Positions 1 through 32,000 of a DNA stretch of 32,000 bases are shown here, one piece after another (the stretch's first letter is position 1; each line of letters starts with the position of its first letter). The translations under genes were made by a program, and so were the position numbers. The notes beneath the pieces were generated by a model. That model saw only the letters and a list, made by a program, of their open reading frames with translations, was not told the DNA's origin and ran no database searches. Location of the stretch: positions 114,569 through 146,568 of the forward strand of contig CALRXS010000005.1 in the NCBI GenBank assembly GCA_943372195.1, in the 5' to 3' direction. The DNA is from Sphingobacterium thalpophilum (GTDB taxonomy: Bacteria; Bacteroidota; Bacteroidia; Sphingobacteriales; Sphingobacteriaceae).

Positions 1-3000
1 AAGCAAGGTCGTTTCCGTCAGAACTTATTAGGTAAGCGTGTTGACTACTCTGCTCGTTCTGTAATTGTTGTAGGTCCGACATTGAAACTACACGAATGTG
101 GTTTACCGAAAGACATGGCAGCTGAATTGTTCAAACCATTTATCATTCGTAAGATGATCGAAAGAGGTGTGGTGAAAACAGTAAAGTCTGCAAAGAAAAT
201 TGTTGATCGTAAAGACCCTATCGTTTGGGATATTTTAGAAAATGTTTTGAAGGGTCACCCGGTATTATTAAACCGTGCTCCAACATTACACCGTTTGGGT
301 ATTCAAGCTTTTCAGCCAAAATTAATTGAAGGAAAAGCAATTCAGCTACACCCATTAGTATGTACAGCATTCAACGCCGATTTTGACGGTGACCAGATGG
401 CTGTTCACGTACCACTAGGTAACGCTGCAATCATGGAAGCTCAAGTATTAATGCTTGCTTCACATAACATCTTAAACCCTGCGAATGGTACGCCAATTAC
501 AGTACCTTCACAAGACATGGTTTTGGGTCTTTACTACATGACAAAAGGCCGTAAAACTGAACCAGGTAAGATTGTTAAAGGTGAGGATAGAATTTTCTAT
601 TCAGCAGAAGAAGTAATCATTGCATTGAATGAAGGTCAACTTGATTTACATGCTTGGATAAAAGTTAAGACACAGACTAAAGAAAATGGTCAAGATGTTA
701 CTAAATTAATTGAGACTACAACTGGTAGAGTATTATTCAACCAAGTAGTACCAAAAGAAATGGGTTACATCAATGAGTTATTAACTAAGAAATCTTTGAG
801 AGACATTATCGGTGACATCGTAAAGGTTACAGGTATGGATCGTGCAGCTCAGTTCTTAGATGCAATCAAAGAATTAGGATTCAAGATGGCATTCAAAGGT
901 GGCTTGTCATTTAACTTACAAGATTTAACAATACCTGCAGAGAAATCAAAATTAATTGATCAAGCTTCTGGAGAAGTTGAAGAAGTAATGAGTAACTATA
1001 ACATGGGTTTCATTACTAACAACGAAAGATATAATCAAATCATTGACATCTGGACACGTATTAACTCACGTTTAACAGATAACGTGATGAAGCAATTAGC
1101 AACCGATAACCAAGGATTTAACTCAGTTTACATGATGTTAGATTCAGGAGCTCGTGGTTCTAAAGAGCAGATTCGTCAGTTATGTGGTATGAGAGGTTTG
1201 ATGGCTAAGCCACAAAAATCTGGTTCAGGTGGTGAGATTATTGAAAACCCAATCTTATCAAACTTTAAAGAAGGTTTGTCGGTATTAGAGTATTTCATTT
1301 CTACTCACGGTGCTCGTAAAGGTTTGGCCGATACAGCGTTAAAAACTGCCGATGCGGGTTACTTAACTCGTCGTTTAGTTGACGTTGCACAAGACATGAT
1401 TGTTAATGAAGAAGATTGTGGTACTTTAAGAGGTATCTTAACTTCGGCATTAAAAGATAATGAAGAAGTTGTTGAACCATTATACGATCGTATTTTAGGT
1501 CGTGTATCAGTTCACGATGTAATAGACCCTATTAGCGGAGAATTATTAGTTGGTCAAGGAGAACAAATCACAGAAGAAATTGGTAAAGCAATTGAAGCAT
1601 CAGCTGTTGAAGCTGTAGAGATTCGTTCAGTATTGACTTGCGAAGCTAAGAGAGGTGTTTGTGGTAAATGTTATGGTAGAAACTTAGCGAGTGGTCGCAT
1701 GGTTCAAAGAGGTGAAGCTGTCGGTGTTATCGCTGCTCAGTCAATCGGTGAACCTGGTACACAGTTAACACTTCGTACATTCCACGTGGGTGGTACTGCA
1801 TCGAACATCGCTGCAGAATCTACTATCGTTGCTAAATTTGAAGGTAAAGTTGAGTTAGAAGGTATTCGTACGGTAACTCACAAAACTGAAGACGGTAATG
1901 TTGAAGTAGTATTAGGCCGTTCTGGTGAATTCAGAATTGTTGATGAGAAGAGTGGTAGAATTATCATGACTAATAACATTCCTTATGGTGCTTATTTGTA
2001 TGTTAAAGACGGACAAAAAGTAACTAAGGGTGATACAATTTGCGGATGGGATCCATATAATGCGGTAATCATTTCAGAATTTGATGGTAAAATCGAATTC
2101 GAATTTATCGAAGAAGGTATCACTTTCCGTGAAGAGTCTGATGAACAAACAGGTCACAAAGAAAAAGTTATTATCGACAGTAGAGATAAAACAAAGAACC
2201 CTGCAATTAAGATCGTTGATAAGAAAGAAGTTATTAAATCTTACAACATTCCAGTAGGTGCTCACATCGCTGTAGATAAAGGTGATAAAGTAATTGCCGG
2301 ACAAGTTATCGTTAAGATTCCTCGTTCAACTGGTAAGACAAGAGATATTACAGGTGGTTTACCAAGAGTAACAGAATTATTTGAAGCTCGTAACCCATCG
2401 AACCCAGCAGTAGTAACAGAAATTGATGGTGTAGTAACTTTAGGTGGTGTTAAACGTGGTAATAGAGAAATTACTATTGAATCAAAAGATGGTATTACTA
2501 AGAGATATTTAGTTCCATTATCTAAACACATTTTAGTTCAAGATAATGACTTTATCAAAGCAGGTATGCCATTATCTGATGGTTCAATTACTCCTTCTGA
2601 TATCTTATCAATTAAAGGACCTTCTGCAGTTCAAGAATACTTAGTAAATGGTGTACAAGAAGTTTACCGTTTACAAGGTGTGAAGATCAATGATAAACAC
2701 TTTGAAGTTATCGTTCGTCAGATGATGCAAAAAGTAATCATTGAAGATCCAGGAGATACTAAATTCTTAGAATTAGAAACTGCTGATAAGTTTGACTTCA
2801 TGACAGAGAACAATTGGATCTACGACAAGAAAGTTGTTACAGACCCAGGAGATTCTCCGAATGTGAAAGCCGGACAAATCATTAGTGTTCGTAAACTAAG
2901 AGATGAGAACTCTGTATTAAAGAGAAAAGATGCTAAGTTGGTTGAATCGAGAGATGCAATCTCTGCAACATCTAGTCCGTTATTACAAGGTATCACTCGT

Positions 3001-3228
3001 GCATCATTAGGTACTAAATCGTTTATCTCTGCGGCTTCATTCCAGGAGACTACGAAAGTATTAAACGAAGCAGCGATACATGGTAAGGTTGATATATTAG
3101 GTGGATTGAAAGAAAACGTAATTGTTGGGCATTTAATTCCATCTGGTACAGGTATCCGTAAATACGACAAAATGATTGTTGGTTCTAAAGAAGAGTACGA
3201 AGCTTTATTAGCTTCTAAAGAAGACTAG
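1..3228 (+). CDS. rpoC: DNA-directed RNA polymerase subunit beta' (5'-truncated by window edge)
   Basis: Frame 1 is open from base 1 ([26 protein letters not shown]...), so the ORF-track start at 82 is internal. The catalytic NADFDGD motif is at 373-393. The rest is beta'-like throughout ([33 protein letters not shown]). Stop TAG at 3226-3228. Confidence 0.97.
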
Positions 3229-3256
3229 TCTTTTTATATCAATAGATAAATAAAAA

Positions 3257-3284
3257 GGCTCTCGAGAAATCGGGAGCCTTTTTT
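3257..3284 (+). terminator. Rho-independent terminator after rpoC
   Basis: GGCTCTCG (3257-3264) pairs with CGGGAGCC (3271-3278), with one G-U pair and a 6-nt loop. A T6 run follows at 3279-3284. Confidence 0.8.
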
Positions 3285-3332
3285 ACGTATTTTAAATTCT
3301 ATTTATATCTTTAATGCATAATCATTTTTTTT

Positions 3333-3641
3333 ATGGAAAATCAAAACGATCAAAATCAAATTAACATAGAGCTTAGCGAAGAAATTGCTGAAGGTATTTA
3401 TTCAAACTTAGCAATCATTACTCATTCTAATGCAGAGTTTGTATTAGACTTTATAAGAATGATGCCAGGTGTACCTAAAGCAAAAGTAAAATCAAGAATT
3501 ATTTTAACACCTCAACATGCAAAAAGATTATTAGCAGCAATGTCTGATAATATAAGAAAGTATGAAGAGTTACATGGTAAGATAAAGCTTGAAGAACAAG
3601 CTTTCCCACTAAATTTCGGTGGTCCAACAGCACAAGCTTAA
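3333..3641 (+). CDS. DUF3467-like small conserved protein
   Basis: 102 aa. The stretch IYSNLAIITHSNAEFVLDFIRMMPG...ILTPQHAKRLL matches my memory of the DUF3467 family, which commonly follows rpoC in Bacteroidota. The family name is from memory and was not searched. Confidence 0.7.
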   Translation: MENQNDQNQINIELSEEIAEGIYSNLAIITHSNAEFVLDFIRMMPGVPKAKVKSRIILTPQHAKRLLAAMSDNIRKYEELHGKIKLEEQAFPLNFGGPTAQA

Positions 3642-3644
3642 AAT

Positions 3645-3677
3645 AAAAAAAGCGCTCAATTATAGAGCGCTTTTTTT
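3645..3677. terminator. Bidirectional terminator between convergent genes
   Basis: AGCGCTC (3651-3657) pairs with GAGCGCT (3665-3671). It is flanked by an A-run (3645-3650) and a T-run (3671-3677), so it can act on both strands. Confidence 0.8.
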
Positions 3678-3689
3678 ATTTGTATATTC

Positions 3690-4835
3690 TTATTCTTCTT
3701 CTGATTTATTCTTCATTGCCATCAAAATTTGATAAGCACCTTTTTCAACTATTTTCGATTTCTTTAACTCATCGCTAGCATTTAATATTTCTGTATATCC
3801 ATTATCTGAACTCCCTGATTTAATAGAGACTAATTCAAATGTTGAACCGTCTTTCGAAATAATTAAATATTCTTTGTTCTCGAAACGTTGAATCGAACTA
3901 CTTGGTATTGCTAATGATTGATGTAATGATGATTCAATTTCTACGTTCATATACATGCCTGGTAACAATGCATGATTTTCATTTTCGAAATGACAATGTA
4001 CATCTATAGCCTTATTCTCATTAAGATCTCTACCTATTAAAATTATTTCAGCATCATACTTCTTATCAGCAAACTCGTTGCTAAACGCTGATACTTTTTG
4101 TCCGATTGATAATGCCTGTATATCTTTCTGATAAATTTGAATATTTAAGTGAATATCATCTGGATTAATTAATTCAAATAAAACATCATTAGAAGACAAG
4201 TATTTGCCTACATTGAAATTGACTTTCGACACATATCCATCAATTGGTGATTTCAACTCTATTTTAGAACTTATTTTATCTGCATTTAATTCATTAGTAT
4301 TGATACCAATAAGTTTAAGTTTTTCTTCAGTTGCTTTGAAATCAATTTTCATGATTTCTAAATTACTTTTCGCTTCTAAATATGTTTTTTCAGCAATTGC
4401 TTTTTGCTGATATAGTTCTTTTTGTTTTTGAAAATCATTGCTTACTAATTCAAGTTTATTTTTTATGCTTAAATATTCTCTTTCTAATTGAATAAACTGC
4501 TGATCTTCTATAATAGCCAATGTCTCACCCTTCTTCACTTTTTGTCCAGGTAATAACCTTGTATATTTCAAATAACCACCATATGGAGTAGATATATTAA
4601 CTAAACTTCTTGGTGGAACATCGATTATTCCAATAGCTTTTATAATGTTACTAATAGGATTTTGAGATAATTCAGTTGTTGATAGTTCTATATTTTTCAA
4701 CTGCTCAGGTGTAAGTACTAAAGTGTTTTCAGATACTTCAGTGCCTGCACTAGATTTTTCTTGTTTAGATTGACAAGCCGTCAAAGCTAAAATAACAAGT
4801 GTATATGTGATGATATTTTTCATTTTACAATTCAT
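3690..4835 (-). CDS. Efflux RND periplasmic adaptor subunit (CzcB/HlyD family), lipoprotein
   Basis: Lipobox LALTAC near the N-terminus. It has a coiled-coil middle (EREYLSIKNKLELV...EKLKLIG) and a beta-barrel/lipoyl-like pattern (GQKVKKGETLAII). An alternative ATG at 4823 (MKNIITY...) would remove the 11-nt overlap with the upstream gene. Confidence 0.85.
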   Translation of the reverse strand: MNCKMKNIITYTLVILALTACQSKQEKSSAGTEVSENTLVLTPEQLKNIELSTTELSQNPISNIIKAIGIIDVPPRSLVNISTPYGGYLKYTRLLPGQKVKKGETLAIIEDQQFIQLEREYLSIKNKLELVSNDFQKQKELYQQKAIAEKTYLEAKSNLEIMKIDFKATEEKLKLIGINTNELNADKISSKIELKSPIDGYVSKVNFNVGKYLSSNDVLFELINPDDIHLNIQIYQKDIQALSIGQKVSAFSNEFADKKYDAEIILIGRDLNENKAIDVHCHFENENHALLPGMYMNVEIESSLHQSLAIPSSSIQRFENKEYLIISKDGSTFELVSIKSGSSDNGYTEILNASDELKKSKIVEKGAYQILMAMKNKSEEE

Positions 4836-7800
4836 TATTTAAAAGTTTATACTCAGTTATATTTTGTATGTATGAAAGTTTTAATTCATAATACAAATTG
4901 TAACTATCGGTTAATTGACTGATATATTGTGACCATTCAATATGTTTTAAATTGCCAGCATTTAATTGTTTGTTTGCCGCTTTCATAGCTTGAATTAATT
5001 CAGGTATTAATGAGTTCTGATAATTTACGCATTGAATATTTTTAGCTTTTATTAATTCAATTAATTCTGACTTTTTAATTTTTAGTTTTTCTGATTCTAA
5101 CTCTTGAATATATTTGCTCTGTTCCCATTCAAGTTTTGCCATTTTGTTTTTCGCATTTTGTGCTCCAAAAAATAATGGTACACTTAGTCCAGCACTGATA
5201 AATTGAAATCTATCTGAATTTACAGCAGGTCTGCCATAATCTAATATGCCATTCAAACTTTGATTAGTATAGCCAATTTTAACATCAGGATATACTTTTG
5301 ATCGCTCAGTTTCCCATGAAAGTCTATTGATAGTTTCTATTTGTTTTAGCTTTTTCTCGAATACACCCTCAGTATTATTGATAGTTTCAGAACTTATAAT
5401 TTCAATAGAATAAGTAGGCATAAATTCATTGCTCTTGCTTCCTAATAGTAAGTTATAATACAATAATTGCTGTTTCAATTCAATTTTTTGTATTTCAATT
5501 TCTCTTGATATCTTATTTAAATTGAAGTTAACATTAGATTTTTCTAGAATACTCAATTGACCTAATTCATATTGTTTATTTACATTTATTTCTGTTTGTA
5601 TTACTTCTGATTGTAGTTGCTCTAAGAAATTTATTTTTTCTTTAATGGTATTTATTAAATAGAATTGATAATGTAATTCAGACAATAATTGGGCTTTATT
5701 TATTTCAGCATTTAAAATATTTAAATCTTTATTTGCTTTAAATAATTCATTATTATTTAGATAATAAGTAGGGAAGTGGAAAGTCTGAAATAATGAATAT
5801 GACTTATCTTTTTCAGAACTATTGTATTGGCCTTGTTGATAAGTAAATTCTGTTTTCGGAATTTCATATCCACCAGCTCTAACTTTTTTAATTTCAGACT
5901 TATAATCATCTATCGATTTAAAATAAGAATTATTAGAACTAATCTTCGATTTTGTATCATCCCAATTTAAACTTACTTGTGCATTTGCTGTGAAGGTAAA
6001 TAATGTTAAAATAACAACCATAACAGAAACTTTGCTTTTAACTTTCAACTTGCTAAAACTTGCATATAATACAGGTAGCACAAATAAAGTTAATATAGTT
6101 GCTGATAATAAACCTCCAATTACTACTGTTGCTAATGGTCTTTGAACTTCAGCTCCAGCACCACCACTTAATGCCATTGGTATAAATCCTAATGAGGCTA
6201 CAGATGCAGTCATTAATACTGGGCGAAGTCTGATTTTAGTTCCTTGAATTACTATTCTTCTTGGGTCTTTTATTCCTTCATCTTTTAGCCTATTAAATTC
6301 TGCGATCAATACAATACCATTCAAAACTGCAACTCCAAATAATGCAATAAACCCTATACCTGCTGAAATACTAAAAGGCATATCTCTTATATATAATGCA
6401 AATACTCCTCCTATAGCTGATAATGGAATCGCAGAAAAAATCAATACACCCTGCGAGATAGATCCAAATGCGAAGTATAACATAATCAATATTAATAAAA
6501 GTGAAATAGGTACAGCAATTGATAATCTATTTTTCGCTGCTATTAAATTTTCGAATGCACCTCCATAATTCACAAAATATCCAGGAGGCAAATCTACTTT
6601 AGTATCTACTTTTTTCTGAAGTTCTACAACTATACTTTGAACATCTCGGCCTCTTACGTTAAAGCCAACAATGATTCTTCGTTTTGCATCTTCTCTTTGA
6701 ATTTGGTTAGGGCCATCAATAATAGAGATATTTGCAACTAGCCTAAGTGGTATTGCATTACCATTACTTGTAGGAATTAATAATTCATCTAAGTTATGTT
6801 CATTAGACTTGAATTTTTTATCCATTCGTAATACTAAATCAAATCTTTTCTCACCTTCATATATCTTGCCAGCAATAGCACCTGCATATGCAGTTTGCAT
6901 TACTTTATTTACATCGTCTACACGTACACCATACTGTGCCATTGCTGCTCTATTATATTCTACTACAATTTGAGGCATGCCACCAATTGGTTCAACATAT
7001 AAATCTTTAGCACCTTCAACCGTTTGAATTATTTTACCTAATTCAGTTGCGTACTTCTGTAAGGTATCTAAATCTTCTCCGAAAATTTTACAAACTACAT
7101 CTTGTCTTGCACCAGTCATCAATTCATTGAATCTCATTTGAACTGGGTACTGAAATCCGAATGTTACACCAGGCACATTTGAAAGTTTTGCACTCATCTT
7201 TTCTGCTAACTCATCATAACTTTCTGCGCTGGTCCATTCTTTTTTGTCTTTCAAAATTACCATCATGTCGCTAGCCTCAATAGGCATAGGGTCTGTAGGT
7301 ATTTCTCCACTTCCAATTTTTGTAACTACTTTTTCAACTTCAGGGAAACTGTCTATTAAAATTTTTGCTGTTCTTTGTGTTGACTCAATAGTTGTTTTTA
7401 AATTACTGCCGGTTAAAATTCTCGTATCAACGGCGAAGTCACCTTCTTCTAATTCAGGTATAAATTCACCACCCATATTTAATAATACAGTAACTGATAA
7501 AACGAATGCTATAAAAACTGTTGCTAATGTTACCTTCGGATGTTGCAATATTTTTTCTAACCACGATTGATATTTTCTCTCTATAGCAAACATTGCTTTG
7601 TCAGAAATATTTGGCTCGTGTTTAATTTTTTTACTGATGAATAATGAACTCATCATTGGCACATACGTTAACGATAATATAAACGCACCTAACAAAGCAA
7701 AGGCTACAGTTGCAGCCATTGGTGCAAACATTTTTCCTTCTATACCTTGTAAAGTAAATATTGGCAAATAAACTATCAGAATTATTATTTGTCCGAATAC

Positions 7801-9156
7801 CGCTGAATTCATCATTTTACTTGCCGATGATTTGACTTGCGTATTCATCTCTTCTTGATTCAATCGCGCTACATTTGTAAAGCTTTTTGAGTGGCTGAGT
7901 TGATGCATAATTGCTTCGACGATAATTACCGCACCATCCACAATCAATCCGAAATCTATAGCCCCTAAGCTCATTAAATTACCACTTACTCCGAACATGT
8001 TCATCATGATTATAGCGAACAACATTGATAGTGGAATTACAGATGCTACGATAAGCCCTGCTCTCAAATTACCTAAGAATAATACCAATACAAAGATTAC
8101 AATTAAGGCTCCTTCTAGTAAATTTTTCTCAACTGTACCTATAGCATTACCAACCATTTTACTTCTGTCGAGAAATGCTTCAATTTCTACGCCTTCAGGT
8201 AATGTTTTTTGTATGCTTTCGATTTTTGATTTTACATCTTCTATTACTTCAGATGAGTTAGCACCTTTAAGCATCATTACAATTGCGCCTGCTACTTCGC
8301 CATCTGCATTATAGCACATAGCTCCATATCGAATCGCTTCTGCTTCTTTGACCTCTGCTACATCACTAATGGTTAGTGGTGTTGAGCTGGCATTACTTTT
8401 AATTACAATGTTTCTGATGTCATCAAAGTTTTTTAACAATCCTTCTGAGCGTATGTATAAAATACCTTCAGCTTTTTCAATGTAAGCACCACCGGTATTT
8501 GCATTATTTTCTGCCAGGGCATCATATATTTCTGAGAGAGTAACTCCATAGGACTGTAGTCTATTCGGATTAATACTCACTTCATATTGCTTCAAAGATC
8601 CGCCGAAACTAGAAACATCTGCCACGCCTTTAACTCCTAATAGTTGACGTCTAATAATCCAGTCTTGAATAGTTCTTAACTCTGTTAAACTAAAAGCATT
8701 CTCAAACCCTTTTTTGGGTTTCACTACATATTGATATATTTCTCCAAGTCCGGTCGTAACTGGTGCCAACTCTGGGTTTCCTACACCACTCGGTAATTCT
8801 GATTGAACTTTTATAAGACGCTCTGCTATTTGTTGGCGTGCCCAGTATACATCTGTTGCATCATCAAAAACGATAGTAACTAATGACAAACCGAATCGAG
8901 AGAAACTTCTAATTTCTTTTATGCCGGGTATATTGCTATTTGCTTGTTCAATAGGGAAGGTAATAAGTCGTTCGACATCGGGGGCGCCTAATGCCGGGCT
9001 TACTGTAATAATTTGTACTTGATTATCGGTTATATCGGGTACAGCATCTATTGGTAGGCGGGTAACTTCTCGTATGCCCCAACCAATTAATCCTAATGTG
9101 AATAAAGCGATAATCAGTTTCTGTTTTACAGAAAAAGATATAATAGCATTTAACAT
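4825..9156 (-). CDS. CusA/CzcA-type heavy-metal RND permease fused in frame to a TolC/CzcC-like outer-membrane factor
   Basis: 1443 aa. The first ~1035 aa are typical HME-RND (PIDAVPDITDNQVQIIT, 12-TM layout, ending ...TLFVLPVLYASF). Then comes KLKVKSKVSVMVVILTLFTFTANA|Q, which looks like a signal peptide. The remaining ~385 aa have TolC-like coiled repeats. There is no stop codon between the two parts. Confidence 0.85.
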   Translation of the reverse strand: MLNAIISFSVKQKLIIALFTLGLIGWGIREVTRLPIDAVPDITDNQVQIITVSPALGAPDVERLITFPIEQANSNIPGIKEIRSFSRFGLSLVTIVFDDATDVYWARQQIAERLIKVQSELPSGVGNPELAPVTTGLGEIYQYVVKPKKGFENAFSLTELRTIQDWIIRRQLLGVKGVADVSSFGGSLKQYEVSINPNRLQSYGVTLSEIYDALAENNANTGGAYIEKAEGILYIRSEGLLKNFDDIRNIVIKSNASSTPLTISDVAEVKEAEAIRYGAMCYNADGEVAGAIVMMLKGANSSEVIEDVKSKIESIQKTLPEGVEIEAFLDRSKMVGNAIGTVEKNLLEGALIVIFVLVLFLGNLRAGLIVASVIPLSMLFAIIMMNMFGVSGNLMSLGAIDFGLIVDGAVIIVEAIMHQLSHSKSFTNVARLNQEEMNTQVKSSASKMMNSAVFGQIIILIVYLPIFTLQGIEGKMFAPMAATVAFALLGAFILSLTYVPMMSSLFISKKIKHEPNISDKAMFAIERKYQSWLEKILQHPKVTLATVFIAFVLSVTVLLNMGGEFIPELEEGDFAVDTRILTGSNLKTTIESTQRTAKILIDSFPEVEKVVTKIGSGEIPTDPMPIEASDMMVILKDKKEWTSAESYDELAEKMSAKLSNVPGVTFGFQYPVQMRFNELMTGARQDVVCKIFGEDLDTLQKYATELGKIIQTVEGAKDLYVEPIGGMPQIVVEYNRAAMAQYGVRVDDVNKVMQTAYAGAIAGKIYEGEKRFDLVLRMDKKFKSNEHNLDELLIPTSNGNAIPLRLVANISIIDGPNQIQREDAKRRIIVGFNVRGRDVQSIVVELQKKVDTKVDLPPGYFVNYGGAFENLIAAKNRLSIAVPISLLLILIMLYFAFGSISQGVLIFSAIPLSAIGGVFALYIRDMPFSISAGIGFIALFGVAVLNGIVLIAEFNRLKDEGIKDPRRIVIQGTKIRLRPVLMTASVASLGFIPMALSGGAGAEVQRPLATVVIGGLLSATILTLFVLPVLYASFSKLKVKSKVSVMVVILTLFTFTANAQVSLNWDDTKSKISSNNSYFKSIDDYKSEIKKVRAGGYEIPKTEFTYQQGQYNSSEKDKSYSLFQTFHFPTYYLNNNELFKANKDLNILNAEINKAQLLSELHYQFYLINTIKEKINFLEQLQSEVIQTEINVNKQYELGQLSILEKSNVNFNLNKISREIEIQKIELKQQLLYYNLLLGSKSNEFMPTYSIEIISSETINNTEGVFEKKLKQIETINRLSWETERSKVYPDVKIGYTNQSLNGILDYGRPAVNSDRFQFISAGLSVPLFFGAQNAKNKMAKLEWEQSKYIQELESEKLKIKKSELIELIKAKNIQCVNYQNSLIPELIQAMKAANKQLNAGNLKHIEWSQYISQLTDSYNLYYELKLSYIQNITEYKLLNNEL

Positions 9157-9208
9157 GTAATATGTTTTTAAAATGTTTAGTAAAAAAATTGTTTAATCGT
9201 TTATTAGA

Positions 9209-9631
9209 TTAAGCAATACGCGGGGGTTGAAATATTTCGTCTAAGTATTGAGAAATATTATTGGGGTTGATATACGTTTTATGATTTGCAGAGTATTCAA
9301 TAAAAGGGGTAGTGATACTAATTTCTTGTTTAAGATCTAAAGCATAACTAGTATTTGCGTAAGAGTGACAGTCATTGTGAGTTTTGAAGGGCAATTGCAT
9401 GTCTTCAGTATAATCATCATCAATTACGGTAGGTTGTACATAATGAATGTCTATGAATTCTATTAAAGACAAATTCTCATTAACATTTCTATGTTCAATA
9501 TAATGTTCAATGAAGTAACCTATCTTCAGAAGCTGAGAAAGCTCTGTTGTTCCTATTAAGTACAAGGAAACGAATAAATAGGTTAATATTTTTTTCACAC
9601 TCAAATTTAACCAATTAATATTTGATTTCAC
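9209..9631 (-). CDS. Hypothetical small membrane-anchored protein, first gene of the efflux cluster
   Basis: 140 aa with one N-terminal TM (ILTYLFVSLYLIGTT). The exposed part is rich in His/Asp/Glu/Cys (HYIEHRN, DIHYV, DDDYTEDMQLPFKTHNDCHSY). It is co-directional with the RND gene and 52 nt upstream of it. Confidence 0.5.
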   Translation of the reverse strand: MKSNINWLNLSVKKILTYLFVSLYLIGTTELSQLLKIGYFIEHYIEHRNVNENLSLIEFIDIHYVQPTVIDDDYTEDMQLPFKTHNDCHSYANTSYALDLKQEISITTPFIEYSANHKTYINPNNISQYLDEIFQPPRIA

Positions 9632-9663
9632 AAAAAATCAATAATTAGTATCTTCGTGCACAA

Positions 9664-11073
9664 ATGAAGCATTTTCTAACACATCCAGTTTTTAAATACG
9701 TTGCAGAGGTCGCAGCAGAAACAAAGACACCTGCATATGTAATAGGAGGGTTTGTTAGAGACAAACTGTTGAATAGGCCATCTAAAGACTTAGATTTTTT
9801 GATCATAGGTAATGGTATGCAGTTTGCTGAATTAGTTGCGCACAAGATTGGAAAGAGCGCAAAAGTCAATGTTTTCAAGAATTTTGGAACAGCTCAACTA
9901 TTTTATCAAGATTGGGATATTGAGTTTGTAGGTGCTAGAAAAGAATCATATAGAACAGAATCAAGAAAGCCTATTGTTGAAGACGGAAGTTTACAAGATG
10001 ACCAAAATCGTAGAGATTTTAGTATCAATGCGATGGCTATAAGTCTTAATAAAGTTGACTATGCACAATTGATTGACCCATTTAATGGTATAGATGATTT
10101 GAAGAAGAAAATTATTCGTACACCATTAGATGCTGATATTACGTATTCAGATGATCCACTTCGTATGATGCGTGCCATAAGATTTGCCTCGCAATTGAAC
10201 TTTCAAATTGAGTCAGAATCTTTCGAAGCAATTAAGAGAAATGCTCATCGTATTTCAATAGTTTCTAAAGAACGAGTAACGGATGAATTAAATAAAATTA
10301 TACTTTCAGCAAAACCATCAATAGGATTCAATCATTTGTTTGATACAGGCTTATTGCAATTGATTTTTCCGTTAATGGCTCAATTGTACGGTGTAGAGAC
10401 GGTAAATGGCAAATCACACAAAGATAATTTCTATCATACTTTACAAGTACTCGATAATATTTGTCAACATACAGATGATTTATGGTTAAGGTGGGCTGCT
10501 ATTTTACACGATATTGCTAAGCCTGCTACAAAGAGGTTTGAGGATGGTACCGGCTGGACATTCCATGGTCATGAAGATCGTGGTGCACGAATGGTACCTA
10601 AAATATTTAGAGAATTACGATTACCTCAAAATGAAAAAATGAAGTTCGTGCAAAAGTTAGTACAACTTCATTTGCGACCAATAGTACTTGCTCAAAGTGT
10701 GGTAACAGATTCAGCAGTAAGACGTTTATTGTTTGAAGCTGGTGAAGATATAGATGCATTAATGACTTTATGTAATGCAGATATCACCACAAAGAATGAA
10801 TATAAAATCAAAAAGTATAAGAACAACTTCGAACTAGTTAAGCAGAAACTAATAGAGGTAGAAGAGAAAGATAAATTAAGAAATTGGCAGCCGCCTATTG
10901 ACGGTAATGATATTATGGAATTCTTCGGAATAGGGGCAGGCAAAGAAGTCGGATTAATAAAAAATGCAATAAGAGAGGCTATTTTGGAAGGAGATATACC
11001 TAATGAGAGAGAAGCCGCTTTGCAATTTATGTTTAGAAAAGCAGAAGAATTAGGATTAAATAGAAAAAAATAA
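9664..11073 (+). CDS. CCA-adding tRNA nucleotidyltransferase / poly(A) polymerase family protein with HD domain
   Basis: [18 protein letters not shown] carries the nucleotidyltransferase GG-VRD and DxD motifs. RDFSINAM and the HD-domain residues ([15 protein letters not shown]) are also present. Confidence 0.9.
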
Positions 11074-11076
11074 GAG

Positions 11077-11103
11077 ATAAATAAATCATTTTTTATTTAT
11101 TTT
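11077..11103 (+). terminator. Weak all-A/T hairpin after the CCA-enzyme gene
   Basis: ATAAATAAA (11077-11085) pairs with TTTATTTAT (11092-11100), followed by TTT. The stem has no G/C, so terminator function is uncertain. Confidence 0.25.
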
Positions 11104-11124
11104 GTATAAAGAATTAAACATCAC

Positions 11125-11706
11125 ATGGCAGTTTATAAATTCAGAGTTAGTTTCGAAGATTATGATGATATTCATCGTGATATAGAAATAAAGTCAAATC
11201 AAACATTTGCAGACTTTCACAAGGCGATACATAAATCAATTGCATTTGATGGAAATGCTGCTTCCTCATTTTACATGAGTAACGATTACTGGCATAAGGG
11301 TGAAGAAATTACTTTACTTGAATCGTCTAAAAAAAATGATAAAGTTACTTTAATGGAGACATCCGTATTAAAGAATTTTATAATTGACCCCCATCAGAAA
11401 ATATATTACATCTTCAATTTTGATAAACCCTGGACTTTCCAAATCGAGTTGATTAAAATTACTATCAACGAAGAAGCAAAAGTTGAATACCCTATTTGTG
11501 TAAAATCAATAGGCGAAGCGCCTAAACAATTTGGTAATGCTCCAATCATCGCGAGTGATAACGAAGATTTAGATTTCTTAAATGTTATGGAGTATGGAGT
11601 TGATGATGAAGAAGCAACTGATGAAATGGGATTTGACGATGCAGAAGAATCAGAAGACGAAGAAATAAAAGACGAATTCAGTTCTGATTTTGAAGAAGAA
11701 ATTTAA
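11125..11706 (+). CDS. Hypothetical protein with strongly acidic C-terminal tail
   Basis: 193 aa. The N-terminus (YKFRVSFEDYDDIHRDIEIKSNQTFADFHKAIHKSIAFDG) loosely resembles the pRiA4b-ORF3/MM3350-like pattern. The last ~50 aa are mostly D/E. Confidence 0.55.
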   Translation: MAVYKFRVSFEDYDDIHRDIEIKSNQTFADFHKAIHKSIAFDGNAASSFYMSNDYWHKGEEITLLESSKKNDKVTLMETSVLKNFIIDPHQKIYYIFNFDKPWTFQIELIKITINEEAKVEYPICVKSIGEAPKQFGNAPIIASDNEDLDFLNVMEYGVDDEEATDEMGFDDAEESEDEEIKDEFSSDFEEEI

Positions 11707-12598
11707 ACACACTCTAATTGTCATTGTTGGTCCTACTGCTGTAGGTAAAACTTCAATGGCTATACAATTAGCTAAGTCGTTTAAAACAGAAATTATATCA
11801 GCTGACTCTCGTCAATTTTACAAAGAGTTAGAAATTGGAACAGCCAAGCCTTCATTACAAGAATTAAAGGAAGTACCACATCATTTAATTAATTCACATT
11901 CATTTACAGAACTTGTTGATGCTGGCACATTTGAGAGATTAGCATTAGAAAAAGTCAAAGAAATTTTTAAAAACCACGAAGTGGTAATAGTGGTTGGTGG
12001 TTCTGGACTTTATATTCAATCATTGTGTGAAGGATTAGATCCGGTAGATATACGTGATGAAGAGTTAAGAGCTGAGTTGGCACTTAAGAGTTTAGCAGAA
12101 CTTCAAGTTCAATTGCAATTATTAGATCCAGAGTATTTTGCTGAAGTAGATATCCAAAATCCGCAACGATTGATGCGTGCTCTAGAAATAATTATTACTA
12201 CGGGTAAAAAGTATTCTGAGCAGAGAACCGGACAAAAGAAAGAGCGAGAATTTAATATCATTAAGATCGGACTAACAGATGATAGAGAAATTTTATATGA
12301 TCGAATAAATAAGAGAGTTGATTCGATGGTGCAAAATGGGTTAGAAGAAGAAGCAAGAAAGTTCGAATCACATAAGACTTATTATACTTTACAAACGGTT
12401 GGCTATTCAGAGTGGTACGATTATTTTGATGGCAAAATAAATAGAGAAGAAGCAATCGAATTGATTAAAAGAAATACAAGAAGATATGCTAAAAGGCAAC
12501 TTACTTGGTTTAGAAGAGACCAAGAAATAAAGTGGTTTAACGCAAACGAATTAGATTTAATTCATCAATACATTATAGAACAACTAAATGCTGAATAA
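11690..12598 (+). CDS. miaA: tRNA dimethylallyltransferase
   Basis: P-loop GPTAVGKTSMAIQLA and ISADSRQFYKELEIGTAKPS. The only start that retains the P-loop is TTG at 11690, which overlaps the upstream ORF by 17 nt. Confidence 0.93.
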   Translation: MKKKFKHTLIVIVGPTAVGKTSMAIQLAKSFKTEIISADSRQFYKELEIGTAKPSLQELKEVPHHLINSHSFTELVDAGTFERLALEKVKEIFKNHEVVIVVGGSGLYIQSLCEGLDPVDIRDEELRAELALKSLAELQVQLQLLDPEYFAEVDIQNPQRLMRALEIIITTGKKYSEQRTGQKKEREFNIIKIGLTDDREILYDRINKRVDSMVQNGLEEEARKFESHKTYYTLQTVGYSEWYDYFDGKINREEAIELIKRNTRRYAKRQLTWFRRDQEIKWFNANELDLIHQYIIEQLNAE

Positions 12599-13814
12599 AA
12601 TTATAAGTCCGTATAAAAAAATAGAAAGAGCAGTCCTCTACATGATCGCTGCTGAATTTTTTATACAACTTGTAAATGCAGCGTTTATGATGGTTTTAAA
12701 TATATACTTAGCAAAGAAAAACTATTCAGATCCAGAGATTGCAGATTTTATTTCATGGCGATTTTTAAGTGTGATGTTATTAGCATTTCCCTTAGGCTTA
12801 TACGTTAAAGGTCGAAGAATCATTCCCTTCTTTCGTATTTCTGCAATCGGTGTGAGTTTGTTTTCAATTATGATATTAATATCGGTAGAATATAATTGGA
12901 ATTTTTTGATTCATTTATTTTTGGCTTGTTGGGGTGTAAGTTTTGCATTCATGCAAGTCTTAGCAATGCCATTTATATTGAGAAATACTTCATCGAGTAA
13001 TCAAAGTGCAGCAATATCATTAAGTTATTCTACTTATAGCTTCGGAATGATAGCAGCAGGTTCATTGATTTATTTATTACATATGTCTAATGAATCATAT
13101 TTCGATGAATATAAATCATTATTGGTACTCGCTGTGCTTTCTATACTTAGTGTATTATTTGTTTTAAGAATGGGTCGAAGAGAAGAAGTACCTGTGTTTG
13201 AAGGTAACAGAAAAGACTTAGGTAATTTCGATTGGAAAGTTATAGCAATGGCGATGACACCTTCTTTGATATTAGCAGTAGGTGCCGGATTAACAATACC
13301 ATTTATTAATTTATTTTTCTATAAAGTGTATGGTATGACAGCCGAAACATTTTCAATTGTGAATGCATTTTCATCAGTTACAGTTGCATTTGCAGCATTG
13401 CTAGTACCACATATAAAAAACAAGTACGGCTATAAAGTAGCAATCACTCGAACACAAAGTATTGCAGTGATTTCATTAGCACTGCTAGCCATCACAGAAT
13501 TTTACAGTACAGAAGGTTGGGCTTATTTTGCTGCTGTATTCTTCTTTTTATTACGCCAACCTTTAATGAACATGGCCGCACCAGCCACCTCTGAATTGGT
13601 GATGAATTACGTAGGTCCGAAGAATCAAGAAATTATATCAGCCTTAACCGCTTCAATTTGGTCAGGCTCATGGTTCTTGAGTGCTATAATATTTAGAGTA
13701 TTTCGTAGTAACGGAATGATGTATGGTAATGTGTTTTTGATCACCGCCGCATTGTATGCAGTAGGGGTAATCTGGTATTACTATTTGATTAAAGCTTATC
13801 AGAAAAAAGTTTAA
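12588..13814 (+). CDS. MFS-type transporter
   Basis: 408 aa with about 12 hydrophobic segments arranged 6+6 around a central charged loop (RMGRREEVPVFEGNRKD). The ATG overlaps the miaA stop by 11 nt. Confidence 0.6.
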   Translation: MLNKIISPYKKIERAVLYMIAAEFFIQLVNAAFMMVLNIYLAKKNYSDPEIADFISWRFLSVMLLAFPLGLYVKGRRIIPFFRISAIGVSLFSIMILISVEYNWNFLIHLFLACWGVSFAFMQVLAMPFILRNTSSSNQSAAISLSYSTYSFGMIAAGSLIYLLHMSNESYFDEYKSLLVLAVLSILSVLFVLRMGRREEVPVFEGNRKDLGNFDWKVIAMAMTPSLILAVGAGLTIPFINLFFYKVYGMTAETFSIVNAFSSVTVAFAALLVPHIKNKYGYKVAITRTQSIAVISLALLAITEFYSTEGWAYFAAVFFFLLRQPLMNMAAPATSELVMNYVGPKNQEIISALTASIWSGSWFLSAIIFRVFRSNGMMYGNVFLITAALYAVGVIWYYYLIKAYQKKV

Positions 13815-13853
13815 TTAATGCAGGTTTTTAAATAATCCTTATTTCTTGCAGTA

Positions 13854-13887
13854 TACTGGTGGCACGACTTAAGTCGTGCCACCAGTA
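13854..13887. terminator. Perfect 34-nt palindrome between convergent genes
   Basis: TACTGGTGGCACGACTT|AAGTCGTGCCACCAGTA is a perfect palindrome with 15-17 bp G/C-rich arms around TTAA. Neither side has a clear U-tract. Confidence 0.55.
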
Positions 13888-13909
13888 ATTACTATTTATT
13901 AAACTTTTT

Positions 13910-14398
13910 TCACTTTTGTAGTATAATAATCTTCCCGTTCGGTTCTAAAGAAATAATGGTTTTATCTTCTTCGATGTAGTTCAGGTCAAAGTACTTTACA
14001 TCCTCTAAAGCTTCATCAGTTTTGATTTTAACTAAAGCTATTTTATACTGATTAAGTATTCTATTTAAAGGTTGATTATTCTCAGCTCTGATACCAATTT
14101 TGCCATCAGCATTTCTCCAATTTGGCGCGATTAACATGGAGTTGGGTAATATTAAAAGCATAGGTTTTTCTGAGAACTCTACGAGGTCATATACCATCGG
14201 ATTGATTTCAGAGATATACATCTCAATTTTATTGATGTTATCAATCAGAATTTCTCTACTTGCGTCTTCGTATTTACCTGATTGAAATTTCTCTGCAAAA
14301 GATATTTCTTTTGAATCAATAAGTGTATAATAAGCATCACCTGTGCTAATGCCTACAACTTTTTTTGATTTTAATTCATTAATAATTTCAGCGATCAT
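13910..14398 (-). CDS. Hypothetical protein, possibly a degenerate YrdC/Sua5-like fold
   Basis: 162 aa. The order of segments (KKVVGISTGDAYYTLIDS ... KPMLLILPN ... KIGIRAENNQPLNRIL ... TIISLEPNGKIIILQK) parallels YrdC-family blocks but lacks the usual conserved residues. Its ATG overlaps the glycosyltransferase stop (ATGA). Confidence 0.45.
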   Translation of the reverse strand: MIAEIINELKSKKVVGISTGDAYYTLIDSKEISFAEKFQSGKYEDASREILIDNINKIEMYISEINPMVYDLVEFSEKPMLLILPNSMLIAPNWRNADGKIGIRAENNQPLNRILNQYKIALVKIKTDEALEDVKYFDLNYIEEDKTIISLEPNGKIIILQK

Positions 14399-15531
14399 TT
14401 ATTGAGAATTTCTGTATAGTAACTCATTAATTCATCTGCAATTTTTTTAGCATCAAATTTTTTTACAAACTCTAGATTGAATTCAATGATTTTATTTATT
14501 TCTTCGGATGATAACAATTCATTAATAGCTACGCTCAGTTCATCAACTGAATCGGGGTCAATGTATTTTGTCATCAACCCACCCGCTTCCTCTAAGCAAG
14601 ATCCTTTAGCCGCGATAATTGGTATTCTACTGTGTAATGCTTCAAGTATTGGTATGCCGAATCCTTCATATCTAGAGGGGTATATAAATATTCTTGACTG
14701 TTGATATATACTCGGAAGTTCATTGAATTTCACATCGTGCAGAAAAATAACTCTGTCATTAAGTTGATTCGAATTAATGTATTCATATAATTCATTACAG
14801 TATTCAGTTTTTTTGCCAACTAATACTAATGATGTATCAGGATTGATATTATTAAGTGTCTCTAAAATGAGTTTTGTATTTTTTCTTCGTTCGATGCTGC
14901 CAACACTTAATAAATAATTATCAGGTAAATTGTATTTTAATTTTATTTCTTGTTTAGTTTTTTCATCAGCTTGTTCTTTAAAAATAGTTGAGCAACCTTG
15001 ATAAATAACTTTAATTTTTTCAACATCAATATCATAGTATTTTACTATGTCTTTTTTAGTGCATTCTGAAATAGCGATAATACCATCAGCAGTTTCGCAA
15101 GCGTGCTTAAACTTATTATCATAAATTTTTCGATCAGCAAGTTTATAATATTCGGGATATACTTTAAATATTAAATCGTGTATAGTAACAATACTTTTAA
15201 CATTTGTATTATGAATATTTACAGGTATTTCATGACTTAAGCCATGATATAAATTTATTTTATCGCGAACCAAATCAGCTGTAATGCCATATCTTCTCCA
15301 TGTAGATGAAAATACTTCAAAGAAAAATGATTGGGGTATTTTAATATGAACTTTTGCGTGATGAGGGAGGTCTAAGAATTTAATTTGATGTTCATCGGGT
15401 ACTCTCGGGTTATATAAAAAATAATCATTTTCAGGATGTAGTTCGGTCAACAATTTTAATGTTGATCTACTATAATTTCCTAAACCTGTGAAATTTGAGA
15501 ATGCTCGTTTGGCATCGAAACCTATTCGCAT
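14395..15531 (-). CDS. Glycosyltransferase family 4 (GT-B, group 1)
   Basis: C-terminal half has the EX7E-type motif (PSRYEGFGIPILEALHSRIPIIA). Length (378 aa) and two-domain layout are typical. Confidence 0.85.
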   Translation of the reverse strand: MRIGFDAKRAFSNFTGLGNYSRSTLKLLTELHPENDYFLYNPRVPDEHQIKFLDLPHHAKVHIKIPQSFFFEVFSSTWRRYGITADLVRDKINLYHGLSHEIPVNIHNTNVKSIVTIHDLIFKVYPEYYKLADRKIYDNKFKHACETADGIIAISECTKKDIVKYYDIDVEKIKVIYQGCSTIFKEQADEKTKQEIKLKYNLPDNYLLSVGSIERRKNTKLILETLNNINPDTSLVLVGKKTEYCNELYEYINSNQLNDRVIFLHDVKFNELPSIYQQSRIFIYPSRYEGFGIPILEALHSRIPIIAAKGSCLEEAGGLMTKYIDPDSVDELSVAINELLSSEEINKIIEFNLEFVKKFDAKKIADELMSYYTEILNK

Positions 15532-15546
15532 AAATTTAGTATTGGA

Positions 15547-15591
15547 GTAGCTAGTAGTTAGTAGCTAGTCTAGTTACTAGCTACTAGCTAC
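15547..15591. repeat. CTAG-rich 45-nt near-perfect palindrome
   Basis: GTAGCTAGTAGTTAGTAGCTAG-T-CTAGTTACTAGCTACTAGCTAC has 22-nt arms with 2 non-Watson-Crick positions and five CTAG tetramers. It lies between the dapD stop and the GT4 start. Confidence 0.8.
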
Positions 15592-15603
15592 TTATGTACT
15601 CAT

Positions 15604-16422
15604 TTAAACAGCTACATTATATTCCCTCAAAGTATCATTCAATGATGTCTTGAGGTCAGTTGATTCTTTACGTTTGCCTATAATCAAAGCACATGGTACT
15701 TGATATTCACCAGCAGGATATTTTTTAGTGTAAGAGCCAGGTATAACTACTGAACGCGAAGGAACAACTCCTTTGTATTCTATTGGTTCATCACCTGTCA
15801 CATCTATAATTTTTGTTGAACCTGTTAATACTACATTCGCACCTAATACTGCTTCTTTTTCAACGCGTACACCTTCTACAACGATACATCTCGATCCTAT
15901 AAAACATCCGTCTTCAATAACAACAGGGGCAGCTTGTACAGGTTCTAGAACACCACCTATGCCAACACCGCCACTTAAGTGTACATGTTTACCAATTTGT
16001 GCACAAGAGCCAACTGTAGCCCAAGTATCAACCATTGTACCTTCATCAACATAAGCACCAATGTTTACATAAGAAGGCATCATAATTACACCACTTGCTA
16101 AATATGCGCCATATCTTGCAACGCCATGTGGAACAACCCTAACACCAGCTTTTTTATAATCTGTTTTTAATTTCATTTTGTCGTGAAAGACAAACGGACC
16201 TACCTTTGATTCTTCCATCTTAGAAATCGGGAAGTATAAAATCACTGCCTTTTTGATCCAGTCATTCACATGCCAACTATTCAAAACGGGTTCAGCAACT
16301 CTTAACCTTCCTTTGTCTAATTCTTCAATGATGAATTCAATTGCCTGAATAACATCCGGATAGCTAAGCATATTTCTATCGTCCCATGCTTTTTCTATCA
16401 ATTCTCTATATTTATTAATCAT
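15604..16422 (-). CDS. dapD: 2,3,4,5-tetrahydropyridine-2,6-dicarboxylate N-succinyltransferase
   Basis: Conserved along its full length (LDKGRLRVAEP, WIKKAVILYF, MPSYVNIGAYVDEGTMVDTWATVGSCAQIGKHVHLSGGVGIGGVLEP hexapeptide region). Confidence 0.93.
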   Translation of the reverse strand: MINKYRELIEKAWDDRNMLSYPDVIQAIEFIIEELDKGRLRVAEPVLNSWHVNDWIKKAVILYFPISKMEESKVGPFVFHDKMKLKTDYKKAGVRVVPHGVARYGAYLASGVIMMPSYVNIGAYVDEGTMVDTWATVGSCAQIGKHVHLSGGVGIGGVLEPVQAAPVVIEDGCFIGSRCIVVEGVRVEKEAVLGANVVLTGSTKIIDVTGDEPIEYKGVVPSRSVVIPGSYTKKYPAGEYQVPCALIIGKRKESTDLKTSLNDTLREYNVAV

Positions 16423-16489
16423 ATGCGTAATTTTGTTCGATATTACGAAACAATCCTTAAACTATAAACATTATTAGGTAAAATTTCCA

Positions 16490-16894
16490 ATGGGAGCATC
16501 AGATTCAGAGAAAATACGCATTGATAAATATTTATGGGCTATAAGGGTATATAAAACAAGGAGCATCGCAACAGATGCATGTAAGGCAGGTAAAGTCAAA
16601 TTAGAACAAAATAGTATTAAGCCTTCACAAAATGTGAAAATTGGAGATATCTACCATATTCAAAAATCACAAAGAAAAATTATTGTGAAAGTACTAGCAC
16701 TTCTTGAAAAAAGATTAGACGCCAAATCTGCTGCCCAATATTATGAAGATTTAAGTCCGATCGATGACACTCCTCGTCTTCATTCTGTTTTCACCGTGCC
16801 TGTTTTTCAAAGGGATAGAGGTACAGGTAGACCTACCAAGAAAGAACGAAGAGAAATTGATGATGTTCAAAGCAGTTGGGAAGATGAAGATTAA
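16490..16894 (+). CDS. RNA-binding S4 domain protein (Hsp15/HslR-like)
   Basis: IRIDKYLWAIRVYKTRSIATDACKAGKVKLEQNSIKPS is an S4-domain signature. 134 aa with a basic/acidic tail. Confidence 0.8.
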   Translation: MGASDSEKIRIDKYLWAIRVYKTRSIATDACKAGKVKLEQNSIKPSQNVKIGDIYHIQKSQRKIIVKVLALLEKRLDAKSAAQYYEDLSPIDDTPRLHSVFTVPVFQRDRGTGRPTKKERREIDDVQSSWEDED

Positions 16895-17520
16895 ATAATA
16901 CCATGAGCAAAGGCATATCTTAGCAATCCGCTTATATTATTTACACCAACCTTATCCATAATATTTGCACGATGTTTTTCAACGGTTCTAGTTGAAATTT
17001 CAAGATCTACTGCAATTTCAGGTGAAGACTTTCCTTTAGAAATAAGATTAATTATCTCAACTTCTCTCTCTGTTAATTTTAATTCTGAAAATTCTGCTTC
17101 AAATTTTTCTTTAACTTTTTCTACAATTTTTATATCAGCGCTAAAGTATTTCTCTCCATTTAACACTAGATGAATAGCTTTTAGTAATTCATCTTTTTTT
17201 GCTGATTTAAGTAAATATCCAACTGCACCTGCTTTTATCATTTTATTTAAATGCAAAATATCATCGTGCATAGTAATGGCAATTATTCTTGTCTTCGGAT
17301 GTAAACTCGTAATGATTTTCGTTGCTTCTTCACCATCCATCTGAGGCATGCTAACATCCATCAAAATTAAATCAACACGGCTTTCATTACAAATGGAAAT
17401 AGCTTCTATACCGTTATTTGCATAACCAATTATTTTAAGGTTTTCTTCAGAATCTAATGCAGACTTTATGCCATCAATCATTAATTGATGATCATCTGCT
17501 ATTAATATATTCGTATGCAT
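16891..17520 (-). CDS. Response regulator, NarL/LuxR (GerE HTH) family
   Basis: Receiver residues DD (IADDHQ), the phospho-acceptor D in LILMDVSMPQMDG, T in IIAITMH and K in GYLLKS. C-terminal HTH: LTEREVEIINLISKGKSSPEIAVDLEISTRTVEKHRANIMDKVGV. Confidence 0.92.
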   Translation of the reverse strand: MHTNILIADDHQLMIDGIKSALDSEENLKIIGYANNGIEAISICNESRVDLILMDVSMPQMDGEEATKIITSLHPKTRIIAITMHDDILHLNKMIKAGAVGYLLKSAKKDELLKAIHLVLNGEKYFSADIKIVEKVKEKFEAEFSELKLTEREVEIINLISKGKSSPEIAVDLEISTRTVEKHRANIMDKVGVNNISGLLRYAFAHGII

Positions 17521-17588
17521 AGGGTAGAATTATTTGCTTTCAAATTAAGAATAATATTTATATTTAGGCAAACTAAAATTTATATAAT

Positions 17589-17897
17589 ATGCCAAATAAT
17601 GATATTACCCTAGCACAAGCAGCAGCTCTTGTAGATGAATTCAAAAGTCTAAACATCAGTTCTCAATTTTCTACTTTTATACCTAAAGATCAAATTGAAG
17701 AGTTATTAAGTCAGCCGAATTCAATCGGAATAAATATTTATAATGGATATGTAGATGGTAAAATACATTTAGTATTTGTAAGTGCTCAGACATCAACAGA
17801 AGCCGGGTATACTTTACAAGATGATTTATCTTTAATAAAAAATACTTTCAATGGCGACCCTGAAATTTCTATTGTACCGAATGATATAAATTCATGA
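17589..17897 (+). CDS. Hypothetical small soluble protein
   Basis: 102 aa with no recognisable motif. It is coupled to the next gene by an ATGA overlap at 17894-17897. Confidence 0.5.
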   Translation: MPNNDITLAQAAALVDEFKSLNISSQFSTFIPKDQIEELLSQPNSIGINIYNGYVDGKIHLVFVSAQTSTEAGYTLQDDLSLIKNTFNGDPEISIVPNDINS

Positions 17898-18559
17898 CAA
17901 TAACTCAGAAATTTATCGTTAAGTTTTTGTTTATGATGACTACCATTCAAATTGGTATGACATTTTTTGTAGCATTACTAACTTATAAGTCACATACAAA
18001 AGTTCAACGATTTAATTTATTTTATATTTCAATAATGTTATTCTGGACATACTTTAGTATGTATGTAGGGAAGATCACTGGGAGTAACCATTTTTTAGAA
18101 AGGTTTTATGTATTAATACATGTTACATTAGGTTTGAATTTGGTTTTGCTAGAAGCTAAATCAGAAAAATTTAAAAAATATTCATATTACACATTTATAC
18201 CTTTCTTAGTAATTTGGTTAATATATATTGCAAGCAATGAGTTAGTTAAAACCTCTCCAGTTCTCGGCGGAATATCATATGCATACGTTAGTATTTTAAT
18301 GTTGTATTTATTATATGATAAAATTTCTAATCATACAGGGTCATTATTTAATGACCCTGGTATGTACATTACAGTAGGTACTTATATTTTTTATGCAGGT
18401 ACTGCTGTTGTATTTATTTTACTACAACATTATATGGTTTTTTGGCAGTATTTCCCAAATGCTAGATTTTATAAGCCTGTATTACATGCGGCTTGTAATT
18501 TTATTTTTTATAGTTTATTCATTTATTCCTTTCTATGCAATCGATCGATAAGCAACTAG
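17894..18559 (+). CDS. Polytopic (~7 TM) membrane protein, probable sensor/accessory module of the adjacent kinase
   Basis: 221 aa with about seven hydrophobic segments and short loops. It overlaps the kinase gene by 25 nt in a different frame. Confidence 0.6.
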   Translation: MTITQKFIVKFLFMMTTIQIGMTFFVALLTYKSHTKVQRFNLFYISIMLFWTYFSMYVGKITGSNHFLERFYVLIHVTLGLNLVLLEAKSEKFKKYSYYTFIPFLVIWLIYIASNELVKTSPVLGGISYAYVSILMLYLLYDKISNHTGSLFNDPGMYITVGTYIFYAGTAVVFILLQHYMVFWQYFPNARFYKPVLHAACNFIFYSLFIYSFLCNRSISN

Positions 18560-19281
18560 TAATTGGTGTTGTTGTAACTTTAATAGTTATTCTTTCACTG
18601 CTCGTTTTTATTATTGCAACAGTTGTTTTATATCAACGAAAACTTAGAGAGAAGCAACAGGCTTTATTTCAGTCTGTGATTGATGCAGAAGAAAAAGAAC
18701 GAAATAGAATTGCAAAAGATTTGCACGATAGTTTAGGTGCTTCAATGTCAGCTATCAAATTATATTTTGAAAGTTTGATGCCCAATATTGATGATAAAGA
18801 AAAATCGATTTTGGTTTATAATATGCTTGATGATGCATGTAATGAAGTACGTTCGATTTCACATCAAATGATGCCCCAAATTTTAATAAGAGAGGGTTTG
18901 TTCGTAGCTACTCGTCAATTTTGTTCTGCTTTTATGAACTTGTCTAAATTAAAGTTTGAGCTAAATATTTTAGGTCCAGAAATCAGACCTAATAACCCCA
19001 CTACAGAGCTTATGATTTATAGAGTTTTACAAGAATTAATAAATAATTCATTGAAACATTCTAAAGCCACTGAAATTATTGTTCAATTAATTCAATCCAA
19101 AAATGAGTTGATATTAAGTGTCGAAGATAATGGTATAGGAGGTGATATTAAAATTAATGATATTAGTAATGGGTTGGGAATCAATAATTTAATATCAAGG
19201 GTGAAGTACCTAAACGGACAAATAACCTTTGAAAATGTAGAAAATTCTGGATTAACGGCATTAGTTAGAATTCCTTTTTAA
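18535..19281 (+). CDS. Sensor histidine kinase, HisKA_3 (NarX/DesK/LiaS-like) class, single TM, no extracytoplasmic domain
   Basis: One TM (LVIGVVVTLIVILSLLVFIIATVVLY), H-box RIAKDLHDSLGASMSAIK, N-box LQELINNSLKHSKAT, and G-boxes VEDNGIGG / NGLGINNLISRV. Confidence 0.9.
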   Translation: MQSIDKQLVIGVVVTLIVILSLLVFIIATVVLYQRKLREKQQALFQSVIDAEEKERNRIAKDLHDSLGASMSAIKLYFESLMPNIDDKEKSILVYNMLDDACNEVRSISHQMMPQILIREGLFVATRQFCSAFMNLSKLKFELNILGPEIRPNNPTTELMIYRVLQELINNSLKHSKATEIIVQLIQSKNELILSVEDNGIGGDIKINDISNGLGINNLISRVKYLNGQITFENVENSGLTALVRIPF

Positions 19282-19379
19282 AGTATTTTTTTTATTTAAC
19301 TAATTGGTTTATTTTATATATTAGATGACCTATGTATTAGGCATATTAGTTAAACTAAACTAAATAATTCTAAATAATA

Positions 19380-21206
19380 ATGCGTAAAGATTACCGATTT
19401 AGTGTAATAAGTTTATACTTATGTGCATTGTTGACTTTTGTATTCATACAAAATTCATCAGCACAACCTTTTTCTTATCAGCCTAACTTCAACCAAAATC
19501 CGAAGACCTTAAACTCGGCAAATAGTTATGAAGTTATCGTAAAACAAGAATTAGCGAAATTCTTTAGTCCAGGCACCTTTGTCGTTGACATTAACATATT
19601 ACAAGGAAGCATTGAGGTCATCAAACCTAGCAATAGGCCTAACATCAAGAAAAAAATGGGTCGTTTGCCTGGTATGCCAGTTCTTCCCAAAAGTATCGAA
19701 GAAACAACACCTACAGATACTAATTCAAATTATATTTTCAGTATAGAAGAAGTTGATTATTTAGATGTATCTGTTTTAGTTGATACCACTTTCAATGATA
19801 CTGATTTAGATTTCATAAAGTCGCTAGTTCGTTCAGTAATTCCAATTGATGAAACAAAGGGTGATATTGTAAAAGTTAAAAGAGCAGTATTTCCAAAAGC
19901 ACAAGAAAGTAATCAAGCTATTACAGCTCCAGTACCTGTTCAAACTAAACCTGAACCCAATCAATATCCGAATTATAACACAGCACCCACTGAAAATAAA
20001 AGTACAGATACAGAAAAGCCAGAACAGAATATTTTATTGTACGCGCTATTATTTATCTTACTCATTTGTTTAGTCATTATTGTATTTGTTGTATTCTTAC
20101 TATACAGAAGAAGTAAACAAAATAATAACTCTAATAACAATGATGTACAAAAAGAAGAAAAGAAGTCAAATAAAGAAGATGAATTAAGTATAGTATACCC
20201 TCGCGAAGAATTAAAATCAAGTCCGCAAACCGAAGACATCATCAACTACGAATTTAATAGACAACATGTTATTACTAGTGTTATCTCAAACCCGAAAGAC
20301 GTAGCTGCTATGTTAGAAGCATGGATGTTAACAAACCCTGAGGAAGGAAAACTACGAGCTGCTAATGCATTAAATGCTGTAAATCCGAAATTACTTAATT
20401 TTATTAAACCACATTTATCTGATAAAGTTTATACTGAATTGTCACAAGCAATTAACAACGGACAGTTAAATTCTTATACAGATAAATATCAAGAGGCAAG
20501 AGATTTCAGTAAAGAGTTATTATCAATAAATACCGAACACGAAAAAAATGAAGATCTCTTTGAGTTTCTAAATCAAATTACAGATGCTCAAGTAATACAT
20601 ATGTTGAAAGATGAAGATGATAATCTGTCTTCTATTTTATTAGCACAACTAAGCTCTAAGCGCTCAAAGAATATTTTGGGAATGATGGATATCAATAGAA
20701 GGTCCTCGATAATCATGAAAATGAGTAAGATTGATTTGATATCTTCTTCTATTTATAGAGAAGTTGCTGGTTATTTCTCAAAGAAAGCAGTAGAGGTAAA
20801 GGGAATGCAAAATGTAGCATTCGACGGTCTTCAAACTATACTAGATATTTTAGATCAAATGCAAGACGAAGATCAAGATCAATTAATTGGTTCTATTGCA
20901 TCTCAAGATTTAGAGTTGGCAAATAACATCAAACAACAATTTGTTGGCTTTAAAAATCTAGTTTATTTAACAGATGTTCAATTAGAAGCAGCATTGAGAG
21001 ATATAGATACAGATACAATAGTTGCAGCATTAACCGGATCTACAGCTGCAATACAAAATAAAGTAATTGCACAAAGAGCAGTCCGTGAGCAAACATTAAT
21101 TAGATCTGAATTAGATGGTTCAAATACTATAAGTCCTGAATTACGCGACGCCTCTAAAAAGAAAATTATTGATTCAATAAGAAAAGTTTTAAAAACGATT
21201 GCCTAA
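19380..21206 (+). CDS. Membrane protein with FliF-like topology and a FliG-like (M and C domain) cytoplasmic region
   Basis: 608 aa. N-terminal signal/TM (aa 9-28), exported region aa 29-217 and a second TM at aa 218-242 (nt 20031-20105). The cytoplasmic part has a FliG_M-like stretch (aa ~395-470) and a FliG_C-like stretch (aa ~505-608: LTDVQLEAALRDIDTDTIVAALTGSTAAIQNKVIAQRAVREQTLIRSELDG...). This is a by-eye comparison to remembered FliG consensus. Confidence 0.6.
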   Translation: MRKDYRFSVISLYLCALLTFVFIQNSSAQPFSYQPNFNQNPKTLNSANSYEVIVKQELAKFFSPGTFVVDINILQGSIEVIKPSNRPNIKKKMGRLPGMPVLPKSIEETTPTDTNSNYIFSIEEVDYLDVSVLVDTTFNDTDLDFIKSLVRSVIPIDETKGDIVKVKRAVFPKAQESNQAITAPVPVQTKPEPNQYPNYNTAPTENKSTDTEKPEQNILLYALLFILLICLVIIVFVVFLLYRRSKQNNNSNNNDVQKEEKKSNKEDELSIVYPREELKSSPQTEDIINYEFNRQHVITSVISNPKDVAAMLEAWMLTNPEEGKLRAANALNAVNPKLLNFIKPHLSDKVYTELSQAINNGQLNSYTDKYQEARDFSKELLSINTEHEKNEDLFEFLNQITDAQVIHMLKDEDDNLSSILLAQLSSKRSKNILGMMDINRRSSIIMKMSKIDLISSSIYREVAGYFSKKAVEVKGMQNVAFDGLQTILDILDQMQDEDQDQLIGSIASQDLELANNIKQQFVGFKNLVYLTDVQLEAALRDIDTDTIVAALTGSTAAIQNKVIAQRAVREQTLIRSELDGSNTISPELRDASKKKIIDSIRKVLKTIA

Positions 21207-22270
21207 TGAGAGTTAAGTTATTCATATTATTTTTATTTATTTCATCGCATAGCTTCTCTCAATCAGTTAGAAGCAATCCGCAAGTTAGAAAACAAACGGA
21301 GCTTACAAGGTTGATGGAAGAAGTGGTTGATGTATTAAAAGTGCCTGATTTATTATATAGAAGAGTATCTATTGTATCTTTTGACTATCCTGATTTTATT
21401 TTAAGTGAGAGTGAAGCATCACAGATAAGAAGTAGAATAGAGGGAGCTTTTGCTAAATCTGGATTTGTTATAGTTTCAGCACCTGAGTTCAAGCAAAAAG
21501 CCTTAACAATAGTTTCAGGTACAGATTCAAATCTAAAAATATCTCGACAAAATTCTTTAGAGAGATTATTGAATAATGAAAAAGCATTTTCTGATGTTAT
21601 AGATAAGTATGCAATTCAAGGTGTAATATATGCTCAACTTACATACGATTATGTGACGGGTTATCAGCTGAATCTACAATTATTAAAATCTAATTCTAAA
21701 GAGCTTTTGTATTCTACAATTGTATATTCTGATCCGAAATTATACGTATCTAGAAGTATGCAAACACAAATTACAGCTGGTTATATAATCAATAATACCA
21801 AAAATTATTTAATCAATAATATGCCTTTTATAGGTGGAAGTTTTGCAGGTTTTGCAGAATTAGGGGTGCATTTACGACAACCTTTTACTCCTACTAGAAC
21901 TGGATATTACGGAATAACAGGCGGACTATCATTATTGAATTTAATACAAAGTGGTAATGATACTTCTTTTAGAAATTTTAATAAAATTATACCTACAGTA
22001 GGATTTCAATATTCATTATGTTTTTTCAAGAAAAATGATTTGCCTCGTGAATATTGGATGGAAGCTTTTCAGTCAGTTAACTTATTAATTGCAGATGAAT
22101 GGTTACCAGTAGTTAGACAAGGAATAACAGTAAATGCAACTAAAAACATGAGCGTTCAAATAGATTTAAGATATTATCTAATAAGCTCTAATTTGACTAA
22201 CGGCAACAATTTGTTGCAATTAAATAATTTTGGATATGGACTTAACATTATATACAGGCCGAAGATATAG
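21206..22270 (+). CDS. Exported protein: periplasmic alpha/beta N-domain plus C-terminal beta-barrel-like domain (putative outer-membrane component)
   Basis: Signal peptide MRVKLFILFLFISSHSFS|QS. The N-domain pattern (VSIVSFDYPD...SQIRSRIEGAFAKSGFVIVS...IQGVIYAQLTYDYVTGYQLNLQLL) is reminiscent of FlgO/LpoB/CsgG-type modules. The C-terminal ~170 aa show alternating hydrophobic strands (GYYGITGGLSLLNL, VGFQYSLCFF, MSVQIDLRYYLIS, GYGLNIIYRP). The ATG overlaps the upstream stop (TAATG). Confidence 0.55.
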   Translation: MRVKLFILFLFISSHSFSQSVRSNPQVRKQTELTRLMEEVVDVLKVPDLLYRRVSIVSFDYPDFILSESEASQIRSRIEGAFAKSGFVIVSAPEFKQKALTIVSGTDSNLKISRQNSLERLLNNEKAFSDVIDKYAIQGVIYAQLTYDYVTGYQLNLQLLKSNSKELLYSTIVYSDPKLYVSRSMQTQITAGYIINNTKNYLINNMPFIGGSFAGFAELGVHLRQPFTPTRTGYYGITGGLSLLNLIQSGNDTSFRNFNKIIPTVGFQYSLCFFKKNDLPREYWMEAFQSVNLLIADEWLPVVRQGITVNATKNMSVQIDLRYYLISSNLTNGNNLLQLNNFGYGLNIIYRPKI

Positions 22271-22799
22271 TATAATTGTTTTTGCTTTGATTTTTTTTAG
22301 TTCTTGCCAAACGCAGATGACTCCTCAAGAGTTAGTTGAGCAGCAGAGAATTTCAGAAATGCAAAGAAGAACAGTTAATGCTAAAGATCCTGTAAACATT
22401 AAATACAAAAATAATTCATCGAGCATTGAATATGCTGTTGGTAAAGGAAATGAAGAGTTTATACTTGATATGAACACTGATCCTAAATTTAAAAAAGATG
22501 TTATTGATGGGGTATTAAATATATCGAGAGAAGCACAAATAGCAGTTAATGAAGCAGTGAAAGATATTCGCAAAGCGCAAGAATTTTTATACATCGATGA
22601 TTATAATACCGCACTAGAATACGTTAATGAATCTATTAAAATTATACCAACTGCAGAAGGTTATGCTTTGAAGGGGAGTATTTTATATATGATGGGAGAT
22701 GAACCTGCTGCAAAAGAAAGTTGGTTATTAGCATTAAAAATTGATCCTGAAATTAAAATTCCGACAGCTAAAGAGTTGAAGGAAATATCTTCAAAATAA
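22230..22799 (+). CDS. TPR-repeat lipoprotein
   Basis: RRYSIIVFALIFFSSC is a lipobox. There are about two TPR units (YNTALEYVNESIKIIPTAEGYALKGSILYMMGDEPAAKESWLLALKIDPE). The ORF-track start at 22230 is TTG; an ATG lies at 22236. It overlaps the upstream gene by 35-41 nt. Confidence 0.7.
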   Translation: MDMDLTLYTGRRYSIIVFALIFFSSCQTQMTPQELVEQQRISEMQRRTVNAKDPVNIKYKNNSSSIEYAVGKGNEEFILDMNTDPKFKKDVIDGVLNISREAQIAVNEAVKDIRKAQEFLYIDDYNTALEYVNESIKIIPTAEGYALKGSILYMMGDEPAAKESWLLALKIDPEIKIPTAKELKEISSK

Positions 22800-22805
22800 T
22801 TAGAT

Positions 22806-23621
22806 ATGAAGTTCTCTATTGGTAGTTTTATTGGTTTTGCCATTTGTACAGGATTTATTATTCTTGGACTTATGGATACAAGTGGGTATATAAGATTAGA
22901 GCATTATTTGCCTAGCTTCTTAAAAAATCCATTTATACATTTTGCAGGTTTCTTCATTGTATTTGGAGGAGTATTAGGCGCGATGTTTATTATGTACCCA
23001 ACAGATGCAGTTCTAAAAGCACTAGGAAGTTTTAGACATATGTTTAATCATTCGAATACAAAAGCCTCTACTATGGCTGAAGATGTTGAAATGATTGTTT
23101 CTTGGTCAGAGAAAATCAAAAATGACAAAAAGTCTTTCATCCAAGAAATGACACAAAATAATAAAGACCCATACACAAGAGTATTATTCGATTTATATAG
23201 CACAAATTATTCTAGTCATGATATCAGAGCAATGGGTGAGGTCAATATTGAAAAAGAATTTAATCAATCTTTACAAATGTCTGATGTAATTCATGCCATG
23301 GCGAACTCTGCACCAGCATTTGGTATGGTGGGTACTGTATTAGGTATGGTAGTAATGTTAAGCAATCTTAGTGATCCTGCTAATATAGGTCCGGGTATAT
23401 CAACCGGCTTAATCGGAACTTTATACGGAGTAACTTCAGCCAATCTATTTTTCATTCCATTATCACGAAAAATAAAATTCAATGCACTTATTCAACAGCG
23501 AAGAGAAATTATCATTCTAGAAGGCTTGCTTCTAATTAAAGAAAACAAACCTGCATTAGTGATTAGAGATCAGTTGATGTCATTTGTTTCAAGAGAAAAT
23601 GAAACTAAGCCAATAAAATAA
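22806..23621 (+). CDS. MotA/PomA-type stator A subunit (MotA/TolQ/ExbB channel family)
   Basis: 271 aa in a 2 TM + ~100-aa cytoplasmic loop + 2 TM layout. The TM3-TM4 block SAPAFGMVGTVLGMVVMLSNLSDPANIGPGISTGLIGTLYGVTSANLFFIPL closely follows the MotA/PomA signature as I recall it. It includes both conserved prolines (P170 at 23313-23315, P218 at 23457-23459). Confidence 0.85.
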   Translation: MKFSIGSFIGFAICTGFIILGLMDTSGYIRLEHYLPSFLKNPFIHFAGFFIVFGGVLGAMFIMYPTDAVLKALGSFRHMFNHSNTKASTMAEDVEMIVSWSEKIKNDKKSFIQEMTQNNKDPYTRVLFDLYSTNYSSHDIRAMGEVNIEKEFNQSLQMSDVIHAMANSAPAFGMVGTVLGMVVMLSNLSDPANIGPGISTGLIGTLYGVTSANLFFIPLSRKIKFNALIQQRREIIILEGLLLIKENKPALVIRDQLMSFVSRENETKPIK

Positions 23622-24298
23622 TGAGTTTAGAATCAAATAAAAAGAAGGTACACAAAAATGCATTTGGTGAAGGTCAAGAAGAATTATGGCTCATCACTTA
23701 TGCTGATTTGATAACACTTCTATTGTGTTTTTTTATTCTTTTATTTTCTGCCTCTTCTATAGATCAAAATGTTTGGGAAACTATAAAAACCAGTTATAGC
23801 ACCAAAATGAAAAAGAAGGTAGCTAATACTCCTTTAGCTGACATAAAAAATCAACTCGATTCAATGTTAATGAAAGAAGTGAAAGATAATAAACTTGAAA
23901 TCTTAAAAGATGAGAATGGTATCAACATGAGATTTTTAAGTACTTCTTTTTATAATTCAGGAGAAGCTACATTATTACCAGAAGGGAAAGCAATTGTCGA
24001 CAAGATTTTTAATATCATCAAAAATGTAAAAGGTACAAAATTCAATATTGATGTCGAAGGACACACAGACGACAATCCGATTTCTAATATAAGCTACCCC
24101 TCAAATTGGGAACTATCAGTAGCACGTGCTTCTAATGTTGTTAGATATTTAGTAGAACGCGGTATAGAACCTCGTAGATTAAAAGCATCAGGTTATGCCG
24201 ACACTAAACCTGTCGTCGCTAATAGAGATTCATTAGGTAAGCCAATACCCGACAACCAATCAATCAATCGCCGAGTAGTCTTAAAAATCCACTACTAA
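23621..24298 (+). CDS. MotB-type stator B subunit with OmpA-like peptidoglycan-binding domain
   Basis: The single TM carries the conserved Asp in WLITYADLITLLLCFFILLF (D29, nt 23705-23707). C-terminal OmpA-like block: VEGHTDDNPI...SNWELSVARASNVVRYLVERGIEPRRLKASGYADTKP...NRRVVLKI. The ATG overlaps the motA-like stop (TAATG). Confidence 0.88.
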   Translation: MSLESNKKKVHKNAFGEGQEELWLITYADLITLLLCFFILLFSASSIDQNVWETIKTSYSTKMKKKVANTPLADIKNQLDSMLMKEVKDNKLEILKDENGINMRFLSTSFYNSGEATLLPEGKAIVDKIFNIIKNVKGTKFNIDVEGHTDDNPISNISYPSNWELSVARASNVVRYLVERGIEPRRLKASGYADTKPVVANRDSLGKPIPDNQSINRRVVLKIHY

Positions 24299-24303
24299 TT
24301 TCC

Positions 24304-24324
24304 AGTCACCAGTTACTAGTCACT
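24304..24324. repeat. Three tandem heptamers AGTCACC-AGTTACT-AGTCACT
   Basis: Read directly from the sequence. It fills most of the 34-nt gap between the convergent motB-like and pgk stops. It shares AGTTACTAG with the 15547-15591 palindrome. Confidence 0.6.
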
Positions 24325-24332
24325 ATTTAAAG

Positions 24333-25523
24333 TTACCCATTTATAGCTGCAACCCCTGGTAGAACTTTCCCCTCCATATACTCTAATAATGCACCTCCAC
24401 CAGTCGACACATACGATACCTCATCTGATAAATTAAATTTTGCTACAGCAGCAGCAGAGTCGCCACCACCTATTAATGAAAAGGCACCATTCTTTGTTGC
24501 TTCCACAACCGCTAAAGCAATTGACTTTGTTCCATTTTCGAAATTACTCATTTCAAAAACTCCCATTGGTCCGTTCCATAAAATCGTTTTCGAATTCGCA
24601 ACAATTTCTTTGAAAGTTCTAATACTATTTTCTGCAATATCTAATCCCATCCATCCATCAGGTATATTATCATTATTCGCTATACGGATGTTAGCGTCAT
24701 TGTTAAATGCATCAGCAATTACAGAGTCTACAGGCAATGCTAATTGTACTCCTTTTGCTTTGGCTTTTTCAATTAAATTCAATGCTAAATCTAATTTATC
24801 ATCTTCACATAAAGATGAACCAATGTTACCACCCATTGCTTTAGCAAAAGTATAAGCCATACCACCACCAATGATAATCGCATTCACTTTCTCTAATAAT
24901 TTTTCTATCAATAAAATTTTATCAGAAACTTTTGCGCCACCCATAATTGCAGTGAAAGGTCGCTCAGCACTATTCATCACTTTCTCAGCATTCTTCAATT
25001 CATTTGCCATCACATATCCGAATACTTTTGCATTCGCAAAAAACTGAGCAACTATAGTGGTAGAAGCATGCGCTCTATGTGCAGTTCCAAATGCATCATT
25101 CACATAAACATCACCATGCTTTGATAATTTTTCTGCAAATGCTAGATCCCCTTTTTCCTCTTCTTTATAAAATCTTAAATTTTCTAATAATAAAATTTCA
25201 CCAGCTTTTAAGTTTGCAGAAAGTTGAAAGGCTTCATCAGAGATACAGTCGTTAGCAAATAAAACTTTTGCCGATGTTAAATCAGCTAAGTGATTCACTA
25301 AATGCTTTAATGAATATTTTTCAGCCGGACCTTCTTTTGGTCTACCTAAGTGTGACATCAATACAATCGATCCACCGTCATTTAAAATCTTTTTAATAGT
25401 TGGTATAGCAGCTTGCATTCTAGTGTCGTCAGTAATCTCAAAAGCGCTATTCAAAGGCACATTAAAGTCTACACGAATTAAGGCACGCTTGCCTGAGAAA
25501 TTAATAGAATCGATGGTCATCAT
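24333..25523 (-). CDS. pgk: Phosphoglycerate kinase
   Basis: [24 protein letters not shown]..., SHLGRPKEG and GGGDSAAAV...[13 protein letters not shown]-type C-terminus. I place the start at 25523 (or 25520). The 23-aa extension to 25592 in the ORF track ([13 protein letters not shown]...) runs into an intergenic repeat and is not PGK-like. Confidence 0.93.
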
Positions 25524-25552
25524 GGTTTTATAATTTAGGGCAAATGTAAAGA

Positions 25553-25680
25553 TTCCACGCAGAGAACGCAAGAGGTGATGCAGAGACCGCAAAAAAATGT
25601 ATTAAGTACGATGTATTATGTATTTTGTACAAAGTATTAAGTACTAAGAAAACAGATTTTTCTGCGCTCTCTGCGTGGAA
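25553..25680. repeat. Long-range inverted repeat enclosing an AT-rich core with an 11-mer direct repeat (gap-pgk intergenic element)
   Basis: TTCCACGCAGAGA (25553-25565) is the exact reverse complement of TCTCTGCGTGGAA (25668-25680). GCAGAGA recurs at 25580-25586. GTATTAAGTAC occurs at both 25599-25609 and 25634-25644. Confidence 0.75.
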
Positions 25681-25691
25681 ATCCTTGCCTC

Positions 25692-26684
25692 TCAAACCCT
25701 CTCCACTAACTCCGCCAACCTACTCGAGTACCCCCACTCATTATCGTACCATCCGACTACCTTAACCAATCGACCTACTATAGAAGTCAGTTGTGCATCG
25801 AAAATACATGAGTGTGAGTTTTCTTGAATGTCGATAGAAACAATAGGGTCTTCGGTATATTGTAAAATACCTTTCAAAGAATTTTCAGAAGCATATTTGA
25901 ACGCAGCATTAATTTCTTGAACGCTCACATCCTTCTTTAATAAACAAGTAAAATCGGTAAGTGAACCATTGGGTACGGGCACGCGAATTCCAGCTCCACC
26001 TAGTTTGCCTTCTAAATGAGGGAAAATACTAGTGATAGCTTTCGCTGCACCGGTGCTAGTAGGTATCATAGAAACCGCAGCAGCACGAGCTCTTCTGAGG
26101 TCTCGATGTGGTGCATCGTGTAGATTTTGATCACCTGTGTATGAATGAACAGTTGTAATATATCCGTCTTCTATGCCACCTAGTTCATCTAAGACTTTCA
26201 CCATAGGTGCAACATTGTTGGTCGTGCAAGAAGCGTTCGAAATAATGTTCGATGATTTTTCTAAAACATAATCGTTAACACCCAAAACAATTGTTGGGGT
26301 ATCTTTATCAGAAGCAGGTGCAGAGATGATAACTTTTTTGGCACCTGCTAAAATATGTGCATTTGCTTTTTCAGTACTAGTGAATTTACCAGTTGATTCA
26401 ATCACCACATCGATGCCTAATTTTTCCCAAGGTAAGTTCGTCGGGTCTTTTTCTTGAAAACACAAAATTTCTTTACCATTCACAATTAAGCTATTCGGGG
26501 TATGTTCAATACTTCCATCAAAAGCTCTGTGAATAGAATCGTACTTTAACAAATGCGCAAGGGTAGCAGTATCGGTCAAGTCGTTGATGGCAACAATGTT
26601 TAAGCCACGTTTCAACATAATTCTCAAGCTCACTCTACCAATTCTCCCAAATCCGTTTATCGCAATGCTAGGTGTTGTTTTCAT
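25692..26684 (-). CDS. gap: Type I glyceraldehyde-3-phosphate dehydrogenase
   Basis: INGFGRIGR Rossmann motif, the active-site SNASCTTN, and the C-terminal WYDNEWGYS. Confidence 0.95.
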   Translation of the reverse strand: MKTTPSIAINGFGRIGRVSLRIMLKRGLNIVAINDLTDTATLAHLLKYDSIHRAFDGSIEHTPNSLIVNGKEILCFQEKDPTNLPWEKLGIDVVIESTGKFTSTEKANAHILAGAKKVIISAPASDKDTPTIVLGVNDYVLEKSSNIISNASCTTNNVAPMVKVLDELGGIEDGYITTVHSYTGDQNLHDAPHRDLRRARAAAVSMIPTSTGAAKAITSIFPHLEGKLGGAGIRVPVPNGSLTDFTCLLKKDVSVQEINAAFKYASENSLKGILQYTEDPIVSIDIQENSHSCIFDAQLTSIVGRLVKVVGWYDNEWGYSSRLAELVERV

Positions 26685-26748
26685 AGAGCAAATATAGTTT
26701 TTATAAACGCTTATATTTCATTAAATTGTATTTCTTAACGATATAATA

Positions 26749-28299
26749 ATGAAGAAATTACTGTTTTTGTTTTGCATCATCCTTACACAAAATACATATG
26801 CTCAAAACAATAAGCCTGTATTGAGTAATTTGAATTTAACATATAATGATAGTATGTTAATTGTTACATATGATGTTTTCGATGTAGAGGATGATACGCT
26901 AGAAGTTTTTATGACGATTAAGAATGTAAAATTGAAATCATTTATAAATGCTGATAAAACAAGTGGTGATATAGGTAAGGGTATTAAATCTGGCAACAAA
27001 AAAACTATTTACTGGAGATACGATACGGTAGCATTTAATAAAGTGATTGATGTAAGAGTTTATGCTGATGATCATAAAACTAAATCAATTCAAGATATAT
27101 TAGCATTGGTCGATACGAATAGAATGAAGCGCGATATGGATAGTCTAGAGGGCACTCGACACTTTTCTGCGGCACCTCAGCGATTAGCAAAAATAAAAGA
27201 TACTATTTCAACACGATTGATAAACTATGGATCTGAGATGAGAGAACAAGTTTTTCAGTATGGTGCATATGCGGCTAAAAATATAGAAGGTTCGAAAACA
27301 GGTAGGGGACAAGAGGATAAATATTTTATTATTGATGCACATTTTGATTGTGTATCGAACGGACCAGGGGCCGATGATAATTTATCGGCAGTCGTTGCAA
27401 TGCTTGAAGCAGCGAGGGTCTTGAACGGTGTAGAATTAAATAAGAGTATAAAATTTGTTGGTTTTGATTTAGAAGAACTTGGCTTGTTAGGTAGTAAAGA
27501 GTATGTCAAAAATTTCATGCCAAAAGACCAACAATTAAAGGGCGTGTATAATTTTGAGATGATCGGATATTATTCAACCAGAAATAATTCTCAAACCTTA
27601 CCAACGGGTTTCAATTTAATATTTCCTGAAGCATATAATCAAGTAGCACAAGATACCTTCAAAGGAAATTTCATTACCAATGTGGGTAATATTACTTCCT
27701 CCATTTTCGTAAATGAATTCAAGAGTGCAGCTGCAGCTTATGTGCCCAATTTAAAAGTTGTCTCTGTCAAAGTACCAGATAATGGAATGTTAGCACCAGA
27801 TCTAAGAAGGAGCGATCATGCACCCTTTTGGGATGCCGGATATAGTGCGATTATGTTAACTGATGGCGCAAATTTTAGAAATAAAAATTATCATACAGCA
27901 AAAGATGTTTCAGACTCCTTGAACTTTCAATTCATGTCAAACGTACTAAAAGCGACAATAGCAAGTGTTCTTAGTTTATCAGGTTTGTCTCATGCCGGAG
28001 TTGCGAGTGAAGAAATTGAGATTTTAAATGCAGTAGGGTTCAATCAGATTGAGCAGTTTAATGAAATACGTATTCAACCTAATCCTGCTTCAAATCAATG
28101 TTTTGTTGAATGGCCTAGTAATTTTGAGGCAAATACTATAAAAGTCTATGATTCAAAAGCCGAATTGGTTTATTCAAGTGAGATTAGCAATAAGAATTCA
28201 CATATTTTACTGACGGATGTCTACGCTAATGGTCATTATTTCGTAGAACTAATATCGTCAAAAGGGCAATTACGAAGCAGATTTGTGGTAAAACACTAA
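26749..28299 (+). CDS. M28-family aminopeptidase with N-terminal Ig-like domain and T9SS C-terminal sorting domain
   Basis: Signal peptide ...QNTYA|QN. M28 metal-ligand context (IIDAHFDCVSNGPGADDNLSAVVAMLEAAR, FVGFDLEELGLLGS, YNFEMIGY, SDHAPFW). The last ~75 aa (IRIQPNPASNQCFVEW...GHYFVELISSKGQLRSRFVVKH) look like a T9SS CTD. Confidence 0.85.
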   Translation: MKKLLFLFCIILTQNTYAQNNKPVLSNLNLTYNDSMLIVTYDVFDVEDDTLEVFMTIKNVKLKSFINADKTSGDIGKGIKSGNKKTIYWRYDTVAFNKVIDVRVYADDHKTKSIQDILALVDTNRMKRDMDSLEGTRHFSAAPQRLAKIKDTISTRLINYGSEMREQVFQYGAYAAKNIEGSKTGRGQEDKYFIIDAHFDCVSNGPGADDNLSAVVAMLEAARVLNGVELNKSIKFVGFDLEELGLLGSKEYVKNFMPKDQQLKGVYNFEMIGYYSTRNNSQTLPTGFNLIFPEAYNQVAQDTFKGNFITNVGNITSSIFVNEFKSAAAAYVPNLKVVSVKVPDNGMLAPDLRRSDHAPFWDAGYSAIMLTDGANFRNKNYHTAKDVSDSLNFQFMSNVLKATIASVLSLSGLSHAGVASEEIEILNAVGFNQIEQFNEIRIQPNPASNQCFVEWPSNFEANTIKVYDSKAELVYSSEISNKNSHILLTDVYANGHYFVELISSKGQLRSRFVVKH

Positions 28300-28369
28300 T
28301 TATAAGTGCTTGAATATGATAATGAATGCTAGAAGAACAGGCTTTTAAGGTATTTTTTTTCAAAAAAAA

Positions 28370-28400
28370 TTTGCAGAAAAAGGTTTTAATACTACTTTTG
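28370..28400 (+). promoter_or_regulatory. Bacteroidota-type promoter for tRNA-Glu (-33 TTTG / -7 TAnnTTTG)
   Basis: TTTG at 28370-28373, a 19-nt spacer, then TACTTTTG at 28393-28400, about 39 nt before the tRNA. A T8-C-A8 palindrome (28353-28369) lies directly upstream. Confidence 0.65.
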
Positions 28401-28438
28401 CAATCCCAAACGACGCCAAATTTTGGCAAAACGGAAAT

Positions 28439-28510
28439 GGCCCGTTCGTCTAGGGGTTAGGACAGGAGATTTTCATTCTTCAAACAGGGGTTCGATTCCC
28501 CTACGGGCTA
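28439..28510 (+). tRNA. tRNA-Glu (anticodon UUC)
   Basis: 72 nt. Acceptor GGCCCGT/ACGGGCT (G1-U72 wobble). Anticodon arm GGAGA-TTTTCAT-TCTTC with TTC in the anticodon position. T arm AGGGG-TTCGATT-CCCCT. CCA is not encoded. Confidence 0.92.
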
Positions 28511-28515
28511 CAAAA

Positions 28516-28542
28516 AGCTTCACAGAAATGTGAGGCTTTTTT
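28516..28542 (+). terminator. Rho-independent terminator after tRNA-Glu
   Basis: AGCTTCACA (28516-28524) pairs with TGTGAGGCT (28529-28537) around a GAAA loop. A T6 run follows (28537-28542). Confidence 0.8.
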
Positions 28543-28648
28543 ACTTTTAGGCTAATTTATATAATGCAGGGTTGTGCTGATAGCAAATAGATTTGTTACT
28601 TGTTGAGTGATTAATTTGAAAATAATAATTTAAATTAATTAGAATAAA

Positions 28649-29557
28649 TTATTTCATTAAGTATTTATTTAATTCAACATATTCAAAATCTGGAGAGTCC
28701 ATAAAAAATTGTCTTAGTTGCCAAACGTGACCTGAACCATAAATTAGTAATAATCTTTCTTCTTTGTTGAAGTCCGCTATATCATATACGTTGGCAAAAA
28801 CTCTCAAATTTCTTCTATACCAATTTGCAACAACATCAGCGCCTAAATAGTTATCTCCGGCACCTTCTAATAGAATATTAGTTAAATATGCTTGATGGTC
28901 TTTTCTTCTGTTTTTGGGGTTATTAAGTATTGTTAGATGTTCAGTGAGTGTTTGTACTGTTTTTAATGAGTCAGTCCATTCGTAAAAAGATTGATAATCA
29001 TAACGTGTACTTTTTTCAAATTGCCCCTTTGATTTTAAATATGCATCTCCATCATATTTATCCCAATTAAGCTCTACTCCAAACCATTTTGCAGAAGCAT
29101 CTGAACAATATATGTTTTTATGCCCCATCATTTTCGCTAGTTTGAATCCAATTTGATATACTTCATTTTTTTTATCGTCAATGCTAAATGATCCATTTAG
29201 ATATTTTTGATAACGATCATTTGTAATGCTATCACTTTTAATTCTATCCCATTCTACCAGTATCTTTGTAGGTTTATATAATGTAATTTGTTTAAGAAGT
29301 ATTTCCAATTCTTCTTGTCTTTTTTTTTCAAGTATATCGAATACATATTTAGGCTTATAACTATCCAACCCTGGATTGTCAAAATGAAATACTCCTATTA
29401 TCATGACTTTTGCCTTATGCTTTCCAATAAAAAGTTCGGGGTCAGATATTGAATGAGATTTTTTATTAAGTTTATTCCCCTTAATGATTGGTTCATGTTG
29501 AGCATAACATGATGTAAAGAGTGATATAGCTATAATACCTAAATATATATTTCTCAT
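28649..29557 (-). CDS. Exported (lipobox FTSC) protein, DUF5694-like / TraB-GumN-Tiki superfamily-like
   Basis: VMIIGVFHFDNPGLD...KRQEELEILLKQITLYKPTKILVEW...NEVYQIGFKLAK...WYRRNLRVFANV...LLIYGSGHVWQL fits my memory of that family's blocks. Not searched. Confidence 0.5.
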   Translation of the reverse strand: MRNIYLGIIAISLFTSCYAQHEPIIKGNKLNKKSHSISDPELFIGKHKAKVMIIGVFHFDNPGLDSYKPKYVFDILEKKRQEELEILLKQITLYKPTKILVEWDRIKSDSITNDRYQKYLNGSFSIDDKKNEVYQIGFKLAKMMGHKNIYCSDASAKWFGVELNWDKYDGDAYLKSKGQFEKSTRYDYQSFYEWTDSLKTVQTLTEHLTILNNPKNRRKDHQAYLTNILLEGAGDNYLGADVVANWYRRNLRVFANVYDIADFNKEERLLLIYGSGHVWQLRQFFMDSPDFEYVELNKYLMK

Positions 29558-29593
29558 TAGTGTTGTATTAAATTATCTTTTATGCAGTATTAA

Positions 29594-30457
29594 TTAATTT
29601 TTAATTATTTTTTTACTTAAAAACTCATTATTTATATTCATCAGTCTTAGCAAATACACTCCACTTTTTAATTCATCAATGTTTATTTTTTTTTCTTTAA
29701 TTTTTCCAGTTACGACTAATTCACCTATTGAATTATAAATAAAATATTCAAGTAAATTTATCTGATTCGTTTTAATATTTAATAAATCATTCACAGGATT
29801 AGGATATACTATTAATTCATCGGACCTTAATGTATTAATGTCAGTTGAAAATTTTTCTAAAATACCAATCCCCCAAGAGCCAGGTATAAACCGACTTGCT
29901 GATATCGGCCAATGGTTAAAAGCATTGAAAGTATTACTAACTAAGAAACTTATTCCGATTGTATCATTTCTACTTAAATCTATACCGACTGTTCTAAACG
30001 GAATTTTTATTTCTACTAAATCAGTTAATGGTAAACCTTGTAATATATTATTGGCCTGCCATGTTACTTTTGATGCAGCACAGCTAGCATAGTTACCATA
30101 AGCACCTTTGTATTCACAATCAGTTGTTGATACATGAAACCACCAATCGTCTGATAAAAAATCTAATGATCGATCAAAATTAATATCCAGTAACACTTCC
30201 GGAAAACGAACATTTGCCGATTCTAAATTGCCCTTATAACACAATAATAAATTTTCACCATCATGCTTGAAATATATTTTTACTTTTTTAGTACTTAAAA
30301 AGTTTATCTCCACAGAGTCTGAACCGCTCCATTCATCTACGCTCATTTGACCATCAACCCATATTGTATCAGCTAATGGAATTAATATTTGATCTTGAGC
30401 CTTAGCTCGAGTATTTATTTGTATACAGATCAAAATTATCAGTAATATTTTTTTCAT
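29594..30457 (-). CDS. Secreted protein with CBM9/DOMON-like N-domain and T9SS C-terminal sorting domain
   Basis: Signal peptide ...NTRAKA|QD. IWVDGQMSVDEWSGSDSVEI...IYFKHDGENLLLCY resembles CBM9-like modules. The CTD is LIVYPNPVNDLLNIKT...GVYLLRLMNINNEFLSKKIIKN. Confidence 0.65.
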   Translation of the reverse strand: MKKILLIILICIQINTRAKAQDQILIPLADTIWVDGQMSVDEWSGSDSVEINFLSTKKVKIYFKHDGENLLLCYKGNLESANVRFPEVLLDINFDRSLDFLSDDWWFHVSTTDCEYKGAYGNYASCAASKVTWQANNILQGLPLTDLVEIKIPFRTVGIDLSRNDTIGISFLVSNTFNAFNHWPISASRFIPGSWGIGILEKFSTDINTLRSDELIVYPNPVNDLLNIKTNQINLLEYFIYNSIGELVVTGKIKEKKINIDELKSGVYLLRLMNINNEFLSKKIIKN

Positions 30458-30460
30458 AAA

Positions 30461-32000
30461 TTATTTTTTTATAAAATGAATGATTTGGTTATTAATTTTT
30501 AAAATATACATGCCTTTATGTAATGATTCAATATTAATACTAGCATTCATAATTTCAGCTGCTAATATCCTTTTACCTTGCATATCATAGATCTCATATT
30601 TATGGTCATCTAATTTTTCTGTTTCTTGAATATGAATTTTATTTTCAGCAGGATTAGGGAATATTTTCAAAGGAGTTTTTGTTTCTCCTCTTGAATTGCT
30701 TAATCCTAGTCCTTTGGTAACAATTAGATACTGATTTGCACTTATATTGCTATATACTTCTATAATACCAGTTGGCCATTCAATTATTAAGCTATCAATA
30801 ATAGTAGCAGTAGCCGTGCCGAAATGCATATCCATCATGTTCTGTCCATTATGCCCCGATACTGATGTGATTTCACGCATTTGCCATATAGATTGCCCGT
30901 TGATACTTGTCTTTATTCTTGCTATGCTTCCAATAGCTGACCTGTTATTACCTGAAACATCCTTACAAACTATTACTAACCAATTATTCGAATTTCCTAA
31001 GTTTTTATAAAGTGAGTTATTTTGATTCTTATTATAACAATTCGCTACAGCTAAATCTAAGAATCCATCTTTATCTACATCGCCAAATGCACAACCATAT
31101 GACCAAGTAGAATCTGTCTTGAATGTATTTAATGTATCTAATGAAAAGGTACCATTGTTGTTGAGATATAATTTATTGACGGCTTTCGTAGGACTGAAAG
31201 ATTGAGTGATAAATAAATCTAAATCAGCATCGTTATCAACATCGGCCCAAGAGCTCCCAAAAGTATATTCAAAACTATCAGTTGGGAAATTTTGTTCAAT
31301 GAAATTTAAATTTCCATCGTTTTTAAATAGTTGATTCGCTGAGCCATCATTACCTAAGAATACATCTAAATCTCCATCGTTATCGTAGTCAGCCCAACTT
31401 GCAGTGATTGTATTTCTGCCTTGTTTTACTAATGCAGTACTCAGATTTCTACTGAAGGTGCCATCATTATTATTGATATATAGATTTTCATTTTCGTTAT
31501 TTTCATTGCAAACAAATAGGTCTAAGTCATGATCTGCATCTATGTCAACCCAGTGAATACTTCTAGAACTATTAGCATCACTTATTGCTGGACCTGTAAT
31601 GATTTTCGTAAAAGTTGAATCACCATTACCTCTGTATAAATTATTCTTGTAGTTACCAAATGAATTACTCAGGTATGCATCTAGTTTCCCATCTTTATCG
31701 TAATCTCCCCATGCTATACATTCTGAGTAAGTAATATCAGTTGCAATGGCACCAGTTCTAATTTTTTTGAATTGTAAATTTCCTTCGTTGATGTATAATG
31801 CATTTTTCTTCCCATACCAAGTCACTACCATTAAATCAAGATCGCCATCATTATCAATATCGGCCCAACTTGCTCCATCGTATTGACTTTTATCTCTCAA
31901 TAAAACAGAATTGGTATCTAATTTCTCGAAGACAAAGTTACCTTTATTGATATAAAGAAAATTTCTCTCTCCAACACTTAATCCATTCGAAATAAATAAA
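30461..32000 (-). CDS. FG-GAP/VCBS-repeat protein with ASPIC/UnbV-like domain and T9SS CTD (CRTAC1-like); 5' end outside window
   Basis: Repeated WADIDNDGDLDL / WGDYDKDGKLD / WVDIDADHDLDL / WADYDNDGDLDV / WADVDNDADLDL / FGDVDKDGFLDL calcium-binding FG-GAP motifs. UnbV-like block GSIARIKT...REITSVSGHNGQNMMDMHFG...IIEWPTG. CTD: LKIFPNPAENKIHIQ...GMYILKINNQIIHFIKK. The frame stays open from 31900 to 32000 (…FLYINKGNFVFEKLDTNSVL), so the gene continues upstream of the window. Confidence 0.8.
   Translation of the reverse strand, partial: LFISNGLSVGERNFLYINKGNFVFEKLDTNSVLLRDKSQYDGASWADIDNDGDLDLMVVTWYGKKNALYINEGNLQFKKIRTGAIATDITYSECIAWGDYDKDGKLDAYLSNSFGNYKNNLYRGNGDSTFTKIITGPAISDANSSRSIHWVDIDADHDLDLFVCNENNENENLYINNNDGTFSRNLSTALVKQGRNTITASWADYDNDGDLDVFLGNDGSANQLFKNDGNLNFIEQNFPTDSFEYTFGSSWADVDNDADLDLFITQSFSPTKAVNKLYLNNNGTFSLDTLNTFKTDSTWSYGCAFGDVDKDGFLDLAVANCYNKNQNNSLYKNLGNSNNWLVIVCKDVSGNNRSAIGSIARIKTSINGQSIWQMREITSVSGHNGQNMMDMHFGTATATIIDSLIIEWPTGIIEVYSNISANQYLIVTKGLGLSNSRGETKTPLKIFPNPAENKIHIQETEKLDDHKYEIYDMQGKRILAAEIMNASINIESLHKGMYILKINNQIIHFIKK

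Follow-up and report, generated by a model that had tools for sequence, protein, structure and literature searches.

A FliF-FliG fusion protein encoded with a MotA/MotB-type stator pair: a candidate rotor-stator module

Described systems with related parts

A natural fusion of FliF and FliG has been described in the Chlamydiaceae, in which a shortened FliF (signal sequence, reduced RBMs and TM segment) is joined to a FliG-like domain (Bergeron 2016, PeerJ, PMC4768692). This protein of ~330 aa contains RBM2, one unassigned RBM and only a FliG_M-like part, and is thought to act with the injectisome, FlhA and FliI, with no MotAB (PMC4768692). Gene 1 of the locus presented here likewise fuses a shortened FliF to a cytoplasmic FliG, in a host of a type without flagella; it differs from the Chlamydiaceae fusion in its length of 608 aa, in combining RBM3 with a full FliG, torque domain included, and in being encoded with MotAB. 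With the flagellar motor core, the five-gene module shares the FliF RBM3/collar fold, the FliG N, M and C domains and a flagellar-type MotA and MotB, and the MotB Asp, the MotA prolines, the plug, the OmpA-like anchor and the FliG torque-helix Arg are conserved; the two probably share a torque-generating principle. The module departs from the motor core in that FliF and FliG form one polypeptide, with RBM3 but neither RBM1 nor RBM2, probably with a single TM helix after cleavage of a signal peptide, and with loss of the FliM-binding EHPQR motif. Genes for FliM/N, the export gate, rod, hook, filament and chemotaxis are missing near the module, which instead includes an outer-membrane barrel protein and a TPR lipoprotein with no flagellar family assignment.

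Inner-membrane motors of the MotA/ExbB family are also encoded with their own periplasmic and outer-membrane partners, through which they power an envelope process, in the GldLM, ExbBD-TonB, TolQRA-Pal, AglRQS and ZorAB systems. These 5:2 motors meet their transducers in the membrane or periplasm, in no case through FliG, whereas the partner in the module is a cytoplasmic FliG domain, as in flagella; no Pfam or PADLOC match to GldL/M, TonB, TolA or ZorA/C/D was found in the module. TPR/Sel1 and outer-membrane-associated alpha/beta proteins accompany MotAB-type stators as the stator-scaffold and outer-ring accessories of Vibrio and Campylobacter motors (MotX/MotY, FlgO/FlgP/FlgT, PflA/PflB). 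The module partners resemble them but match none of these families significantly in sequence, and gene 2, unlike these accessories, has its own beta-barrel. The N-domain of FlgT has been described as TolB-N-like, and the N-domain of gene 2 has a TolB-N-like fold with faint FlgO and LpoB matches, a resemblance that is taken as a lead only. The searchable literature yielded no description of the module.

The locus and its products

The window, i.e., the whole stretch of 32,000 nt that was analysed, contains five tightly packed ORFs on the + strand spanning 19380-24298. The features of the locus are as follows.

19282..19379, +, AT-rich intergenic spacer of 98 bp 5' of gene 1 (sequence read)
19380..21206, +, gene 1, FliF(RBM3)-FliG fusion, 608 aa (ORF; Pfam; Foldseek PDB; at least 150 full-length relatives)
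19380..19463, +, gene 1 aa 1-28, predicted cleavable signal peptide: MRKDYR, hydrophobic core, SSA/Q (sequence reading)
19497..19904, +, gene 1 aa ~40-175, periplasmic FliF RBM3-like domain (model, Foldseek, Pfam, profile)
20028..20105, +, gene 1 aa ~217-242, single transmembrane helix (model helix 215-248)
20226..21203, +, gene 1 aa ~283-608, cytoplasmic FliG-like N, M and C domains (Foldseek, phmmer, Pfam)
21206..22270, +, gene 2, secreted protein, 354 aa, signal peptide SFS/Q (ORF; AF2; Foldseek)
21278-21730, +, gene 2 aa ~25-175, alpha/beta N-domain (AF2 model, Foldseek)
21761-22255, +, gene 2 aa ~186-350, small outer-membrane beta-barrel (AF2 model, Foldseek)
22230..22799, +, gene 3, periplasmic C-terminal-TPR lipoprotein, lipobox FSS-C (ORF; Pfam)
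22806..23621, +, gene 4, flagellar-type MotA/PomA stator subunit, 271 aa (Pfam MotA_ExbB)
23621..24298, +, gene 5, MotB-type stator subunit, 225 aa: plug, TM and OmpA-like domain (Pfam MotB_plug, OmpA)
codon 23705-23707, +, gene 5 TM Asp29, MotB D32 equivalent
within 23621..24298, +, gene 5 aa 110-203, OmpA-like peptidoglycan-binding domain (Pfam OmpA)

The ORF listing and a reading of the DNA both agree with the layout given in an earlier sequence-only reading, which described five co-directional, packed genes with three overlaps and one short gap. TAATG stop/start overlaps join gene 1 to gene 2 (21204-21208) and gene 4 to gene 5 (23619-23623), genes 2 and 3 overlap at 22230-22270 by 41 nt with a TTG start or 35 nt with an ATG start, and genes 3 and 4 are separated by 6 nt (22800-22805). 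The spacer upstream of gene 1 is presumed to hold the operon promoter; a sigma-70 consensus scan returned 46 sites against 40.8 expected. A convergent pgk gene follows gene 5. Pfam matches above the gathering scores were obtained for FliG_C (55.8 bits), FliG_M (31.4), MotA_ExbB (70), MotB_plug (61.6) and OmpA (65.6).

The cytoplasmic part of gene 1 had been read by eye as FliG M and C domains, and both Pfam and Foldseek matched this C-terminal region to the FliG family significantly, with an N domain found in addition. Foldseek aligned 310-320 columns to full-length FliG (8wiw_3, 3hjl) and placed the C-domain on MotAB-bound FliG_C (8ucs_H) with an rmsd of 1.7 A; all significant Foldseek PDB matches of gene 1 were to FliG, this MotAB-bound form included, or to the FliF RBM3/S-ring. 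A phmmer match to T. maritima FliG-MC had an E value of 5e-14, and among 15 diverse relatives Pfam detected FliG_C and FliG_M in every one and FliG_N in 13. In an ungapped alignment with Salmonella FliG, R569 in the torque helix (codon 21084-21086) is the equivalent of R281, and it is invariant in alignment A3, in sequences of as little as 15% identity. An acidic residue stands at the D289 position in 12 of 15 sequences, and the equivalents of K264, D288 and R297 are not kept, which points to a diverged interface. Gene 1 lacks the FliM-binding EHPQR motif in the Salmonella FliG alignment, where EHPQ reads EDDN.

The FliF-like topology proposed earlier for gene 1 probably holds only in part. 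Its periplasmic domain does match FliF RBM3, with E values of 4e-5 to 1e-3 over ~150-160 columns of the RBM3/S-ring structures 8z5v_A, 8z4g, 8ftf and 6sd1 (Foldseek), but RBM3 is the sole FliF ring-building motif, RBM1 and RBM2 being absent, and a topology with two transmembrane helices is improbable. Pfam YscJ_FliF_C scored just under its cut-off on gene 1 itself (22.5 vs 23.8) and matched 4 of the 15 diverse relatives (best E 1.3e-5), and the top PDB matches of a profile of the periplasmic domain were FliF at E about 0.1. AF2 modelled gene 1 poorly (pLDDT 51); the model gives the domain an alpha-beta-beta-alpha-beta order of secondary structure. The domain has a long collar-like beta-hairpin with an invariant LPG(M/L)P motif (P97) in its tip loop, and ends in a (R/K)GD-x-V-x-V...FP motif (G161 and D162, invariant). 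A hydrophobic N-terminal segment, often Q-terminated, occurs in most of the 150 relatives, and Q29, which follows SSA in gene 1, is invariant in alignment A1. This segment resembles a signal peptide that is cleaved off, in which case one membrane pass would remain; nearly all 150 relatives have a hydrophobic window where the TM helix lies, and the gene 1 product is probably single-pass.

The assignment of genes 4 and 5 to a MotA/PomA-type and a MotB-type subunit with a TM Asp and an OmpA-like domain is borne out by Pfam, NCBIfam and PDB sequence matches, and judged from their sequences the two are flagellar-type MotA and MotB with the ion-path residues intact. The best NCBIfam models of gene 4 are flagellar (PRK09109 at 130 bits, MotP, PomA), with TolQ at 23 bits and ExbB at 17, and its PDB sequence matches are to flagellar MotA/PomA only. 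P170 and P218, corresponding to E. coli MotA P173 and P222, are invariant; conservation of the classical R90 and E98 charges is loose, the R90 position holding K105 in the close clade and N, Q or L outside it, and the E98 position Q, L or N. Gene 5 matches MotD (163 bits) and MotS (147 bits), and D29, its counterpart of MotB D32, is the same in every locus.

AF2 (pLDDT 73) and Foldseek agree with the by-eye view of gene 2 as a protein made up of a signal peptide, an N-domain in the periplasm and a beta-barrel at the C-terminus. At E about 1e-5 the barrel matches the OmpA TM domain, OmpW and OmpX, and the N-domain matches TolB with a low TM-score of about 0.2; no Pfam family matches gene 2. Iterated profiles recovered one gene 2 homolog per locus across phyla, and distant homologs close with a Y-x-F beta-signal. 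Gene 3, of 189 aa with TTG 22230 as the start codon or 187 aa with ATG 22236, had been called a TPR lipoprotein, and its lipobox and TPR_1/TPR_2 matches at aa 142-174, slightly under the Pfam cut-offs, accord with this. Homologs with LASC or LTGC lipoboxes occupy the same slot in five further loci (L013, L016, L017, L019 and L020). L020 carries a MotB-TPR fusion, linking the TPR component to the stator.

Conservation and genomic surroundings

An exhaustive profile search found gene-1-like proteins of the same architecture in at least 150 clusters at 50% identity. All five genes occur together in 15 of 17 distinct loci with enough sequence; loci with less sequence, kept out of the 17, agree as far as they extend. 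The arrangement is far beyond chance, because the five genes recur together in all sufficient loci but the two most distant (L014, L015), a subfamily that keeps the TPR and barrel partners and has no adjacent MotAB. Gene order is identical in Bacteroidota, Fibrobacterota (Fibrobacterales) and Elusimicrobiota MAGs, and is shuffled in a Gammaproteobacteria MAG that has the five-gene module. The five-gene neighbourhood is conserved, even across phyla, and the module is not confined to Bacteroidota. Every locus has its five ORFs intact, and in the same sequence pairs identity is 61-86% in folded domains and 15-23% in linkers, which suggests purifying selection on the module.

The window was said to lack other flagellar genes, and indeed no further flagellar family was found among its 26 ORFs of at least 120 aa, nor were flagellar genes found within ~10 kb of the module in 21 related loci from at least four phyla. 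Module carriers are labelled Sphingobacteriales, Fibrobacterales and Elusimicrobiota, lineages that are not known to be flagellated. Bacteroidota are listed among the non-motile phyla in a recent survey (ISME J 2025). In the window, as in two relatives, two-component genes adjoin the module; they are missing from most relatives, and a 99%-identical locus (L012) keeps fragments only. In L021 the module is flanked by polysaccharide export genes.

A possible motor and its alternatives

The identities of the components and the conservation of the module support the earlier reading of a rotor-type protein with a stator pair and periplasmic and outer-membrane partners. On balance, and with somewhat better than even confidence, the operon is taken to encode a self-contained, ion-driven rotor-stator machine made from flagellar motor parts without a flagellum; the module looks like an undescribed membrane motor common to several phyla. 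Gene 1 would oligomerise via its ring-building motif into an S-ring-like ring carrying a cytoplasmic FliG ring, which cell-wall-anchored MotA5B2 units would turn by using ion flow to push the FliG torque helix, and the TPR lipoprotein may scaffold the stators as do MotX in Vibrio or PflA/B in Campylobacter. Because the FliM-binding motif is missing, the motor would be switchless and run in one direction, and because RBM1 and RBM2 are missing, it would build no export gate, rod or filament. Output would pass from the invariant LPG(L/M)P tip loop of the collar hairpin to the periplasmic domain of the gene 2 barrel protein, and could energise an outer-membrane or surface process, e.g., surface movement or envelope remodelling.

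A non-rotary, Tol-Pal- or Ton-like force transducer, in which MotAB energises a monomer or small oligomer of gene 1 whose periplasmic tip pulls or gates the outer-membrane barrel, is unlikely. The parts do parallel Tol-Pal (5:2 motor, single-pass transducer, OmpA-like peptidoglycan binder): gene 1 is probably single-pass, with an invariant tip motif that suggests a specific partner contact, the TPR protein is comparable to CpoB, and gene 2 has a TolB-N-like domain (Foldseek TolB, E 1e-5), although at a TM-score of only ~0.2. However, Tol and Ton transducers meet their motor inside the membrane, whereas the conserved element here is the cytoplasmic FliG torque helix; the periplasmic domain of gene 1 is a ring-building motif matching the FliF S-ring, and gene 4 is of flagellar type (130 bits vs TolQ 23 and ExbB 17). 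That every recognisable domain is flagellar, and that gene 1 relatives are annotated as FliG by JGI, would also fit an ordinary flagellar sub-operon with the rest of the regulon elsewhere in the genome. This is made quite improbable by the absence of RBM1 and RBM2, the export-gate housing, by the lost FliM-binding motif, the fusion of FliF to FliG and the non-flagellar operon partners, by the 21 loci in at least four phyla without flagellar neighbours, and by carriers labelled as lineages not known to be flagellated, as well as by the ranking of Bacteroidota with the non-motile phyla (ISME J 2025).

A regulatory or sensory device, in which the MotAB/FliG-like pair acts as a sensor of ion-motive force, envelope stress or mechanical load and signals to other systems without mechanical output, is improbable: the two-component genes beside the module in the window and two relatives and the polysaccharide export flanks in L021 would suit it, but the former are missing in most relatives, with fragments only in L012, and the conserved outer-membrane and TPR partners and the ring-building domain exceed the needs of a sensor. 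That the module is a decaying, functionless remnant of a lost flagellum, or else an anti-phage system akin to Zorya, is highly improbable. Other non-motile bacteria are known to carry flagellar relic genes, but here the ORFs are all intact, with domain-specific conservation, retention across phyla and a family of at least 150 clusters (50% identity). Gene 5 does match the PADLOC ZorB models at 73 bits; no ZorA, ZorC or ZorD match was found, gene 4 matching no PADLOC ZorA model, and gene 5 scores far more strongly on flagellar models, at 163 bits.

The five-gene operon and its surroundings

The module is made up of five co-directional ORFs, whose coordinates are exactly those assigned to them in the sequence-only reading.

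Gene 1, 19380-21206, + strand: ORF of 608 aa, predicted FliF (RBM3)-FliG fusion
Gene 2, 21206-22270, + strand: ORF of 354 aa, predicted secreted outer-membrane barrel
Gene 3, 22230-22799, + strand: ORF, predicted TPR lipoprotein
Gene 4, 22806-23621, + strand: ORF, predicted MotA
Gene 5, 23621-24298, + strand: ORF, predicted MotB

Direct reading of the DNA bore out the TAATG stop/start overlaps at 21204-21208 and 23619-23623, the overlap of genes 2 and 3 at 22230-22270 (41 nt with a TTG start for gene 3, 35 nt with an ATG start) and the 6-nt gap at 22800-22805. An AT-rich spacer of 98 bp lies 5' of gene 1, and pgk is convergent at the 3' end of the module. The surrounding segment is Bacteroidota chromosome of low GC content (~31%) that encodes rpoC, an RND pump, pgk and gap, along with three cargo proteins sorted by the T9SS. 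The latter are an M28 peptidase, a 287-aa protein and an FG-GAP/ASPIC protein (26749-28299, 29594-30457 and 30461-31900), and their C-terminal sorting domains confirm the presence of a T9SS in the host. A DUF5694 protein is encoded at 28649-29557. The RND pump (4825-9156, - strand) is a single ORF of 1443 aa comprising a full AcrB/RND transporter (aa 5-1034) and an OEP/TolC-like domain (aa 1284-1439), followed by a membrane-fusion protein gene; its ortholog in the related locus L001 has 1447 aa. Such a fusion of pump and outer-membrane factor would be topologically odd.

Between an S4-domain gene and the module lies a two-component block (16891-19281) encoding a LuxR-type response regulator (- strand), a 221-aa multi-pass membrane protein without a Pfam match and a HisKA_3 histidine kinase. 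The block is present in the window and in two related loci (L004, L005) and is missing from L001, L003 and L006-L011. In L012, despite a module 99% identical to that of the window, two kinase fragments are all that is left of it, so that the block is a variable insertion subject to recent indel, and it was rejected as a part of the module.

Components of the module

The FliG middle and C-terminal domains proposed by eye for gene 1 were recovered by Pfam above gathering scores (FliG_C, 55.8 bits against a cut-off of 23.3; FliG_M, 31.4 bits against 25), and both models were matched by 15 of 15 diverse gene 1 relatives. A sequence search aligned gene 1 with structures of FliG middle and C-terminal domains, among them T. 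maritima 1lkv at an E value of 5e-14. The AlphaFold model of gene 1 is of low confidence (pLDDT 51) and was used for local fold matches only; its significant Foldseek matches in the PDB are all flagellar. These include FliG_C of the MotAB-FliG complex (8ucs_H; TM-score 0.74, rmsd 1.7 A) and full-length FliG (8wiw_3, 3hjl), which aligned over 310-320 columns, so that a FliG N domain is present as well. The score against the canonical FliG equivalog model (TIGR00207) was 78.6 bits, covering model positions 96-320 only and missing the cut-off of 226.7. In an ungapped alignment, in which the Salmonella FliG residue number equals the gene 1 residue number minus 288, the torque-helix arginine is retained and several other charged positions are not, as listed below. 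The FliM-binding EHPQR motif is not present in gene 1 as aligned to Salmonella FliG.

Salmonella FliG residues and their counterparts in gene 1
R281 (torque helix): R569; invariant in the family down to 15% identity
D289: E577; acidic in 12 of 15 sequences
K264: T552; not conserved in the family
D288: S576; not conserved in the family
R297: S585; not conserved in the family
E125-H-P-Q (FliM-binding EHPQR motif): E412-D-D-N; Glu alone conserved across the family

The periplasmic part of gene 1 resembles the third ring-building motif (RBM3) of FliF. The YscJ_FliF_C model fell just under its Pfam cut-off (22.5 against 23.8 bits) and was matched by four of the 15 gene 1 relatives (best E value 1.3e-5), while Foldseek aligned FliF RBM3/S-ring/collar chains (8z5v_A, 8z4g, 8ftf, 6sd1) over ~150-160 columns with E values of 4e-5 to 1e-3. 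A profile of the periplasmic domain gave FliF as its two top PDB matches, at E values of about 0.1; in both of these the motif (R/K)GD-x-V-x-V...FP ends RBM3, and the same motif closes the periplasmic domain of gene 1. In the model this region, only ~145-190 aa long, forms one alpha-beta-beta-alpha-beta unit in RBM-like order, with two very long strands joined by a loop that bears an invariant LPG(M/L)P motif. The three RBMs that FliF carries between two TM helices were not found in gene 1: only RBM3/S-ring chains were matched, and RBM1 and RBM2 are missing. The N-terminus (MRKDYR, a hydrophobic core and SSA|Q, with Q29 invariant) resembles a Bacteroidota "Q-rule" signal peptide that is cleaved off, and the mature protein is therefore probably single-pass, as opposed to the two-TM FliF.

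Genes 4 and 5 were identified as a MotA/MotB pair with a TM Asp and an OmpA-like domain, as the sequence-only reading had called them. Pfam scores were 70 bits for MotA_ExbB, 61.6 for MotB_plug and 65.6 for OmpA; among NCBIfam models the flagellar stator families scored best (130 and 163 bits), with TolQ (23 bits) and ExbB (17 bits) far lower, and the PDB sequence matches of gene 4 are exclusively MotA and PomA. By these scores the pair is of flagellar type, nearer to flagellar than to Tol/Exb models, and since it misses every NCBIfam equivalog cut-off it forms a divergent subfamily. For comparison with E. coli, residue numbers were counted by hand at R90 and E98 of MotA and D32 of MotB. The ion-path equivalents D29 (MotB D32), P170 and P218 (MotA P173 and P222) are invariant in all loci. 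Conservation of the FliG-facing MotA charges appears only loose, with some uncertainty in the loop alignment. At R90 the close clade has K105, and L013, L016 and L017 have N, Q or L; at E98 the residue is Q, L or N in L013 as well as the close clade, and acidic (D or E) in L016 and L017.

Gene 2 belongs to no Pfam or NCBIfam family. In its model (pLDDT 73) a signal peptide precedes an alpha/beta N-domain, and the C-terminal beta-barrel is similar by Foldseek to the OmpA TM domain, OmpW and OmpX, and distant homologs end in a Y-x-F outer-membrane beta-signal. The N-domain resembles TolB by Foldseek (E about 1e-5, with a low TM-score); assignment of this domain by sequence failed, as the family profile gave no match in the PDB. 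Faint Pfam matches occur in single gene 2 relatives (FlgO, E 0.015; LpoB, E 0.088) and serve as a lead only. Gene 3 is a lipoprotein with the lipobox FSS-C (LASC or LTGC in relatives) and a C-terminal TPR. In the Elusimicrobiota locus L020, MotB (14575-15570, 331 aa) has a further TPR at its C-terminus, linking the TPR component with the stator. P0164, a gene-1-like protein of 754 aa, continues in frame into TPR lipoprotein-like sequence, and this could be an artefact of gene calling or sequencing; together the two proteins are possible fusion links between components. In L022 the gene 2 position is occupied by two ORFs of 229 and 86 aa (11817-12903), which could reflect an assembly frameshift or a pseudogene, and the other four genes are intact.

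Distribution and conservation

The module is more widespread than the sequence-only reading could have known. A gene 1 profile search of 1.84 billion representative proteins returned 2156 matches at E<1e-3, 99 of them at E<1e-30. The best 150 of the 2156 are nearly all 560-750 aa long and aligned over nearly their full length, and nearly all share one plan: a signal peptide, the LPG motif, a single mid-protein TM segment and a FliG-like C-terminus. It was this exhaustive search that revealed the wider family; second and third searches with word-indexed methods gave the close clade only, and a contig scan with very specific peptide patterns found only 10 close loci. Two stand-alone FliG-like proteins among the family members of ~220-330 aa were rejected as unfused forms and are fragments, as P0129 lies at a contig edge and P0089 lacks a start Met.

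The close relatives (62-96% identity), all lake MAGs labelled Sphingobacteriales or Sphingobacterium, carry all five genes, and the chromosomal surroundings are shared too. Members elsewhere carry NCBI names of Fibrobacterales/Fibrobacterota, Elusimicrobiota, and Gammaproteobacteria or "Pseudomonadota" MAGs. Conservation of the neighbourhood extends to Bacteroidota, Fibrobacterales and Elusimicrobiota loci, with an identical gene order in L013 (T9SS-bearing), L016, L017, L019 (Fibrobacterales MAG), L020 and L022 (a 3.28-Mb contig). All five kinds of protein are also present, in a different order, in the Gammaproteobacteria MAG locus L021. Iterated profile searches show that gene 2 is homologous across the five-protein loci, including L021, with one match per locus. 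The most distant loci, L014 and L015, are the only ones without adjacent MotAB; in each, a TPR gene lies upstream and a gene for a small barrel (211 aa) downstream. Their gene-1-like subfamily is 675-724 aa long with Pro/Gln-rich tails, and an ExbB-ExbD-ExbD cluster lies 2.5 kb upstream in L015. Within the close clade the folded domains are 61-86% identical and the linkers 15-23%, which points to purifying selection and argues against decay.

Comparison with known systems and candidate function

Genes for FliM/N, export, rod, hook, filament or chemotaxis were found neither in the 32-kb window nor up to ~10 kb from the module in the 21 related loci, in agreement with the earlier claim that no other flagellar genes lie nearby. 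At the domain level the parts appear to belong to the FliG, FliF-RBM3 and MotA/MotB families, and as they fail every equivalog-level cut-off they form divergent subfamilies of these. The interpretation offered from the sequence alone is essentially right and the module is real: the identities and topologies of its products, their key residues and the co-inheritance of the five genes are established here. The module is read as the rotor-stator core of the flagellar motor set outside a flagellum and spanning the envelope. Full-text searches of the literature returned no description of the module. The closest published precedent is the FliF-FliG fusion of Chlamydiaceae, a protein of ~330 aa with RBM2 and one further RBM, a FliG_M-like region only, and no stator (PMC4768692). 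The features of that fusion were not found in gene 1, which in contrast has 608 aa, RBM3, FliG N, M and C domains, and MotAB in its operon. The GldLM, Ton, Tol, Agl and Zorya 5:2-motor systems differ in having other partners and other contact sites.

The module is rather probably a MotAB-driven rotor-stator machine. Gene 1 would oligomerise via its RBM3-like domain into an S-ring-like ring bearing a FliG ring, which a peptidoglycan-anchored MotA5B2 would turn as ions flow through MotB D29. MotX and PflA/PflB are analogues for stator positioning, and the TPR lipoprotein may act similarly. With no FliM site there would be no switch. RBM1 and RBM2 of FliF house the export gate in flagella, and a ring lacking both would have neither export gate nor rod. 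Of the periplasmic elements of gene 1 the LPG(L/M)P loop is the most conserved; placed at the tip of the collar-like hairpin, it would likely contact the barrel protein of the outer membrane through the latter's periplasmic domain, so that the envelope-spanning machine may energise an outer-membrane or surface process. The full version of this scheme, an autonomous, flagellum-independent rotary engine in which a FliF-RBM3/FliG ring is spun by MotAB and passes torque through the collar-tip motif to the barrel, is held more tentatively, as somewhat short of an even chance.

The main rival, itself unlikely, is that the same parts make up a force transducer that does not rotate and resembles Tol/Ton systems; the MotA of the module is weakly TolQ/ExbB-like, and Pfam and NCBIfam matched none of the GldL/GldM, TonB/ExbD or TolA/TolR families in the five proteins. 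The other readings are less likely than this. An ordinary flagellar sub-operon would account for the family assignments of genes 1, 4 and 5, and is made very improbable by the module's failure to show the testable features of a flagellum, namely three RBMs, a FliM-binding motif and neighbouring flagellar genes. A sensor is hardly more probable. A relic or a defence system is the most doubtful of all, given the selection seen on the folded domains; Zorya, which combines a long-tailed ZorA and ZorB with ZorC/D or ZorE/F/G, and other defence systems were rejected, as genes 1-4 have no PADLOC match and the similarity of gene 5 to ZorB (73 bits) is generic.

The pairing of FliG with MotAB counts as the hallmark of torque generation in the flagellum, and to our knowledge it has not been described in a non-flagellar role. 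A conserved module retaining its rotor ring protein together with the torque helix and a stator, but without secretion, switch or axial parts, would show that the pair can serve another output. If the autonomous rotary engine is the correct reading, it would add a further class of 5:2-motor envelope machines in Bacteroidota, Fibrobacterota, Elusimicrobiota and some Proteobacteria, and would represent either a stripped-down flagellar motor that was exapted for a different output or a relative, still surviving, of a pre-secretion rotor. The module would offer a natural minimal system for torque generation, of one rotor protein and two stator proteins, and bears directly on the old question of how flagella were assembled, namely on whether rotation was possible in the absence of type III secretion. 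The older view of non-flagellate Bacteroidetes without MotA, in which MotA was undetectable in non-flagellate "Sphingobacteria" (Cavalier-Smith, 2006), is corrected by these loci.

In L021 the module (12614-18819) encodes a Sel1/SPOR protein, MotA, MotB, the gene 2 homolog, a TPR protein and the gene 1 homolog, and is directly followed by a BBP2_2 barrel gene and Wza/Wzc/Wzy-type polysaccharide export genes, a possible hint to its output.

Follow-up and report, generated by a model that had tools for sequence, protein, structure and literature searches.

The window, by which we mean the whole 32-kb stretch of DNA analysed, is of a Bacteroidota-type chromosome and carries three genes for T9SS-sorted cargo. 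Within it lies a compact operon (19380-24298) in which a gene encoding a fusion of FliF and FliG sequence is followed by genes for a 354-aa exported protein, a TPR lipoprotein, MotA and MotB (Table 1). The genes pgk and gap come after the module. A preliminary description of this DNA had delimited the open reading frame of the fusion exactly (coordinates, plus strand, ATG start and 608 codons all stand) and had counted on a MotA-like partner; the genes for MotA and MotB were found downstream, in the same operon. We found no description of this five-gene module in the literature.

Table 1. Genes of the operon and features of the fusion protein, with positions in the window
Feature	Position	Strand	Details
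FliF(RBM3)-FliG fusion gene	19380..21206	+	608 aa; ATG start; first gene of the module
Probable signal peptide of the fusion, aa 1-28	19380..19463	+	hydrophobic stretch; probable cleavage between SSA and Q (inferred)
Periplasmic ring-building-motif domain of the fusion (FliF RBM3 and short collar-like part), aa 41-172	19500..19895	+	AlphaFold model, Foldseek, Pfam YscJ_FliF_C
TM helix of the fusion, aa 218-247	20031..20120	+	Kyte-Doolittle 3.81 (19-residue window), aa 223-241; model pLDDT 86-93
Cytoplasmic low-complexity linker of the fusion, aa 248-282	20121..20225	+	pLDDT <50 at aa 250-279
FliF C-terminal-like helix (~aa 300-318, NPKDVAAMLEAWML), then FliG_N (~aa 320-395)	20226..20564	+	sub-profile, Foldseek, model
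FliG middle domain, aa 403-473	20586..20798	+	Pfam FliG_M 2.2e-7, 31.4 bits (cutoff 25)
FliG C-terminal (torque) domain, aa 505-603	20892..21188	+	Pfam FliG_C 6.5e-15
Exported 354-aa protein, no known family	21206..22270	+	start overlaps fusion stop; signal peptide with S-Q junction
TPR lipoprotein, 189 aa	22230..22799	+	Pfam TPR_1/TPR_2 ~1e-5, aa 142-174; lipobox-like FSSC
Flagellar-type stator subunit MotA/PomA, 271 aa	22806..23621	+	Pfam MotA_ExbB 2.1e-19
Stator subunit MotB, 225 aa	23621..24298	+	Pfam MotB_plug 5.4e-17, OmpA 5.5e-18; start overlaps MotA stop

Domain composition of the fusion protein

Pfam, PDB profile searches and the AlphaFold model (pLDDT 82.8) concur that the fusion protein comprises a domain like the RBM3/collar of FliF, a helix like the C-terminal one of FliF and a complete FliG. 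The domains follow one another in the order signal peptide, RBM3/collar-like domain, TM helix, disordered linker, FliF C-terminal-like helix and FliG N, M and C domains. When the model was compared with known structures by Foldseek, full-length FliG gave the best matches and FliF RBM3/collar the next. The full-length architecture is common to at least ~130 clusters at 50% identity; conservation counts given below refer to 134 members of this family, and the Pfam survey to 67. The topology read earlier from the letters of the sequence, that is, an N-terminal hydrophobic segment, an exported part of ~190 aa, a TM segment, an N/K/E-rich linker and a helical C-terminal part, was borne out by Kyte-Doolittle analysis and by the model, in which aa 282-607 are all-helical. 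A TM segment occupies the equivalent site in nearly all of the ~130 full-length family representatives, and the linker, disordered and rich in N, K and E, varies in length and sequence across the alignments.

Two hydrophobic segments flank the periplasmic region of the fusion. The first of them (Kyte-Doolittle peak at aa 5-23, helix at aa 5-26 in the model) had been taken for the first TM helix of a FliF-type protein. The segment is present as described, but its assignment to a FliF-type TM1 is doubtful, since it precedes a conserved [AGS]-Q junction, with A, G or S in 113 of the 134 family members and Q in 106. Such a junction is the signal-peptidase-I 'Q-rule' signature of Bacteroidetes (PMC5837995), and because of this match the N-terminal segment is probably a signal peptide that is cleaved off.

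The exported region contains one folded domain, in which the model places the elements in an alpha-beta-beta-alpha-beta order (H41-59, E67-82, E118-134, H140-153, E163-168). That this domain is FliF-like and is followed by a TM helix, as first proposed from sequence, agrees with Pfam and with the fold. Pfam YscJ_FliF_C matched aa 114-171 with the end of the profile (1.7e-4; 22.5 bits, cutoff 23.8), and the same family was detected at E<=0.01 in 20 of the 67 members surveyed (best 7.2e-8). Foldseek aligned the domain at ~1e-3 with FliF RBM3/collar or S-ring chains (8z5v_A, 9e-4; 6sd1_A, 1.1e-3; also 7d84_A, 8zdt_A, 8z4d_1 and others), with a probability of 1.00 throughout and a TM-score to the target of 0.43-0.47, nearly the whole target being covered. 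An LPGLP loop and an RGD motif are near-invariant, with P97 kept in 132, G98 in 130, G161 in 127 and D162 in 133 of the 134 members. The collar is much shorter than that of FliF. RBM1 and RBM2 are absent, as the folded exported domain of aa 41-172 is the sole one and the N-terminal YscJ_FliF family of Pfam gave no match on the fusion. Of the periplasmic part of FliF, the fusion keeps RBM3/collar only.

On the cytoplasmic side, residues 283-395 had been left as an anonymous helical stretch; the sub-profile and Foldseek identified them as a FliF C-terminal-like helix followed by FliG_N. A sub-profile of aa 283-400 matched FliG_N of T. maritima (5tdy_B, 1.2e-4) and the engineered Vibrio FliF-FliG fusion (8z4d_1, 3e-3), the latter in a collinear manner over the FliF C-helix (577-595) and FliG_N (620-681). 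Profile positions 19-37 align with Vibrio FliF 577-595 (VANEPELAAQVVKNWMNDM), a stretch that taken alone scores just 3.5 bits. In the model, the FliF C-helix-like segment packs onto FliG_N with a pLDDT of 96-98, and P305 (101/134), W315 (103/134) and G323 (104/134) are conserved in this region. The Pfam FliG_N match on the fusion itself sits on the M region, slightly under the cutoff; in the family survey FliG_N was matched in 48, FliG_M in 64 and FliG_C in all of the 67 members.

The M and C domains had been recognised from the start, FliG_M with DEDDN in the place of EHPQ(R) and FliG_C by a gapless alignment made by eye, and both assignments are upheld by Pfam matches above the cutoff. For FliG_C, the match spans profile positions 2-100 of 108 with 55.8 bits (cutoff 23.3), and a family profile aligned with T. 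maritima FliG_MC (1lkv) over 209 residues without a gap (2.7e-16). In this alignment SEHPQ corresponds to (D/E)EDDN of the fusion and R160 to K447. The family as a whole lacks the EHPQR motif for FliM binding; 107 of 134 members have retained E412, and positions 413-415 as well as K447 are variable. An unrelated helical family had been named as the finding that would count against a FliG assignment of the C-terminal region; by sequence and by fold, the region is FliG. Foldseek alignments of the fusion with full-length FliG span 304-323 columns (3hjl, 2e-9 over 314 columns), and its FliG_C superposes on 1qc7 (TM-score 0.84, rmsd 1.9) and on 8ucs_H, the FliG_C chain of a MotAB-FliG complex (TM-score 0.80, rmsd 1.7). 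The FliG equivalog model of NCBIfam, TIGR00207, scored 78.6 bits, under its cutoff of 226.7.

The classical charged residues of the FliG torque helix are, in E. coli, K264, R281, D288, D289 and R297. R569 of the fusion aligns with the arginine of SKRAA (R281), and 129 of 134 members have R or K at this position. E577 is the counterpart of D289; here an acidic residue, E or D, is found in 69 of 134. The other three charges are lost in the family, K264 being replaced by a hydrophobic residue, R297 by S, P or T, and D288 mostly by S, so that the electrostatic interface may differ from the flagellar one. P567 is kept in 110 of 134 members, and the DG hinge and the F-x-T-F hinge motif are retained across the family. 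Of the candidate residues put forward in the preliminary description (R566, R569, R574 and E576), R569 proved to be conserved and the glutamate to be acidic in about half of the members, but R566 and the third arginine are not kept family-wide. Two of the numbers were off by one, the residues being R575 and E577, and the 1lkv alignment places the R281 equivalent at R569 and not at R566.

Partner proteins and conservation of the operon

The module ends with a MotA/MotB stator of the flagellar type, which has a plug, a channel aspartate and a peptidoglycan anchor. MotA aligned over its full length (aa 7-263) with C. sporogenes MotA (8ucs_C, 2.4e-26), and PomA and other MotA structures were matched too, in keeping with four TM helices and a large cytoplasmic torque-generating domain. 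It lacks the E. coli-specific insertion and is therefore TGI4-like. Its channel prolines P170 and P218, counterparts of E. coli P173 and P222, are conserved; the site of E. coli R90 is K or R in 7 of 10 loci, and that of E98 is variable. MotB carries a conserved TM aspartate (D29, in LITYADL), a plug and an OmpA-like peptidoglycan-binding domain. NCBIfam models of flagellar motor proteins matched MotA with values up to 7e-38, and those of MotD, MotS and MotB matched MotB up to 1e-47, all under the equivalog cutoffs.

The 354-aa protein had no match in Pfam, NCBIfam or PDB sequences, and all complete modules examined have a gene of ~352-371 aa at this position. PEF, (S)TD(S), W284 and a C-terminal Y-G...F end are conserved. 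The protein has no TM helix, and beta periodicity dominates its C-terminal half. Judging from position, signal peptide and composition, it is probably made of a periplasmic N-terminal alpha/beta domain and an outer-membrane beta-barrel. A TPR-bearing gene of 166-325 aa stands at the same place as the TPR lipoprotein gene in related modules. There is uncertainty about the TTG start of the lipoprotein gene and about the 41 nt by which it overlaps the gene before it.

At least 12 unrelated genomic contexts, from MAGs labelled Sphingobacteriales, Fibrobacterales and Elusimicrobiota, have the five genes in the same order (the window and loci L002, L004-L008, L010, L013/14, L016, L017/18, L019, L020, L021, L022, L023 and L024). 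Identity across related modules goes down to ~22-28%, with 24-28% for the fusion, and their flanks consist of unrelated housekeeping genes. One divergent member of the fusion family (L015) has no adjacent MotAB. Values of dN/dS were between 0.03 and 0.08 for all five genes (0.044 for the fusion, compared with L010; 0.076 for the 354-aa protein, 0.033 for the TPR lipoprotein and 0.058 for MotB). In uncultured bacteria that are only distantly related, the five genes thus stay together and evolve under strong purifying selection. Across the 32-kb window, and up to 10 kb to either side in ~12 contexts, Pfam detected no further flagellar family, and FliM and FliN, already reported as absent, were found neither in the window nor in any related locus examined. 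The module is a caution for annotation, in that calls of 'FliG' and of 'MotA/MotB' in Bacteroidota MAGs do not imply flagella.

A proposed rotary motor and other readings

Altogether, we think it fairly probable that the five genes encode a self-contained, stripped-down rotary motor of the flagellar type, which is not part of a flagellum. By homology, the RBM3-like domain would let the fusion assemble into a ring in the inner membrane; this ring would bear, on the cytoplasmic side, FliG in a 1:1 ring, and the contact in cis between the FliF helix and FliG_N would stand in for the intermolecular FliF-FliG contact of flagella. Peptidoglycan-anchored units of the MotA5B2 type would convert ion flow into a push on the torque helix of FliG_C and so turn the ring; R569 may take part in the torque contact and, in the lineage of the window, E577 as well. 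Because the EHPQR motif as well as FliM and FliN are missing, the motor would have no switch and probably a single direction of rotation. Since RBM1/RBM2, export gate, rod, hook and filament are lacking, torque would not go to an axial filament; it could pass through the periplasmic collar, with its near-invariant LPGLP loop, to the co-encoded 354-aa protein and its probable outer-membrane barrel. MotX, PflA and PflB are TPR/Sel1 scaffolds of the stator in some flagella, and the TPR lipoprotein would probably be a periplasmic scaffold akin to these. Movement of surface components, envelope remodelling and transport are candidate outputs for the cell.

In composition the module also resembles Tol-Pal, with a motor of the 5:2 type in the inner membrane, an OmpA domain that binds peptidoglycan, a TPR protein and a partner that is exported or sits in the outer membrane. 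The fusion could then be a static platform on which FliG_C recruits or activates stators, and MotAB would energise an outer-membrane or periplasmic process in the style of Tol-Pal or ExbBD-TonB, force being passed on to the TPR lipoprotein and the 354-aa protein with no continuous turning of a ring. The location among housekeeping genes and the conservation of just some of the classical MotA/FliG charge pairs would suit such a platform. We nevertheless find it rather unlikely, given that MotA is of the flagellar type from end to end, its cytoplasmic torque-generating domain included, that MotB carries a plug, that the RBM3/collar domain is a ring-building element, and that the FliG part has kept its three domains, its hinge motifs and the arginine equivalent to R281, features that we know from rotor-stator coupling only. 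The operon might, on the other hand, belong to a genuine flagellum, the remaining genes of which lie elsewhere, with the fusion as an unusual MS-ring/FliG in an uncultured lineage that has flagella. Flagellar motor proteins account for all detectable homology, relatives are named 'flagellar motor switch protein FliG' in source databases, and the absence of other flagellar genes was established for the window and the ±10-kb contexts. This is quite unlikely in our view, as the fusion lacks the FliM-binding motif and also RBM1/RBM2, which in FliF surround the export gate, and as the ~12 contexts without another flagellar gene bear several phylum-level labels. Moreover, two non-flagellar genes invariably lie between the rotor and stator genes, and the T9SS cargo genes of the window are typical of Bacteroidota. 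To our knowledge, the class Bacteroidia is non-flagellated. Bacteroidota have been listed among the lineages without filament and ring proteins (PMC12199754).

The T9SS cargo proteins encoded in the window could also point to a role in the gliding/T9SS surface-adhesin system of Bacteroidota, with the module as an accessory motor in which the ring would drive or gate the movement of giant SprB-like adhesins. In L013 the MotB gene is directly followed by that of a 5839-aa SprB/CHU_C protein, L017 has a PorP_SprF gene and an 11416-aa protein within ~6 kb, and a Bacteroidota-type DUF5723 gene follows in L016. However, the association is missing in the window and in L019, L020, L021, L022, L023 and L024, and since giant adhesin genes are common in the genomes concerned, adjacency in 2-3 of ~12 contexts may be due to chance; we hold such a role to be very unlikely. 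Flagellar remnants are known in non-motile lineages (PMC12199754), and MotB matched the PADLOC models of ZorB (6.6e-21), yet it is hardly credible that the operon is a functionless, decaying remnant of an ancestral flagellum or an anti-phage system of the Zorya type with MotAB. A decaying remnant is contradicted by the low dN/dS of all five genes, with intact frames and a gene order kept down to the lowest identities. As to Zorya, MotA matched no ZorA model, there was no other PADLOC match, and the ZorB matches reflect the common MotB/OmpA architecture. Against both speaks the stable chromosomal synteny within the lineage, which is not that of a variable island.

Returning to the self-contained rotary motor, we know of the flagellar motor core (MS-ring, FliG and MotAB) only within a machine of at least 25 proteins. 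Of what use 'half a motor' could be is a standing question in flagellar evolution that has been raised explicitly (PMC12199754). Here the torque-generating core alone would be kept, as an operon of five genes for a ring-builder with its rotor interface, the stator and two envelope partners, in deeply separated lineages of a phylum that is regarded as lacking flagella. More tentatively, and with somewhat less than even confidence, we propose a free-standing rotary nanomachine that is widespread in uncultured Bacteroidota and their neighbours, in which the fusion ring is spun one way by MotAB and hands torque to an outer-membrane barrel without secretion apparatus or filament; it would be either an exapted flagellar core or a surviving analogue of the rotor-stator stage that models of how flagella arose often postulate. 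If it rotates, this would be the simplest natural rotor-stator system known, and one attractive for structural and single-molecule work, with one rotor polypeptide, a fixed 1:1 ratio of FliF to FliG and no switch. It would also represent a new output for flagellar-type torque and offer a concrete case on which to test whether the motor core was exapted or is ancestral.

Comparison with known systems

The exported domain of the module is RBM3/collar-like and precedes a TM helix, as in the rotor of the canonical flagellum. Also shared with this rotor are the FliG_M and FliG_C folds and the R281-equivalent arginine, and a helix like the C-terminal one of FliF precedes FliG_N. Common to both stators are a MotA of the PomA/TGI4 type and, in MotB, a plug, a channel aspartate and an OmpA domain. 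In contrast to the flagellum, FliF and FliG are one polypeptide, without RBM1, RBM2 and EHPQR and with an N-terminal segment that is probably cleaved. Genes for FliM, FliN, the export apparatus, rod, hook and filament are not found nearby, two unrelated envelope proteins are encoded between rotor and stator, and the proteins score under the NCBIfam equivalog cutoffs for FliG, MotA and MotB.

The closest natural precedent is the smaller FliF-FliG fusion of Chlamydiaceae, a protein of ~330 aa with an RBM2-like and a second RBM-like region and two TM helices (Bergeron 2016, PMC4768692). The chlamydial protein has a FliG_M-like domain as its sole cytoplasmic part, was considered in connection with the injectisome, and was described without a MotAB partner (PMC4768692). 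Both are natural single chains that join a shortened FliF to FliG sequence, in bacteria regarded as non-flagellated and with FliM absent. Going by the published description, the protein studied here is set apart by RBM3/collar, by a FliG part that has all of N, M and C and the torque helix, and by sharing an operon with MotAB. Engineered FliF-FliG fusions of Salmonella and Vibrio assemble rings (PDB 8z4d; PMC11481574, PMC6079021), so a covalent 1:1 linkage of FliF and FliG is compatible with ring formation. They have the same order of elements, from the FliF C-terminal helix to FliG_N, and the family sub-profile is collinear with 8z4d_1. Unlike the fusion described here, which is natural, shortened and without flagellar context, they are laboratory constructs with full-length FliF (RBM1-3) in complete flagella.

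GldLM (T9SS/gliding), Tol-Pal and ExbBD-TonB are ion-driven 5:2 motors of the inner membrane that work across the periplasm on outer-membrane components, and a TPR protein and an OmpA-like protein that binds peptidoglycan are among the components of Tol-Pal. We know of no FliG-bearing ring in any of the three. By contrast, the stator of the module is of the flagellar type, not of the ExbB/TolQ/GldL type, and it is paired with a FliG-bearing ring.

Domain architecture of the fusion protein

The gene heading the module, which codes for a protein joining a FliF-like part to FliG (FliFG), lies exactly where the preliminary description had placed it. The topology proposed there is borne out by the Kyte-Doolittle profile and by an AlphaFold model: a hydrophobic N-terminus and an exported stretch are followed by a transmembrane (TM) segment, a linker and an all-helical region. 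The FliG_M and FliG_C domains read by eye in the same description both score above the Pfam gathering cutoffs, and T. maritima FliG_MC (1lkv) aligned with a profile of the close relatives over 209 residues without gaps (2.7e-16). The end of the Pfam YscJ_FliF_C profile matched aa 114-171 (1.7e-4, 22.5 bits for a cutoff of 23.8).

Features of the fusion protein, the module and the rest of the window (dN/dS by Nei-Gojobori; L010, L005 and L007 are related loci)
Feature	Position	Match or property	dN/dS, window vs L010	dS, window vs L010	dN/dS, L005 vs L007
Fusion gene (FliFG)	19380-21206 (+)	608 aa	0.044	0.17	0.031
Hydrophobic N-terminus	aa 5-26
Exported stretch		~190 aa
TM segment	aa 218-247	very hydrophobic, Kyte-Doolittle 3.81
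Linker	aa 250-279	N/K/E-rich, disordered, pLDDT <50
All-helical region	C-terminal to linker	~325 aa
FliG_M	aa 403-473	Pfam, 2.2e-7
FliG_C	aa 505-603	Pfam, 6.5e-15
Exported 354-aa protein	21206-22270	no match in libraries searched	0.076	0.38	0.047
TPR lipoprotein	22230-22799	Pfam	0.033	0.14	0.030
MotA	22806-23621	Pfam, NCBIfam, structure match	0.084	0.79	0.030
MotB	23621-24298	Pfam, NCBIfam	0.058	0.39	0.044
Four-gene block	16891-19281
Response regulator of block	16891-17520 (-)	LuxR-type
Histidine kinase of block	18535-19281	HisKA_3/HATPase
RND pump ORF	4825-9156 (-)	1443 aa; AcrB/ACR_tran aa 5-1034, OEP/TolC-like aa 1284-1439
Por_Secre_tail protein	26749-28299	M28 peptidase
Por_Secre_tail protein	29594-30457 (-)	287 aa
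Por_Secre_tail protein	30461-31900 (-)	FG-GAP/ASPIC

The AlphaFold model was built on an alignment of 134 sequences and reached a mean pLDDT of 82.8; it superseded a run on a shallow alignment of 19 sequences, whose pLDDT of 51 made the model unusable. The exported part was modelled as one alpha-beta-beta-alpha-beta domain (H41-59, E67-82, E118-134, H140-153, E163-168) with a poorly ordered loop between its two long strands, and this predicted order of elements is that of a ring-building motif (RBM). When the model was compared with the PDB by Foldseek, the top tier consisted of full-length FliG (3hjl, 2e-9 over 314 columns; 8wiw, 9n49, 8umx and others), and the second of about 20 FliF RBM3/collar or S-ring chains, all at a probability of 1.00 (8z5v_A, 9e-4; 6sd1_A, 1.1e-3; 7d84_A, 8z4d_1 and others). 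PrgK (0.04) and EscJ (0.25) came only after these.

The stretch left unassigned in the preliminary description, aa 283-400, matched T. maritima FliG_N (5tdy_B, 1.2e-4) when used as a sub-profile. It also matched the engineered Vibrio FliF-FliG fusion 8z4d_1 in two stretches that follow the order of the construct, the first being the FliF C-terminal helix (VANEPELAAQVVKNWMNDM aligned to NPKDVAAMLEAWML) and the second FliG_N. Read from its N-terminus, the protein thus consists of a signal peptide, an RBM3/collar-like domain, a TM helix and a linker, then the FliF C-helix and the three FliG domains (N, M and C). Altogether, the Pfam, profile, AlphaFold and Foldseek matches indicate that the protein is a fliF-fliG fusion devoid of RBM1 and RBM2, which confirms and extends the initial finding. 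By fold and profile it belongs to both the FliG and the FliF superfamilies and is the orthologue of neither, since equivalog scores failed and both the EHPQR motif and RBM1/2 are missing.

Family membership and conserved residues

Close relatives of the fusion (62-96% identity) all share its length and architecture. A search limited by its word index reached 26 of them, the same ones whether the query was the single protein or a profile of 67 sequences. The wider family was exposed by an exhaustive profile search over 1.84 billion representative proteins, which gave 98 matches at E<=1e-30 and 392 at E<=1e-10; the 150 best include about 130 proteins of 560-760 aa whose TM segment lies at residue ~200-300. 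Among 67 diverse members, Pfam FliG_C was matched by all 67, FliG_M by 64, FliG_N by 48 and YscJ_FliF_C by 20 (best 7e-8). MgtE_N matches proved to be weak cross-hits (best 3.9e-8, against 2.6e-26 for FliG_C), and an MgtE-N identity was rejected. Two matches of ~330 aa (P0060 and P0101), considered as unfused FliG, seem to stem from full-length members, through truncated gene calls or internal starts, and were excluded. Among thirty clusters looked up, organism names were obtained for three further ones, all of them MAGs, and the look-ups identified no cultured carrier of the module.

Directly after the hydrophobic N-terminal segment, most of the 134 aligned members carry an [AGS]-Q junction (Q in 106, A/G/S at -1 in 113), which is the signal-peptidase-I 'Q-rule' of Bacteroidetes (PMC5837995), and the mature forms of the 354-aa protein and its homologues begin after the same kind of junction. 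From this we infer cleavage of the segment and, in contrast to FliF, a single-pass mature fusion. The junction also suggests that most of the family comes from Bacteroidota.

In these 134 sequences, an LPGLP motif is kept in the strand-connecting loop (P97 in 132, G98 in 130), as is the FliF-type RGD ahead of the TM helix (G161 in 127, D162 in 133). The FliF C-helix retains P305 and W315, and the first part of FliG_N retains G323 and A328; a DG hinge at the GG position of FliG, the MFXF hinge in an F-(I/V)-T-F version and P567-x-R569 of the torque helix are also kept. As had been noticed from the sequence, the FliM-binding motif is absent, the HPQ and R of EHPQR being lost; the equivalents of K264, D288 and R297 are not kept either. 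Of the charged residues initially put forward for the torque helix, R569 holds (R or K in 129 of 134) while R566 fails, being an arginine in only 52; those numbered R574 and E576 are in fact R575 and E577, and at E577 (E. coli D289) 69 members have an acidic residue. R569 aligns with the SKRAA arginine of T. maritima, whose established counterpart is E. coli R281.

The five-gene module and its surroundings

The genes of the operon are tightly packed, with stops and starts overlapping or 7 nt apart. Scans for consensus promoters and terminators gave background levels only; promoters here are not of the sigma-70 type. The second gene product, of 354 aa, bears a signal peptide, lacks TM helices and found no match in Pfam, NCBIfam, PADLOC or single-sequence and profile searches of the PDB. 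Its N-terminal alpha/beta domain bears conserved PEF and (S)TD(S) motifs, and its C-terminal half shows beta periodicity, with a Y-G...F motif at the end in homologues; the protein may thus combine a periplasmic domain with an outer-membrane barrel. At its position in the divergent locus L015, the protein encoded is 212 aa long and matches OMP_b-brl weakly (1.6e-3). This L015 variant (1-6683, from a Pseudomonadota-labelled MAG) has the order TPR gene, 724-aa fusion with a long low-complexity C-terminal tail, 212-aa protein and 945-aa TPR protein, and no MotAB was found within its 13 kb of sequence. As called in the window, the TPR lipoprotein gene begins at a TTG codon and shares its first 41 nt with the 3' end of the 354-aa gene; homologues vary in apparent start (187-201 aa), which makes the true start codon uncertain.

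MotA and its C. sporogenes counterpart from the MotAB-FliG complex (8ucs_C, 2.4e-26) aligned across aa 7-263, and PomA was matched as well. It lacks the E. coli-specific insertion and is therefore TGI4-like, in the MotA classes of PMC12505986; both channel prolines are kept, and the R90/E98 positions are weakly conserved. MotB carries a plug (5.4e-17) and an OmpA domain, and its TM aspartate is D29.

The five-gene order is common to close relatives (L002, L004-L008, L010, L017-L019) and also to the far more distant L013/L014, L016 and L020-L024, including MAGs labelled Fibrobacterales (L020) and Elusimicrobiota (L021); these distant members share with the window 24-28% identity for FliFG, 27-46% for MotA and 36-48% for MotB. 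Across contexts, the flanks are unrelated housekeeping genes. Since dN/dS ranges from 0.030 to 0.084, the five genes are functioning and are not relics. Between the window (19380-24298) and its 99% identical relative L010 (4823-9747), dS is uneven along the operon, which suggests recombination between strains, centred on motA. Organism labels of several MAG records (L001, L005-L007; 'Rhizobium sp.' or 'Sphingobacterium thalpophilum') look unreliable; gene content and synteny there are those of Sphingobacteriales-labelled freshwater MAGs.

The window itself is an ordinary Bacteroidota chromosome, also encoding rpoC, an RND efflux system, pgk and gap. Three of its proteins carry the T9SS sorting domain Por_Secre_tail, by which the genome can be recognised as one of this phylum with a T9SS. 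One ORF unites an RND pump with an outer-membrane factor in a single reading frame; L017 and L019 have a 1447-aa ACR_tran gene at the same position. The fusion gene is separated from an hsp15-like S4 gene by a block of four genes (response regulator, 102-aa ORF, 221-aa multi-pass membrane ORF and kinase). In L006, L017 and L019 the fusion gene directly follows the S4 gene; the block is a lineage-specific insertion and might regulate the module.

Proposed mechanism, alternatives and known systems

Starting from the observed homologies, architecture, operon, operon conservation and selection, we propose that the RBM3-like domain would form an inner-membrane ring in which each subunit carries its own FliG, with the FliF-helix/FliG_N contact made in cis. 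Peptidoglycan-anchored MotAB units would turn this ring via FliG_C. It would have no switch, because there is no FliM site, and torque would exit via the periplasmic collar, because RBM1/2, gate and rod are lacking. For this exit, the invariant LPGLP loop clearly suggests itself as candidate surface and the 354-aa protein of the same operon as putative recipient. The TPR lipoprotein may act as a scaffold.

We hold this rotor-stator mechanism as a whole to be moderately probable, because ring formation by a lone RBM3 is uncertain and because of the weakly conserved MotA positions. That the fusion is a static FliG platform for a Tol-Pal-like energiser seems rather unlikely. It is clearly unlikely that it belongs to a real flagellum encoded elsewhere; no flagellar Pfam families were found in the flanks of the module contexts examined. 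An accessory motor for gliding or T9SS would accord with the giant SprB-type genes adjoining the module in L013 (15204-22019), where a 5839-aa Ig_7/SprB/CHU_C protein is encoded immediately 3' of motB, and in L017 (18231-21854), where ~6 kb hold a PorP_SprF gene, one for a LytTR response regulator and the first part of one for an 11416-aa protein. However, such genes are missing from most contexts and the window has nothing comparable, and we judge this motor very unlikely. A relic is contradicted by the selection data, and a Zorya-like defence system was rejected as PADLOC gave no ZorA match, so that this last pair is scarcely credible.

A full-text literature search of incomplete coverage, which does not prove novelty, returned no description of the five-gene module, and this conserved rotor-stator module apparently has been undescribed so far. 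Neither of two recent surveys that touch on its setting describes it. A flagellar-gene census reported rotor proteins in non-motile species and asked what they are for, describing no system (PMC12199754), and Bacteroidota are not among the lineages listed as having flagellar-type stators in a study on the evolution of MotAB (PMC12505986). The one published precedent for a natural FliF-FliG fusion, in Chlamydiaceae, differs in its size of ~330 aa, its RBM2-like and RBM-like regions and its FliG_M-like domain only; its authors linked it to the injectisome and described no MotAB partner (PMC4768692). Engineered full-length FliF-FliG fusions, for their part, are able to form rings and are functional in flagella (PMC6079021, PMC11481574).
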